Below are positions 1 through 64,000 of a stretch of 64,000 bases of DNA, in pieces. Position numbers and translations under genes: made by a program. The notes below the pieces were generated by a model that was not told the origin of the DNA, made no database searches, and saw only the letters and a list, made by a program, of their open reading frames with translations. The stretch lies in contig CM059432.1 of the NCBI GenBank assembly GCA_030390025.1, forward strand, positions 48,982,001 to 49,046,000. Reading direction: 5' to 3'. This stretch comes from Squalus acanthias (Eukaryota). Positions within the stretch are counted from its first letter, which is position 1. Each line of letters begins with the position of its first letter.

Positions 1-42
1 ACGTTGTTGTGCTTGTTTTACAAGTGTAAAATGGGTACAATG

Positions 43-665
43 AGGGCCAATTTCGGGGACCAACATCCTGTGCCCCAAGGACCCTTGAAAAACATCCGAC
101 TTGATATTGGGTCGGGCCATTTGTTTAGCCGTCCGGAACCGCCACCTAAAACAGATGTTAAGACCCTTGCATATGCTAATGAGGGGCCTACTGGCCTCAT
201 GGCTCCACAGCACTTCTGAGGGCCGCTGCCTGGCTCCTCCCGTTCTCCTCTCCCTCTCCTCCAGGGCTCACCGGAGGGCCGCTGCCTGGCTCCTCCCGTT
301 CTCCTCTCCCTCTCCTCCAGGGCTCACCGGAGGGCCGCTGCCTGGCTCCTCCCGTTCTCCTCTCCCTCTCCTCCAGGGTTCACCGGAGGGCTGCTGCCTG
401 GCTCCTCCCGTTCTCCTCTCCCTCTCCTCCAGGGCTCACCGGAGGGCTGCTGCCGGCGAGGCAAGCTGCTCAGGATTGATCTTCACAGAATGCATGAGCT
501 GCTGGCACCTGTCACACCTCCGCAGACAGCTCACCCAAACAATATTAATGAAGCCCGAGGTTAAATTTTGGGCCGGCCTTGGACCCCTGTCCCAGTTAGG
601 GTGCGCGTTCTGTGCGCAGTGTCTATTACAGGCCCAAAAACAGGCCTAAGTGAATTTCTACCCCA
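43..665. mobile_element. Possible degraded Harbinger-type MITE hosting the minisatellite
   Basis: Right end GAATTTCTACCCC resembles other MITE termini in the window; left end (GGGCCAATTTC) matches only loosely; no clear TSD. Confidence 0.3.
218..454. repeat. 56-bp minisatellite, ~4.2 copies
   Basis: Unit GAGGGCCGCTGCCTGGCTCCTCCCGTTCTCCTCTCCCTCTCCTCCAGGGCTCACCG starts at 218, 274, 330, 386 and (partial) 442; copies near-identical, no spacers. Confidence 0.95.
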
Positions 666-1486
666 AAGACTCTCCTCAAAACGATATGACATATGTCCAA
701 TTAGAATGTCTTTAACCTCAAACCATGTATAATATTCTGAATGTTGCAAAGTGCAATTAAAAATATATCAGTTATTCTAAAGAAGAGAGACTGGTGGTAA
801 TCTCAGCTTTTGTTATTGTCAGCTCAGTTTGCATCAAACAATGTATAGTTTAAAACAGTTGTGTAATGGGGATCTGGGGTTCACATTCCTCTCAGTTTGC
901 ATCCAGATTCCTTTTACTCATTACTCAGGTTCATATGGAGTGCTCAACATAGTATGGTGAGACAAAGCAAAGTTATTAAAATAAAGTAACAGGTAACAAA
1001 ACACAACACAGTAGGGGTAATTATACAAATGTCTGCTCCCTGTGTACAGCTGGACCACATATTAGGAATTTGGGCATGTGGCTCCCATAATTATCCATCC
1101 ATTTAATGGAAAATACATCCTTAGTGTGAAGTATAATCACATTTGCAATGGTATTGCCTAGTTGTACTACCTGTGGAGTTAGAAGGGTAGAGAAAGAGAG
1201 GGAGGGAAGGGTTGAAGGGCCCAGAGAGACTGAGTCATGAAAGAGACACTGTCAAGGGGGAAAAAAAGAGAAAGGGCATGTCACAGGTTCCATGGTTATG
1301 AGTGCCCTCTCAATTTAGAGCCACAGGTGGCATCTACCAGGTAGCCAGAATCTTGAGCTCCTTCCATTTCTGTTTGCAAGAGGCCAGGTGTGTCTCCCAT
1401 CCACCGATGGCTTCCTTTTGTCTTCTAGAATAATGGCTGTCCATTATAATGGTCAATGATAGCACCTAAGTTTACCTATTGCCATG

Positions 1487-2144
1487 ACAGCAAAATACTG
1501 CAGATGCTGGAAATCCGAAATAACAACAGAAAACGCTGGAAAAACTCAGCAGGCCAGGCAGCATCCATGGAGAGAGAAACAGAGTTAACGTTTCAGGTCG
1601 AAGACCTTTCGTCAGAACTGGAAAAAAGCAGGAAATGAAATAGATTTAAAGCAAGTATAATGCTGGGAAAAGAGGGAGGGGATGAAAGAACAAAAGGCAA
1701 GGTCAGTGGTGGGATAGAAAGCAGGAGAGATTAAGAGACATAAAGAGATAATCAAGGCAAGAGGAGGTGTTAATGTGACAGGTTGAGGCTAGATGAAGTG
1801 TGAACTGGGCTGGCAGAATGAAGGACAGCTGCCAGCTTCTGGGAGGGGAAAAAAAGGCCAAACAAAAGGGTGGATGAAAAAATAAAATTAAAAAAAATAT
1901 ACGTGATAGGGGCCAAGGTTATGATCTGAAATTGTTGAACTCGATGTTGAGTCCAGAGGGCTGTAGGGTGCCTAAACGAAAGATGAGGTGCTGTTCCTCG
2001 AGCTTACGCTGAGCTTCCGTGGAACAGTGTAATAGGCCGAGGACGGTGAGGTCAGAGTGGGAGTGGAGTGGAGAATTAAAGTGACAGGCCACCGGGAGCT
2101 CGGGGTCCCCCTTACGGACTGAACGGAGGTGTTCCGCAAAGCAA
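1487..2144 (-). mobile_element. Penelope-like element family 2, 5'-truncated (GIY-YIG C-terminus plus 3' pLTR region)
   Basis: ORF 1919-2212 contains FAEHLRSVRKGDPELPVACHFNSPLH...RKLEEQHLIFRLGTLQPSGLNIEF; flanked by 15-bp TSD TTACCTATTG(C/T)CATG at 1472-1486 and 2145-2159. Confidence 0.92.
1583..1619 (-). ncRNA. Minimal hammerhead ribozyme motif (PLE family 2)
   Basis: Minus strand: AGUU-CUGACGA-A-AGGUC-UUC-GACCU-GAAACGUU-AACU (stem I, core, stem II, GAAA, palindrome AACGUU). Confidence 0.8.
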
Positions 2145-2334
2145 TTACCTATTGTCATGCTACCAGAGCTGGTTCCTATATTTCCACATTCCTCAGGCTT
2201 TTGTTTAAACATCTTTTATATTTTTATCTTTTCTCATCCATGACAGAATCAATTTTACTGTCTGGCACAGTGCACTTGTGCAGAATATATTTAATAATTG
2301 AAACATTAAACCCATGCATTTCTTACCTGTGAAC

Positions 2335-2905
2335 AGTAATAACAATACCTTGCACTTACATATGCAATGTGAAATATTCTAAAGCAGCGACAAATCAGAA
2401 TCTGCGCAGGAGTTACAGGAAATTGTCAAAAAGATGATTTGAGAGGTGACCAAAAGCAAAGTCAAAAAGTTAGGTTTTGAGGAGGGTATTGAAGTGGGGA
2501 AAGATGTAGCAAAGTGGAGGGGTTTAGGAAAAGATTGCAGCTGGTGAAGTCTCAGCCACCCATGGTGGAGCCAAGGGAACAGGGGTGTGTAATAACCTAA
2601 AATTGGGAGAGTGGATGGTGCAAGCTGGGACAAAGGACTGGAAGGTGTTGCACAGGTAATGTGGCAGAATTGAAGGCATTTGAACTCCAACCAGAATTTG
2701 AAACCAATATGCTGGAGAATGGGAAGCTGGTGGAGGTCAGCAACAATGAGGTGACAGGTTAGCGGGCTGTAATATGGGATAGAGTGTGGTTGGTGGATTA
2801 CTAGATGAGCTCGAATTTATGTAGAGTAAAGCTAGGGAGATACGCAAAGAGCACAATGGAGGAATCGAGCATGCAAGTGATTAAGACGTGGATAAGAGTT
2901 TCAAT
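2335..2905 (-). mobile_element. Degraded L2 LINE 3' fragment
   Basis: Begins with L2-type tail (CTTGCACTTACATA...) and resembles L2 pieces at 41113-41193/46049-46120 and 21250-22990. Confidence 0.55.
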
Positions 2906-3375
2906 GGTTACAGAGAGCAGCTAATTCATTTAATGAGTAGATTGGTCTCTCATTTAAGCAAGAAAATGTTCAGTCATTTTACTAATCAGCAAGTGTGTCA
3001 GAGTGGAGCGAGCCTTAGGCTTAGTGGTTGTATTCCTGCCTCTACATCAGAATGTGTAAGGTCCAAACCTTGAACCAGACAGGCCTGGTGAAGGAGACCA
3101 CAGCTCCAGCTCTGAATTCTGTGCTGCTATCTAGTGAGATACTTCCGTCTAGTATGTGTGTGGGTGGCACACCCTCATCGGATGGAGCCCATGAAACCCC
3201 CCTGTTTTACCATTTAGGTCATGCTTCCATTTACTGTGTTTTTCCCAAAATATACTGTCATAGGGGGGATATTTTTTTCTCCTTACAGATGCTAACTAAC
3301 CTGCAGTGTACTAACAGTATTTTTTGATGTTATTTCAGATTTTAATTCATTTAAAAAAAATTTTTTTTCCTGCAG

Positions 3376-3536
3376 ATGATGATGTATCTTTGACAATATA
3401 TTTGTTGAAGACGGCTCGCCATTATGTGGAGGATGGTTTAAATCAGACCAGTTATGGCTTCATTCTGTTCTTCATTGGGTATGCAATACTTATTTCATTA
3501 ATCCGTTTGATAATGCTGAGATATAGTTTTAAAATA
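3376..3536 (+). CDS. Candidate internal host exon encoding a transmembrane segment (gene not identified)
   Basis: Acceptor TTTTTTTTCCTGCAG|, donor |GTAAGA; 161 nt; only one open frame: (D)DDVSLTIYLLKTARHYVEDGLNQTSYGFILFFIGYAILISLIRLIMLRYSFKI; phase 1 to phase 0; non-repetitive sequence. Confidence 0.5.
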
Positions 3537-3617
3537 GTAAGATTTTCCAGTATGAAGAATTGCTGAATTCTGGAAGAGTAAATTAATCTCAGAGAAAGAA
3601 TATGTTGGAAAGTCAGA

Positions 3618-5323
3618 GGCCGCAATTTCACCAACCGAGGCGGGTCTTGGGCGGCCGGGGTCGGTGTCGTGGTCCCAGCCCGCTGCCTACTGCAGCCCGC
3701 ACTCTCCAAGCAATTTTTTGTTGACTGGGCTTGTTAAGCCCACCCTGCGAGGTTCCCGGCCAATTAATAGGAAGCGTCATCAGCCGGTTTCCTTAAAGGG
3801 GCCATGTCCAAATTGATCGACAGTTCTGCTGTCAGTGTTCTACAGCATTGAGGTGCTGCAAACACAGACAATCACTGTACAGAGGTGCACGGCTGCACCC
3901 AGGCTCTCCCATGACTCCCTCCATATGCTTATGGAGGGTGTCACAGCACGCAGGGAGGTTCTCTTCCCTTCCCATGGGCGGAAGAGACCTCCCCAGGAGA
4001 TCAACGCAGCCTGGTTGCACATTGCACAGGAGGACACAAGCAGGGATGTCGTCAGGAGGACCAGGCTGCAGTGGCGTAAACCTTTCAATGATCTCAGTAG
4101 ATCATGAAACGTTACTGCCAAGCCACACTCAACCCCACCCTGCTGTGCCACACATCACATCCACATCACTCTGCCTTCCCTACCCTACTCCTGCACATCC
4201 TTACTCACACCAACTTAGCTTGCACCTCCACCCATCTTATCACTTCCCCATCTCACCAGTCACCCCTCACACTCACTCATAACCTACTGCAAGCATACAA
4301 ACTAACAACACACAAGGGTAGGCACCTAGGTGGTTTAGCCAATGTTCATGTGAAGTTTCTGTTAATGTGTTGTCAAACATTGAAATCTATATTTTCAACA
4401 CTTTACCTTATTGGACAGATCTGTGCTCACCTTTGGAAGTGTCTTAGTGAGTTGCAGTGAATGTTGAGACATATCACAATTGGGGGGAAGTTGAGTGTGA
4501 AAGGAATGGCTTGAACATTGTAGGGATGCTTTATGGTGCTGGTGTGGGGTGGTGTCACTCTGGTGCATCATGTGGCAGCCAGGGTGTACAGTGTCAAGTG
4601 AAGTAAATCTGGCCATGGTGATGCCATCGCTGGCCTCCCGGGCAGCAATGTTGTCGGGTTCTGATGCCCTGTGTCCTGTGCAGCATCAGGTGATTGAGGA
4701 GAAGGTTGGTATTGTTGTTGGTGATGTTGGAGTTGGGGCTGATCGTGGAGGGATTCAGGGGACCAAGTTGAGATTTTTTAAAGGGCACTGATGTTGCTGG
4801 AATAGATGGCAGCTGAAGATGAGATGACAGAAGCGATCTGTCAATGGTAAGAGAGCTTGCTCCAAGGAGGTGACAGTGGATAGAGAGTTTACTCCAAACA
4901 CTTCCAAACTGCATACAGCTCAAAAGTGTCTTCCAAGTCCTGAAGTCTCAAGCTTCTGACATTGGAAAGTTAACAGCTGTGAAATGGTAGCTTTCATACC
5001 ACTCTTGCAGTTGTCACCTGTTCACAGCAATGGGGAGACATAGAGAACCCGACCTACTTACCTGACATGATCTCCGAACGACGTGATCCCCATTAAAAAA
5101 GTGGGAAAATATAAATAGGCTGGCAAAATAGTAGTTAACAAGCAATTAACAGCATCTTAAATGCCTCCCCTGCCGCTTGGTGTCGGGTCTGTCCTGAAAT
5201 CACAGACCCAACACTTTGGAAACTTACATGGAGGCAGGTTTGGAGTGGGTTCCCAACCTGCTGTCAATCATTTCGATTTTGACAGCGGACCCGCCTCCGA
5301 ATCCGAACAGCAAAATCATGGCC
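3618..5323 (+). mobile_element. Non-autonomous Harbinger element with Myb/SANT-like gene remnant
   Basis: Imperfect TIRs GGCCGCAATTT...AAAATCATGGCC; 3-bp TSD AGA; ~3880-4100 encodes APRLSHDSLHMLMEGVTARREVLFP...AAWLHIAQE...QWRKPFNDL (Myb/SANT-like trihelix). Confidence 0.85.
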
Positions 5324-5382
5324 AGAGAAATAGAGGCCTTAGGTGCAGTAATTCAGCAAAAAAAAATGCTGCAAAACTTTTT

Positions 5383-6007
5383 GGGCCAGATTTTGCTGTA
5401 GAAATAACAGCAAGGCTAACAGCGCTCACTGTTATTAAAGTGTAAATCGGACAGCAACTTCCAGCGACCACACAATGCAGTTAAACGTGGAAATCAGGAA
5501 GTTGCTGTCCGAGTTGTCCTGCTCCTCCAGAAGCTGCACTGTACCGGTATTTCCTGAGAGATTCGGCACTGAAATACATGGAACAGAGCGAAGTTGCTTT
5601 ACTTACGTGATATATACCCAATAAACTCACCAGAAAAAGTTAGGGCTTGTCCATTCCAGTGTAAGTAAATTTTTAACGGCATGATAAGTCTTAATTACTG
5701 CCAAACAACCTCTGTGGCACTGAAAATGAACTTTTACAAGTATGGAGTCTCATTCCTTCAGATTTTAATTATTGTTGGAGATTTTAAAAAATTAAAAAAT
5801 TTAAATAAATGTTTTTTTTACTTTTTATTTCTGTCTCTTTTATCTCTCTCTCTCTCTTAATCCCATCTTTCTTTCCCTCTCTTTATTTCGCTTTCTGTAC
5901 CGAATTTGGTAAATTCCAGTGCAAAATCCCATAGAAAGTCTGTGGGCAGGTGTAAGTGTAATGAATGGCTGGCACCATTCATTCATTGCTGAGATAAAAT
6001 CCGGCCC
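5383..6007. mobile_element. Harbinger-type MITE
   Basis: TIRs GGGCCAGATTTT...AAAATCCGGCCC; TSD TTT; same family as 55555-56262 in the opposite orientation. Confidence 0.85.
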
Positions 6008-6759
6008 TTTATGTTCACTTCATCAGAAGATTCAAAAGGGTAACTAATTCCTTGTGAATACTGCAAAGAATATATATGATTACCATAATGTTCTGGTGTT
6101 GCTTAATCCTAATTCCCTTGCTTCTGTTTGCACTTTGAATTGCAAATAAATACTGTAGTTATCACAACCTGGAACAACACTGATCAATGTGGTGATATTC
6201 CAGCTACCCAAGTGGCCGAAGATGTAGTATGAGTTGATGTAACTTCCAGTTCACATCTTACTGCAATTGGGGTAATTGTTACCCCCAGGTCTCATAATAT
6301 CTGCAAGGGAAGATCACAATGTACAGCTTCTGGATTGTAAGGGGAAAGGTTCACTAAAAGGAAATTGAAAAGGAAAACAGTGCTTCGTGACCCAAATCAT
6401 AACACGGGCAAAGTCAATATTTTGGAAAGAGGTGGGCGATACTGCATTCACACAGGACTGTGGATAGCCCTCTCCATTTATGGCTCTTTGCTGAACTTCT
6501 TTATGCCTTTGCTGGTAAGATTACACACAAAATTTATCTTTAGGGTTCTCTCCCCAATGCCATGACTAGAAATGTTAAATTGTAAAATATAGAAATGACT
6601 GAGAGACATAAATGAGTGTTTTAGAAATATTTAGGTTGAATTGGGAATTCAGATCATTCCTCTTTGAGCATTCATCCAGCTACTGTGTAACTATTGATTT
6701 GACTTTAGATCTTCCCTATGGTTCAGTAGATAAATAGCACCATTGAACCAGTTACGTTT

Positions 6760-6965
6760 ACAGCACAACAAAAGGAGGTAATTCAGCCCTTCATGTCTGT
6801 GCTGGCTTTCTGCTCTAGCAATCCCAAACTAATCCCACTGCCCCGTGCTCTCTCCAGTGGCTTCTTTTGTTTCAATGTTTATCTGCTTTTCCCTTAAAAA
6901 ATGCAACGGTGTCTGCGTCAACTACTCCCTGTGGCAAAGGATTCCATGCTTTTACAACACTCTAC
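6760..6965 (-). mobile_element. CR1 3'-end fragment
   Basis: GGAGGTAATTCAGCCC...GGCAAAGGATTCCATGC resembles the other minus-strand CR1 3' ends in the window. Confidence 0.55.
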
Positions 6966-6971
6966 ACAGGG

Positions 6972-9085
6972 AGCCAGGCATTGACCATCTCCAACAAGAG
7001 AGAGTTTAACCACCTCCCTATGGCATTACCATTGCTAAATCTACCTGTCGCAGATGCATCTGTCCATGACAGTATTAATAGCAGTGACCACCGTACAGTC
7101 CCGTCTTCACACCGAGGACACCCTCCATCGTGTTGTGTGGCACTACCACCGTGCTAAATGGGATAGATTCAGAACAGATCTAGCAGCTCAAAACTGAGCA
7201 TCCATGAGGCGCTGTGGGCCATCAGCAGCAGCAGAATTGTATTCCACCACAATCTGTAACCTCATGGCATATCCCTCACTCTCCCATTACCATCAAGCCA
7301 GGGGACTAACCCTGGTTTAATAAGGAGTGTAGAAGAGCATGCCAGGAGCAGCACCAGGCGTACCTAAAAATGAGGTGCCAACCTGGGAAGCTGCAACACA
7401 GGACTACATGCATGCTAAATAGCAGAAGCAGCATGCTATAGACAGGGCTAAGCGATCCCACAATCAACGGATCAGATCAAAGCTCTGCAGTCCTGCCACA
7501 TCCAGTCGTGAATTAAACAACCATCAAACAACTAACGGGAGGAGGAGGCTCCATGAATATCCCCATCCTCAATGATGGTGGAGCCCAGCACGTGAGTTTA
7601 AAAGACAAGGCTGAAGCGTTTGCAACCATCTTCAGCCAGAAGTACAGAGTGGATGATCCATATCGGCCAACTCCTGCGGTCCCCACCATCACAGAAGCCA
7701 GTCTTCAGCCAATTCGATTGACTCCACGTGATATCAAGAAACGGCTGAGATCACTGGATACAGTAAAGGCTATGGGCCCTGACAACCTCCCGGCTATCGT
7801 GCTGAAGACTTGTGCTCCAAAATTAGCCACGCCTCTAGCCAAACTGTTCCAGTACAGCTACAACACTGGCATCTATCCGACAATGTGGAAAACTGCCCAG
7901 GTGTGTCCTGTCCACAAAAAGCAGGACAAATCCAATCCGGCCAATTACCGCCCCAAGAGTCTACTCTCAATCATCAGCAAAGTGATGGAAGGTGTCATCG
8001 AAAGTGCTATCAAGTGGCACTTACTCACCAATAACCTGATCACTGATGCCCAGTTTGGGTACCGCCAAGACCACTCGGCTGCCGACCTCATTACAGCCTT
8101 GGTCCAAACATGGACAAAGGAGCTGAATTCCAGAGGTGAAGTGAGAGTGACTGCCCTTGACATCAAGGCAGCATTTGACTGAGTGTGGCATGAAGGAGCC
8201 CTAGTAAAACTGAAGTCAATGGGAATCGGGGGCAAAACTCTCCACTGGCTGGAGTCATACCTAGCGCAAAGGAAAATGGTTGTGGTGATTGAAGGTCAAT
8301 CATGACAGCCCCAGGACATTGCAGCAGGAGTTCCTCAGGGCAGTGTCCTAGGCCCGACCATCTTCAGCTGCTTCATCAATGACCTTCCCTCCAACATAAG
8401 GTCAGAAATGGGGATGTTCGCTGATGACTGCACAGTGTTCAGTGCCATTCACAACTCCTCAGATAATGAAGCAGTCCATGCCCGCATGCAACAAGACCTG
8501 GACAACGTTCAGGCTTGGGCTGATAAGTGGCAGGTAACATTCGTGCCACAGAAGTGCCAGGCAATGACTATCTCCAACAAGCGAGAGTCTAACCACCGCC
8601 CCTTGACATTCAATGGCATTACCATCACCGAATCCCCCACCATCAACATCCTGGAGGTCACCATTGACCAGAAACTTAACTGGACCAGCCACATAAATAT
8701 TGTGGCAACAAGAGCAGGTCAGAGGCTAGGAATTCTGCGGCGAGTGTCTCACCTCCTGGCTCCCCAAAGCCTCTCCACCATCTACAAGGCACAAGTCAGG
8801 AGTGTGATGGGATACTCCCCAGTTGCCTGGGAGGGTGCAGCTGTAACATCAATCAAAAAGCTCAACACCATCCAAGACAAAGCAGTCCGTTTGATTGTCA
8901 GCACATCCACCACTTTAAATATTTAGTCCCTGTGCCACCGGCATACCGTGGGGATAGTTTGTACAATTTACAGGATGCACTGCAGCAACTCGCCAAGGCT
9001 TCTTCGACAGCATCTCCTAAATCTCCACCACCTAGATGCAAAAAGGCAGGAGGTGCATGGGAATACCATCAACTCCAAATTTCCC
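6972..9085 (+). mobile_element. CR1/L2-group LINE family A, disrupted ORF2 (RT)
   Basis: ORFs 7553-8182 and 8408-8926 (NYRPKSLLS, ALDIKAAFD, MFADD); [10 protein letters not shown] lies between them; stops and frameshifts. Confidence 0.93.
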
Positions 9086-12063
9086 TCCATTCCTTCATTC
9101 TAATAAGAATGAAACCGGACGGACCACCCGGCATCGACCTCGGCACTGGCTACTGACATGGCAATGGCACACCCAGCCCAGTCAACCCTGCAAAGTCCTC
9201 CTCACCAACATCTGGGGATTTGTGCCAAAATTGGGAGAGCTGTCCCACAGACTAGTCAAGCAACAGCCTGACATAGTCATACTCACAGAATCATACCTTT
9301 CAGCCAATGTCCCAAACTCCTCCATCACTATCCCTGGGTTTGTCCTATCCCACTGGCAGGACAGACCCTCCAGAGGTGGCGGCACAGTAGTATACAGTCG
9401 GGAGGGAATGGCCCTGGGAGTCCTCAACATTGACTCCGGACCCCATGAAGTCTCATGGCTTCAGGTCAAGCATGAGCAAGGAAACCTCCTGCTGATTACC
9501 ACCGACCGATCTCCCTCGGCTGATGAATCAGTACTCCTCCATGTTGAACACCACTTGGAAGAAGCACTGAGAGCAACAAGGGCACAGAATGTACTCTGGG
9601 TGGGGGACTTCAATGTCCATCACTAGGAGTGGCTCAGTAGCACCACTACTGACCGAGCTGGCCTGGTCCTGAAGGACATAACTGCCAGTCTGGGCCTACG
9701 ACAGGTGGTGAGAGAACCAACACGAGGGAAAAACCTACTTGGCCTTGTCCTCACCAATCTACCTGTCGCAGATGCATCTGTCCATGACAGCATTGGTAGC
9801 AGTGACCACCGCACAATCATTGTGGAGACGAAGTCCCGACTTCACACTGAGGACACCCTCCATCGTGTTGTGTGGCACTACTGCCGTGCTAAACGGGATA
9901 GATTCGGAACAGATCTAGCAGCTCAAAACTGGGCATCCATGAGGCGCTGTGGGCCATTCGCAGCAGCAGAATTGTATTCCACCACAATCTGTAAACACAT
10001 GGCCCGGCATATCCCTCACTCTACCATTACCACCAAGCCAGGGGACCAACCCTGGTTCAACAAGGAGTGTAGAAGAGCATTCCAGGAGCAGCACCAGGCA
10101 TACCTAAAAATGAGATGCCAACCTGGGGAAGCTGCAACACAGGATTACATGCATGCTAAAAAGCAGAAGCAGCATGCTATAGACAGGGCTAAGCAATCCC
10201 ACAATCAACGGATCAGATCAAAGCTCTGTAGTCTTGCTACATCCCGTTGTGAGTGGTGGTGGACCATTAAACAACTGACGGGAGGAGGAGGCTCCAAGAA
10301 CATCCCCATCCTCAATGATGGTGGAGCCCAGCTCGTGAGTGCAAAAGACAAGGCTGAAGCGTTTGCAACCAACTTCAGCCAGAAGTGCCGAGTGGATGAT
10401 CCATATCGGCCTACTCCTGAGGTCCCCACCATCACAGAATCCAGTCTTCAGCCAATTCAATTCACTCCACGTGATATCAAGAAACGGCTGAGCGCACTGG
10501 ATACAGCAAAGGCTGTGGGCCCCAACAACATCCTGGCTATCATGCTGAAGCTTGTGCTCCAGAACTAGCCGTGCCTCTAGCCAAGCTATTCCAGTACAGC
10601 TACAACACTGGCATCTATCCGACAATGTGGAAAACTGCCCGGGTATGTCCTGTCCACAAAAAGCAGGACAAATCCAACCCAGCCAATTACCGCCCCATCA
10701 GTCTACTCTCAATCATCAGCAAAGTGATGGAAGGTGTCATCGAAAGTGCTATCAAGTGGCACTTACTCACCAATAACCTGATCACTGATGCCCAGTTTGG
10801 GTTCCGCCAAGACCACTCGGCTCCCGACCTCATTACAGCCTTGGTCCAAACATGGACAAAGGAGCTGAATTCCAGAGGTGAGGTGAGAGTGACTGCCCTT
10901 GACTTCAAGGCAGCATTTGACCGAGTGTGGCATCAAGGAGCCCGAGTAAAACTGAAGTCAATGGGAATCAGGGGGAAAACGCTCCACTGGCTGGAGTCAT
11001 ATCTAGCACAAAGGAAGATGGTTGTGGTGGTTGAAGGTCAATCATCACAGCCACAGGACATCGCTGCAGGAGTTCCACAGGGCAGTGTCCTAGGCCCAAC
11101 CATCTTCAGCTGCTTCATCAGTGACCATCCCTCCAACATAAGGTCAGAAATGGGGATGTTCGCTGATGACTGCACAGTGTTCCGCACCATTCACAACTCC
11201 TCAGACAATGAAGCAGTCCATGCCCGCATGCAACAAGACCTGGACGACGTTCAGGCTTGGGCTGATAAGTGGCAGGTAACATTTGCGCCAGAGAAATGCC
11301 AGGCAATGACTATCTCCAACAATCAAGAGTCTAACCACTTCCCCTTGACATTCAATGGCATTACCATTGCTAAATCCCCCACTATCAACATCCTGGGGGT
11401 CACCATTAACCAGAAACTTAACTGGACCAGCCACATAAATACTGTGGCAACAATAGCAGGTCAGAGGCTAGGCATTCTGCGGCGAGTGTCTCACCTCCTG
11501 ACTCCCCAAAGCCTTTCCACCATCTACAAGGCACAAGTGAGGAGTGTGATGGAATACTCTCCACTTGCCTGGATGAGTGCAGCTCCAACAACACTCAAGA
11601 AGCTCAACACCATCCAGGACAAAGCAGCCCGCTTGATTTGCACCCCATCCACCATCTTAAACATTCACTCCCTCCACCACCGATGTACCGTGGCTGCAGT
11701 GTGTACCATCTACAAGATGCACTGCAGCAACTCGCCAAGGCTTCTTCGGCAGCACATCCCAAACCCGCAACCTCTTCCACCTAGAAGGACAAGGGCAGCA
11801 GGTGCATGGGAACACCATCACCTCCAAGTTCCCCTCCAAGTCACACGCCATCCTGACTTGGAAATATATTGCCGATCCTTCCTCGTCGCTGGGTCAAAAT
11901 CCTGGAACTCCCTCCCTAACAGCACTGTGGGACTACCATCACCACACGGACTGCAGCGGTTCAAGAATGCGGCTCACCACCACCTTCTCAAGGGCAACTA
12001 GAGATGGGCAATAAATGCTGGCATTGCCAGCGACGCCCAGATCCCATAAACAAATTTTTAAAA
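9086..12063 (+). mobile_element. LINE family A, near-complete ORF2 (APE endonuclease + RT), frameshifted
   Basis: ORFs 9036-9626 (ILTESYL, GGGTVVY, VGDFNVHH), 9705-10568 (SDH), 10571-12001 (RT motifs); 3' end GGGCAATAAATGCTGGC; head-to-tail with the previous copy. Confidence 0.95.
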
Positions 12064-12292
12064 AGTCACACACGATCCCAACTTGGATATATATCGCTGT
12101 TCATTCATTGTTGCTGGGTCAAATTCCTGGAACTCCCTACCTAGCAGCACTGTTGGAGTACCTTCAGCATATGGATTGCCGCAGTTCAAGATGAAAGCTC
12201 ACCACCACCTTCTCAAGGGCAACTAGGAATGGGCATAAATGCTGGCCTTGCTAGCGATGCCCATATCCCGAGAATGAATAAATGAAAATAAA
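12064..12292 (+). mobile_element. Additional LINE family A 3'-end fragment
   Basis: Diverged repeat of 11838-12050 ending GGCCTTGCTAGCGATGCCCATATCCC. Confidence 0.85.
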
Positions 12293-12294
12293 GA

Positions 12295-13235
12295 CATTTT
12301 TCCTAATCTCTCTCCTCACTCTCTTTGGGGGGCAAGCGGGGGATGGGATGTGACATTTAAATTGATGACCTTTTGTCACTAATTCCCCAATCAGATGAAA
12401 TCGTCTTTTCCTATTCCCTCTCTCAAAACCCTTCATAATTTAAAATAGGTCTATTAAATATGCCTTCTGTGTTACAGTGGAAATAGAGCCAGAATCTCAT
12501 GTCTGTCCTCATAACTATAGTTTTTCATACTAGGTACCATACTGGTGAACCTATGCTGTACAATCTCTATCGGTTTAATGTCCTTTCTATAATGGGGTGT
12601 CCAAAACGGTACACAGTGCTTTTAACTGTGGCCTAACAATTACCCGGCACAAATTGATCATAACCTCTTTGCTCTTATACTCACTGCTCCTAATAATAAA
12701 ACCTAAAATCCCACTGGCTTTTCTCTTATGGCTTTATCGACCTGCACTTTCAAGGAATTATATATTTGCATCTTTAGGTCTCTCTGCTTTTTCACACCCT
12801 TCAGCTTCTTTCCATTAAATTTATACTCACATTCCTTGTTTTTTCTTCCAAAATTCACATCACACTTTTCTACAGTAAGTTACACCTGCCACCAGTCTAC
12901 CCATTCCATTAGTCTTTTACAGTCCTTCTCAACCACCGCTGGTCTCTGGGGTACACCATTTCCAATCCTTCTCCAATCCGCGCAACACTCATTAATCTTA
13001 ATCCTTTGTTTCTTGACTGTCAACCAACTTTCTATCCATGCTGCTACATTTCTTATTATATCGTATGTCTCAATTTTCATAACAAGCCTCATGTGAGACA
13101 CCTTATTAAATGCCTTCTGAAAATCTGTATGTTATATCTACTGCATTCTCTCTATCTATACATTCAGTTACTTCTTAATAAAACACTACTAAATGTGTCA
13201 AATGTAACTTGCCAATAACAAATCCATGCTGCTTG
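12295..13235 (-). mobile_element. Old degraded CR1 RT/3' fragment
   Basis: ORF 12880-13101 (WIESWLTVKKQRIKIN...GVPQ) and 12251-12436 resemble CR1 ORF2 C-terminus. Confidence 0.75.
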
Positions 13236-13249
13236 CTCTTGGTTATGCA

Positions 13250-13600
13250 ACTCTAACTGCTCAATAATTTGAGTGTTGTAAAACTGAGCCATACAAAACA
13301 GGAAGGATCCAGGTTTGATTCCTGATATGTGCTGTTAACTGATCTCAGTGGGGACAGTGGTAGGTGTGCTATAATTGGGCTCCGAGCGGCTGGGAAAATT
13401 CACTCATGCTTCCTGCTTCTGATTATTAACCTTTGACTCCAGTTGGAAAGTGCGTTTGTGTGGACAGTAAGTGAAGGAAAAACATAGCTTGGCTGTGATG
13501 TCTCTCATGGTGAAATAGGTTGTGAAAACTCACTGTCTGGGCTCAGGTATGAAGAATAACCACTTGGTCATGGTACTAGAGACTGGCTCGAGTCAATGGA
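13250..13600 (+). mobile_element. Ancient tRNA-derived SINE (AmnSINE2-like, from recall)
   Basis: GGTTTGATTCCTG...CTGATCTCAG...GGAAAGTGCGTTTGTGTGGAC...GGCTGTGATG...ATGAAGAATAACCACTTGG; related copy at 14640-15860. Confidence 0.55.
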
Positions 13601-14639
13601 AGAATTCCCCATTGTCAGATGACTGATTGACACACTCCTTATCTTATAGTGCAGAATAATTCTCCCGACCAATTTATCTCCCCTCTTAAAAAAAGATGGA
13701 AGAGTTCCCCTCAATTCCAGGTAAAACCAACTAAACTTCTTCACAGAGGATAAAGCAGAATCTCAAATGCAGCTTTCAGAATAGGATTCTAACATTTCAC
13801 TGCCAGAGCTGTGGGCTCTTTACATCAAAAATAGACACGTAAATAATGTCCCTTCACAATAGATATCTAATTTAGTGATCTTTCAATTCATGAAGTGGAT
13901 AGCAGTAAATGTGGCACATCCTGTCATTCTCTGGCAATAAATAGGGCTAGTGTTTGATGAGGCAGCTCTTTGTACTGATTGTCGAAATTTACAGATGCAA
14001 CTGAATTGACCACTAAAAGACTCTAGTCCATCATAATCTTTTTTTCATACTTACCATAATGTTAAAGGCAATCACCTTTATGAAACATTATTTGGCAAAG
14101 AAGTAGTTTGGGGGAGAGTGAACTTACCATAACATGATTATATTCAGCTGGAAGTCAAAATGGGCCTCTCTATGCTGGAGGGTACAATTGCTATTTATTC
14201 TTGCTATCAGTGTGAATGTTCACTACCATTTAATATGGCTCTTTGAATGTTAGCATATAAACGATCAACACATTCATGTGAAATGTCACTGTCTGCTGTT
14301 TTAATAGATGTGTTTACTCAATGATTAATAGTAGACTAAGTATATTTCATATGAATGTGTTAAGTAGTCATACAGTAATATTGCTCTAATTTCAAGAGTT
14401 AATGTTTGGATTTTCATTTAAGGAATTTCTTTAAAAGGTTGCTGTATCATATTTGTTTTTAAAGTGCATCTGCTATACTATATGTGAGATTATCATTCTA
14501 CTATTTCCTTTTATTGAATGTGTTTGTTGATTTGAAAGGCCATGAAATAATGTAACAGTCATGATGCAAATGCAATTCAGAACAGAATTTCCTGCTGTTC
14601 CTGAAAACATTTCATGTGTATTCAGGGAACAATAAGTTC

Positions 14640-15860
14640 ATTGGTCTCAGCTGTGATGGTGATGGGATGCTACAATTGATTTTTTTCCTCCCTACCGAGC
14701 TAAGAAGGGAAAAAGTAAGTCAGAGATCTCAATTCTAATTGCTATTTAGTGATCCCTGCTGAAAAGTGCGGCCGGAATTTCCCCCTACAAAACAGGTGAG
14801 TTTGAAGCGTGAAACAGTTAAATTGTTAAAAATGGGATTCCCGACCTGATCCCGTCTCCAACCCCCGCATTTCCGGTTTTACCGGAGGTGGGATGGGGGG
14901 CGGACGACCAACCCTCTCCCAGGGGACGGAACCTTAATTTAAATATTGTAATGAGGCTGGAAGCCTCTTTTTCCCCCGTCCATTTTGAATTTAACTGCCT
15001 GTGGACGGGTTTCACACAATTTGGGAAACCCGGCAGTTAAACCGAGGCAGAGACTGCTGGATCCAGGAGGTAAGTGGCTTTATAATCCCTCCTGGATCCA
15101 GGGTCCCTGCCTAGCCCACCCCCGCGACCGGAGACCCCCTCACGAGGCCTCCGATCACCCTCCCAGGCCTCCGATTCTCACCATGAGGTCTCCCCCACAA
15201 CCCCCACCGATGATGCGGAGGCTGGCTACAATCCTCTGGAGGCCGGCCCCGATCCTCCCTCCCCCCCTGCCGATGCCCGATCTCCAGCCGACCACCGCCC
15301 TACCCCCGTTGACCACCCCCCCCAATCCCCGATGCCGAATAATGACCCCCCGATCCCCGATGCCAAATGCCGACTCCCGATCGCCGATGCAGAATGCCAA
15401 CCCCCCCGATCCCCAACTCCCCGATCTCCGATGCCCACCCCCGACCCCCCTCCCGTGATCCCCGCTGCCCCATGCCGACACCCCCCACCCCCCACCCCCC
15501 GGGATGACTCCTCGTATCTGCAGGCCTACCCGATCGCAACCAGACAACCTCTCAATCTGGCTGGCTGCGGGCGGGAATCCGAGGCCTCACATGCAAATCA
15601 GGCCCTGCCGTTAAAGTCAGCAGGGCCTGCGGGAAACCCGGCCTCCCGGGTTTCCCGCCCGCCTCGGAGACCCCCCACCCCCAACCCGCCTACCTGGAGA
15701 AAATTCTGGCCGCATATTTGTGGAGGTTGGGGCATGGACAGGACCAGACCTGGCTGTGGTGCCTCCACGCTCAAATAGCTTGCCAAACTCAGTGACCAGT
15801 TTCCCACTTGGGCAAGGTATCCAAGGCCAGATAGTGCCTGTGCAATCAGACCCTAGCATA
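14640..15860 (+). mobile_element. Second copy of the same ancient SINE, split by a MITE
   Basis: SINE sequence stops at ...CTGCTGAAAAGTGC (14769) and resumes at ...TTTGTGGAGG...GGCTGTGGTGCC (after 15711). Confidence 0.5.
14770..15711. mobile_element. GC-rich Harbinger-type MITE with C-rich low-complexity interior
   Basis: TIRs GGCCGGAATTT...AAATTCTGGCC; internal CCCCGAT-like repeats 15250-15510. Confidence 0.8.
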
Positions 15861-16990
15861 AACCGTGCCTTCAAGTGAAGAAAAGAGAAAATTGTGGCGA
15901 AAAAAGAGTTTTAAAATGCTGTGATTTTAAAAGGGGAAAAAAATCAACTGTTGTAAATGTATTCAACCACAGGGTGGCAATAGAAGTATTTAGCACTAGT
16001 ATTGAAACATAAGAGAAGTTTGATCACCATTTTTCACTAAATCAGTATTTAAAACTTCCCTTTCAGCATTCCGAAGGGACCGCTCCCTCCGCGACACCCT
16101 GGTCCACTCTTCTATCACCCCCAACACCCCCTCCACTTTGCCCGGCACCTTCCCGTGCAAGCGCAGGAGATGCAACACCTGCCCTTTTATCTCCTCCCTT
16201 CCCACTGTCCAGGGTCCCAAACACTCCTTCCAGGTGAAACAGCGATTTACTTGTACTTCTTGCAATTTAGTATACTGTATTCGCTGCTCACGATGCGGTC
16301 TCCTCTACATTGAGGAGACCAAACGCAGATTGGGTGACCGCTTTGCGGAACACCTCCGTTCAGTCCGTAAGGGTGATCCCGAGCTTCCAGTTGCTTGTCA
16401 CTTTAATTCTCCGCTCCACTCCCACTCTGACCTCTCCATCCTCGGCCTCTTACACTGTTCCAATGAAGCTCAACGGAAGCTCGAGGAACAGCACCTCATT
16501 TTTCAATTAGGCACTTTACAGCCTTCTGGACTCAACATCGAGTTCAACAATTTCAGATCATAACCTCTGCCCCTATAATTGTTTTTTCTCTCTCTCACAT
16601 GGCAACTGTCGATCATTCTGCCATTGCCATTTACACTTCATCTAGAGTCATCTTTTGTTTCTTAACTTGTCCCATTACCATCTCCTTTTGCCTTGCACCA
16701 TCATCCCTTTTGTCTCGAAGGGCTCGATTTTACTAATGGAGGCGGGTTGAGGGCGGGCTTCCTGGTGGGCGGGTTTCGGACCCGCTGCCGGTTTCAGCCG
16801 CTCCCGGTTTCCCATTTTGATTTAATTGGACCAATTAGTCCCGTCATGCGCGCTGCCTGCTGCATTGACTGTGAGTGGGTCTGTTGGTCTGCACTGATGA
16901 GGTCTTTGCTGCACTTGCTTTTAAGGGCTCCATGTAGCCTCAGCCTCTCATTTCTCGTTACTTCTGCAGCTTGAATGGGCCAAAGGGACC

Positions 16991-18899
16991 ATGAGTGCTG
17001 CAAAATCCAAAGCTGCTCCCCGATTCACTGAGGACTCCCTGCAAACTCTTTTGCAGGGAGGAAGAGGATGTAGGCAGAATCTGTTCCCTCCCGATGGCCG
17101 GAGGAAGCCTCCTCAGCAGACAAAGGCAGCCTAGCTGCAGATTGCTGAGGAGGTCAGCGCAAGGTCGCTATGTACACGCACTTGGGTTCAGTGCCGATAA
17201 CGCTTCAATGATCTTCTGTGATTATCAAAGTGAGTATCACATCACACTTACCTTCAAACTACTTCCCTTCTCTTCTCATCACCAGCACTCTGCATTGTCA
17301 GCCTGCTCCTCCACATCCCACCTTACCCTTACTTCCCTTGCACCCTTACCTCTCTGTCTCTCTCTCTGTACTGAATCACTTCACTGTTCTACTATGCAGC
17401 CCTCACAGTCGCTCTCACTGTTAAGTAATGACAACAACTAACAACGCACAGGGAGGCACCTTCCTCTTGCCACCTCACTCCATCTTAGTCTCCCTCTAAG
17501 CTTCTAGGTTTTGGATTCTTCACACTCACGCCATCATTCTCGCTGAAACTCCACTTGTGTCCCTCCTTGCAGGAAAAGCTAGCCCACAATAAGAGGGAGA
17601 GAGCAAAGACAGGAGGAGGCACACCATCCCTGGCCACATTAACAAACGCTGAGGAGGCTGCTCACGACATCGTGGGAGTGGAAGTGGGGGAAGGAGAGAC
17701 GGGCGCATTTGAGGAAGTTGATGCCAGAATGCATTTTCATCCCTCGCATTTACGATTTATGATTGACTGCAATGGCATATGATGCTCATAGAGATTGACT
17801 TCTGATCATCTACACAAAAGGATTTGTCTGCTGCCTGAAAATCTGATGTCTAACTCATGCCTTTACTCTCTCACAGGACCATCGAGAGTCCCCCTCCTCA
17901 CTGCCCAGGAGGAAGAGCCGGACGACTCCTCAGAGGAACCTGGACCCTCAGAGGGAGCAGCGTTACCAGGACTCAGCGCACCCAGCATCAGCGCACCCAG
18001 CACCAGCGCAGCAACGCACACCTTGACGGGGCCTTCGCGACATAGATTAGTGTTGTCACCTGGTGTATCACAGCTCACAAGTGAGCATCAGCAGATGGTG
18101 GAGACAGCGACAGCAGTGGAGAGTCCTCGTCGGAGGTCGCAGGACTCTCCTAGCTCTGCTCAGCTGCATGTAGACGCTGTGCCTCTGGGGCCATCCAGAA
18201 AGAGAGTGGTGCTGGAACTCCAGGAACAAGTGCAGGAGTCTCTGACAGGGTTTGCATCCAGGGTAACTGCGAGTGTGGAGAGAATGGAGGAGTCCATCTC
18301 TAACATGAGCACTGCCTTTGCGGAGGCAATGGCGCATGACCGTTCCACCATGGAGAGGGTGGCAACCGCCATGAAGGACATAAATCGCCAGACTAACGAA
18401 AACATGGTGACTCTTCAAAATAGATTGTCTGCAATAGAGGAGAGATGGGCATCTATTGAGGAGAGACACCAGAGCTTCATGGACGTCCTTGTTAGGAGGA
18501 CTGCTGGTACAAAGACGGGTCTTCATGGTCCTCCTGATGTGCAGCAAGGTGCTCTCCAGCCACTTGCTAGCACTGAAGTGTGACTGACCCACGAGAGGGA
18601 TGTTGGTGGCAGGCAACAAGGAAGTGTGGGCTCCTCTCCAAGCGCTCACACGACCATGCCACTGCGGAGCCCTCGGTCAGAGCCCCAGATTCCACTCCAA
18701 ACTAAGATGGCCGTCTCAGCCCCTGCACAGCCGCAGGAAGAGCAGACTGTGGAGAAGCCTTCCCAGGCTCCCAAACCCAGAGGACGCCCGCCAAAGGCAG
18801 GCGCAGCATCAAAGTGAGCAAGGTGCCCCTACATCTGCTGAAGCCACAGGGGAAGCACCACGTAGAAGCACGTGTAAGAGGAAGTTAACACACAAATAG
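16991..18899 (+). pseudogene. Three-exon Harbinger Myb/SANT-like gene, inactivated
   Basis: Exon 1 from ATG 16991: MSAAKSKAAPRFTEDSLQTLL...AA*LQIAEEVSARSLCTRTWVQCR*RFNDL, donor GTGAGT at 17230; exon 2 from 17573 (EKLAHNKRERAKTGGG); exon 3 from 17877 (acidic, then coiled-coil-like); in-frame stops. Confidence 0.85.
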
Positions 18900-19184
18900 T
18901 CACAAGGGTAGTCACATGGATGTTTTATTGTGCTGTAAATTATCGAGTGTCCTCCTTTTGTGATGCCATTAAACAAAAGTGATGGCAAGCAGTTGAGGTT
19001 CTGGTCTATGTGTTCTGGGAAATGGAAGTTGCAGAGTGAGGGCTCAGGGCTAATTTCATTTATAATGATGGTGGTGACAGTGATCGGAAAGCACCATTTA
19101 TTGGACAGATGATGTATGGTGTGTTAAGCATCTTGACCTTATCTTCATCTCCATCTGCCAGCCACCTGTATTTGAAGTGTAAGC

Positions 19185-19430
19185 TCATGTGAATCTGGCA
19201 TGGATGAGGGCATGGATGAGTGCATCCCTTGCCTGACGGCCAGCAACGTGGTCACCTGCTGCTGGATTGGCCACATCTGGCCCCGCAAGGCGTCACTCTC
19301 CATCCTCCTCCTCGTCCTCCAAGGAGGCTGTGATGAGCCACTTGTTCATCCGGCAGCACTAAGCCGCACTGCTCTTCCTCCGCATCTGACTACCAGGATG
19401 AGAAGATGTAAATAGTTCCCATCCCATTGT
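19185..19430 (-). pseudogene. Probable Harbinger transposase remnant with large internal deletion
   Basis: Convergent orientation as in 56772-62938; N-terminal-like stretch joined to a C-terminus ALIHARFT*; no DDE core. Confidence 0.45.
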
Positions 19431-20062
19431 TATAGATTTCTGTTGAGGCAAGAAGCTTGCCAGCGCACACTCAAAGTGGCCTGAAATTATTCCCAATCAG
19501 TTCAAATAGCAACTGTTTGTCAGCTTGACTAGTCACAAGGTCAGTAGATTTGCAAAATCTTATCCCAAACCTCCAACAACAAAGTTATTGCATTTGAATG
19601 CCAGCCATGTTACAGGAGCACTTTTAAAGTTCTGCATCAATAATGACTACATATCATGTCCTCCACCAACTCGTCTCCTTGCAGCAGGACTGTTTTTGAC
19701 ACGACAGGAAACAGGAGCCAGAGGCACGAAAATGGGAAACCTCTATCAAAATAGGATTATCAAGGCAGTTAACAGGCTCTTAACTGCCTGTCCCACCGGT
19801 TGGAGTCGGGTCAGTTTGGGAGCAGCTGAACAGACACTCATGAAAATTGCATGTGGGTGGTATGGAGGTGGGTTGGGTGTCTGAAGCCATTTTTTCCGAG
19901 TTTAGCAGCTGATACGTCTCCAAACCCGCCTCCTCAGGGCTGTTAAAATCGAGCCCTTAATCTCTCCTGCCTTCCATCCTATCACAGACCTTCCCTTTTG
20001 TTCTCTCCTCCCTCCCTGCCCCTACACTTGCTTAAAAACCTGTTACATCTCCAACTTTTTCC

Positions 20063-20099
20063 AGTTCTGACGAAGGGTCATTGACCTGAAACGTTAACT
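20063..20099 (+). ncRNA. Minimal hammerhead ribozyme motif (PLE family 2)
   Basis: AGUU-CUGACGA-A-GGGUC-AUU-GACCU-GAAACGUU-AACU. Confidence 0.8.
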
Positions 20100-20449
20100 C
20101 TGTTTCTCTCTCCACAGATGCTGCCTGACCTGCTGAGTATTTCCAGCATTTTCTGTTTTTATTTCAGATTTCCAGCATCTGCAGTATTTTGCTTTTTTAA
20201 AACTTTATGCCAAGGTTAATCTATCCTAGTTTATCATAATCAAGTTAGTTTCTAAGTTCTTGATCTATTGATAAAGGACTTCACTTTTTTGGTCGTTATA
20301 CAGTTTAAGTTTAAGAGGACAGTCTGTCAGAAAACAAATGGATTAAGATAAGTATTGAGAAAGGAAAAGGCTCATTTTAACTTAAATTACTGGAATAATA
20401 TGTATTATTTACATTTGTCCAATAGTATTTCTGATGGTTTTATATAATG

Positions 20450-20650
20450 CAAGAACATAAGAAATAGGAGCAGGAGTAGGTCATACGGCCCCTCGAGCCT
20501 GCTCACCATTCAGTAAGATCATGGCTGATCTTCTACCTCAACTCCACTTTCCCACCCTATCCCCATATCCCTTGATTCCAAAAATCTATCGATCTCAGTC
20601 TTGAATATACTCAACGACTGAGCATCCACAGCCCTCTGGGGTAGAGAATT
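20450..20650 (-). mobile_element. CR1 3'-end fragment
   Basis: AAGAACATAAGAAATAGGAGCAGGAGTAGG... matches CR1 ends at 36508 and 42472. Confidence 0.85.
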
Positions 20651-20772
20651 GTGGTGATGAGGAGACCACGCAATCAGTCACTTGTGGTGAAGCGACCACA
20701 CAATACAGTTAATATATAAATTTTATACTGGGCATAAAATTTACCTGTAATAATTACAACTTGCCTTTACAA

Positions 20773-21250
20773 GTGTCAGCCGCGGCTCAGTGCATAGCAC
20801 TCTTGCCTTTGATGCAAAAGGCTGTGGATTCATGTCCCACTCCAGAGACTTGAGCACAAAAATCTAGGCTGACACTCCAGTCCAGTACTGAGGGAGTGCT
20901 GCATTGTCGGTGGTGACGTCTTTCGGATGAGACATTAAACCGAGGCCCCGTCTGCGCTCTCAGGTGGACGTAAAAGATCCCATAGTACTATTTTGAATAA
21001 GAGCAGCAAAGTTACACCCATGTCCTAGCCAATATTTATCCCTCAATCAACATAACAGAAACAGAGTATCTGGTCATTATCATACAGCTGTTTGTGGGAG
21101 CTTGCTGTGCGCAAATTAGCTGCCCTGTTTTCTACATTACAACAGTGACTACACTTCAAAAGTACTTCATTGGTTGTAAAGCGCTTTGGGATGTCCTGAG
21201 GTCGTGAAAGGCGCGATATAAATGTAAGTGTTTCTTTCTTTTCTCTCTTT
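20773..21250 (+). mobile_element. Full-length Deu-domain SINE (SacSINE1/AmnSINE1-like) with L2-type tail
   Basis: tRNA-like head GGCTCAGTG...GGATTCATGTCCC; core TTTCGGATGAGACATTAAACCGAGGCCCCGTCTGC...GGACGTAAAAGATCCCA; tail GAAAGGCGCGATATAAATG, (CTTT)n. Confidence 0.85.
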
Positions 21251-22990
21251 CTTTACATAGTCCCTTTAATGTAGTATTCCTCTGCCCATCTGGGGCTCTC
21301 TTGCCGTGTCAGCGCTCCAAGTAGAGCGCAAGTTTTGGGAGTCTTGTATCGGGGATGCGGACGATGTGACCCGTCCATCGGAGCTGATCGAGCGTGGTCA
21401 AAGCTTCGATGCTGGGGATGTTGGCCTGAGTGAGAACACGGACGTTGGTGCGCCTATCCTGCCAATGGATTTGCAGGATCTTGCAGAGGCAGCGTTGGTG
21501 GTACCTCTCCAGTGCTTTGAGGTGCCTGCTATACATGGTCCATGTTTCTGAGGCATATAGGAGAGCGGGTATCACTACTGCTCTGTAGACCATGAGCTTG
21601 GTGCCGGGTTTGAGGTCCTGGTCTTCAAACACTCTCTTCTTCAGGCAACCGAAGGCTGCACTGGCACACTGAAGGCAGTGTTGGACTTCGTCATCGACAT
21701 CTGCCCTTGTTGACAGTAGGCTCCCGAGGTATGGAAAGTGGTCCACATTGTCCAAGGCCTTGTCGTGGATTTTGATAATCGGGAGGCCCTCAAAGCCTCC
21801 TTGAAAAAGTGCAACATCCCACCGACACCTGGGAATCCCTGGCCCAAGACCACACAAAGTGGAGGAGAAGCATCCGGGAAGGCGCCGAACACCTCGAGTC
21901 TCTTCGCCAGGAGCAAGCGGAAGCCAAGCGCAAACAGCGCAAGGAGCGCACGTCAACCCAAGCACCCCACCCACCTGCCCCTTCAACCACCGTCTGCCCC
22001 ACCTGTGACAGAGACTGTAGGTCCCGCATTGGACTCATCAGTCGCCTGAGAACTCATTTTTAATGTGGAAGCAAGTCATCCTCCATTCCGAGGGACTGCC
22101 TAAGAAGAAGAAGAATGTACTAAGTATCCCAAGGCGCTTAGAGGAGAAACAAATGCCAAGCAGCAGAAGAAGAGTTAGGAGAGAGGACCTCGATTGGCCA
22201 AATTGGAGGCTTGAGGTAAGGAAAGTGACAAGGTGGAGTGGTTTGGGGAAAAAGTTGCAGAGAGTATGGCTGATATACTGAAGGCTCTGCTACTGGTAGT
22301 AGAGAAAGGAGGGATACACAGATGAAAGTCAGGGAACTAAATGGCTTGTCTTTTACACTTGCGTGCTGGGCTCCGCCAACATTGAGGATGGGGATATTCA
22401 CGGAGCCTCCTCCTCCTCCCGCTAGTTGTTGAATTGTCCACCACAATGCAAAACTGGATGTGGCAGGACTGCAGAGCTTTGATCTGATCCGTTGGTTGTG
22501 GGATCACTTAGCTCTGTCTATAGCATATTGCTTCCGCTGTTTAGCATGCATGTCATCCTGTACTGCATCTTGGGCATTGGATGGGATGTCGGGCCAGAGG
22601 GGGGTTGCAGAGATAGGCAGGGTGAGGTCATGGTGGGATTTGTAGATGAAGGTGAGGATTTTGAATTCAATGTCTCGGGGGAATAGTGAATCAATAGAGG
22701 TCGCCAAGGACTAGGATGATGGTGAGTGGGGCTTGGTGCAGTACAGGATGCGGATGGCAGAGTTTTGGACACGTTTTGAGTTTGTGTAATGAGTAGCTCA
22801 GGAGGTCATCAGGGAGGGAGAAGTCGAGTCTGGAGGTAATTATGTCATGGATATAGGTTTCAGAAAGGCTGGGGTTGAGATAAGGACAGAGGTGAGCAAT
22901 GTTATAGAGGTGAAAGTATGCAGTTTGAAGCCCAGCTCAAGGTCAAATGTCCTATCAAGGACACCATCTGGTTTAGTCTGAGAGATCAGC
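21250..22990 (-). mobile_element. Degraded L2 fragment hosting an RTE insertion and a LINE A fragment (22343-22570, minus)
   Basis: L2-like IEFKILTFIYKSHH on the minus strand near 22620-22680; LINE A peptide WWTIQQLAGGGGGSVNIPILN in ORF 22138-22446. Confidence 0.6.
21277..22113 (+). mobile_element. RTE-clade LINE 3' end with inverted 5' segment
   Basis: 21277-21786 on minus encodes VDHFPYLGS...YRAVVIPALLYASETW...QLRWTGHIVR; 21787-22113 on plus encodes LKASLKKC...CPTCDRDC...RTH, ending in (AAG)n; TSD AATGTA(G/C)TA at 21268-21276 and 22114-22122. Confidence 0.9.
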
Positions 22991-23214
22991 CAAGGAGCAG
23001 GATGGAGATGGGGGCAAGGTACCCTTCTACTGCAAAGCTAATTGCTCCTATAATTATTAATAACTGCAAGATAAACAGTGCTTTGTGACTTTGTGTAAGT
23101 TCCAATGACAAACAGATGGCTTTCGACTAAGGACATGGTCTAGCAGATATTCGATTAGACAAGGAACAGCTGTTACCCAGTGTTCAAGTACATTCCCCTC
23201 CCCCACTAAAAAAA

Positions 23215-23580
23215 ACTTCACCTTGTAAATAGATCCCTCTCCTCAGGTACTGTCGCCCCTAAACAAAATTGCCATCATTATTCGCTCATCAAAAAACCCT
23301 ACACTCGACCCCTTTGCCCTTGCAAACTACCGCCCCATCTTCAATCTCTATTTCCTCTCCAAAGTCCTTGAACATGTTGTCACTTCCCAAATCCGTGCCC
23401 ATCTTTTCTGCAACTCCATGTTTGAATCTCTCCAATTTAGGTTTCATCCCTGGCACTGAAATGGCCCTAATGGCATTCTCTGTGATATGGTGCACTATCT
23501 CTTCTCGTCTTCTTCGACCTGTCTGCAGCCTTTGATACGGTTAACTGCACCAGCCACGCCCAACAATTCTCTTCCATCTT
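23215..23580 (+). mobile_element. L2 RT fragment
   Basis: Reads as LANYRPIFNLYFLSKVLEHVVTSQIRAHL...LDLSAAFDTV with disruptions. Confidence 0.75.
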
Positions 23581-23744
23581 TTCTCTAGTGCCAAGCAACC
23601 CTGGGTACTTGTCTTATCATGGCGAAAGGAGAAAACGGTACAAATGAAGTGGAAATATTGAAATAATAGGGCATGTGACATCATATCATTTTCATCTCAT
23701 TTGCATTGGGCTGTCCAAAAATGAGCAGGCTTTTCCTGCTGTCA

Positions 23745-24800
23745 TAAGAACATAGCCATGCAATAAGGTCATGGCTGATCTTCGACCTCAACTCCACTTT
23801 CCTGCCCGATCCCCATATCCCTTCATTCCCTTAGGGTCCAAAAATCTATCTATCTCAGCCTTGAATATACTCGACGACTGAGAATCCATAGCCCTTTGGG
23901 GTAGAGAATTCCAAAGATTCACAACACTCTGAGTGAAGAAATTCCTCCTCATCTCAGTCTTAAAATGCTGACCCCTTATCCTGAGACTATGACCCCTAGT
24001 TCTAGACTCTCTCAGCATCTAACCTGTCAATCTCCCTCAGAATCTTATATGTTTCAATAAGATCACCTCTCATTCTTCTAAATGCCAGAGAGTATAGGCC
24101 CAATCTACTCAATCTCTCCTCATAGGACAACTCTCTCATCCCAGGAATCAATCTAGTGAACCTTTGTTGCACTGCCTCCAAGGGAAGTATATCCTTCCTT
24201 AGATAAGGAGACCAAAACTATGCACAGTACTCCAGGTGTGATCTCACCAAGGCCCTGTACAATTGTAGCAAAACTTCCTTACTCTTGTACTCCAATCCTC
24301 TTGCAATAAAGGCCAACATGCCATTTGCCTTCCTAATTGCCTGCATGCTAACTCTCTTTGTTTCTTGTACTAGGACACCTAAATCTCTCTGAACACCAAC
24401 ATTTAATAGTTTCTCACCATTTAAAAAATATTTTGCTGTTCCATTCTTCCTACCAAAGTGAATAACCTCACATTTTCCCACATCATGCTCCATCTGCCAT
24501 CTTATTGCCCACTCACTTAACTTGTTTATATCCCTTTGCAAGCTCTTTGTGTCCTCCTCACAGTATACTTTCCCACCTAGCTTTGTATCATCACCAAACT
24601 TGGATACATTGCACTCGGTCCCTTCATCTAAGTCATTAATATAGATTGTAAATAGCTGAGGCCCAAGCACTGATCCTTGCGGCACCCCATTAGTTACAGC
24701 CTGCCAATCTGAAAATGACCCGTTTATCCCTACTCTCTTTTCCGTCTGTTAACCAATCCTCTATCCATGCTAATACATTATCCCCAACCCCATGTGCCCT
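23745..24800 (-). mobile_element. CR1 RT C-terminal/3' fragment
   Basis: ORFs 24218-24685 ([26 protein letters not shown]) and 23788-24018 (RTRGHSL, FFTQSVVNLWNSLP). Confidence 0.92.
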
Positions 24801-24845
24801 TAGTCGTCAGAAAGGTGGCAGAAAATGGAGTGGGTGGAGATCTAG

Positions 24846-26418
24846 TGTAATGGAGCTCCGTCTTATTTACACTCATAAATCAAGTGCATCTAATCAGAAA
24901 ATTAACACTGGGATGTCTAGAGAGACCCTTTGATGGCGACTAAGCATGTTGACTGTTCCAGTAGCCAGTTAACAAAAGATGAAGGATTGCTTTCCCTGCT
25001 CACGCTATAATGCATAAGGTTAGGTTTCTGATTATAGGGCGTGTGGGCTCACCTTTTGAAGCTGCCTCGAGCCGCGAGACCAAGAAAAAGGTACTGGGAC
25101 TAGTCTTAATTATAACAGCTACTTGATCTGGAGTGGAACCAGGTAGAGAATAGATTGCTGCACTCAGGGTCAGGTCAAGTAAGTTGCTGGCTGCTGTTGT
25201 GAAGGAAATAAAACATGGCAAACTGGGGTTAAAAATCTAAAAGCCTCAACGACACAAGCCGTAAAACAGAAATACAGGCTTCTGAGATAAGATGGTTTGT
25301 TAACACAAAGCTGTAAAACACCACAAGCTTTGAAATGGGAAATGTTTGTAAATACAAAGACATGGCCCTATTGAAACAGCAGGCTGGAGGTTCCTCTATG
25401 TCTGAACATTGGAACCAACACAATGGAATGACCCAAGTAAAGTGTCAAAATCTAACACGTCGAACAGGTGCACAGAACATTAAAAAAAACAAGTGCCTTT
25501 GAAAAAATGACATCAAGTAAAAGAAATACCTGCCGTAAAATAGTTTGTTAAACTTAGAACAAGGAGACATGGTTCTTAATATAACCAATTGAAGTAAATA
25601 AGAAATGCAAAGAACACCCTAGATGAAGTGTTTTTGAATTACAAATTGTAAAAAGTACTTACAGAGAGACTTTGTAGATATTACATCAATAGATGACACC
25701 AAGCAATTACATTGTTTATGTGTTAAACTTGGAACACAAGGAGACAGGAGTCTGTGTTACAAACAGCAGAGGTGATTTAGAAATTCAATAGAAAGACTTC
25801 CTAAGAATGGCATCAAATAGATAAATCGATAATAACCATAAAAATGATAAGTTTTTGAAACACCTAAAGGTACAGACAGAATTCTAAGAGTTGGCAGCTG
25901 AAATGACAGTAAGAATAGAAAACAATTCAATCGAGTATCACGAGAGACAATTAGCTTACATCAGCAGAATACTTCAAAGAAAATACCACTAAAAAAGAGT
26001 ATAAAAATAAGAGCTTTTCAGCTGAAAAGTCAGAAGTCGCTGGAAGGGCAAGCGTTTCTCAACTCCACAGGCACGCTCTGTAAGTTTACAACTCTGAGTC
26101 TTGGGTAATCAAGGTATTTGATTTTGGTGGATATTCTGGATTAAGAAATAAGTAGAAGTGTGGAAATGTAACGAAATTAAGATTTGAGAATAAGGATCTC
26201 TGATAAGAAATGTAAGCTATTTGTATTTTGAATGGTTAAAGTTGCGATTGCCATAACAGCTGTTAACTAAATGTCAGTTCTTTAATAAATCTATATATTT
26301 TTAGAATGATCTCACAGAGTATTTCTGTATAAACTCGCAAACTCAATTTCTGTACACTCAAAGGAGTTGCAGAATTCTGGGGGGTATTCCGGACCCTCAT
26401 AAAGTCTGGAAGGTTACA
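24846..26418 (+). mobile_element. Probable solo LTR (1573 bp)
   Basis: Termini TGTAA...TTACA; flanks ATCTAG/GTCTAG (6 bp, one mismatch); internal direct repeats TGTTAAACTT(A/G)GAAC..AAGGAGACA near 25546 and 25721; TATAAAA near 25999; AATAAA near 26284. Confidence 0.6.
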
Positions 26419-26667
26419 GTCTAGTTAAACTTATTAAAAGTGCTATCCGGAGGACGGTAACATCTTCACGTCGTTCCTTTCCTTTAGGGAGAGGTAGTCT
26501 GACCTTTAAACCCAATTAAGCATCTTATAGAATTCGGCTATCTTTAACTTTAGTTGAAGGTGAACGTCTGGGGAATACCCCTGATCTGGGGTAGCCCAAA
26601 AAGGGCTAGAACTTGTAATTATCCCTTCACTGTAAGCGTGGCCAGGTCAATGGGGAAGTTGAGTGGA

Positions 26668-26924
26668 AGGAAAGAAAGAAAGACTTGCATTTATATAGCA
26701 CCTTTCACGACCACCGGACGTCCCAAAACGATTTACAGCCAATGAAGTACTTTTTGAAGTGTAGTCACTGTTGTAATGTAGGAAACTTGGCACCTAATTT
26801 GCGCACTGATAGCTCCCACAAACAGCAATGTGATAATGACCAGAGAAAGCGTTTTAGTGATGTTGGTTGAGGGATAAATATTAGCCAGGAGAACGGGGAT
26901 AACTCCCCTGCTCTTCTTGGAATA
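26668..26924 (-). mobile_element. Deu-domain SINE 3' half
   Basis: Reverse complement of ~20990-21245; ends at the PLE insertion site. Confidence 0.85.
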
Positions 26925-26976
26925 AAAATGAGAAGTCGCACAACACCAGGTTATAGTCCAACAGTTTTATTTAAAA

Positions 26977-27013
26977 TTACAAGCTTTCGGAGCTCCGCTC
27001 CTTCTTCAGGTAA
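26977..27013 (-). ncRNA. Minimal hammerhead ribozyme motif (PLE family 1)
   Basis: Minus strand: UUAC-CUGAAGA-A-GGAGC-GGA-GCUCC-GAAAGCUU-GUAA. Confidence 0.8.
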
Positions 27014-27246
27014 AGGTACAGTGAGGGAATCTATTACACAGTATATATACACAGAGAACAATTTGTCTGCAGAGATACAATCTGTTAGGGAGGCATTACA
27101 TCAAAGACACATCAGAGTACAGCTAAGACAATGAGGTCGGTCACAGGGGGTCCAACGTGTCAAATGCTGCCGTCTGCAGTTAAGCTTTAAACTTTTTTTT
27201 TTGGTGTTTTTTTTAAAAAACTGTAAAGACAGACAACGATGTCGAG

Positions 27247-28881
27247 TCACGTTCTGTAGCGTGACATGAACCCGAGATCCCTATTGAAGCCGTCCTCATG
27301 GGTGCGGAACTTGGCTATCAGTTTCTGCTCGATGATTTTGCGTTGTCGTGTGTCTCGAAGGCCGCCTTGGAGAACGCTAACCCGCAGATCCGAGGCTGAA
27401 TGTCCTTGACTGCTGAAGTGTTCCCCGACTGGGAGGCAACCATCCTGCCTGGCAATTGTTGCGCGGTGTCCGTTCATACGTTGTCTCAGTGTCTGCATGG
27501 TCTCGCCGATGTACCATGCCGCGGTGCATTCTTTCCTGCAATGTATGAGGTAGACAACGTTGGCTGAGTCACATGAGTATGTACCATGTACCTGGTGGGT
27601 AGTGTCCTCAGGTGTGATGATGGTATCTGTGTTGATGATCTGGCATGTCTTGCAGAGGTTGCCGTGGCAGGGTTGTGTGGTGTCGTGGTCGCTGTTCTCC
27701 TGACAGCTGGGTAATTTGCTGCAAACGATGGTACTTTTGAGGTTAGGCGGCTGCTTGAAAGCGAGTAGTGGAGGCGTGGGGATGGCCTTAGCAAGGTGTT
27801 CATCATCATCGATGACATGTTGAAGGCTGCGAAGAACATGGCGTAGTTTCTCCGCTCCGGGGAAGTACTGGACGACGTAGGGTACTCTGTTGGTTGTGTC
27901 CCGTGTTCGCCTTCTGAGGAGGTCTATGCGGTTTTTCGCTGTGGCCCATCGGAACTGTCGATTGACGAGTCGAGCGTCATATCCCGTTCTTACGAGGGCG
28001 TCTTTCAGCGTCCGTAGGTGTCCAAAGCGTTCCTCCTCGTCTGAGCAGATCCTGTGTATTCGCAGGGCTTGTCCATAGGGGATGGCTTCTTTAACGTGGT
28101 TAGGGTGGAAGCTGGAGAAGTGGAGCATCGTGAGGTTGTCCGTGGGCTTGCGGTAGAGTGAAGTGCTGAGGTGTCCGTCTTTGATGGAGATTCGTGTGTC
28201 CAAGAATGAAACCGATTCTGAGGAGTAGTCCATGGTGAGTTTGATGGTGGGATGGAACCTGTTGATGTTATCGTGTAGTCCTTTCAGTGATCCTTCGCCA
28301 TGGGTCCAAAGGAAGAAGATGTCGTCGATATATCTGGTGTACAGCGTTGGTTGGAGGTCCTGTGCAGCGAAGTAGTCTTGCTCGAACTTGTGCATGAAGA
28401 TGTTGGCGTATTGGGGTGCGAATTTGGTCCCCATGGCTGTTCCGTGTGTTTGGGTAAAAAACTGGTTGTCGAAGGTGAAGACATTGTGGTCAAGGATGAA
28501 GCGGATGAGTTGTAGGATGGCGTCTGGAGATTGGCTGTTGTTGGTGTTGAGTACTGAGGCTGTCGCAGCGATGCCGTCATCGTGGGGGATATTGGTGTAG
28601 AGTGCCGATACGTCCATTGTGGCGAGGAGTGTTCCTGGTTCAACTGGTCCATGGGTGCTGAGTTTCTGCAAGAAGTCTGTAGTGTTGCGACAGAAGCTGG
28701 GGGTTCCCTGTACGATGGGTTTCAGGATGCCCTCGACGTACCCAGAGAGGTTCTCACACAGGGTTCCGTTGCCTGATACGATAGGACGTCCGGGTGTGTT
28801 GGCTTTGTGTATCTTTGGGAGGCAGTAGAAGTCTCCTACGCGGGGAGTACGTGGGATGAGAGCGCGTAGGATGTTTTGAAG
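27247..28881 (-). CDS. Uninterrupted but 5'-truncated PLE reverse transcriptase + GIY-YIG endonuclease
   Basis: FYCLPKIHK..PGRPIVS, ATMDVSALYTNI, QTHGTAMG, RYIDDIF, FLD, YRKPT, CHGNLCKTC linker, VVYLIHC...WYIGET...RMNGH...HFSSQGH. Confidence 0.93.
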   Translation of the reverse strand, partial: LQNILRALIPRTPRVGDFYCLPKIHKANTPGRPIVSGNGTLCENLSGYVEGILKPIVQGTPSFCRNTTDFLQKLSTHGPVEPGTLLATMDVSALYTNIPHDDGIAATASVLNTNNSQSPDAILQLIRFILDHNVFTFDNQFFTQTHGTAMGTKFAPQYANIFMHKFEQDYFAAQDLQPTLYTRYIDDIFFLWTHGEGSLKGLHDNINRFHPTIKLTMDYSSESVSFLDTRISIKDGHLSTSLYRKPTDNLTMLHFSSFHPNHVKEAIPYGQALRIHRICSDEEERFGHLRTLKDALVRTGYDARLVNRQFRWATAKNRIDLLRRRTRDTTNRVPYVVQYFPGAEKLRHVLRSLQHVIDDDEHLAKAIPTPPLLAFKQPPNLKSTIVCSKLPSCQENSDHDTTQPCHGNLCKTCQIINTDTIITPEDTTHQVHGTYSCDSANVVYLIHCRKECTAAWYIGETMQTLRQRMNGHRATIARQDGCLPVGEHFSSQGHSASDLRVSVLQGGLRDTRQRKIIEQKLIAKFRTHEDGFNRDLGFMSRYRT

Positions 28882-29241
28882 GTTCTCCAAGGTGGCCTTC
28901 GAGACACACGACAACGCAAAATCATCGAGCAGAAACTGATAGCCAAGTTCCGCACCCATGAGGACAGCCTCAATAGGGATCTCGGGTTCATGTCACACTA
29001 CAGAACGTGACTCGACATCGTTGTCTGTCTTTCCAGTTTTTAAAAAAATCACCAAAAAAAAAAGTTAAAAGCTTAACTGCAGACGGCAGCATTTGACACG
29101 TTGGACCCCCTGTGACCCACCTCATTGTCTTAGCTGTATCTGATGTGTCTTTGATGTAATGCCTCCCTAACAGATTGTATCTCTGCAGACACATTGCTCT
29201 CTGTGTATATATACTGTGTAATAGATTCCCTCACTGTACCT

Positions 29242-29278
29242 TTACCTGAAGAAGGAGCGGAGCTCCGAAAGCTTGTAA
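29242..29278 (+). ncRNA. Minimal hammerhead ribozyme motif (PLE family 1)
   Basis: UUAC-CUGAAGA-A-GGAGC-GGA-GCUCC-GAAAGCUU-GUAA. Confidence 0.8.
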
Positions 29279-29374
29279 TTTTAAATAAAACTGTTGGACT
29301 ATAACCTGGTGTTGTGCGACTTCTCATTTTTGTCCACCCCAGTCCAACACCGGCATCTCCGCTTCTTGGAATAG

Positions 29375-30785
29375 AATTACATACAATTTACAGCAGAGAA
29401 ATAGGCCATTCGACTCAACTGATCTGTGCCGGTGTTTATACGTCACACAAGCCTGCTCTCACCCTACTTCATCTAACCCTATCAGCATCACCTTCTATTC
29501 CTTTCTACCTATTGTGCTTATCTAACTTCCCCTTAAATGTATCTATCCTATTTGCCTCAACTACTCTATGTGGTAGTGAGTTCTACAGTCTAACCACTCT
29601 CTGGGTAAATAATTTTCTTCTGAAATCCTTATTGGATTTATTAGTGACTATTTTTAATTTATGACCTCTAGTTTTGGATTCCCCCACAAGTGGAAACATC
29701 GGCTGCGATTTTGCCAGCGCTCAGAGGGCGGGTTTGGAGGCGGGTCAGAGGTTAAAGTCATTTTGATTGACGGCGGGTCCCGAACCCGCCTCCAAAGAGC
29801 TTTCCCAAGTGTCGGGTCCCCGATTTGCGAATGGACCCGACACCAAGCAGCGGGAAACGGATTAAAGGCAATTACCTGCCTAATAACAGGTACTTGTCAG
29901 TAGTTTTCAGGCAATTTTTCAGCTTCTGGGTCAGGTTTCACGACATCCGGACAACACACCAGGTAAGTGTGGCGTGTTGTGAGTCTGATCTAATGTTTGT
30001 GAAAAGATGACAGCTGCAGAAGTGGTGTCAAGGATGCAATGTTGCAGATGGTGAGTTTCAGAGCAAAGAAAGTGTTGGTTATTGCATTTTTAATACATAT
30101 ACAGATTTCTTTAGCTTACAAGGTTTTAAATCCAACTGTATGTCCAGTGCCATCTCATTGGGACAACCTCTCTCACCAGTGACAGATCGCTTCTGTCATC
30201 TTACCTGCAGCTGCCATCTATTCCAGCATATGGAGGGAGTCATTGGAGAGCCTGGGTGCAAGAGTTCACCTTTGTGCAGCGATTGTCAGTGTTTTCAGCA
30301 GCTCAATGCTATCAAACACTGAAAAATGAACTGTCAAAATAAAATTGTGCATGGCCCCTTTAAGGAAACCGGCAGATGATGTGTCATCAAATGATGTCAT
30401 CAGACCCGCTTCCTGTTAATTGGCCGTTAAGCCCGCAGAGGCCAATCAAGGGAAAATCAGGTCTGTGGAGCAGAGGCAGCTGGGGGCGGGACTGGAACCT
30501 GAAAACCAGCTGACCCGCACCCATCCCGACACAGAGGAGAAAATTGCGGCCATCTTCTCTATGTCAACCCTATCAAATCCCTTCATATTTTTAAAGATCT
30601 CTATTAGGTCACCCATCAGCCTTTTCTTTTTTTCAGTGTTTCCTGATAGTTATAACCTCTCAGCTCTAGTATCATGCTTGTAAATATTTTTTGCATCTTC
30701 TCCAGTGCCTCCACATCCTTTTTGTAATACGGAGACCAGAACTGTGCACAGTATTCTAAGTGTGGTCTAACCAAGGTTCTATAGA
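29375..30785 (-). mobile_element. Older CR1 3' fragment split by a Harbinger derivative
   Basis: CR1 3' sequence up to ...GGAAACATC (29700), resuming ATCTTCTCT...GGAGACCAGAACTGTGCACAGTATTC after 30551. Confidence 0.75.
29701..30551 (-). mobile_element. Harbinger non-autonomous element related to 3618-5323
   Basis: TIRs GGCTGCGATTTT...AAAATTGCGGCC; TSD ATC; 30225-30551 is the reverse complement of ~3618-3930. Confidence 0.88.
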
Positions 30786-31854
30786 AGCCTGGCAGGAGGG
30801 AACGAGCATGCCCAAAGCTGAACTCGAATCTGGAAGGTAGGAAAAAGCAGAGCTACAGCACTTAAGGAGGATCTCAGCAAGTAGGCAGGAGTGGAGACAG
30901 AGCTGGGATAAAGATTTGGTGGGTCAATGGTAAAACTTGGTTAACAATCAATAATGATGCCTTCTCTGAAAGGTTAAAGTCTGTGACATAATCACTTCAA
31001 GTTTATTGAGTGACAATCTACACTGCATTACCAGAAAACAGTAGAATCATTAAATAAGATTTGTGTCTTCAGCACTGCAAGATTTAAAACAACGTGTTGC
31101 TCCAGTGATATTATCATCACTCAGTAATATCTTACAAAATGTACAAAAGTAAAAATGCACGAATAAGAGAGCGTGGCCTCATCATGCAGTGAATTACAGG
31201 AAGGTTCCTTTACATATGCCGAAGACCATCATCGGTCAATTGTGTCTGTGAAATGCAAACGTGAAGAGTCTCTGACACTCACAAGCGAACTGCTGCAACC
31301 TCCATTCGCAATGGGATATCCAATATATTACTTGGAAAATGCTATTTATCTTCAGCACAGCAAGAGTTAGGATAATGTAATATTATCTGTGAATTATATT
31401 AACTGAGCGAATGACAGGAAACACTCAGCCCAGATTTCTAGAGGATATATTCTTGGCTTTTTTCTATAAAGAATTTGTTTGATAAATTTGTTGCCATTTT
31501 TCATAGTGAGAAGAGATGAATAACTTGACCTTTCCTCCTGAGTGTGTTTGAAATAAGGTCCATATGGAACTGAAAAGAATTATTCTTTTCATTAAAGCAA
31601 GACTATAGAACAAATTGTCAGCATAAAGATTTGCAGATATAAATGAGCGAAACTCCTGAAGCATTGCTCAAAGGGAGGTAGCACTAGAAGTTAGGCTGGC
31701 ATCAGGCTCTAAAGGAGCAGGGCCTGAGTCACACATGCATAAAGTGACAGTGAGAGGCACTAAAAGCCCACAATGTGCACATGCTCCAAAAGAGGCACTG
31801 AGGAGCACCAAGCTTGCACATGAACAGAGGGCAGGAAAGGGACTGAGACTGAGG

Positions 31855-33268
31855 TGGAGACTTGTCCAGATAGCTTGCATCCCAGGTTGCTAAGGGAATT
31901 GGCGGAGGAGATAGTGGAAAGGCTTGCCATAATTTTTCAATTTTCGGCAGATGCGGGGGAAGTGCCTGAGGATTGGAAAGTGGCAAATGTGACACCATTG
32001 TTCAAGAAAGGGTGTAAGGACAATCCTAGTAACTACAGGCCGGTCAGTTTAATATCAGTGGTGGGTAAAGTTTTCGAAACAATAATCAAGGAAAAAAATT
32101 AACGGGCACTTGGAGAGATTTAAGTTAATTAAGGAGAGCCAACACGGATTTGTAAAAGGCAGATCGTGTTTGACTAATCTAATTGAATTTTTTGATGAAG
32201 TAACAGAGAGAATTGATGAAGGGAATGCAATGGATGTTGTCTACCTGGATTTTCGAAAGGCGTATGACAAAGTACCACATAGAAGGCTGGTTAACAAAAT
32301 TGAGGCTCATGGAATAGCTGGGTCAGTGGCAGCTTGGATAAGGAATTGGCTTAAGGACAGAAAACAGCGAGTTGTGGTAAATGGCTGTTTTTCAGACTGG
32401 AGGATGGTAGACAGTGGTGTTCCCCAAGGGTCAGTGCTGGGGCCACTGCTTTTTTTGATATATATAAATGACCTGGATATTGGAATACAGAGTAGAATTT
32501 CTAAATTTGCCGATGACACCAAACTTGGGGATGTGGCAAACAGTGATGATGATACCAATCGACTGCAACAGGACATAGAAAGCCTAGCAGAATGGGCAGA
32601 CAAGTGGCAGATGGAATTTAATACAGAGAAGTGTGAGGTGATGCATTTTGGCAGAAGGAACAGGGAGAGGCAATATACACTTAATGGCACAGTTTTAAAA
32701 AGAGTGCAGGGACAGAGGGACCTGGGAGTTAATGTGCATAGGTCCCTGAAGGTGGCGAGACATATTGAGAGAGTGGTCAACAAAGCATATGGGATCTTGG
32801 GCTTCATATATAGAGGTATTGAGTACAAAAGTAGAGAAGCTATGCTGAACCTTTATAAAGTGCTGGTTAGGCCACAACTGGAGTATTGCGTCCAGTTCTG
32901 GTCACCACACTTTAGGAAGGATGTGAAAGCCCTTGAGAGGGTGCAGGGGAGATTTACCTGAATGGTTCCGGGATGGGGGATCTTAGCTACAAGGACAGGT
33001 TGGAGAAGCTGGATTTGTTTTCATTAGAGCAAAGGAGGTTGAGGGGTGATTTGATAGAGGTGTACAAGATTATGACGGGTTTGGATAGGCTAGATAGGGA
33101 AAGGCTGTTCCCACTAGTTGATGGTACAAGGACTAGGGGACACAGATTTATGGTCTTGGGCAAGAGATACAGGGGGGCTGTGAGGAAAAACTTTTTTACA
33201 CAGCGAGTGGTAATGACCTGGAACTCGCTGCCGACGGAAGTGGTGGAAGCGGAGACACTCTATGACTC
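31855..33268 (+). mobile_element. CR1 RT domain fragment
   Basis: ORFs 31854-32102, 32110-32961 ([35 protein letters not shown]) and 32973-33272. Confidence 0.95.
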
Positions 33269-33451
33269 TTAGCTTTAGGAACAATGCAGAAAGCAAACCC
33301 CAGAAAATAGGGCAAGTGTGTGCACTGGAAGGTTGGTGCAGGGAGTTCTAGCCGACAGTGGAAGGTTTAGTGATGTTATGTAAAATGATAATGTAACCTT
33401 TAAGCTATTAATTTAATTGTTAAGGGTTTATAGAGTAAATGACGGGTATGA

Positions 33452-33733
33452 CACCATGGTGGTTATATTACTGGACTAGTAATTCAGAGGCCAGAACTAA
33501 TAATCTGGAGACGTGAGTTCAAATCCCGCCATTGCAGTTTGTGAATTATAATTCAGTTAATTAAATAAATCTGGAATAAAAAGCTAGTATCAGTAATGGT
33601 GACCATGAAGCTATTGTAAAAACCCATCTGGTTCACTAATGTCTTTTAGGGAAGGAAACCTGCTGTTCTTACCCGGTCTGGCCTATCTGTAACTCCAGAC
33701 CCACAGCAAGGTGGTTGATATTTAACTGCCCTC
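33452..33733 (+). mobile_element. tRNA-derived SINE 5' part fused to a LINE A body
   Basis: GGTGGTTATATTACTGGACTAGTAA...GAGTTCAAATCCC (B-box-like)...GGGAAGGAAACCTGC; related SINE at 54955-55215. Confidence 0.75.
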
Positions 33734-35297
33734 TGGGGACTTGTACCAGAATTGGGAGGGCTGTCCCACAGACTTGTGAAGTAACAGCCTGACATAGGTA
33801 TGATCCTGTGTGCATGACTATCAATAAATGTCCTAGACTCCTCCATCACTATCCCTGGGTATGTCCTTTCCCACTGGCAGCACAGTGGTATACAGTCGGG
33901 AGAGAGTGGCCCTGGAAGCCCTCAACATTGACTATGGACCCCACAAACTCTCATGGCATCAGGTCAAACATGGACAAGGAAACCTCCTACTGATTAAAGT
34001 GATGAAAGTTGTTATCGACTATGCTATCAAGTGGCACTTACTCACCAAAAACCTCTTCACCGATGCTCAGTTTGGGTTCCAACAGGGTCACTCGGCTCTA
34101 GATCTCAATACAGCCTTGGTCCAAAAATGGACAAAAAATCTGAATTGCAGAGGTAAGGTGAGAGTGACTGCACTTAACATCAAGGCAGAATTTCACCGTA
34201 AAATTGAAGTCAATGGGAATCAGTGGGAAAACTATCCACTGGCTGGAGTCATACCTAGTATAAAGTAAGTTGGTGGTAGTTGTTGGAGGCCAATCATCTC
34301 AGCCCAGGACATCGCTGCAGCAGTTCCTCAGCCATCTTCAGCTACTTCATCAATGATCTTCCCTCCATCATTAGTTCAGAGGTGGGGATGTCTGCTGATG
34401 ATTACACAGTGTTCAGTTTCATTCGCAACTCCTCAGATAATGAAGCAGTCCGTGTCCGCATGCAGCAAGACCTGGACAACATCCAGGTGTGGGCTGATAA
34501 GTGGCAAGTAACATTTGCGCCACACAAGTGCCATGTAATGTCCATCTTCAACAAGAGAGAGTCTAACCAGCTCTCCTTGACATTCAATAGAGTTACCATT
34601 GTTGAATCCCCCACCATCAACACCCTGGGGGTCACCATTTATCAGAAACTTAACTGGACCAGCCACATAAATACTGTGGCTACATCAGCAGGTCAGAGGC
34701 TGGGTATTCTGCAGCGAGTGTCTCACCTCCTGACTCCCCAAAGCCTTTCCACCATCTACAAGGCAAAAGTAAGGAGTGTGATGGAATACTCTCCACTTGC
34801 CTGGATGAGTGCAGCTCCAACAACACTCAAGAAGCTTGACACCATCCAGGACAAAGCAGCCTAATTGATTGGCATCCCATCCACCACCTTTAACATTCAC
34901 TCCCTCCACCACCGGCACACCGTGGCTGCAGTGTGTACCATCCACAAGATGCACTGCAGCAACTCGATAAGCCTTCTTCGACAGCAGCTCCAAACCCGCG
35001 ACCTCTACCATCTAGAAGGACAAGGGCAGCAGGCACATGGGAACACCACCACCTCGAAGTTCCCCTCCAAGTCACACACCATCCTGACTTGGAAATATAT
35101 CACCGTTCCTTCGTCGTCACTGGGTCAAAATCCTGGATCTCCCTCCCTAATAGCACTGTGGGAGTACCTTAATCACACAAACTGCAGCGGTTAAAGAAGG
35201 TGGTTCCCCACCAGCTTCTCGAGGGCAATTAGAGATGGGCAATAAATGCAGGCCTTGCCAGCGATGCCCACATCCTATGAATGTATAAATAAAAAAT
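33734..35297 (+). mobile_element. LINE family A with internal deletions
   Basis: Endonuclease start (HQVKHGQGNLLLI) joined directly to RT (KVMKVVIDYAIKWHLL) near 33996; 3' end present. Confidence 0.9.
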
Positions 35298-35543
35298 ATA
35301 AAGGGCTGTCTCTGTGATTGGGCACTCCCAGCAAGAAACAGGACTCCATGTGAGCACCACTGCTCGCTAGCTATGCCTGAATACTAAATCAGCCCACAGT
35401 GTGGAGGGTCGGATTTGATTGGTTCATTTTGCTGTGGCTGATTGGTAGCTGCTAAAAAAAATAAGCAATTTTATTGGTTGCTTTTTGTGAGGTTGTCCGT
35501 TGCAGATTAACTGTTTATGTTTTAGTGAACCATCAACACATGA

Positions 35544-35734
35544 AGGCTAATTCTGTGAATTCATGCTCCTGGTGCGGAGCCTCACCCACCAGGAGTGCGT
35601 ATCAGAAAATCCCGCATGCACATCTATACATTTTAATGGTTGAAAAATCAAAGGGAGTGGGCCAACAACCTTCCTATAGGGCTTCCCAGTGGGTGAGGCT
35701 CTATACTGGGATCGAAAATTCCAAAAATCAGCCT
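35544..35734. mobile_element. Short palindromic MITE, degraded
   Basis: AGGCTAATTCTGTGAATT...AATTCCAAAAATCAGCCT with inner inverted GAGCCTCACCCAC / GTGGGTGAGGCTC. Confidence 0.65.
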
Positions 35735-38700
35735 CGAGGTGCCTTTGGGTGTGACATTTTTGAGGTGCAATGCTTTTGAAAGGTGATTCCATTGTGATGC
35801 TGGAGATGCACATTAGATGGAAGGTTTTTAATTCTATCAATAAGCTCTGTTAGCAAATGACAATAACACATTTGCTTGGAAATTACAGTTACCATAAAAG
35901 ATTACACCAGCTGTAATTGGGACAAGCAGCAGCAAAATCAGCTAAAGCATAGAATGTGAGGATAAGACTAATTCATAAAATTAGTACTGGTATAATTTAC
36001 AGTTGGAGGAGGAATGGACCATATTGTTCAGCATGCACATTGCACTAACGATATATATTCTGCCCATAGAATATGGGCTATGGGAACTGAATAATCATCT
36101 GTAGCTATGGAGAGTCTTGCAGAATCATCGATTATTCTGTAGACACAGCACAACGAGCATTGCATTCCGTGCTCCCCTGGCACTTCAGCTGGTTGGGGAA
36201 GACAAATCGGATCAGGATAATGCTATGGCTGGTAGGAATAAAAAAGAGTTCTACGCTCTCAGTGACCAGCTGCTGAGACCACCGGAACAGATTCATGCAG
36301 ATCAATGCCCGCCTCCCCTGCAGCTCCCGCAATGCATTTTTTTGTCACAATCATTATGTGCCACCCTTAATTGAAAGGGAGCATAGAGTACAATAGCTCC
36401 TGGGAGACCGAGGCTGCTCTCTTCAGTGCTGGCTATTGACAGCCTGAACCAACCATGGATAGAAGCAGAGCACAGATACAGATAAGACCATGCAATCACC
36501 AGCCTTATAGAAACATAGAAGATAGGAGCAGGAGTAGGCCATTCAGCCCCTCGAGCCTGCTCCGCCATTCAATGAGATCATGGCTGATCATCCAAATTCA
36601 GTACCCTGTCCCTGCTTTCTCCCCATATCCCTTGATCCCTTTAGCTTTAAGAAATATATCTAACTCCTTCTTGAATATATTTAATGAATTGGCCTCCACT
36701 GCCTTCTGTGGTAGAGAATTCCACAGGTTCACCACATTCTGGGTGAAGAAATTCCTCCTCATCGCAGTCCTAAATGGCTTACCCCTTATCCTTAGACTGT
36801 GACCCCCTGGTTCTGGACTCCACGGCCATCGGGAACATCCTTCCTGCATCTAGTCTGTCTAGTCCTGTTAGAATTTTATAAGTTTCAATGAGATCCCCTC
36901 TCATTCTTCTAAACTCCAGCGAGTATAAGCCCAATCGACCCAATCTCTCCTCATATGTCATTCCTGCCATCCCAGGTATCAGCCTGGTGAATCTTCACTG
37001 CACTCTCTCCATGGCAAGAACATCCTTCCTCAGATAAGGCGACCAAAACTGCACACAATGCTAAAGGTGTGGTCTCACCAAGGCCCTGTACAACTGCAGC
37101 AAGACATCCTTGTTCCTGTACTCGAACCCTTTCGCTACGAAGGCCAACATACCATTTGCCTTCTTAACCGCCTGCTGCACCTGCATGCTTACCTTCAGCG
37201 ACTGGTGCACAAGGACACCCAGGTCTCGTTGCACTTCCCCTTCTCCCAATCTATTGCCATTCAGATAATAGCCTGCCTTCCTGTTTTTGACACCAAAGTG
37301 GATAACCTCGCATTTATCCACGTTATATTGCATCTGCCATGCTTCTGCCCAATCACCCAACCTGTCCAAATCATACTGGAGTTTCTTGGCATCCCACCCA
37401 GCTTTGTGTCGTCTGCAAACTTGGAGATATTACATACAATTCCCTCGTCTAGATCATTAATATATATTGTGAATAGCTGGGGTCCTAGAACCGATCCCTG
37501 CGGTACCCCACTAGTCACTGCCTGCCACTCCAAAAAAGATTTGTTTATTCCAACTCTTTGCTTTCTGTCTGCCAACCAGTTCTCTATCCAAGTCAATCCC
37601 TTGCCCCCCAATCCCATGTGCCTTAACTTTTCACGCTAATCTCTTATGCGGGACCTTATCGAAAGCCGTCTGAAAGTCCAAATACACCACATCCACTGGT
37701 TCTCCCTTATCTATTTTCCCAGTTACATCCTCAAAAAATTCCAGTAGATTAGTCAAGCACGATTTACCTTTTGTAAATCCATGTTGACTTTGAACGATCC
37801 TGTCACTGTTTTCCAAGTGCTCTGCTATTACATCTTTGTAATGGACTCTAGCATTTTCCCCACTACCGATGTCAGGCTTACCGGTCTATAATTCCCTGTT
37901 TTCTCTCTACCACCTTTTTTGAATAGTGGGGTAACATTAGCTACCCTCCAATCCATGGGTACTGTTCCAGTGTCTATAGAATTTTGGAAGATGACCAGCA
38001 ATGCATCTACTATTTCTAGGGCCACTTCCTTAAGTACCCTAGGATGTAGATTATCAGGCCCTGGGGATTTATCGGCCTTCAATCCCGTCAATTTCCCTAA
38101 CACTATTTCCCTACAAATACTGATTTCTTTCAGTTCCTCCCTCTCATTAGACCCTATGTTCCCCGACATCTCTGGGAGGTTATTTGTGTCCTCCTTTGTG
38201 AAGACAGAACCAAAGTATGTATTTAATTGGTCAGCCATTTCTTTGTTCCCCATTATAAATTCCCCTGATTCTGACTGCAAGGGACCTACGCTTGACTTCA
38301 CCAATCTTTTTCTCTTCACATATGTATAAAAGCTTTTACAGTCAGTTTTTATGTTCCCTGAAAGCTTCCTCTCATACTCTATTTTCCCCCTCTTAATTAA
38401 TCCCTTCGTCCTTCTTTGCTGAATCCTAAACTGCTCCCAATCCTCAGGTTTTCTGCTTTTTCTGGCCAATTTATATGGCCTCTCCTTGGATCTTATGCTA
38501 TCCCTAATTCCCTTTGTTAGCCACGGTTGAGTCACCTTTTTTGTTTTATTTTTATGCCAAACAGTGATGAACAAATTCTGTAGTTCATTCATGCGATCTT
38601 TGAATGTTTGCCATTGCCTATCCACTGTCAACCCTTTCAGTGACATTCCCCAATCAATCCTACCCAACTCGCGCCTCATACCATCGTAGTTTCCTTTATT

Positions 38701-39357
38701 TAAATTCAGGACCCTAGTCTCTGAGTCAACTACTTCACTCTCCATCTTAATGAAGAATTCTATCATATTATGATCACTCCGACCCAAGGGGCCTCGCACA
38801 ACAAGATTGCTAATTAATCCTTTCTCATTACATAATACCCAGTCTTAGATGGCCTGATCTCTAATTGGTACCTCGACATATTGGTCCAGGAAACCATCCC
38901 GTATACACTCCAGGAATTCTCCTCCACAGTATTGTTACTAATTTGGTTAGCCCAATCTATATGTAGATTAAAGTCACCCATGATAACTGCTGTGCTCTTA
39001 TTGCACGGTTCTCTAATTTCCCTTTTAATGCCATCCCCAACCTCCGTATTACTGTTTGGGGGTCTATACACCACTCCCACTAACGTTTTCTGCCCCTTGG
39101 TATTTCTCAGTTCTGCCCACACAGATTCCACATCATCAGAGCTAATATCCTTCCTTACAATTGTGTTAATCCCCTCTTTAACCAGCAATGCTACCCCACC
39201 TCCTTTTCCTTTTTGCCTATCTTTCCTGAATATTGAATACCCCTGTATGTTGAGTTCCCAGCCTTGGTCACCCTGGAGCCATGTTTCCGTAATCCCAATC
39301 ATATCATATTCGTTTACCTCTATTTGCGCAGTTAATTCATCCACCTTATTACAAATG

Positions 39358-40232
39358 TGAGAAGTCACACAACACCAGGTTATAGTCCAACAGATTTATT
39401 TAAAATTACAAGCTTTCGGAGCTATCCTGCCCCTTCTTCAGGTAAAGTTATTGTGAGAGAATCTACCAGAATTCACAGAATATAAACACAGAGAAAATGC
39501 AGAGATTCAATCTTTCCCTACATCAAAGACACACTAAGAGCACAGCCAAGACAATGAGATGTGTCCCAGGGAGTCCAACGTGTCAAAACACCTGCTGGCT
39601 GCATATCCTCTCCATTTGGGTTTGTTTTTTGTGTTTGTTTCTTGTGTTTGTTTTTTTTTTAAAACTGGAAAGACAGGCAACGATGTCAAGTCACGTTCTG
39701 TAGCGTGACATGAACCCGATATCCCGATTGAGGCCGTCCTCATGAGTGCGGAACTTGGCTATCAGTTTCTGCTCCATGATTTTGCGTTGTCGTGTATCCC
39801 AAAGGCCGCCTTGGAGAACGCTAACCCGCAGATCCGAGGCTGAATGCCCTTGACTGCTGAAGTGTTCCCCGACTGGGAGGCAACCATCCTGCCTGGCGAT
39901 TGTTGCGCGGTGTCCGTTCATACGTTGTCTCAGTGTCTGCATGGTCTCGCCGATGTACCATGCTCTGGGGCATCCTTTACTGCAACGTATCAGTTAGACA
40001 ACGTTGGCCGAGTCACATGAGTATGTACCATGTACCTGGTGGGTAGTGTCCTCACGTGTGATGACGGTATCTGTGTTGATGATCTGGCATGTCTTGCAGA
40101 GGTTGCCGTGGCAGGGTTGTGTGGTGTCGTGGTCGCTGTTCTCCTGACAGCTGGGTAATTTGCTGCGAACGATGGTACTTTTGAGGTTAGGCGGCTGCTT
40201 GAAGGCGAGTAGTGGAGGCGTGGGAATGGCCA
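39358..40232 (-). mobile_element. Penelope-like element family 1, single-arm insertion D (no tail, no inversion)
   Basis: GIY-YIG region (ORFs 39691-39942, 39994-40254); 12-bp TSD TTATTACAAATG at 39346-39357 and 40233-40244. Confidence 0.95.
39406..39445 (-). ncRNA. Minimal hammerhead ribozyme motif (PLE family 1)
   Basis: Minus strand: UUAC-CUGAAGA-A-GGGGC-AGGAUA-GCUCC-GAAAGCUU-GUAA. Confidence 0.78.
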
Positions 40233-41193
40233 TTATTACAAATGCTCCTCGCATTAAGACACAAAGCCTTCAGGCTTGTTTTTTTAACGCTCTTAGACCT
40301 TTTAGAATTATTATTTACTGTGGCCACGTTTGATTTAAACCCTTGATTTCTCTGACTGCCACCTTTGTTTTTTTCCTTCCTGACTTTTGCTTCTATCCTT
40401 GTTTCCCTTTCCTCTGTCTCCCTGCACAGGTTCTCAACCCCCTGCCATTTTAGTTTAAACCCTCCCCCAGAGCACTAGCAATTATTGAGCATTACATTAC
40501 ATTTTAAAGTAGCGCGTCACGAAGCGTGGACAGATCAGTGGCATATTACAGTAGAGCCCTTCCAGGGTCTCCAAGCTCTTTCACTGTGTGCTGACTCCCT
40601 GCAAAGAGGCTTGATCTACATTGCCCAGTTTATTTGGTTGACCTGAACACTTGAGACAATGAGAAAATCGTGGATTTGCACAAATACTTAGTAGCATACT
40701 ATTTAAGTTGATTACAATATGATAATTAAGCTGACCTAAGGCTAAGACCTAGCGTATCCGCGTTCTGGCATAGTTTCTGGCCCTTCCAGCAAAATCTCAT
40801 TGAACTTATAGTGGGAGTACACCAGAAGGACCACAGTTTTCAAGCCAAAGGGTTTAAAGGCCAAACTATTGGCCTTGAAAGGAGGAACCAAGCTATTTTT
40901 GAACAAACGCTGTCTGTGTGACTTAATCAGCTAAATATATAATAACCAATTATCTTTGAATTCAACTGTCGGGTAAGTTATCAGAAAATAATCGAACTGA
41001 TTAGAATCTTCACAGGAAAAGTTAAGGTAGACTAGCTAGCTTCCATAGTCAGAAAGATTACAAGAAAGAAAAGTATTATGCGTATCTAAAAGTTATCTAT
41101 AAAGGCATAGCTTACAACAACAGCAACTTGCATTTATATAGCGCCCTTAACATAGTAAAACATCCCAAGGCACTTCACAGGAACGTTATCAAA

Positions 41194-44100
41194 CCTACTT
41201 GACCTCGTGCTCACCAATCTACCTGTCGCAGATGCATCTGTCCATGACAGCATTGGCAGCAGTGACCACCGCACAGTCATTGTGGAGACGAAGTCGAAGT
41301 CCCATCTTCACACTGAGGACACCCTCCATCGTGTTGTGTTGAACTACCACCGTGCTAAATGGGATAGATTCAGAACAGATCTAGCAGCTCAAAACTGGGC
41401 ATCCATGAGACGCTGTGGGCCATCAGCAGCAGCAGAATTGTATTCCACCACAATCTGTAACCTCATGGCCCGGCATATCCCTCACTCTACCATTATCACC
41501 AAGCCAGGAGACCAACCCTGGTTCAATAAGGAGTGTAGAAGAGCATGTTGGGAGCAGCACCAGGCATACCTAAAAATGAGGTGCCAACCTGGAGAAGCTG
41601 CAACACAGGACTACATGCATGCTAAAAAGTGGAAGCAGCATGCTATAGACAGGGCTAAGCGATCCCACAATCAACGGATCAGATCAAAGCTCTGCAGTCC
41701 TGCCACATCCAATCGTGAATGGTGGTGGACCATTAAACAGCTAATGGGAGGAGGAGGCTCCATGAATATTCCCATCCTCAATGATGGTGGAGCCCAGCAC
41801 GTGAGTGCAAAAGACAAGGCTGAAGCGTTTGCACGTGATATCAAGAAACGGCTGGGCCCACTGGATACAGCAAAGGCTATGGGCCCCGACAACATCCCGG
41901 CTATCGTGCTGAAGACTTGTGCTCCAGAACTAGCCGCGCCTCTAGCCAAGCTGTTCCAGTACAGCTACAACACTGGCATCTATCCGACAATGTGGAAAAC
42001 TGCGCAGGTGTGTCCTGTCCACAAAAAGCAGGACAAATCCACTCCGGCCAATTACCGCCCCATCAGTCTACTTTCAATCATCAGCAAAGTGATGGAAGGT
42101 GTCATCGACAGTGCTTTCAAACGGCACTTACTCACCAATAACCTGCTCACTGATGCCCAGTTTGGGTTCCGCCAAGACCACTCGGCTCCAGACTTCATTA
42201 CAACCTTGGTCCAAACATGGACAAAGGAACTGAATTCCAGAGGTGAGGTGAGAGTGACTGCCCTTGACATCAAGGCAGCATTTGACCGAGTGTGGCATGA
42301 AGGAGCCCTAGTAAAACTGAAGTCAATGGGAATCAGGGGGAAAACGCTCCACTCGCTGGAGTCATACCTAGCACAAAGGAAGATGGTTGTGGTGATTGAA
42401 GGTCAATCATCACAGCCCCAGGACATCGCTGCAGGAGTTCCTCAGGGGAGTGTCCTAGGCCCAACCATCTTAGAAACATAGAAACATAGAAGATAGGAGC
42501 AGGAGTAGGCCATTCGGCCCCTCGAGCCTGCTCCACCATTCGATGAGATCATGGCTGATCATCCAAACTCAGTACCTTGTACCTGCCTTCTCCCCATATC
42601 CCTCGATACCTTTAGCCTTAAGAAATATATCTAACTCATTCTTGAATATATTTAATGACTTGGCCTCAACTACCTTCTGTGGTAGAGAATTCCACAGGTT
42701 CACCACTCTCTGGGTGAAGAAATTCTTCCTCATTTCTGTCCTAAATGGCTTACCCCTTATCCTTAGACTGTGACCCCTGGTTCTGGACTCTCCGACCATC
42801 GGGAACATTCTTCCTGCATCTAGTTTGTCCAGACCTGTCAGAATTTTATATGTTTCGATGAGATCCCCTCTCATTCTTCTATACTCCAGCGAGTATAAGC
42901 CCAATCGACCCAATCTCTCCTCATATGTCATTCCTGCCATCCCAGGTATCAGCCTTGTGAATCTTCGCTGAACTCCTTCCATGGCAAGAACATCCTTCCT
43001 CAGATAAGGCGACCAAAACTGCACACAGTACTCAAGGTGTGGTCTCACCAAGGCCCTGTACAACTGCAGCAGGACATCCCTGTTCCTATACTCAAACCCT
43101 TTCGCTATGAAGGCCAACATACCATTTGCCTTCTTCACCGCCTGCTGCACCTGCATGCTTACTTTCAGCGACTGGTGCACAAGGACACCCAGGTCTCGTT
43201 GCACTTCCCCTTCTCCCAATCTATTGCCATTCAGATAATAATCTGCCTTCCTGTTTTTGACACCAAAGTGGATAACCTCGCACTTATCCACATTATATTG
43301 CATCTGCCACGCTTCTGCCCACTCACCCAACCTGTCCAAATCATCCTGGAGTTTCTCGGTATCCTCCTCGCAGCCCACACTCCCACCCAGCTTTGTGTCA
43401 TCTGCAAACTTGGAGATATTACATTTAGTTCCCTTATCTAGATCATTAATGTATATTGTGAATAGCTGGGGTCCAAGGACCAATCCCTGCGGTACCCCAC
43501 TAGTCACTGCTTGCCACTCGGAAAAAGACCCATTAATTCCTACTCTCTGCTTTCTGTCCGCCAACTAGTTCTCTATCCAAGTCAATACCTTGCCCCCAAT
43601 CCCATGTGCCTTAACTTTACACGCTAATCTCTTATGCGGGACCTTATCGAAAGCCTTTTGAAAGTCCAAATACACCACATCTACTGGTTCTCCCTTATCT
43701 ATTTTCCCAGTTACATCCTCAAAAAATTCCAGTAGATTAGTCAAGCACGATTTACCTTTTGTAAATCCATGTTGACTTTGTCCGATCCTGTCACTGTTTT
43801 TCAAGTGCTCAGCTATTATATCCTTTATAATGGACTCTAGCATTTTTCCCTAATACCGATGTCAGGCTTACCGGTCTGTAATTCCCCGCTTTCTCTCTAC
43901 CACCCTTTTTGAATAGTGGGGTAACATTAGCTACCCTCCAATCCATGGGTACAGTTCCAGATTCCATCGAATGTTGGAAGATGATCAGCAATGCATCTAC
44001 TATTTCTAGGCCCACTTCCTTAAGTACCCTAGGATGTAGATTATCAGGCCCTGGGGATTTATCGGCCTTCAATCCTGTCAATTTCCCTAACACCATTTCC

Positions 44101-46048
44101 CTGCAAATACTGATTTCTTTCAGTTCCTCCCTTTCAATCGACCGTATGTTCTCCAACATCTCTGGGAGGTTATTTGTGTCCTCCTTTGTGAAGACAGAAC
44201 CAAAATATGCATTTAATTGGGCTGCAATTTCTTTGTTCCCCATTATAACTTCCCCCGCTTCTGACTGCAAGGGACCTACACTTGATTTCACTAATCTTTT
44301 TCTCTTCGCATATCTATAAAAGCTCTTACAGTCAGTTTTTATGTTCCCAGCAAGCTTACTTTCATATTCTATTTTCCCCTTCTTAATTAATCCATTTGTC
44401 CTCCTTTGTTGAATCCTAAACTGCTCCCAATCCTCAGGGCGACCGCTTTTTCTGGCCAATTTATATGCCCTCTCCTTGGATCTTATGCTATCCCTAATTT
44501 CCCTTGTTAGCCACGGTTGAGTCACCCTTTTTGTTTTATTCTTATGCCACACTGGGATGAACAAATTCTGTAGTTCATCCATGCAGTCTTTGAATGTTTG
44601 CCATTGCCTATCCACCGTCAACCCTTTGAGTGACATTCCCCAATCAATCCTACCCAATTCGCGCCTCATACCATCGTAGTTTCCTTTATTTAAATTCAGG
44701 ACCCTAGTCTCTGATTCAACTACTTCACTCTCCATCCTAATGAAGAATTCTATCATATTATGATCACTCTGACCCAAGGGGCCTCGTACAACAAGTTTGC
44801 TAATTAATCCTTTCTCGTTACATAATACCCAGTCTAAGATGGCCTGATCTCTGGTTGGTTCCTCGACATATTGTTCCAGAAAACCATCTCATAAACATTC
44901 TAGGAATTCCACCTCCACAGTATTTTTACTAATTTGGTTAGCCCAATCTATATGTAAATTAAAGTCACCCATGATGACTGCTGTGCCCTTACTGCATGCT
45001 TCTCTAATTTCCCTTTTAATTCCGTCCCCAACCTCCGTATTACTGTTTGGAGGTCTATATACCACTCGCACTAACGTTTTGTGCCCCATGTTATTTCTCA
45101 GTTCTACCCGTACAGATGCTTCATCAATGACCTTTCCTCCAACATAAGGTCAGGAATGGGGATGCTCGCTGATGACTGCAGTGTTCAGTGCCATTCACAA
45201 CTCCTTAGATAATGAAGCAGTCCATGCCCGCATGCAACAAGACCTGGACGACGTTCAGGTTTGGGCTGCTAAGTGGCAGGTAACATTCACGCCACACCAG
45301 TGCCAGGCAATGACTATCTCCAACAATCGAGAGTCTAACCACCGCCCCTTGACATTCAACAGCATTACCATCGCTGAATCCCCCACCATCAACATCCTGG
45401 GGGGTCACCATTGACCAGAAACTTAACTGGACCAGCCACATAAATACTGTGGCAACAAGAGCAGGTCAGAGGCTAAGTATTCTGTGGCGAGTGTCTCACC
45501 TCCTGACTCACCAAAGCCTTTCCACCATCTACAAGGCACAAGTCAGGAGTGTGATGGAATACTCTCCACTTGCTGGGATGAGTGCAGCTCCAACAACACT
45601 CAAGAAGTTCGACACCATCCAGGACACAGCAACCTATCCACCACCTTAAACATTCGCTCCCTCCACCACCGGCGTACCGTGGCTGCAGTGTGTACCATCT
45701 ACAAGATGCACTGCAGCAACTCGCCAAGGCTTCTTAGGCAGCACCTCCCAAACCCGCGACCTCTTCCACTTAGAAGAACAAGGGCAGCAGGCGCATGGGA
45801 ACACCACCACCTCCAAGTTCCCCTCCAAGTCACACACCATCCTGACTTAGAAGTATATCGCCGATCCTTCATTGTCGCTGGTTTAAAATCCTGGAACTCC
45901 CTACCTAACAGCACTGTGGGAGTACCTTCAACATGCGGACTGCAGCGGTTCAAGAAGGTGGCTCACCACCACCTTCTCAAGGGCAACTAGGGATGGGCAA
46001 TAAAAGCTGGCCTTGCCAGCGACGCCCACATCCCATAAGCGAATTTTA
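41194..46048 (+). mobile_element. LINE family A (41194-42471 plus 45117-46048) interrupted by CR1
   Basis: ORF 41207-42481 ends at GSVLGPTI; sequence resumes GCTTCATCAATGACC at 45117 and runs to the family 3' end. Confidence 0.93.
42472..45116 (-). mobile_element. CR1 LINE, 5'-truncated, close relative of 36508-40480
   Basis: ORFs 42569-43564, 43565-43843, 43809-44777, 44889-45089; 3' (TAGAAACA)n. Confidence 0.95.
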
Positions 46049-46985
46049 AACAAAAATTGGCACCGAGCGACATAAGGAGATATTAAGATAGGTAACCAAA
46101 AGCTTGGCGAAAGTGGTAGATTTGCATTACCACTAGATTGCATTCCTTTTATTGTATTGTTCCACAAGTTTATTTACTTTCTTCCATAAATATATAATTA
46201 TTTTATCAGTGTTAAATTATTTGGTTGTTGATTTCTTGTTTAATAAATTTGCTTAATATTTTGAACGTAAAATAATATCTAATGTGATGCTCGATTGCTT
46301 TTGAAGATTGATACATTCAAATAGCTTAAAAATAATTACCAGACTGTTGTTTATTATCCTGGGCATGTTACTAACATCTTTGCTGGATCTTGAGGTTCAG
46401 ATCGGCACTTTTGAAGGTATGGGAAGCTGGAACTTGCGAGTGATCTAAGCTATGAGAGCCGACACAATCTAGAGTCATAATAATAAAAAGACCCCAAAAT
46501 AACATACCTCATGGGTATAGTTCTTGTGCAGTGTCAAACCAGGCTTACAAAGTGCTCAGGGGATTTAGTGGATCTCTGAGACTATTTATAGATGTACTGT
46601 AAATTCCTCTATAAACATCATGTACATGAATAAATATCATTGATAAAAATTTAAATACCATCCATTTTGGCTGAGCAGCAGGAATTTTTTGCAAGTAAAT
46701 CGGCATTTTCTCCACTTTTATTGAGCCATTATGCACAAGTATTTGAGTGTCTGAGTGAATTTACCATCATTTCTACAGCTTAAATGGGAATTTGGCTGCT
46801 TGAGGAAGTGTGAAAGGAACATTATTACAGGAGAGTCATGACTGGCCAGTTCTCTCTGCTTCTCCTAATTAATTCATGTTTCACAAAATAGATCACATAA
46901 AAATCTTGATCAACCACCAATAAAATTCAATGAAAAAAATGCCTCTTTTGTCTTTTCTACTCATCTTTATTTGCCTCAAGACTTT

Positions 46986-47171
46986 GGTCTAGAAATTCGT
47001 CTCAGGCGGTGGCGCAAAACGGGCGGTATCGGATCGGCCGCCCGCTGTACGCAGTGCCCAATATTCAGATCCACTGACTGCAATAGAACTGACTATCAGG
47101 GGCTGCATACAGCGGGCGGCCGATCCGATTCCTCCCGTTTTGCACCACCGCCCGAGACGAATGTCAAGGCC
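46986..47171. mobile_element. 186-bp palindromic Harbinger-type MITE
   Basis: GGTCTAGAAATTCGTCTC...GAGACGAATGTCAAGGCC with ~70-bp inverted arms; TSD TTT. Confidence 0.88.
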
Positions 47172-48181
47172 TTTGACTGGTTATAACATAATTGTGGAAA
47201 AGACCTGCAAGAGTTAGTCTCATAGGAAGCTGTATTAACAGCAGTAGAGAAGCAGCCATTATCCTAGGAGACTTCTTCAGTAAATTTAGGCCAGGAAAGT
47301 CCCCAGAGCTGCTGCCACTCTGCCACCATAACTTAACCAGAAGTGTGACAGAAACCCCATTTACGCCTGTAATCAGTGTTTCCGTCGCACTTGTGGTGCA
47401 GTAATAGCAGCGGAGTGTGAGCAGCTTTGAGGAAATGCCTGACCTTGTTGTTTCAACTGTTTTCTACTTTGTCCCCCCGACACTGTCAAGTAACACATAT
47501 CCCTGCCCATTCTTCCAATGGTGCCAGGCACTCACATCAACTGAGTATGAGTGGTATCGGGGCTCATTTTGTTATACACACTTCAACCATACTATTTCAT
47601 CAAAATAAATCATAATCTCCTGATTTACTGACCCAAGTACCTGATTCAATAAAAATTCATACAAAAAGACAACTGGTTGCTGCTGAGTTACTAAATCAAG
47701 GCCTAGATTTTCCGCTCAGCCATTGTGCTGGTGGAAGTGCGACTGGGCGGGAGTTCTGCTGACTGTAAAGACGAACCCCTTGTCCTGGCTAATTTTCTGG
47801 GGTCAGGCTCATCAACAGGGTTGCAGAGATGGTTGTGGCTGGATTTGTAGTAGGCTGAATGCAAGAAACAAAACTGTATTTTTTTTTAAAGTGCTTTGGC
47901 CTGTAGTATCAATCACATTATAATTGACTGCATAGGCTTTCCGGCTAGTTACATTTTAAATCCCCTTCCGCTGCCCTACACACGGAACACACATGCATTG
48001 CTTGCGTTCAGTTTCGCTCGGACCCAAATGATGAGTATTTACATTGTGTGATGTACTTCTGTGATTTGGATGCCATGTGAATACACCTGCCCATAATTCG
48101 GAGATGCCGGTGTTGGACTGGGGTGGACAAAAATGAGAAGTCGCACAACACCAGGTTATAGTCCAACAGTTTTATTTGAAA

Positions 48182-48223
48182 TCACAAGCTTTCGGAGCTA
48201 TCGATCGCCCCTTCCTCAGTTGA
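48182..48223 (-). ncRNA. Minimal hammerhead motif with one stem I mismatch
   Basis: Minus strand: UCAA-CUGAGGA-A-GGGGC-GAUCGAUA-GCUCC-GAAAGCUU-GUGA. Confidence 0.65.
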
Positions 48224-48367
48224 AGTAAAGAGATACAGAATCGCCAAAGCATATATAGATAGAGAACAATGCATGTGTTACTTACAAAAGTAGTCGTCTG
48301 CTTTTGTAAGTAACACATGCATTGTTCTCTATCTATATATGCTTTGGCGATTCTGTATCTCTTTACT

Positions 48368-48409
48368 TCACCTGAGGAAGGGGCGATCGATAGCTCCGAA
48401 AGCTTGTGA
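48368..48409 (+). ncRNA. Minimal hammerhead ribozyme motif (PLE family 1)
   Basis: UCAC-CUGAGGA-A-GGGGC-GAUCGAUA-GCUCC-GAAAGCUU-GUGA. Confidence 0.78.
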
Positions 48410-49319
48410 TTTCAAATAAAACTGTTGGACTATAACCTGGTGTTGTGCGACTTCTCATTTCTGCCCATAATTGGCAGACCTATCCTATACTCCTGTCACT
48501 TCCGACAGAAAATCCAGGAAGTGTCAGGGGCAACTAAGGAGCTGGCAGAGTGATACCTGAAGAATTTTTCTGGCATTCCACTGGATTTAAACCTGCTCCA
48601 CGGTGTAACTCCTGAATTAAATCTAGGGTTATCATCCTGAAAATACTCTTGTGTTCAGTAACAAATTCAGTTTGTAGGTGTGTCGTGTGCATTCTGGGGG
48701 AGTTAATTAATGAATGGGAAATACAAAAGTCAAAAATTCACTGCTAACCAGTCAACTTTCCACGGGTGAACTTTGGACCTTTATTTATAGCACTCAGAAA
48801 TTCCAGACTTGCTATTACAGTGTTATGAAAATTTGTTAAACCCTTAACAAAATGAAATCAATGCATCTCTTCAAATACCTTGGTTTTATTTCTGGTTTCC
48901 TCTGCAATGTCTTTCTATTTTTTTCCTCATAGAGCAGCAGCATCATTGCAGACAGGGGTCTACTTTAATCTTCATTTTGCTTTGTCAGCAACGTAACAAA
49001 TTTGCATTTAATCCCCTTGGACATATCATTTCAGAAATATTCAATTCACACCAGAAAGTGCTACTGTCCCATCTCCTTTCCCAGCCAGTACTAGAATTTT
49101 GTCCCAGAGGTTTAATTCATTTGTGTATTTGTTCATGCTTAACAATGATCTCATTTGTAAACAAGTTATAGAAAACTATATTTCAACAAAAGCAATAAAA
49201 CGTTTAACAGCAATGTAAAAATAAGTGCAAATGTGAAAATTTTATACAGAATGTGCCAAACTGCACAGTGCTTTTGTCTTTCTCCGACGCGATTATATGC
49301 TGTAAGTGATTTTTTTAAG

Positions 49320-50165
49320 TAAAAAAAAAAATTTATTCATTCACGGGATGTGGGCATCGCTGGCAAGGCCAGCATTTATTGCACATCCCTAATTGCCCTT
49401 AAGAAGGTGGTGGTGAGCCTCTTTCTAGAACTGCTGCAGTCCGTGTGGTGAAGGTACTCCCACAGTGCTGTTAGGGAGGGAGTTATGGATTTTGACCCAA
49501 TGACGATGAAGGATCGGCGATATACTTCCAAGTCAGGATGGTGTGTGACTTGGAGGGGAACTTCAAGGTGATGATGTTCCCATGCGCCTGCTGCCCTTGT
49601 CCTTCTAGGTGGTATAGGTCACGGGTTTGGGAGGTGCTGTTGAAGAAGCTTTGGCAAGTTACTGCAGTGCATCTTGTAGATGGTACACACTGCAGCCACA
49701 GTGCGCTGATGATGAAGGGAGTGAATGTTAAAGTTGTGGATGGGGTGCCGATCACACATGCTGCTTTGTCCTAGATGGTGTTGGGCTTTGGGGAGTCAGG
49801 AGGTAAGTCACTTGCCACAGAATACTCAGCCTCTGACCTGCTCTTGTAGCCACAATATTTATGTGGCTTGTCCAGTTAAGTTTCTGGTCAATGGTGACCC
49901 CCCAGGATGTTGATGTTGGGGATTAGACAATGGTAATGCCATTGAATGTCAAGGGGAGGTGGTTAGACTCTCTTTTTGGAGATGGTCATTGCCTGGCACT
50001 TGTGTGACGCGAATGTTACTTGCCACTTTTCAGCCCAAGCCTGGATATTGTCCAGGTCTTGCTGCATGCGGGCATGGACTGCTTCATTATCTGATGAATA
50101 CGAATAGAACTGAACACCGTGCAATCATCAGTAAACATCCCCTCTTTGACCTTATCATGGAAGGA
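49320..50165 (-). mobile_element. LINE family A 3' fragment
   Basis: Reverse complement of the family 3' end (GGGATGTGGGCATCGCTGGCAAGGCC...) back to GMFTDDCTVF. Confidence 0.9.
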
Positions 50166-50169
50166 ATGG

Positions 50170-52075
50170 ATGGATACATTTCGAATGCAAAAAATTTGCA
50201 GAAGCAAGCAGGTGATGGGGAAGCAGGAGGCCTTGTCCCAGCTCAGGGTAGGCATTGTCCTGCTCTTTACTTCCCCCTCAGTCATATTAAAGGTCCCCAG
50301 TGCGCTATCTGCAATATGACATCAAACAGCAGCTTAAAGCAAGTTACCTGCATACTAATATCTAGTAAGTAGTTTGCAAGATGGGCTGTTACCACGGTCC
50401 CTCTCTAAATGTTCACAAATACAACAGAGAAAGCTGAGGCTGGGCCTTCAAAAGATCCTTTATCTAGCAATTCACTTTGTGACACCATCATGATTTGGCA
50501 GTCAGCATCCCAGGGTTTTAGATGGGGAGCATGGCGGGAGAGGTTGCCACCTCTTGCAGCTGCGTGAGCTGTATTCTCTGATCTCCAGAAACCTTCTCAG
50601 AGAAAAATGCTTTCAGACATTGAGAGATTGTTGTCGTCTCCCGCAAAATGGCAGAAAGTATATAGGCATCCACATTCCGCATGTGTGGAGTGGCGATTCA
50701 CAGTATTGAAAGCAGACATCCTTAGAGAGGGTGACAGCTCCTGGGCTTTCTACTGCGTAACCCCTCAGAGCAGAGGTCTTTGTACCATTCTTATGAATAT
50801 CCTTCTGCTGTAATTCAGGCCTTCAGCTGCAATGTGTCTTCCTCACTGGGTTGGCTTACTGATGAGCTCACTTAACCCAATAGAGAAATAGTGACCGTCT
50901 TGCATGATGTCAGTGCTGCCAATACTCAGATCAGTGGGCAGATTGATATGCAGGCCAGGAGCAGGGACCGACCTGTGCTACTTATGGATGATACAGTCTT
51001 TCTGGATCACATTACATCCACAGCCGGCCACCTCCCCTCCTTGACTGCACAGGCCCCTGAATTCCTGCAGGACCAGGCTGCCTCTGCAGCAGCGAATGAG
51101 CCGCTGCTTGAAGCTGCCACATCCAGGGATTGTGCTGATACAGACTGAGAGTCAACTTGGGACCCCATACCTGACAATCTTCCTGCCCAGTTCCTGCCAC
51201 AGGGATTTCAGCAAGAAGTAGCATGAGATTAATTGTGAGCAAAATGCATACCCACTGGCAGGAAGGGGAAGCACCATGGTGGCAAGCATTAGTTTCAGAC
51301 ACAAGTATGGCTTTGCCAGAGTAAAATGTTGCGACACCAGCAAATGCTGTGTGAAAGGTGAATTTAATTTCAGATACCACATTTGTGTTGGGAAAATGGT
51401 GCTGCTGCGGAATGGTGCTATTGGGAAATGAGCATGCATTGCTTTGAGATGTTGTAGAAGTGGTATTATTGCAGGGCATGATGGGATGTGAGCTGGTTGT
51501 GAGAATGATTCCTCAATTATGTTCTGACGGATGCCTCTTGCAGATGGTTCTTGAGCAGCTGGGAATCGCTTGAGACCTCATACTCCACTTCTTCCTCCAG
51601 ATAACATCAGGATACTCCAGGGGAGTGTCCCAAAAGAAACCATTACCCTGGAAGCCTGTGAAGTAGCCTTCCAGCATTCATTGATGTTTCAAAAGATTAT
51701 TTCCCCAATAGATCAAAGCTGGAATCGAATCAAAATTAAGGAACACCAAATACCAAACATTTGAACAAATACTGTACCATTCTCTGCCTTTGCAAATGTA
51801 GTTTGCAGCACTCAAAATGCTTCCTTCGTCGTCTTTGCGCCCTTTAGTCATGTAGGCAAGTGTCACCTGACCTGCGATGAACACAGGAAATGAGATCACA
51901 GGTGGATTTGACATCACAGGAGTGACAAAGATAGAAGTTTTAAATACAAGCACCTTCTTGTGGCGCAGTAATGCAAGTCCTGCCAAAACAGGATCGTGTC
52001 TCAGTCCAAATTTCTGGTTTGTACTGCCCCACCAATATTCACACTTCTGGCTTTAGAGCCAGGAAAATTCGCTCT
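50170..52075 (-). mobile_element. Possible very old Harbinger/Myb remnant
   Basis: Minus strand near 51530-51600 reads EEVEYEVSSDSQLLKNHLQ (weakly Myb-like); TIR-like GGAAAATTCGCTC near 52062-52074; otherwise unresolved. Confidence 0.3.
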
Positions 52076-52552
52076 AAAATGAGAAAAATATAGCTAGAAT
52101 TATAACTTATTCTTACTGGTTTACAGTGCTATAGTTGAACCCACTGACCTTCCTGTTAGAAGGTTCCAACGATTCTTATTTTTGCACATGATGGAATATG
52201 TAACTGAATGTGACGGATGCATAATAACTGCCTAATGACATTTGCTCTTCACTGAAAGGCAATAAAATTCACTCTATTTATTCCACACCCTATCAATCAT
52301 AAACAGAGTTGGATGTTATGGTATGGAATGCAAGGTTTATTTTTCACCAAGATCCATAGTATTATTGGTAGCAGTGACGAACAGGCATGTTTTAAATGAC
52401 TAACAGCTGTAAAAGGCTGACCAAGTACGGCAATTATTTTTTGATGCTGCACATGTTCTTACCGCTGTGCCTCCTTTACTCGAGTATTCACAGCACTGAG
52501 GTTGTAGGGCTATTCTTCACACCTACTAGACGGACACTGGCAAGAATTAATG

Positions 52553-53055
52553 GAGGTGAAATCGGATAGCGCCGGCCTACCAATACAAAGTAGGAGCAGG
52601 GAATGATCCCTGCAAGGTAGGCCCAAGGCCTGATCGAAATTAGGCCTTATTTAAATTAGACCAGTGATCTGCGGACGCCTGCAGAGCATCCAAAGGCAGC
52701 TCGCCGGCAAAGCAAAGGTAGGTCCTGGCAGTTGGGAGAGCGGTGGGAGGCAGGGAAGGTGGGGCCAGTAACGGTCTTCAGGAATGCCGTGGAGCCGGGA
52801 GGAGCACTCCTGATCCTCCCAGCTCCACATTAGGTAAGTATTTTTAAAAGAACTTACATTTCTAGTGGCAACCTCCAACAGTCCATTTAAGAGTCACTGC
52901 TGAGATCTGGGTATCCTGAATGCAGCCGGCTCGGTGCTATTCCAGGTGCTTATCTGATCCCTAATTATAGCTCACAACTTATTTAGAGGATTTAATGCTG
53001 TTGCCTTTGCACTGGATGGCCCACTGTCTGGGAGAGGTTTCCTACATTTTACCCC
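52553..53055. mobile_element. Probable degraded MITE
   Basis: GAGGTGAAATCGG...CCTACATTTTACCCC termini around a GC-rich interior. Confidence 0.4.
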
Positions 53056-54454
53056 ATAGACTGAAAACAGCACAATCTTGGGTGCACCTTCACGGGAGCT
53101 CTCAACCACAGTTCACCCAGAGTCAACACACAAGCACCAATTACCAGGCTGTAGTGACTAAAAGAGTACTGCAATATTACAAAGAACTCACCCATGGCTT
53201 GAAGACACTTACAAGCAGAATTAAAATAATTTGATAACCATTCCTGTTAATTAGCAGGAAGCCAGCTGAAGTGATCATGACCATGCAACCTGCTTTTCTC
53301 TGAATACACAAGCTCAACAAGCAGCACGTAGCAAGGCTCAACTTATCAATTCACACAGACACCAATGTATTGTTACAATAGTGGCAACACCAGCAAAGGC
53401 ACAAGACCAACCCAAAAATAGAGCGAGTGAGCAGGAAACAATGAGTGACAGTAAATGTTCTGGATCAGACAGTCAGGGAGATAAAATAATATAAGTCATG
53501 CATACATTGCATAATGCTTAGGAATGCCTCAATTGCTGCATAAGAGAAAACAACAGCTGTGTGTTCAGAGTTACCACTGCACTTCATTAACAAGTAGACA
53601 TCTGTTGTGCTTGTCCCAGGTTAGTTCCTTGTTCTCATTTTGTAGGCTGTAATAGCCCGGTGTTAATTTGTCCCACTTCCAGTGTTGCAGTTTATTACAT
53701 TCTATTGATGTAATAGTGAACATTCTAGCAAAGCTTAGTCAGATAGCACCTCTAACTACATCTGAGTAAGTTGGCAGTTCCACATCATGTATCAATGCAC
53801 AACAAAAACTAATCAGACAGCCCTCAACTCAAGACCTACTTGACACTCAACTGGAACATTACCAACTGGATGATAAGCAAGTATCAGGAGAAGCAAAGTG
53901 TCAGGCTGATAGCTAATTTCCCAACTTCTAATGCAAGGTCAAGGTGCCAAAATTAAACCTGCATTAAAAAAGGTATAATGTCTTCCAGAAATCTCTGAGC
54001 TTTTGCTTCAATGCACGTAACAAGTCTACATATGGGATTTCATTTCTCATGGAATAGTTTTTGATCTACAGGAAGTTAGGAAGATGCATACATTACTCAA
54101 GAGAAACCAATTTAATGCTGATTAGGCCACGATACACAGGAGACACCCTGAGGACATGTTTAGAGGCTTAGTAAGTGCAAGATCTTTCTTTCATGCTTTA
54201 GGCTACTTAACTAAATCATCCAAAAATGGCTGACAGTCTGCAGCTCAACTGGGAGACCGATTGCTTTGATCTGGTAATTGTCAATTCAAAGGTTTGAAGT
54301 ATAATTTTATTCATAAAATGGGAGACAGCATTTTAGCACAGTAGATTTGTAAATGTTTGGGAACAGTTGCTATTTGACTCCACACAATGTTTGTTGAGCT
54401 TTACATTAGCATTCTATAGTTATTTATTATAATGTTGTATTTTAGCAACCTAAA

Positions 54455-55215
54455 GCAAGAAAGAAATATTTTGGACTTAGTTAGTGCCTTATCACGTCCT
54501 CAGGATATCTCAAAGTACTTCCCCACCAGTTAATTACATCTAAAGTGCACTCACTGTTATGCAGGTAAATGTGGCAGTCAATTGTGCAGAGCAAGTTCCC
54601 ACAAACTGCAAGTGTGGTGAATGATCAGTTAATCTGTGCTTTTATGGTAGTGTTGGTTGAGAGAGTAAAGTTGGCCAGGACACCAAGATAACTCCCTGTT
54701 CTTCTTTAAGTAGTACCATGAAGGATAAGTCATTGATGAAGCAGCTGAACATGATCGGGTGAGGATGCTACCTGAGGAATTCCTGCTGATGATTGGCCTC
54801 CAACAATCATGCCCATCTTCCAACCATGGGATTTCTTTCCCTATGACTTCCGTTGACTTCAGTTTTACTAGGGCTCATCACTGACCTAATTGGTCAAATG
54901 TTGTGTTGACCTTGAGGGCAATTACTGTCACCTATCCTTTGTAGTCTGACCCCAGAGAAAATGACCGTGAAAGCTGGCAGATTATCATAAAAACCCAACT
55001 GTTCTCTAAATATTCTTCAGGGAAGGAAAATTGCCACCCCTGCCCAGTCTGGCCTACATGTGGCTCTAGTCCCACAAATAATTCCAGTCCTGCACTACTT
55101 GCTTAACTCTTAATGCCCTCTGAAGTGGCCTAGCAAGCTACTGAGTTGTACAAACTATCACTATTGTCAGGACATCTAGTGACGGCCAAATAAATGTGGC
55201 CTTGCCCACATCTTG
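54455..55215. mobile_element. Cluster: Deu-SINE fragment (minus, 54455-54720), LINE A fragment (minus), SINE fragment with LINE A-like tail (plus, 54955-55215)
   Basis: Similarity by eye to 26668-26924, to the LINE A RT region and to 33600-33733. Confidence 0.6.
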
Positions 55216-55554
55216 AAAACATTTTTTTTTTCAAAACTGACCCTACCCCTTATGAAAATCATCAGTGGAGATCGGTTTCTGGTGACAACCTCCCAGGATT
55301 TCAGCTGTAATGTAAACAAGACTGAACCTGTTTCTGGATTGGTTAAGATTGGGTCTCATGGCTCTCCTTGTCTGTATCCATCTCATGAAACTGTATTATG
55401 GGCAGTCAAATAATGCATATTTGGTAAGACAAGTGATTTATCACTCAGATCTGCACAGAAACCATTATTTACACTACTTCTAGGTCTTTTTAAATGTAAA
55501 ACTGCATTACACAATGTAGTGCAGAGATTTAGGAGATTTGGTATGCAATATAAT

Positions 55555-56262
55555 GGGCCAGATTTTGCTGTAGCAGGGCATCTTATGGCGTCTGCCGTTA
55601 GTTAAGCTGAAAACATTTTTGCCCACTAAGTTGCTGAAAGTGCGAGCTGATAACGGCGCAGTGAGGGAAAGAGGGCATCTGGGACCTGAGTGAACAGGGC
55701 AACCAACAGGGTATCTCCTTAACCAATGAAATTTAAGGATTGAGAAAAAAACAGTGGAAGGACTAAGAAGGAAATGTAAATTAGAGTGGGTGAATTAAAT
55801 GTCAAATCAGGTACAGAAAGAGAAATAAAGAGAGGGACAGAAAGATTGGAATAAGAGAGAGAAAAAAGAGACAGAAAGAGAAAGTAAAAAAAAAATTAAA
55901 TTTGACATTTTTAAAATCTCCAACAACAATTAATACCTGAAGGAATGAGACTCTATACTTGTAATAGTTAATTTTCAGTGCCAGAGAGGTTGATTGGCAG
56001 TAATTAGCAATTATCACGTCGTTAAAAGGGTAATGTCTGTAATGAGGTTCTTCACGACGTTCAATGCATATCAATGGTGAGGCAGCTGCAAAATGCTCTT
56101 TTCGCAAAGCTGATGGCAGAGTGGCGCAACTTGGACAGCAACTCTTGGATATTGGCATATAGCCGCACATCTGCTCCTCGCCAGAAGTTGCTGTACTATT
56201 TACGCATAAATAACGGCGAGCGCCATTCGCCTCACCGTTATTTTGATAGCAAAATCTGGTCC
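55555..56262. mobile_element. Harbinger-type MITE
   Basis: TIRs GGGCCAGATTTTGCT...AGCAAAATCTGGTCC; TSD AAT; interior is the reverse complement of 5383-5905. Confidence 0.88.
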
Positions 56263-57018
56263 AATGTCATATAAAATCACTTGATTTTACACTGTGGAAT
56301 TTGAGTGACTGGAACTATTGAGCCCAGGAATATTTAACAGTGCTGTGGTTTTTATTTTTTGTTACCTGTTCAGGTTCCTGCACACACATCTTTCCTTGAC
56401 AGATAACATTTACTGTATTATATTTTGCATTTAATTTTTGCATGAAATAGGAATGGGATGATATCCTAAAGAAGAATGTCACATCATTTTATTGTAATCT
56501 ATGAATATCAAAAGCTAGATCATCTTTTGTGACCAGATATCTCACATCATTATATGTAGATTGCATTATTATCTTCTAAGTCTTCTACATATGACTGTAA
56601 AACTGAATAAATTACATTAGAGAAAAATAGATATTGTTCTATTACCCTTTGTTGCCATACAGTCCCGACTGTTGAGTTCTCACATCAAATACTGTCAAAT
56701 TTGAATAAAAATCACACACCACTTTCTAGGTAGAACAGGCAGCATCCATCCAGGAATTTATAAATGCCTTTGACCTAGAAATTGGATATGGCCAAATGAT
56801 GTTCTAGGTAGCACGTAAAATTTGTGCTCACTCCTCATTAACATGATTATAGTCATGATTTCAGCGCTAAAACTGCTGCTCATTGGCTTAACGCTCAACA
56901 GGTGGACCAGTATCGGGGCCAGTCTAATTCCCAGTCATGTGTGCCACAGGCTTTTTCCACTACTTAAAGGGAAGGTGCATTGAGGCTGCAGCACCACATT
57001 GTCAAAGCAGTTACAACT

Positions 57019-57121
57019 GGAATAACAACAGAAAACGCTGGAAAAACTCAGCAGGCCAGGCAGCATCCGTGGAGAGAGAAAGAGAGTTAACGTTTCAGGT
57101 CGATGACCTTTCGTCAGAACT
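57019..57121 (-). mobile_element. ~100-bp PLE family 2 pLTR fragment
   Basis: Near-identical to 1518-1620; consists of the hammerhead and downstream sequence, without the tail. Confidence 0.9.
57085..57121 (-). ncRNA. Minimal hammerhead ribozyme motif (PLE family 2)
   Basis: Minus strand: AGUU-CUGACGA-A-AGGUC-AUC-GACCU-GAAACGUU-AACU. Confidence 0.8.
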
Positions 57122-57156
57122 GTGAAGAGCCGGAAACTGGAGTTGCCCCAACAACA

Positions 57157-57221
57157 AGGGGCAGGGGCAGGGGCAGGGGCAGGGGCAGGGGCAGGGGCAG
57201 GGGCAGGAGCAGGAGCAGGGG
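57157..57221 (+). repeat. (AGGGGC)8(AGGAGC)2 microsatellite, G-quadruplex-capable
   Basis: Direct reading; eight consecutive G4 runs. Confidence 0.95.
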
Positions 57222-57237
57222 AAGGCAGTCGAAAGCA

Positions 57238-59100
57238 ATTGCAGAGCGTCCTAATAGGGAGAGAGCCAGGAGGTGCTCGGACAAAGCTCTGGAGGCACTC
57301 GATGTGGCCGTGGAGAGGAGGTGGGCTGCACTTTTCCCCCAAACTGGCAGGAAGCCCTCGGCATACACCACCTGTACGATGTGGCAAGAGATAGCCGAAC
57401 ATGTGACGGCGAGTACTGTGGTGCCAATGTCCGCCATCCAGTGCAGAAAGAAGTTCAATGACCTCACACAGGTGGTCAAGGTGAGTGAAGACTTCAGCAA
57501 ATGCCATATCCCACCATCTGCATCACAAGCCTCACACACTGCTCAATGCACCATACCCCCAGCACTCACCTACCAACAATCTCTACCTGTCACCACTCAC
57601 ACCTCACAATCAGAGCTTCACTTCACCTCACAATCTTACCACTGCTGCAACACTCACACCCACATCTCACATCTTGCACATATTGACAGTTATTCAACTA
57701 TGGCAGGCAACTTATCCAAACACATTGCACCACACTCACACACTTCCCTTTCTCTTGCAGGCCAAGTTGGCTCATAACCGGAGGGAGCAGCAGCAGACAG
57801 GCGGGGGGCAGGCTGAAATGTAGGACCTTAGCCAGCTCAAGGAAAGAGTTCTCCAGCTCATTGAGTGGCACGGCATAGAGGCCGTGGCAACCGGTGAGGT
57901 TGAACCCCTTGGGGTTCCTAATCCTTCTTCTCACATCCCACTTTCCCCTTAGCCCACAATCTCTTCTCACTTTCAAGCTACTCATGCTGTATGCATGTAT
58001 ATCTGGCTTCCTCCCAACCCCCCACCTCACCATAACCCGACACTTGTGCCTTTCTGCTTTCAGATAATCAACAAACACTGGACCAGCCTGTCCCTTAGGT
58101 CATGCAAGAGAGCGAGGGGGGAGAAGAAGAGGCAGACACTGCACTGTCACTCGCAGACACCAGCTCAGGAACTGGCACTACATGTACTTTAGTAGTGGAA
58201 TCTGCACAGGGCAAGGCATTGGACACGAGTGGGCTGCAACAAGGCCAGGGGAAAGGGTAGCTCGGGGGCCAGCTCCCCGGAGGGCGAGTTCTGCTGCACA
58301 GGACTCAGATGAGGACCTCAATGGAGAGGCCTGCAAAAGAAGGGTGATGGGCATGCACACCGACTTGATAGGTGCAATGTCAAGCCTGCCAGAGAGCCTC
58401 TCGGCAATGTCAAGGAGCGTGAAGGAGTCCGCCTCCAACATTGCACAGTGCTCTGCGCAGAACTTGAAGCCCAGGATTTGCAGCCTGGAAATGATTGTAT
58501 ACTCTCGAAATAGACCGTGTCAACCCAGATGTGATGGTGCGTGTGATGGGCGATGTCGCAGCTTCCACTTCCGCACAGGTGGAAGCGACCCAACGTCTTA
58601 GTGCTGCAGCAGAAGCTCAGCTCACTCTCATGCAGTCTCAGCTTGATGCCACCCAAGCTCTGACTTCTGCCACCTTGGCTGGGTTTACCACTGTCAACTG
58701 GGGCTTGCAGGGTGTCGCAGCATCCCAGCAATCTGTGCTCCAACAGATTGCTAGGAATGCTGAGGTGCCGCCCTGGGGGAGTGCCAGTGGGTCTGTGAAG
58801 CAGGACCCTGCTGTCCTCTCTCAAGAGGACAGCATTCCTGTTCCCACCACTGCCACTTGGCCATTGCCTTTGCCGCTGCCAGTCAGCCAGCCAGCCCAGA
58901 CTACTGCCACCCATGCCGAGATGGTACAGTCTACAGCAGGGCCTTCTCGGGCCACAGCTGCTTGAGGGCGTCCTGCAAGGCCATCTGTAGTATCCCCCAT
59001 GGAAACTCAGCAGCCTTCCACCAGCCCTGCTGCAGCCACTGGGAGAACACTTCGTCAGAGCACTAGAGTAGGCAAAGGCACAGTAACGACAGGCACTAAG
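57238..59100 (+). pseudogene. Three-exon Harbinger Myb/SANT-like gene
   Basis: Exon 1 RARRCSDKALEAL...MWQEIAEHV...QCRKKFNDL, donor GTGAGT at 57481; exon 2 from 57761 (AKLAHNRREQQQTGGG, then stop); exon 3 from 58064; same layout as 16991-18899. Confidence 0.85.
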
Positions 59101-59345
59101 GCATTACACAAGGGAAATAGTTCCTATTTTTGCTGTAAATATGTGTTCACTGATTTTTGATAAATTCATTACATTTGTTTGGAATCTTTTGTGGTGTTTC
59201 TCATTTCAGCTTTGTGCCCAGGAGGACGCTGTGATATTCCATGACAGAAAGATGGTATGATGCGGAGATGCCGGTGTTGGACTGGGGTGGACAAAATTGA
59301 GAGGTCGCACAACACCAGGTTATAGTCCAACAGTTTTATTTTAAA

Positions 59346-59383
59346 TCACAAGCTTTCGGAGTTACAACTCCTTCGTCGGGTGA
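59346..59383 (-). ncRNA. Minimal hammerhead motif, variant core CCGACGA
   Basis: Minus strand: UCAC-CCGACGA-A-GGAGU-UGUA-ACUCC-GAAAGCUU-GUGA. Confidence 0.65.
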
Positions 59384-60158
59384 AGTGAGGAGATACAGAA
59401 TCGTCAAAGCATATATAGATAGAGAACAATGCATGTGTAACTTACAATTGCAGACAACTAAATTCAATCATCCTGACTGTTTATCTGCCGAGGTGTGATA
59501 AAGTTAATCAGGTCAGCCAGGAAGGTACCACATCAAAGACATAGCAAGATACAACTGAGACAATGAGGTGGAGTCGCATGGGGTCTAACGTGTCAAAAGC
59601 GGCCGTCTGTATGTAAAACGATTAACTTTAAAATTTTTACTTTTTTACTGGGAATCACATCTGTGAACAAGCCAACGACGACTCGAGTCCGGATCACGTC
59701 ATGTATCGTGACATAAACCCAAGATCCCGGTTGAGACCGTCTTCATGAGTGCGGAACTTGGCTATCAGTTTCTGCTCGATGATTTTGCGTAGTCGTGTTT
59801 TCCTAAGGCCGCCTTGGAGAACGCTTACCCGCAGATCCGAGGCTGAATGTCCTTGACTGCTGAAGTGTTCCCCGACTGGGAGGTAACAATCCTGCCTGGC
59901 GATTGTTGCGCGGTGCTCGTTCATACGTTGTCTCAGTGTCTGCATGGTCTCGCCGATGTACCATGCCGCGGTGCATTCTTTCCTGCAACGTATGAGGTAG
60001 ACAACGTTGGCCGAGTCACATGAGTATGTACCATGTACCTGGTGGGTAGTGTCCTCACGTGTGATGATGGTATCTGTGTTGATGATCTGGCATGTCTTGC
60101 AGAGTTTGCCGTGGCAGGGTTGTGTGGTGTCGTGGTCGCTGTTATCCTGAAAGCTGGG

Positions 60159-61051
60159 ACAACCTCACGATGCTCCACTTCTCCAGCTTCCACCCTAACC
60201 ACGTTAAAGAAGCCATCCCCTATGGACAAGCCCTGCGAATACACAGGATCTGCTCAGACGAGGAGGAACGCGATGGACACCTACGGACGCTGAAAAACGC
60301 CCTCGTAAGAATGGGATATGACGCTCGACTCATCGATCGACAGTTCCGACGGGCAAAAGCGAAAATTCGCATAGACCTCCTCAGAAGGCAAACACGGGAC
60401 ACAACCAACAGGCTACCCTACGTCGTCCAGTACTTCCCCGGAGCGGAGAAACTACGCCATGTTCTTCGCAGCCTTCAACATGTCATCGATGACGACAAAC
60501 ACCTCGCTAAGGCCATCCCCACGCCTCCACTACTTGCCTTCAAACAGCCGCCTAACCTCAGAAGTACCATCGTTCGCAGCAAATTACCCAGCTTTCAGGA
60601 TAACAGCGACCACGACACCACACAACCCTGCCACGGCAAACTCTGCAAGACATGCCAGATCATCAACACAGATACCATCATCACACGTGAGGACACTACC
60701 CACCAGGTACATGGTACATACTCATGTGACTCGGCCAACGTTGTCTACCTCATACGTTGCAGGAAAGAATGCACCGCGGCATGGTACATCGGCGAGACCA
60801 TGCAGACACTGAGACAACGTATGAACGAGCACCGCGCAACAATCGCCAGGCAGGATTGTTACCTCCCAGTCGGGGAACACTTCAGCAGTCAAGGACATTC
60901 AGCCTCGGATCTGCGGGTCAGCGTTCTCCAAGGCGGCCTTAGGAAAACACGACAACGCAAAATCATCGAGCAGAAACTGATAGCCAAGTTCCGCACTCAT
61001 GAAGACGGTCTCAACCGGGATCTTGGGTTTATGTCACGATACATGACGTGA
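60159..61051 (+). CDS. 5'-truncated PLE RT thumb + GIY-YIG, uninterrupted
   Basis: DNLTMLHFSSFHP...CHGKLCKTC...VVYLIRC...WYIGET...HEDGLNRDLG. Confidence 0.9.
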
Positions 61052-61361
61052 TCCGGACTCGAGTTGTCGTTGGCTTGTTCACAGATGTGATTCCCAGTAA
61101 AAAAGTAAAAATTTTAAAGTTAATCGTTTTACATACAGACGGCAGCTTTTGACACGTTAGACCCCATGTGACTCCACCTCATTGTCTCAGTTGTATCTTG
61201 CTATGTCTTTGATGTGGTACCTTCCTGGCTGACCTGATTAACTTTATCACACCTCGGCAGATAAACAGTCAGGATGATTGAATTTAGTTGTCTGCAATTG
61301 TAAGTTACACATGCATTGTTCTCTATCTATATATGCTTTGACGATTCTGTATCTCCTCACT

Positions 61362-61399
61362 TCACCCGACGAAGGAGTTGTAACTCCGAAAGCTTGTGA
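61362..61399 (+). ncRNA. Minimal hammerhead motif, variant core CCGACGA
   Basis: UCAC-CCGACGA-A-GGAGU-UGUA-ACUCC-GAAAGCUU-GUGA. Confidence 0.65.
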
Positions 61400-61469
61400 T
61401 TTAAAATAAAACTGTTGGACTATAACCTGGTGTTGTGCGACCTCTCAAGAAAGATGGTATGACAGGGAT

Positions 61470-62400
61470 GTGGTGTGCAATAGTTGTGGAGCATGACCAC
61501 TACGAAATGGGACACCCACTCTGACGAGTACTGGAGGGCTCCTCCTGAACAGTCAAGGCAACGGAACCATTACTTCAGTAGGCCGATGGTCTGCTTGATG
61601 ATGTTCCTGGTGGCAGCATCGCTCTCATTATATGAGTGCTGGACACGAGTGTTGGGGTTGCGGAGGGGAATTATGAGCCAGGTGGAGAACGGATAGCCCT
61701 TGTCTCCGAGCAGCCACCTTTGGGTTTGACGTGGTGGCTGGAAGATTGCTGGCACACTGGACTGATGCAGGATGAAGGCATCATGACTGCTGCCAGGATA
61801 GTGGGCACTGACCATCAGGATGCGCTGGCATGGTCGCACACCAACTGCACCTTAAGTGAGTGGTAGCCTTTGTGGTTATGGAAGATCTCAGGATTGTTAT
61901 ACGGCCCACAAAGCCACGTGTGTGCAGTCGGTGGTGCCCTGCACCATGGGGAAGCCCGCTATCCTGGCAAAGCCACATGCGCACTCATCCTGCTTCTCTC
62001 TGCTCAAAGAGAAGAAAACGTTATCCCTTCTCCTGGTGTAGAGAGCCTCAATGACCTCCCGGATGCAGCAATGGACGGCGAACTGGGAGATGTTAGCTAC
62101 GTCTCCTGCTGCAGACTGGAAGAAGAAATTGAGGCCCACGGTGACCTTGACTGCCACTGGGAGAGCCGTGGTCATCCTGCTCTGAGGCTGCAAGTCTGGT
62201 TGCAGGAGGTGGCAGAGTTCTGTGACCACCTCCTTGGTGAAGCGTAGCCTCCTAATACACTGCTCCTCGCTTAAATGGATACAACAGAAGTGCTCTTGGA
62301 AGACCCTAGGTGGGTAAGGCCTCCTATTTAGAGCCCTCCTGGCACTCCTCTTCCTCCCTCTGTGAGCATCTTCTCGTCTTCTTCGCTCACTCTACCGAAG
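61470..62400 (-). pseudogene. HARBI1-like Harbinger DDE transposase, frameshifted
   Basis: GFPMVQGTTDCTHV, YPGSSHDAFIL, WLLGDKGYP, YNESDAATRNIIKQTIGLLK*WFRCL in ORFs 61897-62229 and 61570-61839. Confidence 0.92.
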
Positions 62401-63190
62401 ATCCTGGAACACAAGGTTGACTGCCAGTACCGCATGACTGAGCAAGTGTTGTGAGCAAAGGCCCTTAAAAAATAATGAAAGTGTTCTCCACTTGCAACAA
62501 TATTCCCTGTTACTTTAGAATCTTGAAAGAAGTTAATAAAGCAGGTGGAGTTGCAGAAAGTAGCACAGAGCCAGTCAAACTGCACAAACATGTCATGTGC
62601 AAGTGATTGCTAATGATCCCTTTAAATATCACTGCTTGAGCGTCCTTCCTGCTTCTCAACACTTGCTCAGCTCGTCGCTGTTAAGGCATGCTGGTAAGTG
62701 GAGCAGCGAAATCCAATGTAACAGTTTGGGCGTTAGGTGAGCGTTGCCCACTCACTGACGTCACGATCTGCTTAATTTCAATCATTTCCAGGATCGCTGC
62801 TATTGGCAGTGCTGCTGGCCATCCCAAAATGGCGGCTGCCGCGGGACCCGCTGCCAGCTGGTGGAAGAGTGGCGGCCACCATTTTTTCACCCGATTATGG
62901 CGCTAACAGGTGGCGTTAAAATACCCAATTTCTAGGCCAATGAGTCTAATAAGTATATTTTCCAGGATAACATCTATAATTTGCTTTATTTAAAAATAAT
63001 GCAAATAAAAAACAGATGGAAGCTTTGCCCTTACAACACCAATAGGGAATCCCACTTTAGATTGCAACCCACTGTATTCGGGCCCCAACCTATTTCCCAG
63101 CCAGTTTACCAGACTCCCAACAGAATTACGGTGGAAGTCCATTAAAATGGATGCATAAATTCTGCCTCAATTATTTTGGTTGCAGTCAAA

Positions 63191-64000
63191 GGCCTAGAAA
63201 TTGCCTCAGATGGTAAAGGAAGACCTTTGAGAAGACAGAAAATGCTGGAAATACTGAGCAGTGGAGAGAGAAACAGAGTTCACGTCTCAGGTCGAGATAT
63301 TGCCTGGCCTGCTGAGTATTTCCAGCACTTTATGCTGTCATTCCAGATTTACAGCATCTACTCGCAAAGGGAAGAGGAAGACGCAGAAGAGGAAGATGCA
63401 GAAGAGGAGGAAGCAGAAGGAAGGATGCAATCCAGACAGCCCCTTTCTGGCCGGGATATCTGGGATGGAATCATCCGCCTGCAGTACCAGTGAGCACAAC
63501 CCCAATTCCCATTTCAATATTACTCGCACACCTTACCTTCCCTCTGTTACTGACCATCACAGCATCCTCTTAGCCACAATGCTGAAATAAAAGCCACCAA
63601 AAAGCAAACTTTCCAATCCAACTTTATACATCTATCCATGCAATATGACATCAAGAAATTAACTCATCACCCTTATGCATTCCCTTCGTGACTGTCTTGT
63701 GTGTGCCTTTGCCTATCCTACTGATGTCACACAGTGCTACCCCAGTGGCTGCAGCATGGCTGGTGGAAGGCTGCTGACTTTCAGTGGGGACACTGCAAAT
63801 GGCCTTGCTGGTCGACCTTGAGGAGCTGGTGGCTGGGACTGTGAAATCGAGTGGTGTTTATTCTTCTTGTTCTTTTTCTTCACTCTCCTCTTCCTCTTCT
63901 TGTTCAACCACTGGCTGGGCAGGCTGCATTTCTTGGTGTGTGAAATGAGGAAGGCACAAGGGTGGAGTTGTGGTGGGGAAGGGCGGGAAAGCAAGAGCTG
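63191..64000. mobile_element. Harbinger deletion derivative running off the window
   Basis: TIR GGCCTAGAAATTG at 63191; transposase-like acidic C-terminus (EEEDAEEE...DGIIRLQYQ*) on plus; Myb-gene-like 3' end on minus 63737-64000. Confidence 0.65.
63235..63360. mobile_element. Degraded miniature fold-back of PLE family 2 3' ends
   Basis: Minus arm ACAGAAAATGCTGGAAATACT...GAGTTCACGTCTCAGGTCGA followed by plus arm TGCCTGGCCTGCTGAGTATTTCCAGCA...CAGATTTACAGCATCT. Confidence 0.7.

Follow-up and report, generated by a model that had tools for sequence, protein, structure and literature searches.

Fold-back insertions of a Penelope-like element (PLE) in the shark genome almost always carry the element's tail on exactly one of their two arms. 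Among fold-backs sampled without regard to the tail, exactly one tail was present in 59 of 59, a pattern far beyond chance, and the one-sided tail is nearly obligatory in these products. Together with inverted stubs that consist only of the tail and with a symmetric target site, this exclusivity makes double priming, one reverse transcription start at each target end, a well-supported origin for the fold-backs.

The window, a 64,000-nt stretch of a 3.7-Gb genome (G000:C8:48982001-49046000; assembly GCA_030390025.1, contig CM059432.1), contains four insertions of the family (Table 1). A, B and C each consist of two 3′ ends facing outward within one TSD (12, 12, and 15 bp), located as claimed in the original prediction, and D is the single arm ending at the tail-less position that had been described, for which we found a 12-bp TSD. 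The tail is indeed shared by A, B and C but is not, as had been stated, identical to its end: in 79 pairs, its end varies from +34 to +47 relative to the common end, with a mode of +40. The tailed arm is the shorter in A and C, but the arms of B, thought to be equal, differ, the tail-less arm being approximately 10-13 nt longer. The two arms of A meet head to head with a 2-nt overlap at 28882-28883. A hammerhead-like motif is mirrored in each arm of sufficient length.

Table 1. Positions of the four insertions and their parts within the window
Feature	Position	Strand	Remarks
A, left TSD copy	26913..26924	+	12 bp
A, tail-less long arm	26925..28883	-	3′ UTR plus 5′-truncated RT/GIY-YIG ORF; 3′ end leftward; measured 26929-28883, 1,955 nt
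A, open ORF fragment	27247..28883	-	RT (Pfam RVT_1), Cx4CxxC linker, GIY-YIG-type endonuclease with two inner cysteines; motifs by eye against PMC8557442
A, tailed short arm	28882..29326	+	445 nt
A, minimal hammerhead-like motif	29241..29279	+	CUGANGA...GAAA, palindromic helix III; by eye, descriptor from PMC4209133
A, tail	29327..29361	+	pLTR end-to-ATG sequence of full-length copies; 3′ strand of predicted RNA hairpin
A, right TSD copy	29362..29373	+	12 bp
B, fold-back	48087..48472		12-bp TSDs 48087-48098 and 48461-48472; tail at left, 48099-48133; tailed arm ~154 nt, tail-less arm ~167 nt
C, fold-back	59246..61462		15-bp TSDs 59246-59260 and 61448-61462; tail 59261-59297; tailed arm 59298-60158 (minus), 861 nt; tail-less arm 60157-61447 (plus), 1,291 nt
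D, single tail-less arm	39346..40244	-	arm 39358-40231 between 12-bp TSDs

All four insertions are ends of an endonuclease-bearing (EN+) PLE. Across the 3.7-Gb genome, we counted 92,964 3′ ends of this family, 24,797 exact tails and 341 exact tail-to-ORF junctions. A full copy is a 3,136-nt unit in which the tail continues straight into the ATG of a single ORF, which specifies a reverse transcriptase (RT) and then a GIY-YIG endonuclease; in L174, the ORF is intact from the ATG (892 aa), and its RVT_1 match lies above the cut-off. A Pfam search of the ORF yielded no endonuclease match, and a PDB search gave no matches. By eye, the translation contains a GIY-YIG-type core (VVY...YIG), a CCHH motif with two cysteines between the GIY and YIG boxes, and a DKG motif, as judged against PMC8557442. 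The family also has other traits of EN+ PLEs: partial tandems that form pLTRs, an inverted truncated copy, and a tail of 30-40 bp. The Cx4CxxC linker between RT and endonuclease fits the Cx2-5CxxC of Neptune/Nematis (PMC8557442) and, as a motif read from the translation, points to Neptune/Nematis over Penelope/Poseidon. On this linker evidence, our early label of "Poseidon-type" was withdrawn (PMC8557442).

The hammerhead-like motif lies ~48-90 nt before the tail-less end; its core boxes and palindromic helix III were recognized by eye, and it had no Rfam match. In the predicted RNA fold, the tail-less end falls in the U-rich loop of a hairpin of which the tail would be the 3′ strand. The nine stem pairs of this hairpin are nearly invariant in 188 tailed ends, hence without covariation. 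Short arms cluster at 70-100 nt, just upstream of the hammerhead, and a TATA-like run is found ~25-30 nt further up. Tandem units inside one arm are identical or nearly so, and the partial unit upstream measures 85 to 1,703 nt, exceeding 500 nt in 14 of 29 cases. This pattern is consistent with a circular or end-jumping template, as proposed for PLEs (PMC4209133); tandem donors are another possibility.

At L181 (G000:C2:125823608-125824324), a 342-nt internally deleted unit made up of tail, ORF start and pLTR end occurs twice, with no differences, within one 11-bp TSD, and looks like a mini-circle or retrozyme-like product. At L188-L189 (G000:C2:211212540-211224478), one tail-less arm stands alone within a 12-bp TSD; it is 11.9 kb long and contains more than three near-identical units. 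At L196-L197 (G000:C3:118720000-118734000), at least three small fold-backs lie in a short-period satellite beside a two-unit element.

To count tails, we examined the sequence flanking the first 100 3′ ends listed irrespective of the tail, together with that flanking most of the first 100 tails. From the resulting 217 ends, we obtained 79 TSD-validated pairs, all of which had exactly one tail. The 59 fold-backs sampled without regard to the tail comprise 37 of these pairs, four with a short or diverged partner, and 18 from 45 regions chosen by ORF motif, with some listed ORF-motif places left out; for three of these 18 long fold-backs, the script placed the best-matching TSD within a simple repeat or at an offset that is unusual. 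A genome-wide pattern search limited to cores of 155-183 nt detected 7,911 fold-backs, 5,703 tail-plus-end matches, and 20 two-tail matches. On inspection, three of the 20 had an internal tail running into the ORF, three were inverted flank duplications, three had a partial tail, and 11 had two full tails. Only one of these 11, L252, lies within a clear TSD (13 bp), and there the two arms come from different lineages. Fold-backs with no tail on either arm numbered 0 of 59, a class bounded by this sample only. The prediction that one arm is tailed and the other is not was upheld: two-tailed fold-backs are infrequent, and no-tailed ones are absent from this sample.

What requires two starts is a set of insertions in which one arm is reduced to the tail. 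In the C1:12961800, C1:25181700, and C3:45769000 regions, and less cleanly at C1:1212760, a tail-only inverted stub lies within the TSD opposite a tail-less arm. Since a cDNA begun at the tail-less site has no tail from which such stubs could be templated, they must have been primed on their own at the other target end. Conversely, one tailed full-length arm bears a 5-nt inverted tail-less stub. These stubs, and the fact that arms exceed each other in either direction, rather than any set link between the tail and the short arm, support the two priming events at two target ends that had been put forward, and bear out the claim that cDNA snap-back alone is insufficient. The further suggestion that one priming is internal and the other terminal is imprecise; since the tail runs directly into the ORF's ATG, both sites are internal to a tandem RNA.

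Single arms were tail-less in 40 cases and tailed in six; the tail-less ones account for 18 of 20 full-length and 20 of 24 long single arms, plus L264 and L265. TSDs were located for 22 of 38 tail-less and two of six tailed single arms. The predominance of tail-less single arms suggests that the tail-less site (site 0) is used first.

The target itself is symmetric. TSDs were 12 bp in 38 of 79 insertions and 13 bp in 21. At the 38 sites with 12-bp TSDs, the flanks read CTGNC before and GNCAG after, forming the palindrome CTGNC-N12-GNCAG. The motif matched at 2.18 and 2.29 of four positions at the two nicks, compared to 0.95 and 0.92 in a control shifted seven bases outward (n = 38), and was equally strong on both sides (p = 0.60). 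One host site was struck in both orientations. From these features, we infer a symmetric, dimeric cut of the target; as a TSD is formed and both ends prime, the cut would leave 3′ overhangs. The same host repeat sites (L069, L070, L077, and others) were struck repeatedly by independent insertions, one 12-bp site at least five times.

We consider it somewhat likely that reverse transcription is primed from both ends of such a staggered, symmetric cut, with one start at the tail-less site and the other ~40 nt downstream, at the end of the tail, probably on the same RNA. A protein dimer would cut both strands, leaving 12-nt 3′ overhangs, the first of which would usually prime at site 0, in the U-rich loop of the end hairpin. 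With site 0 then occupied, the second overhang would be restricted to the +40 site, from which a second enzyme may trail along the same template, displacing the strand already made. The two copies would halt independently of each other, or at a shared block or the RNA end; head-to-head joining of their 3′ ends would then use either 0-6 nt of inverted microhomology or a short filler. Should the second priming fail, the product would be a single tail-less arm. Because the arms overlap on the template, use of one RNA needs strand displacement, a putative ability of these enzymes on which the one-RNA view relies. That the double priming is programmed, with a dimer, a symmetric cut, 12-nt 3′ overhangs, and two RTs that each start at a fixed site on one RNA, possibly a circle, with the first cDNA displaced by the second RT, is a more tentative proposal; if true, the tail, the inverted arm, and tandems of several units would all follow from one step.

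Several observations bear on whether one RNA or two serve as template. The strict pairing of one start of each kind is most simply fitted by one RNA. The arms of one insertion are nearly always of the same sub-lineage: at C1:223718385, they have no differences over 3,138 nt and 2-80 differences to other insertions, and among 36 long stems examined, the within-pair distance was far below the median distance to other copies in all 35 with comparators. Moreover, in four of 38 cases the ends of the long arms lie no more than 5 nt apart, where 0.24 are expected. On the other hand, gene conversion can make arms alike later. This may have occurred at L266 and L267 (G000:C1:2938165-2938476 and C1:3041753-3042064), which lie 104 kb apart and have a common 312-nt core and junction filler, different TSDs, and tails on opposite arms. 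The pair, whose junction occurs at only these two loci genome-wide, is better read as local gene conversion or a single re-insertion. We rejected the idea that fold-backs spread as self-propagating hairpin units, as this is the one clearly shared junction among 79. A role for RT jumps landing near the end of the partner arm was also set aside; it had two or three anecdotes in its favor, for which later deletion is possible.

Twin priming on two RNAs in one particle, mostly derived from a single donor locus, with an inherent asymmetry that assigns one to site 0 and the other to +40, is a less probable alternative. An RNA dimer, as the original prediction suggested, perhaps formed via the palindromic hammerhead helix III, would make strand displacement unnecessary, and minimal PLE hammerheads have been proposed to act as dimers (PMC4209133). 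Mixed arms point to a second template, at least sometimes: the one-tailed fold-back at C1:17375279 has arms from different sub-lineages, and the loop of hammerhead stem II differs between arms in 10 of 87 pairs. The sole TSD-flanked two-tailed case has arms of two lineages. However, two RNAs would need an extra rule against 0/0 and +40/+40 pairs (0 of 59; ~1 in 7,911), coincident ends of long arms are hard to obtain from independent templates, and in every comparable long stem, the two arms differ far less from each other than from the median other copy.

We regard as improbable a hybrid in which priming takes place at both ends, but the second arm is copied from one cDNA after it folds back on itself, leaving only a terminal piece such as the tail to be separately primed. 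Near-equal arms and small loops are in excess, as this would predict, and the arms are alike; at C1:2014097, a private internal rearrangement is common to both arms, and self-priming has been proposed for junction palindromes (PMC3846280). However, loops of 1-6 kb belong to either arm, arm-specific differences occur deep inside the stem, and a donor that was already rearranged explains C1:2014097 equally well.

The original prediction also held that the tail marks the shorter arm, and it had named a tail side random with respect to arm length as the contrary outcome. For 106 fold-backs that lie outside the window, we measured how far each arm reaches from the common end, scoring differences within 5 nt as ties. 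The tail-less arm was longer in 50, the tailed arm in 33, and 23 were ties; for differences of at least 100 nt, the counts were 21 versus 21. In the tail-independent subset, the tail-less arm was longer in 34 versus 18 fold-backs at differences greater than 5 nt (p = 0.036) and in 15 versus 11 at differences of at least 100 nt (p = 0.56). The proposed family rule therefore fails: large differences are random with respect to tail side, and a mild bias is left above 5 nt. The three cases in the window are a small-sample run atop this mild bias.

These counts omit four short fold-backs with unresolved arms, near-equal by eye; one secondary rearrangement (C1:22679300 region); two duplicate copies of one insertion; and seven of 36 full-length segments that are nested or complex, two of which look tailed-longer by eye. 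Two arm lengths were hand-corrected for nested inserts. When the tail is included, the tailed cDNA is the longer one in 57 of 74 fold-backs. Arm lengths are correlated (rho = 0.68, n = 74), driven by short copies, with rho = 0.38 in the 38 long ones. If arm length is set by where copying stops, tail side would be only loosely tied to it. A limit on the tailed arm by the upstream pLTR on a linear transcript was rejected, as tailed arms reach 0.4-6.8 kb.

It is very improbable that the tail is mechanistically tied to the shorter arm, with the exceptions due to later loop flipping or conversion. The mild overall bias is in line with such a tie, and one locus pair reveals that the tail side can switch around an identical core. 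However, the even split at large differences largely refutes it. In addition, the tailed arm is the longer in seven of nine fold-backs that contain a full unit, three of these seven with zero arm divergence and thus little time for later rearrangement. Removal of this rule eliminates a false lead.

The palindromes can hardly be assembly or library artefacts, since each fold-back has its own TSD in the target motif, a tail on one side only, a junction of its own, and arms that have diverged in an age-like manner, and contigs of two independent short-read runs hold minus-arm-to-plus-arm joints of other copies, although A's own junction was bridged by no short-read contig among those listed.

Parts of this picture are already published, namely the inverted layout, the one-sided tail, and two RT start sites. 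An inverted copy, often with the tail at one end only, has been described for EN+ PLEs, including Adineta Pen2a (PMC8557442, PMC3846280), and was attributed to endonuclease resolution or self-priming on an antisense template; the origin of tandem and inverted PLE insertions has been called unresolved (PMC8557442). In contrast to those complex insertions, where the one-sided tail is optional, it is nearly obligatory in the shark fold-backs, the target is palindromic around 12 bp, and tail side does not track arm length. In our literature search, which covered papers outside subscription, no paper was found to report that the two start sites pair strictly one of each, that the target is a 12-bp palindromic site, or that PLEs insert by twin priming, and the available text of a 2026 retrozyme preprint does not treat inverted arms.

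The closest biochemical parallel is PAc, a Poseidon element of Anolis carolinensis, for which the tail, within a stem-loop, is flanked in vitro by two internal sites of RT initiation, both strands of an AT-rich target are nicked and extended, and a dimer is predicted (PMC11167929). PAc belongs to the Penelope/Poseidon clade, whereas the shark ORF has the Cx2-5CxxC linker of Neptune/Nematis. No difference in start site was seen between the PAc strands, which counts against our preferred reading; pairing within one product was outside the tests reported, and inverted arms, site pairing within one insertion, and nick spacing are left aside in the available text (PMC11167929). The same in vitro system makes the mechanism testable, and our counts give sharp predictions: one start per site, a single RNA for each product, and two nicks separated by ~12 nt within a palindromic motif.

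The proposed mechanism works like twin priming, yet not in its LINE-1 form. The LINE-1 model was reportedly put forward by Ostertag and Kazazian in 2001. In LINE-1, the second priming can fall at various internal positions, and the two segments are not known to overlap. In the shark fold-backs, by contrast, the two sites lie at fixed positions 40 nt from each other, the arms do overlap, and approximately half of all 3′ ends are in such products. Overlap on the template was seen in nearly all fold-backs; the one exception, in the C1:25593100 region, could be a later deletion. Both systems can be set side by side in that LINE-1 twin priming also has both target ends priming on the RNA, with an inverted 5′ segment in one TSD and junction microhomology (PMC2837659).

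The family contributes tens of thousands of DNA palindromes to the genome. Some have been rearranged further: at L223 (G000:C1:22679300-22689200), a large secondary inverted duplication that includes flanking DNA is centred on a fold-back, and at L217-L218 (G000:C1:20117200-20128700), local duplication of the host region has left one fold-back in three copies. The window also contains repeats of other kinds. A 186-bp imperfect palindrome (46986-47171) with an 81% arm match is MITE-like and unrelated to the fold-backs, and a 56-bp tandem array occupies 218-454. Another abundant repeat family is present in direct and inverted copies that are 80-94% alike (7038-12288, 33732-35295, 41191-42471, 45113-46056, and 49327-50169).

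Follow-up and report, generated by a model that had tools for sequence, protein, structure and literature searches.

A minimal hammerhead motif in the pseudo-LTRs of an abundant Penelope-like retrotransposon family of Squalus acanthias

Hammerhead motifs and the insertions that carry them

A stretch of 64,000 nucleotides of the Squalus acanthias genome (GCA_030390025.1, contig CM059432.1, positions 48,982,001 to 49,046,000; here called the window) was scanned on both strands, and seven hammerhead motifs of one family, family 1, were recovered, all of them proposed earlier in a sequence-only reading (Table 1). The copy A motif is 37 nt long and consists of helices I and II and the palindrome AGCU; it lacks a helix III loop and carries an additional A behind A9. 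In the window copies the stems, the loop lengths of 3 to 8 nt, the variable N7 (A, G, or C), and the extra A are as that reading described them, and the cut that it predicted after position 29274 agrees with our parse of copy A+. Its variants of stem I hold generally, except that the B- copy reads UCAA, which breaks pair 2.1:1.1, and GAAAGCUU, which it took to be invariant, is so in the window but not across the genome, where 11,111 copies are without U at position 17. The canonical core is exact in five of the seven copies; the two type C copies read CCGACGA, a U4C change absent from the earlier description. An eighth GAAAGCTT lies at 38360 without a hammerhead core. An Rfam scan of the window gave no matches at gathering thresholds. 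Loop II of the B-type copies (window 48385-48390) holds a second palindrome, in an AUCGAU or GAUCGAU context, which in co-folding permits an extended inactive duplex between two copies.

Table 1. Hammerhead motifs, insertions, and related features, in window positions
Feature	Position	Strand	Detail or basis
Copy A+ hammerhead, minimal type I	29242-29278	+	sequence, parse, folding
Copy A+ helix I	29242-29245/29275-29278	+	UUAC/GUAA
Copy A+ core CUGAAGA	29246-29252	+	extra A at 29253
Copy A+ helix II	29254-29258/29262-29266	+	GGAGC/GCUCC, 3-nt loop
Copy A+ GAA	29267-29269	+	AGCU at 29270-29273
Copy A+ N17 = U	29274	+	predicted cut 3' of U 29274
Copy A- hammerhead	27013-26977	-	identical to A+; 3' end of truncated element
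Copy B+ hammerhead	48368-48409	+	
Copy B- hammerhead	48223-48182	-	
Copy C+ hammerhead	61362-61399	+	U4C core; identical to C-
Copy C- hammerhead	59383-59346	-	U4C core; identical to C+
Copy D hammerhead	39445-39406	-	single copy
Insertion A	26925-29361		minus-strand 5'-truncated Penelope-like element and inverted 3'-end copy; self-BLAST, TSD search
Insertion A target duplication, 12 bp	26913-26924/29362-29373		TSD search
RT and GIY-YIG-type ORF, 3' part, 5'-truncated	27250-28883	-	Pfam, BLAST, sequence
Inverted arm of A (ORF end, 3' UTR, hammerhead, tail)	28882-29361	+	
Conserved stretch 3' of hammerhead, predicted hairpin	29291-29361	+	
Insertion B, 362-bp inverted pair	48099-48460		12-bp target duplication
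Insertion C, inverted pair with ORF remnants	59261-61447		15-bp target duplication
Insertion D, single 5'-truncated copy	39358-40232	-	12-bp target duplication, found by eye
Second-family minimal hammerhead	20063-20099	+	helix I AGUU/AACU, helix II GGGUC/GACC, palindrome ACGU
Second-family core	57117	-	
Second-family core	1615	-	

Self-comparison of the window by BLAST placed the motifs at the ends of one repeat family. The seven motifs go back to four insertion events, of which three left inverted pairs and the fourth a lone truncated copy. Each insertion has a target duplication of 12 to 15 bp, and the motifs therefore represent four independent samples rather than seven. The two arms of insertion A are identical in 440 of 452 alignment columns (97%), and the minus-strand open reading frame (ORF) that the A pair frames matches Pfam RVT_1 (E 1.9e-09). 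This ORF fragment has 89% DNA identity to a full-length copy (BLAST, locus L031) and shows YIDD, a CX4CxxC linker, and a CCHH-type endonuclease region; the ORF fragment of insertion C has a GIY-YIG Pfam match (E 9.4e-05). In insertion A, the distance from the predicted cut to the end of the arm is 87 nt in the plus arm but 56 nt in the minus arm, leaving a one-sided tail of 31 nt. These short and long element ends, 56 and 87 nt after the predicted cut, fall just 5' of the ORF start in tandem copies.

Between the hammerhead and the ATG lies a conserved stretch with a predicted hairpin (window 29291-29361; positions 4645-4720 of L031), with the short ends in its loop and the long ends directly after it. 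This hairpin, with its insertion ends, resembles the reverse transcription (RT) start stem-loop of PAc, an element of Anolis carolinensis. Folding stability of the region around the hammerhead and hairpin was not significant (z scores of -0.58 and +0.48).

Insertions often lie inside CR1/L2-like LINE remnants (loci L031, L032, L033, L036, and L038; window 39358-40232), and frames such as VDVVYMDFSKAFDK adjoin insertion ends within these remnants. Many LINE-like RT and endonuclease remnants occur on both strands of the window (7500-12000, 32000-34900, and 36900-45990). Very short inverted insertions whose junction lies inside or adjoins the hammerhead form perfect palindromes (L035 6540-6720, L172, and L120-L121).

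The host element and its tandem copies

The element that hosts the motif is a Penelope-like retrotransposon with RT and GIY-YIG domains, and the motif sits in its pseudo-LTR (pLTR). A pattern across the pLTR-ORF junction matched the genome 354 times, with some matches in head-to-tail arrays of 3,138-nt period. Twenty junction loci were taken from the first 100 matches listed, 15 in order on one contig and 5 picked for visible tandems; at least two same-strand hammerheads about 3.1 kb apart were present in 14 of these 20, and an uninterrupted ORF of 891 to 892 amino acids in 11, all with CUGAGGA and AGCU. In one copy examined, the ATG follows the predicted cut by 91 nt and the unit from cut to cut is 3,136 nt. 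Tandem full-length elements were the only places seen where two hammerheads could meet in one sense transcript. The arrays with uninterrupted ORFs show that the family is young. Head-to-tail full-length arrays with uninterrupted 892-amino-acid ORFs and the 3,138-nt period are found at L182 (G000:C2:211213200-211223100), L181, and L184.

The full-length protein of 892 amino acids matches RVT_1 (E 1.4e-08). It gave no GIY-YIG Pfam match at E 0.05, and its VVY...YIG, R, H, E, N pattern is visible; a PDB sequence search with it gave no match at E 0.01. The linker between RT and endonuclease reads CHGKLCKTC at residue 753 and fits CX2-5CxxC, a motif known from Neptune and Nematis and missing from Penelope/Poseidon (PMC8557442). 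The Cys linker thus fits a Neptune-type element, as judged from the protein sequence, although Nematis shares the motif. The single ORF with RT followed by a C-terminal GIY-YIG-type endonuclease, the partial tandems, the inverted 5'-truncated copy, and the one-sided tail are all found in Neptune-clade EN+ elements (Craig et al. 2021, PMC8557442), and partial tandems, inverted 5'-truncated copies, and tails of 30 to 40 bp are typical of Penelope-like elements (PMC8557442). In contrast to those Neptune-clade elements, the present insertions have clear 12- to 15-bp target duplications and no microsatellite target. A 2026 preprint ties retrozymes to Penelope-like pLTRs (10.64898/2026.07.22.740005). 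A non-LTR retrozyme was ruled out here, the units being coding elements of 3.1 kb and the short copies inverted truncations.

In PAc, hammerhead cleavage is protein assisted and two internal RT start sites account for the tail (Frangieh et al. 2024, PMC11167929). Like the present element, PAc is organized in tandem, carries its pLTR hammerhead close to where the ORF begins, and prefers two 3' ends, which gives a tail on one side. It belongs, however, to the Penelope/Poseidon clade, its hammerhead overlaps the start codon, and its RT start sites lie 111 to 118 nt inside the ORF (PMC11167929), whereas the present element carries the CX2-5CxxC linker, has its ATG 91 nt after the cut, and ends before or at the ATG.

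Variation of the motif across the genome

Matches to the core pattern number 68,351 in the 3.7-Gb genome, whereas a reversed control yields 9, so that a chance match is excluded; all hammerhead-core patterns together find more than 83,000 copies and the control patterns 74. Variation at the level of lineages is confined to tolerated positions (N7, loop II, U or C at N17, and wobbles), and the core bases are kept in all expanded lineages with the exception of U4C. Of the 11,111 copies without U at position 17, the first 100 listed have C there in 98 cases and A and G once each; the resulting lineage, whose cleavage site reads CUC, numbers about 11,000 genome-wide and is seen for example at L131-L160. 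The U4C lineage numbers 3,952 copies. By hand count it has U at 10.5 in 75 of its first 100 listed copies, against 1 of 100 among U4 copies, and a C-A mismatch at 10.5:11.5 in 5 of the 100, so that constraint on this pair is weak. U4C occurs in none of the 11 fetched loci with intact ORFs; one partial tandem of full length does carry it, but there the ORF is interrupted.

Other changes stay at background level among the roughly 83,000 copies: U4 to A or G (470 copies), 16.2 other than C (504), and G8 (1,369, mostly after C7, as CpG decay predicts). Noncomplementary 15.2/16.2 variants are likewise at background level genome-wide, and a search for other palindrome bases gave scattered 15.2 changes of family 1 in 28 of the first 100 listed (hand count). 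In 29 parsed copies from an anchor-only search (2 more were unparsed), the core varies only at U4 (1 copy), N7, G12 (1 copy), and N17 (5 copies); G12 is thus kept in 28 of 29 and the other invariant core bases in all 29. A larger set of 139 distinct anchored copies, 131 parsed and 8 unparsed, has the extra nucleotide between 9 and 10.1 as A in 130 of the 131 and G-C at 10.1-11.1 in every one, although the set is biased, most of it having come from search patterns in which some core positions are fixed. The pattern of variation fits, as far as sequence can tell, selection on source elements for a hammerhead still able to cut. The selection that shaped it acted on source elements elsewhere and not on the window copies.

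Compensatory covariation, a central claim of the sequence-only reading, is limited within family 1. In the parsed copies, pair 2.3:1.3 is C-G in 65, U-A in 32, U-G in 4, and mismatched in 2 (28 copies adjoining inversion junctions were omitted from the helix I counts), and pair 10.5:11.5 is C-G in 104, U-A in 18, U-G in 6, and mismatched in 3. Elsewhere in helix II most changes produce wobble pairs, and in helix I 17 of 103 copies have a mismatch at 2.4:1.4. Among 16 family 1 variants, 98.9% of the cells are paired and the covariation score exceeded all 500 shuffles, a shuffle that ignores relatedness; however, double-sided changes are confined to 2 of the 11 pairs, and 225 of the 500 shuffles reached as many. 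A tree of 26 copies, based on the 3' end of the ORF, has good support for only 3 of its 23 inner branches, and independent covariation events therefore could not be counted.

A second family, also present in the window (Table 1), has the palindrome ACGU instead of AGCU (ACGU in 50 of the first 100 listed, hand count) and flanks another Penelope-like element, with 32% protein identity, as a direct repeat 3,176 nt apart (L161). Adding 7 second-family copies to the family 1 variants raises the number of pairs with changes in both strands to 8 of 11. One of these is 15.2/16.2, which is GC in family 1 and CG in family 2 and complementary in both. This swap is the best support for the palindrome, although it amounts to a single comparison between two clades.

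Helix III and the proposed role of the hammerhead

Helix III-less hammerheads were predicted and found in the pLTRs of Xena, Poseidon, and Neptune elements by Cervera and de la Pena in 2014 (PMC4209133). That paper lists the extra nucleotide, G10.1-C11.1, the palindromic 15.2-16.2, and compensatory changes, and it reports opposite-strand pairs, no cleavage of monomers, and low cleavage of dimers; in a review, cleavage by dimers is described as both established and slow (PMC6765202). The hammerhead fold and a helix III formed only between two copies, both put forward for the window from sequence, are supported here and were thus already in print for Penelope-like elements. With these min-HHRs (PMC4209133) the present motif shares the conserved core CUGANGA ... 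GAAA with its NUH site, the type I arrangement, a helix I of 4 to 5 bp, the extra nucleotide after A9, G10.1-C11.1, the palindromic 15.2/16.2, the absence of loop III, the pLTR location, opposite-strand pairs, solo copies, and the proposed dimer mechanism, and the lamprey min-HHR has the helix I strands UCAC/GUGA found here. It differs in its 5-bp helix II, against 6 to 8 bp in several published families, and in its more than 83,000 copies, against the 2,000 to 9,000 reported (PMC4209133). Both this class and the proposal of dimer cleavage date back ten years, and what is described here is a very abundant new member of that class. Rescue of an unstable helix III by two-copy pairing is also known from the double hammerheads of newt satellite 2 and ASBVd (Forster et al. 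1988, via PMC4209133 and PMC6765202) and from the small hammerheads of Lunse et al. (PMC5785218); the repeats of those systems form short tandem arrays and have a small loop III, whereas here loop III is absent and the partners lie 3.1 kb apart.

The shared helix appears to be the 4-bp AGCU (15.1-16.1) and not, as had been proposed, the 6-bp palindrome AAGCUU, since in the C17 lineage the 6-mer is lost while the 4-mer stays intact. The same lineage gives CUC at the site, so that the predicted cut is not after CUU only. Pairing of A14 with U17 would lock core residues. Neither insertion A nor a single intact unit contains a second same-strand AGCU-H-GU(A/G)A site, and an intramolecular helix III with a distant partner was rejected. 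Each window copy either belongs to an opposite-strand pair or stands alone, and none can dimerize in cis; the copies, which face in opposite directions, are likely inactive leftovers, inert passengers of their insertions.

In nearest-neighbor models, which omit tertiary contacts of the core, the double hammerhead of copy A has a predicted energy of -14.5 kcal/mol, two monomers -17.2, and an inactive duplex through helix II -26.9; the order is the same in all seven window copies, and the active dimer is the optimum in none. With natural flanks, the pairing probability of helix I is 0.0 in both copies tested (A and an intact element), and that of helix II is 0.0 in copy A and 1.0 in the intact element. 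This modeled outcome agrees with low activity.

We consider it likely that this is the minimal pLTR hammerhead of a young and abundant Penelope-like family, which would need the double-hammerhead form to cut, in transcripts of tandem source elements, with weak activity and probably aided by protein, the window copies being inert. In such a transcript, two copies would be joined by the shared AGCU helix III and by swapped helix I strands, and the core of each would cut its partner's CUU or CUC site after N17. Multimeric transcripts would thereby be divided into RNAs of unit length, and the element's own protein would probably assist. Reverse transcription would then begin 56 to 87 nt downstream of the site and cross it on uncut or religated, circular RNA, and every insertion would thereby keep a whole ribozyme. 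Helix I, of only 3 to 4 bp and with its mismatches at 2.4:1.4, speaks against cutting by dimers, as do the folding energies and pairing probabilities, the U4C lineage, which has spread to 3,952 copies, and the PAc results on insertion and RNA ends given below.

It is possible, though we think it unlikely, that the ribozyme-derived structure is kept mainly for a noncatalytic role, as a binding or folding platform for the element's protein beside the RT start hairpin, and that cleavage is negligible in vivo. The energies that disfavor the active dimer, the uncut site retained by every insertion, and a U4C lineage that includes a full-length partial tandem are all in keeping with such a role, as is the success of Naiad elements, which thrive without canonical hammerheads (PMC8557442); in PAc, ribozyme mutants were without effect on insertion in vitro and no RNA-seq ends fell at the cut site (PMC11167929). 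However, conservation obeys catalytic rules, with U or C at N17 in the expanded lineages and G appearing just once among 100 listed copies without U; the palindrome is kept in both families; and U4C, the sole core change to spread, is reported to keep activity in a viroid, lower in vitro yet allowing infectivity (PMC3088659). The element's protein might instead hold the core of a monomer for cleavage, with only A15.1-U16.1 closed over a 2-nt loop and the palindrome incidental. The PAc hammerhead was cut on addition of protein, with no dimer stated (PMC11167929), and partners 3.1 kb apart in cis are a long reach for 4-bp helices. A 2-nt loop, however, does not require the complementarity of 15.2/16.2 that is seen across the two families here (GC, CG) and across animals in the supplement alignment of PMC4209133 (G/C, C/G, U/A), and in that paper the monomer is inactive without protein, which leaves monomer cleavage improbable.

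The intact cores of five of the seven window copies could also be read as functional ribozymes under host selection, for example in host transcript processing. The youth of the family accounts for that intactness (G12 in 28 of the 29 anchor-selected copies), the copies lie in truncated or inverted insertions with target duplications, and a read-through transcript of insertion A would pair its two 97%-identical arms; we regard this reading as highly improbable, and host domestication was rejected.

Returning to the double hammerhead, all family 1 lineages have the same AGCU and a near-identical helix I. It may be, as a speculation to which we give little credence, that the hammerhead is a tandem-copy sensor common to the subfamilies and that the U4C lineage, with its weakened core, spread via trans cutting by canonical partners or by tuned-down cleavage. 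We found no report of U4C in Penelope-like hammerheads in the openly accessible literature, and none in the passages covered of PMC4209133 and its supplement. No report of this element family in cartilaginous fish was found in the same open literature.

The family offers a test set for the role of the ribozyme in vivo, in its intact tandem elements, its more than 83,000 young copies, and its C17 versus U17 and U4 versus C4 lineages, and these natural lineages permit sequence rules to be compared with cleavage rates. Within it, a bench test is worthwhile only for the U4C and C17 lineages. If the hammerhead were indeed a tandem-copy sensor, the U4C and canonical lineages would form a natural series showing the part that the ribozyme plays in the Penelope cycle.

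Follow-up and report, generated by a model that had tools for sequence, protein, structure and literature searches.

In a 64-kb window, by which we mean the whole stretch of DNA analysed here, a 362-bp palindrome (positions 48099-48460, hereafter element C) is, on alignment to its relatives, the 3' end of a Penelope-like element (PLE) present twice, head to head. In our judgement it is rather probable that this is a young PLE 3'-end insertion, likely a one-off and extremely 5'-truncated, and that it was likely written by reverse transcriptase (RT) from both ends of a staggered cut. This type of insertion is already known for PLEs, and element C is an unusually compact example of it. The locus alone matters little, since it adds a single short, young copy to a type already described; what it offers is a data point on the way in which PLEs come to have inverted repeats and a tail on one side only.

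Anatomy of the palindrome and its relatives in the window

We established that the anatomy described in an earlier note on this DNA holds. Two 163-nt arms (left, 48131-48293; right, 48298-48460) pair with each other with two mismatches, at 48220 and 48291, and enclose a 4-nt apex loop, TCGT (48294-48297). One arm only is extended, by a 32-nt PLE tail that has no partner and forms the 3' extension on the minus strand (48099-48130). The element is flanked by an exact 12-bp direct repeat, CTGCCCATAATT, the left copy of the target-site duplication lying at 48087-48098 and the right copy at 48461-48472. The absence of coding sequence that had also been claimed was confirmed, the longest ATG frame inside the element having 48 codons. 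The computed folding energy is -308 kcal/mol (z = -40), a value equalled by 0 of 100 shuffles.

Comparison with the sister copies described below refines the boundary between the arms. Blastn and alignment against these copies assign 48131-48290 to a tail-bearing arm, in minus sense, that comprises 160 nt of the PLE 3' end (pLTR), and alignment to sister copy D assigns 48291-48460 to a tail-less arm, in plus sense, that comprises 170 nt of the same 3' end. The 5'-most piece of the tail-less arm is a 10-nt apex spacer (48291-48300, plus strand), which includes the loop. Since this spacer matches copy D at 9/10 letters in the plus sense versus 5/10 in the other orientation, the mismatch at 48291 is probably the junction and not a mutation, the spacer being part of the tail-less arm. 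The true build of element C would then probably be two 160-nt arms with one difference and a 10-nt spacer on the tail-less arm.

The PLE origin that had been proposed for the palindrome is borne out by three other loci in the window (copies A, B and D), which the arm of element C matches at 79-91% identity (blastn). Copy D is its nearest relative, and 149 of the 163 aligned letters of the tail-less arm are identical to it. Copy A (26925-29361, minus strand) is an inverted pair with a 12-bp duplication, in which a long tail-less arm carrying an RT and GIY-YIG-type frame (26925-28881) is followed by a short inverted tail-bearing arm (28882-29361). Copy D (59261-61447, plus strand) is an inverted pair with a 15-bp duplication, composed of an inverted tail-bearing arm (59263-60158), a longer tail-less arm (60157-61447) and a 428-nt spacer. 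Copy B (39358-40232, minus strand) is a single tail-less, 5'-truncated arm with a 12-bp duplication. A, C and D are alike in having inverted arms, one identical tail and a target duplication (12, 12 and 15 bp in A, C and D, respectively). Their 32-nt tails are letter-identical (3/3), and all four copies have their tail-less ends within about 5 nt of one another. The fold point differs from insertion to insertion, lying about 480 nt from the tail end in A, 896 nt in D and 192 nt in C. Element C closes the series A, D, C at its short end, and this place in the series fully explains its structure. At the tail-less end of copy B (39346-39365), the last letters of the target match, by eye, the continuation of the element, a hint of microhomology-aided priming.

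In copy A, a frame of 581 codons without a stop encodes an RT (Pfam RVT_1, E = 1.9e-9); the opening residues of this frame derive from the inverted arm. Downstream of the RT come a linker, CHGNLCKTC (residues 442-450), and then a GIY-YIG-type motif with two inner cysteines; the frames of copy D match Pfam GIY-YIG (PF01541) weakly (E = 9.4e-5 and 4.5e-4). The nearest proteins to the frame of copy A are uncharacterised shark proteins, with up to 91% identity over 93% of the frame. The GIY-YIG cysteine pattern occurs in 96 of 121 related proteins, and 95 of those 96 have a CX2-5CxxC-type linker. In the available text of PMC8557442, such a linker marks Neptune and Nematis and is missing in Penelope/Poseidon. 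Because copy A carries this linker, in the form CX4CxxC, we assign the family of element C by motif to a putative Neptune/Nematis type.

The features of endonuclease-positive (EN+) PLEs found in element C are the 32-nt tail, the inverted, 5'-truncated head-to-head pair, the duplication and a minimal hammerhead in the pLTR. Direct as well as inverted pLTRs, with a 31-bp tail carried by one of the inverted ones, and a short duplication make up the typical Penelope structure (PMC3846280); the same scheme is drawn for PLEs generally (PMC8557442), and one-sided tails of 30-40 nt have been described (PMC3846280, PMC8557442, PMC11167929). Palindromes have been noted at the inverted junction of rotifer PLEs (PMC3846280). 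The closest likeness is to Pen2/Pen2a of Adineta vaga, with their head-to-head inverted pLTR, a 31-32-nt tail at one end and a palindrome at the junction; their target duplication is 8-10 bp long, versus 12 bp in element C (PMC3846280). Element C differs from Pen2/Pen2a in having arms too short for coding sequence, a 10-nt spacer, a shark-like host and a family linker of Neptune/Nematis type.

The window is crowded with remains of retroelements. Pfam searches placed fragments of LINE-type RT and AP endonuclease at 10475-12001, 32086-32961, 38814-39395, 41159-42481 and 42569-43564; the 16 frames scanned, out of 61 listed in the window, yielded no recognisable host gene.

The empty site and the age of the insertion

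We aligned contigs of four sequencing runs (X1, X5, X6 and X9) to positions 47800-48800; 32 of the aligned pieces were listed, 43,254 more lying outside the listing. X5 bears the same species label and comes from another sample, about 55% of the run being covered, and X6 is a relative, a different organism. A 1972-nt contig of X5 joins 48086 directly to 48461, with one target copy and 374 nt absent. A 1783-nt contig of the relative, X6, likewise joins 48086 to 48461 with one target copy. The insertion of element C is real, young and polymorphic, since contigs of both X5 and X6 carry an empty site with one target copy. The same contigs prove the target duplication that had been claimed, each of them having one copy of the 12 bp. 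A young age had previously been argued from the instability of near-perfect palindromes; it is the empty-site contigs, and not that argument, that bear the claim out. In X9, two separate flank contigs, one reaching 48098 and the other starting from 48467, leave the site unbridged, and this run is not counted as empty.

Flank contigs of X1 reach into the element at both ends, by 22 letters at the tail and by 24 at the tail-less end, in inverted orientation. These junction pieces fall below our rule of 31 inside letters and X1 is possibly the assembly's own sample, so that the support they give is weaker. The X1 flank contigs differ from the window at 4/685 letters and the arms of element C from each other at 1/160, from which we infer an insertion age of about that of within-species haplotype differences. 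At 48019 and 48063 the contigs of X1, X5 and X6 (and of X9 at 48063) read another letter; the letters of the window at these two positions appear to be private alleles or assembly errors. A hairpin-prone target was considered and dropped: the best stem measures 5 bp at the empty site of element C and 4-5 bp at those of the three other copies.

Hammerhead motifs in the arms

The earlier note had reported one sense and one antisense hammerhead motif per strand, and these are present. A minimal type-I hammerhead lies in the tail-bearing arm (48182-48223, minus strand), where the stem I pair beside the core is broken by the change at 48220, and a second one, with an intact core, lies in the tail-less arm (48368-48409, plus strand). 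The latter has a 4-bp stem I, an extra A before stem II and a palindromic AAGCTT that replaces stem III. Both were identified by comparison with the published minimal motif (PMC4209133) and not by a curated model. No Rfam hammerhead matched at the gathering threshold anywhere in the 64-kb window, and a search of 48090-48480 to E = 10 returned 23 Rfam matches, none of them a hammerhead. These matches were mostly to generic miRNA-hairpin models, all below the cut-offs, and a miRNA identity was rejected. The seven arms of the window comprise six distinct sequences, in which 53 of 54 stem cells are paired, the sole unpaired cell being the change at 48220. Among these 6 related sequences, two-sided changes occur in 2 of the 9 base pairs of the motif, a count reached by 187 of 500 shuffles.

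The motifs share with the metazoan PLE hammerheads described in PMC4209133 a short stem I, an extra unpaired nucleotide before stem II, a G10.1-C11.1 pair and palindromic positions in place of stem III. In Schistosoma, pairs of minimal hammerheads on opposite strands lie about 100-700 bp apart (Cervera and De la Pena 2014, PMC4209133), and the two cores in element C are about 150 bp apart. The minimal motifs described there are mostly single and dispersed, and related to truncated PLEs; unlike them, one of the two motifs in element C has a broken stem I pair. A shark family is not named in the available text of PMC4209133. In copy D, the hammerheads (59340-59385, minus strand, and 61359-61404, plus strand) have C instead of U at core position 4, and a two-sided change in stem II accompanies it.

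Having a sense and an antisense hammerhead on each strand is unavoidable in any palindrome built from a hammerhead-bearing arm. As the arms are head to head, the antisense copy would be transcribed first on either strand, and the sense motif is consequently predicted to be paired. We calculated for the sense motif in a read-through transcript of either strand a mean unpaired probability of 0.0006, and forcing stem II with a free core is predicted to cost about 59 kcal/mol, again on either strand. Working ribozymes, as the words "a ribozyme motif on each strand" might suggest, find no support here, since the duplex is predicted to bury both motifs on each strand; with the sense motif predicted to be paired whichever strand is read, the phrase describes geometry and not function. 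The hammerheads would be passengers of the pLTR, predicted to be unable to fold in a read-through transcript. Minimal PLE hammerheads cleave poorly as monomers (PMC4209133), and the ribozyme of the anole PLE needs protein and is dispensable for insertion in vitro (PMC11167929).

Origin of the inverted arms

In all three inverted copies of the window the spacer lies on the tail-less arm, with a length of 10 nt in C, 428 nt in D and 1506 nt in A, a polarity counted in three copies that would arise by chance 1 time in 8. This polarity disfavours a simple fold-back of tail-primed cDNA. The protein of the anole PLE cuts and extends both target strands in vitro and is predicted to be a dimer, and reverse transcription starts at two RNA sites, the interval between which is the tail (PMC11167929). 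Taking the spacer polarity together with the two start sites and the extension of both strands in the anole element, we infer that priming occurred from both cut ends. The near-constant tail-less ends of the four copies and the identical tails of A, C and D favour the same reading. The endonuclease of an autonomous PLE copy would nick the target at positions 12 nt apart. Of the two 3' ends, the left one would then prime at the start site at the end of the tail and the right one at the pre-tail start site. Synthesis would halt early, with the tail-less strand extending 10 nt further; a short apex pairing would join both products, and fill-in would create the 12-bp duplication. The joining could follow one of two sub-routes: either two long cDNAs would anneal at their tips, or the tail-less cDNA would fold back and be captured by a short tail-primed cDNA. 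If the two RTs travelled on one RNA, a tail-primed RT trailing the other could never overtake it. Element C is predicted to be a dead end.

In the PAc element (Poseidon of Anolis carolinensis; Frangieh et al. [quoted passage not shown] Element C resembles PAc in having a predicted 9-bp stem between tail and pre-tail, and the target of element C ends in AATT; it differs from PAc in that its family falls, by the linker motif, in a different clade. The two-ended model leans on in vitro data from the Poseidon clade for a family that is here of Neptune/Nematis type. It is also weakened by the statement in PMC8557442 that PLE tails occur at either end. The main text of PMC11167929 does not link the start sites to inverted insertions, and uses "inverted" once, for a blocking group; a link between the two RT start sites and inverted insertions was not found stated in the literature searched, supplements aside. 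The predicted 9-bp stem between tail and pre-tail, which lies at 48106-48169 (minus strand) in element C and recurs in A and D, would have the tail-less end point in its loop.

Should the spacer lie on the tail-less arm genome-wide, the two start sites seen in vitro would map to the two ends of the staggered cut; with the start sites so placed, the tail and the inversion would both be explained. The family is very abundant, 13,001 of the 18.7 million X1 contigs falling on the 1-kb stretch, and an abundant polymorphic family would allow the spacer rule to be counted over many insertions with empty sites.

An alternative that we regard as unlikely, although it survives best among those considered, is that a single cDNA or antisense RNA folded back and primed itself, so that the second arm copied the first with no priming from the second end. 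The junction palindromes of rotifer PLEs have been read as self-priming on an antisense template (PMC3846280), and the near-identity of the arms, which differ at 1/160 positions in C, 5/862 in D and 12/452 in A, favours the same explanation. The fold junctions of other contigs bear on it as well. Among the contigs aligned to 47800-48800 there are 282 joints, possibly including library chimeras, of which 15 were displayed. Both arms are only 30-94 nt long in 13 of the 15 joints displayed (of 282), and the earlier suggestion that element C is the shortest case of a fold-back mechanism is probably wrong for that reason, with chimeras possible. Fourteen of the 15 stop short of the tail and fit either strand of the palindrome, and were left out of the count of arm polarity; the remaining one, a joint from 48125 to 48408, links a tail-only arm with a longer tail-less arm and so speaks for two-ended priming. 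Joints from 48198 to 48392/48393 were found in 1, 4 and 13 contigs of X1, X5 and X9, respectively, with differing loop letters, and centre exactly on the stem II hairpin of the hammerhead. Their recurrence with varied loop letters in three runs speaks for self-priming; either the family folds at this point again and again, or the joints are library chimeras. Against self-priming, a fold-back of tail-primed cDNA would put the loop on the tail-bearing arm, whereas it is on the tail-less arm in 3/3 copies. A tail-less cDNA, for its part, has no template for the tail and would need a second priming anyway, which amounts to the second sub-route of the two-ended model.

Priming from both cut ends remains the reading that we prefer. 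A loose end of X1 contigs at 48286 (3 contigs, agreement 0.78) hints that the parent already had a short apex hairpin, with up to 5 nt of microhomology.

It is still less probable, to the point of being doubtful, that element C belongs to a non-autonomous family of hairpins (a "retro-MITE"), whose members would arise when the PLE protein puts transcripts of the whole 362-nt palindrome back into the genome at many sites. In its favour, a minus-strand transcript is predicted to leave the tail single-stranded at its 3' end; PLE ends are able to move other sequence in trans (PMC3846280), and there are PLE derivatives that are non-autonomous (PMC8557442; bioRxiv 10.64898/2026.07.22.740005). The apex is also deep in X1 and X5 contigs, although the parent family alone would explain this depth. 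Several points argue against such a family. Firstly, the 30-nt apex occurs a single time in the 64-kb window with up to 3 mismatches allowed, and the four copies of the window differ in fold point or have none. Secondly, the 160-bp duplex is predicted to bury the hammerhead and the pre-tail start site. Thirdly, nothing was seen in the element by which a 5' end could be fixed precisely at the boundary of the tail-less arm. Fourthly, a place at the short end of the A-D-C series accounts for the structure in full. No PLE-reinserted family of dsRNA hairpins of this kind was found in the literature searched. An exact scan for the apex in metagenome contigs gave 0 hits, as did a conserved 24-letter word of the family in metagenome, viral and prokaryotic collections; the host is unlikely to be represented there, and these zeros carry no weight either way. 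The earlier note proposed a search for other loci with the same apex. Since the element has a natural hairpin at which such junctions are found repeatedly, a shared apex alone is no proof of a family, and such a search would mislead, as the same apex can arise independently. Were the hairpin family true, it would be a retro-transposing counterpart of MITEs and could seed silencing RNAs against the whole Penelope family. Silencing through siRNA or ADAR would need transcription of the locus of element C, and the same dsRNA would come from inverted copies with longer arms, such as D.

We hold it to be very improbable that the palindrome was made or shortened in the assembly by fold-back reads. 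Fold-back chimeras at hairpins are a known library artefact. None of the 32 contig pieces listed spans the apex or the whole element; the lack of cover in X6 and X9 over about 48208-48343 was given no weight as evidence. Such an artefact is at odds with the clean 12-bp duplication and its matching empty allele, and with the read-derived contigs that enter both ends in opposite orientations. The arms, moreover, are told apart by the change at 48220, and each stops at a point of its own that is typical of the family.

We give next to no probability to a class II MITE, for which a DNA transposase would recognise the terminal inverted repeats: element C resembles MITEs (PMC5172404) in being small, non-coding and palindromic, with inverted repeats and a target duplication, but it lacks symmetric termini, its left terminus being a 32-nt tail without an inverted partner, and it consists throughout of retroelement sequence, all of it PLE 3' end. 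This asymmetry and these retroelement ends exclude the class II reading. The likeness to a MITE put forward earlier is likewise unsupported, given the single tail and a duplication like those of the RT-bearing, coding PLE copies (12, 12 and 15 bp). Non-LTR retrozymes (bioRxiv 10.64898/2026.07.22.740005) share with element C its non-coding, hammerhead-bearing and PLE-related nature. They are tandem direct repeats with ribozymes on the same strand, whereas element C is an inverted pair predicted to bury its ribozymes, with one motif per strand, and this identity was rejected.

A second closely spaced inverted repeat lies at 46986-47171. It is G+C-rich and unrelated to the PLE, and its arms are about 74 nt long, 64 of 73 aligned letters being complementary between them. 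By its structure, this repeat looks more like a true MITE-type element than element C does.
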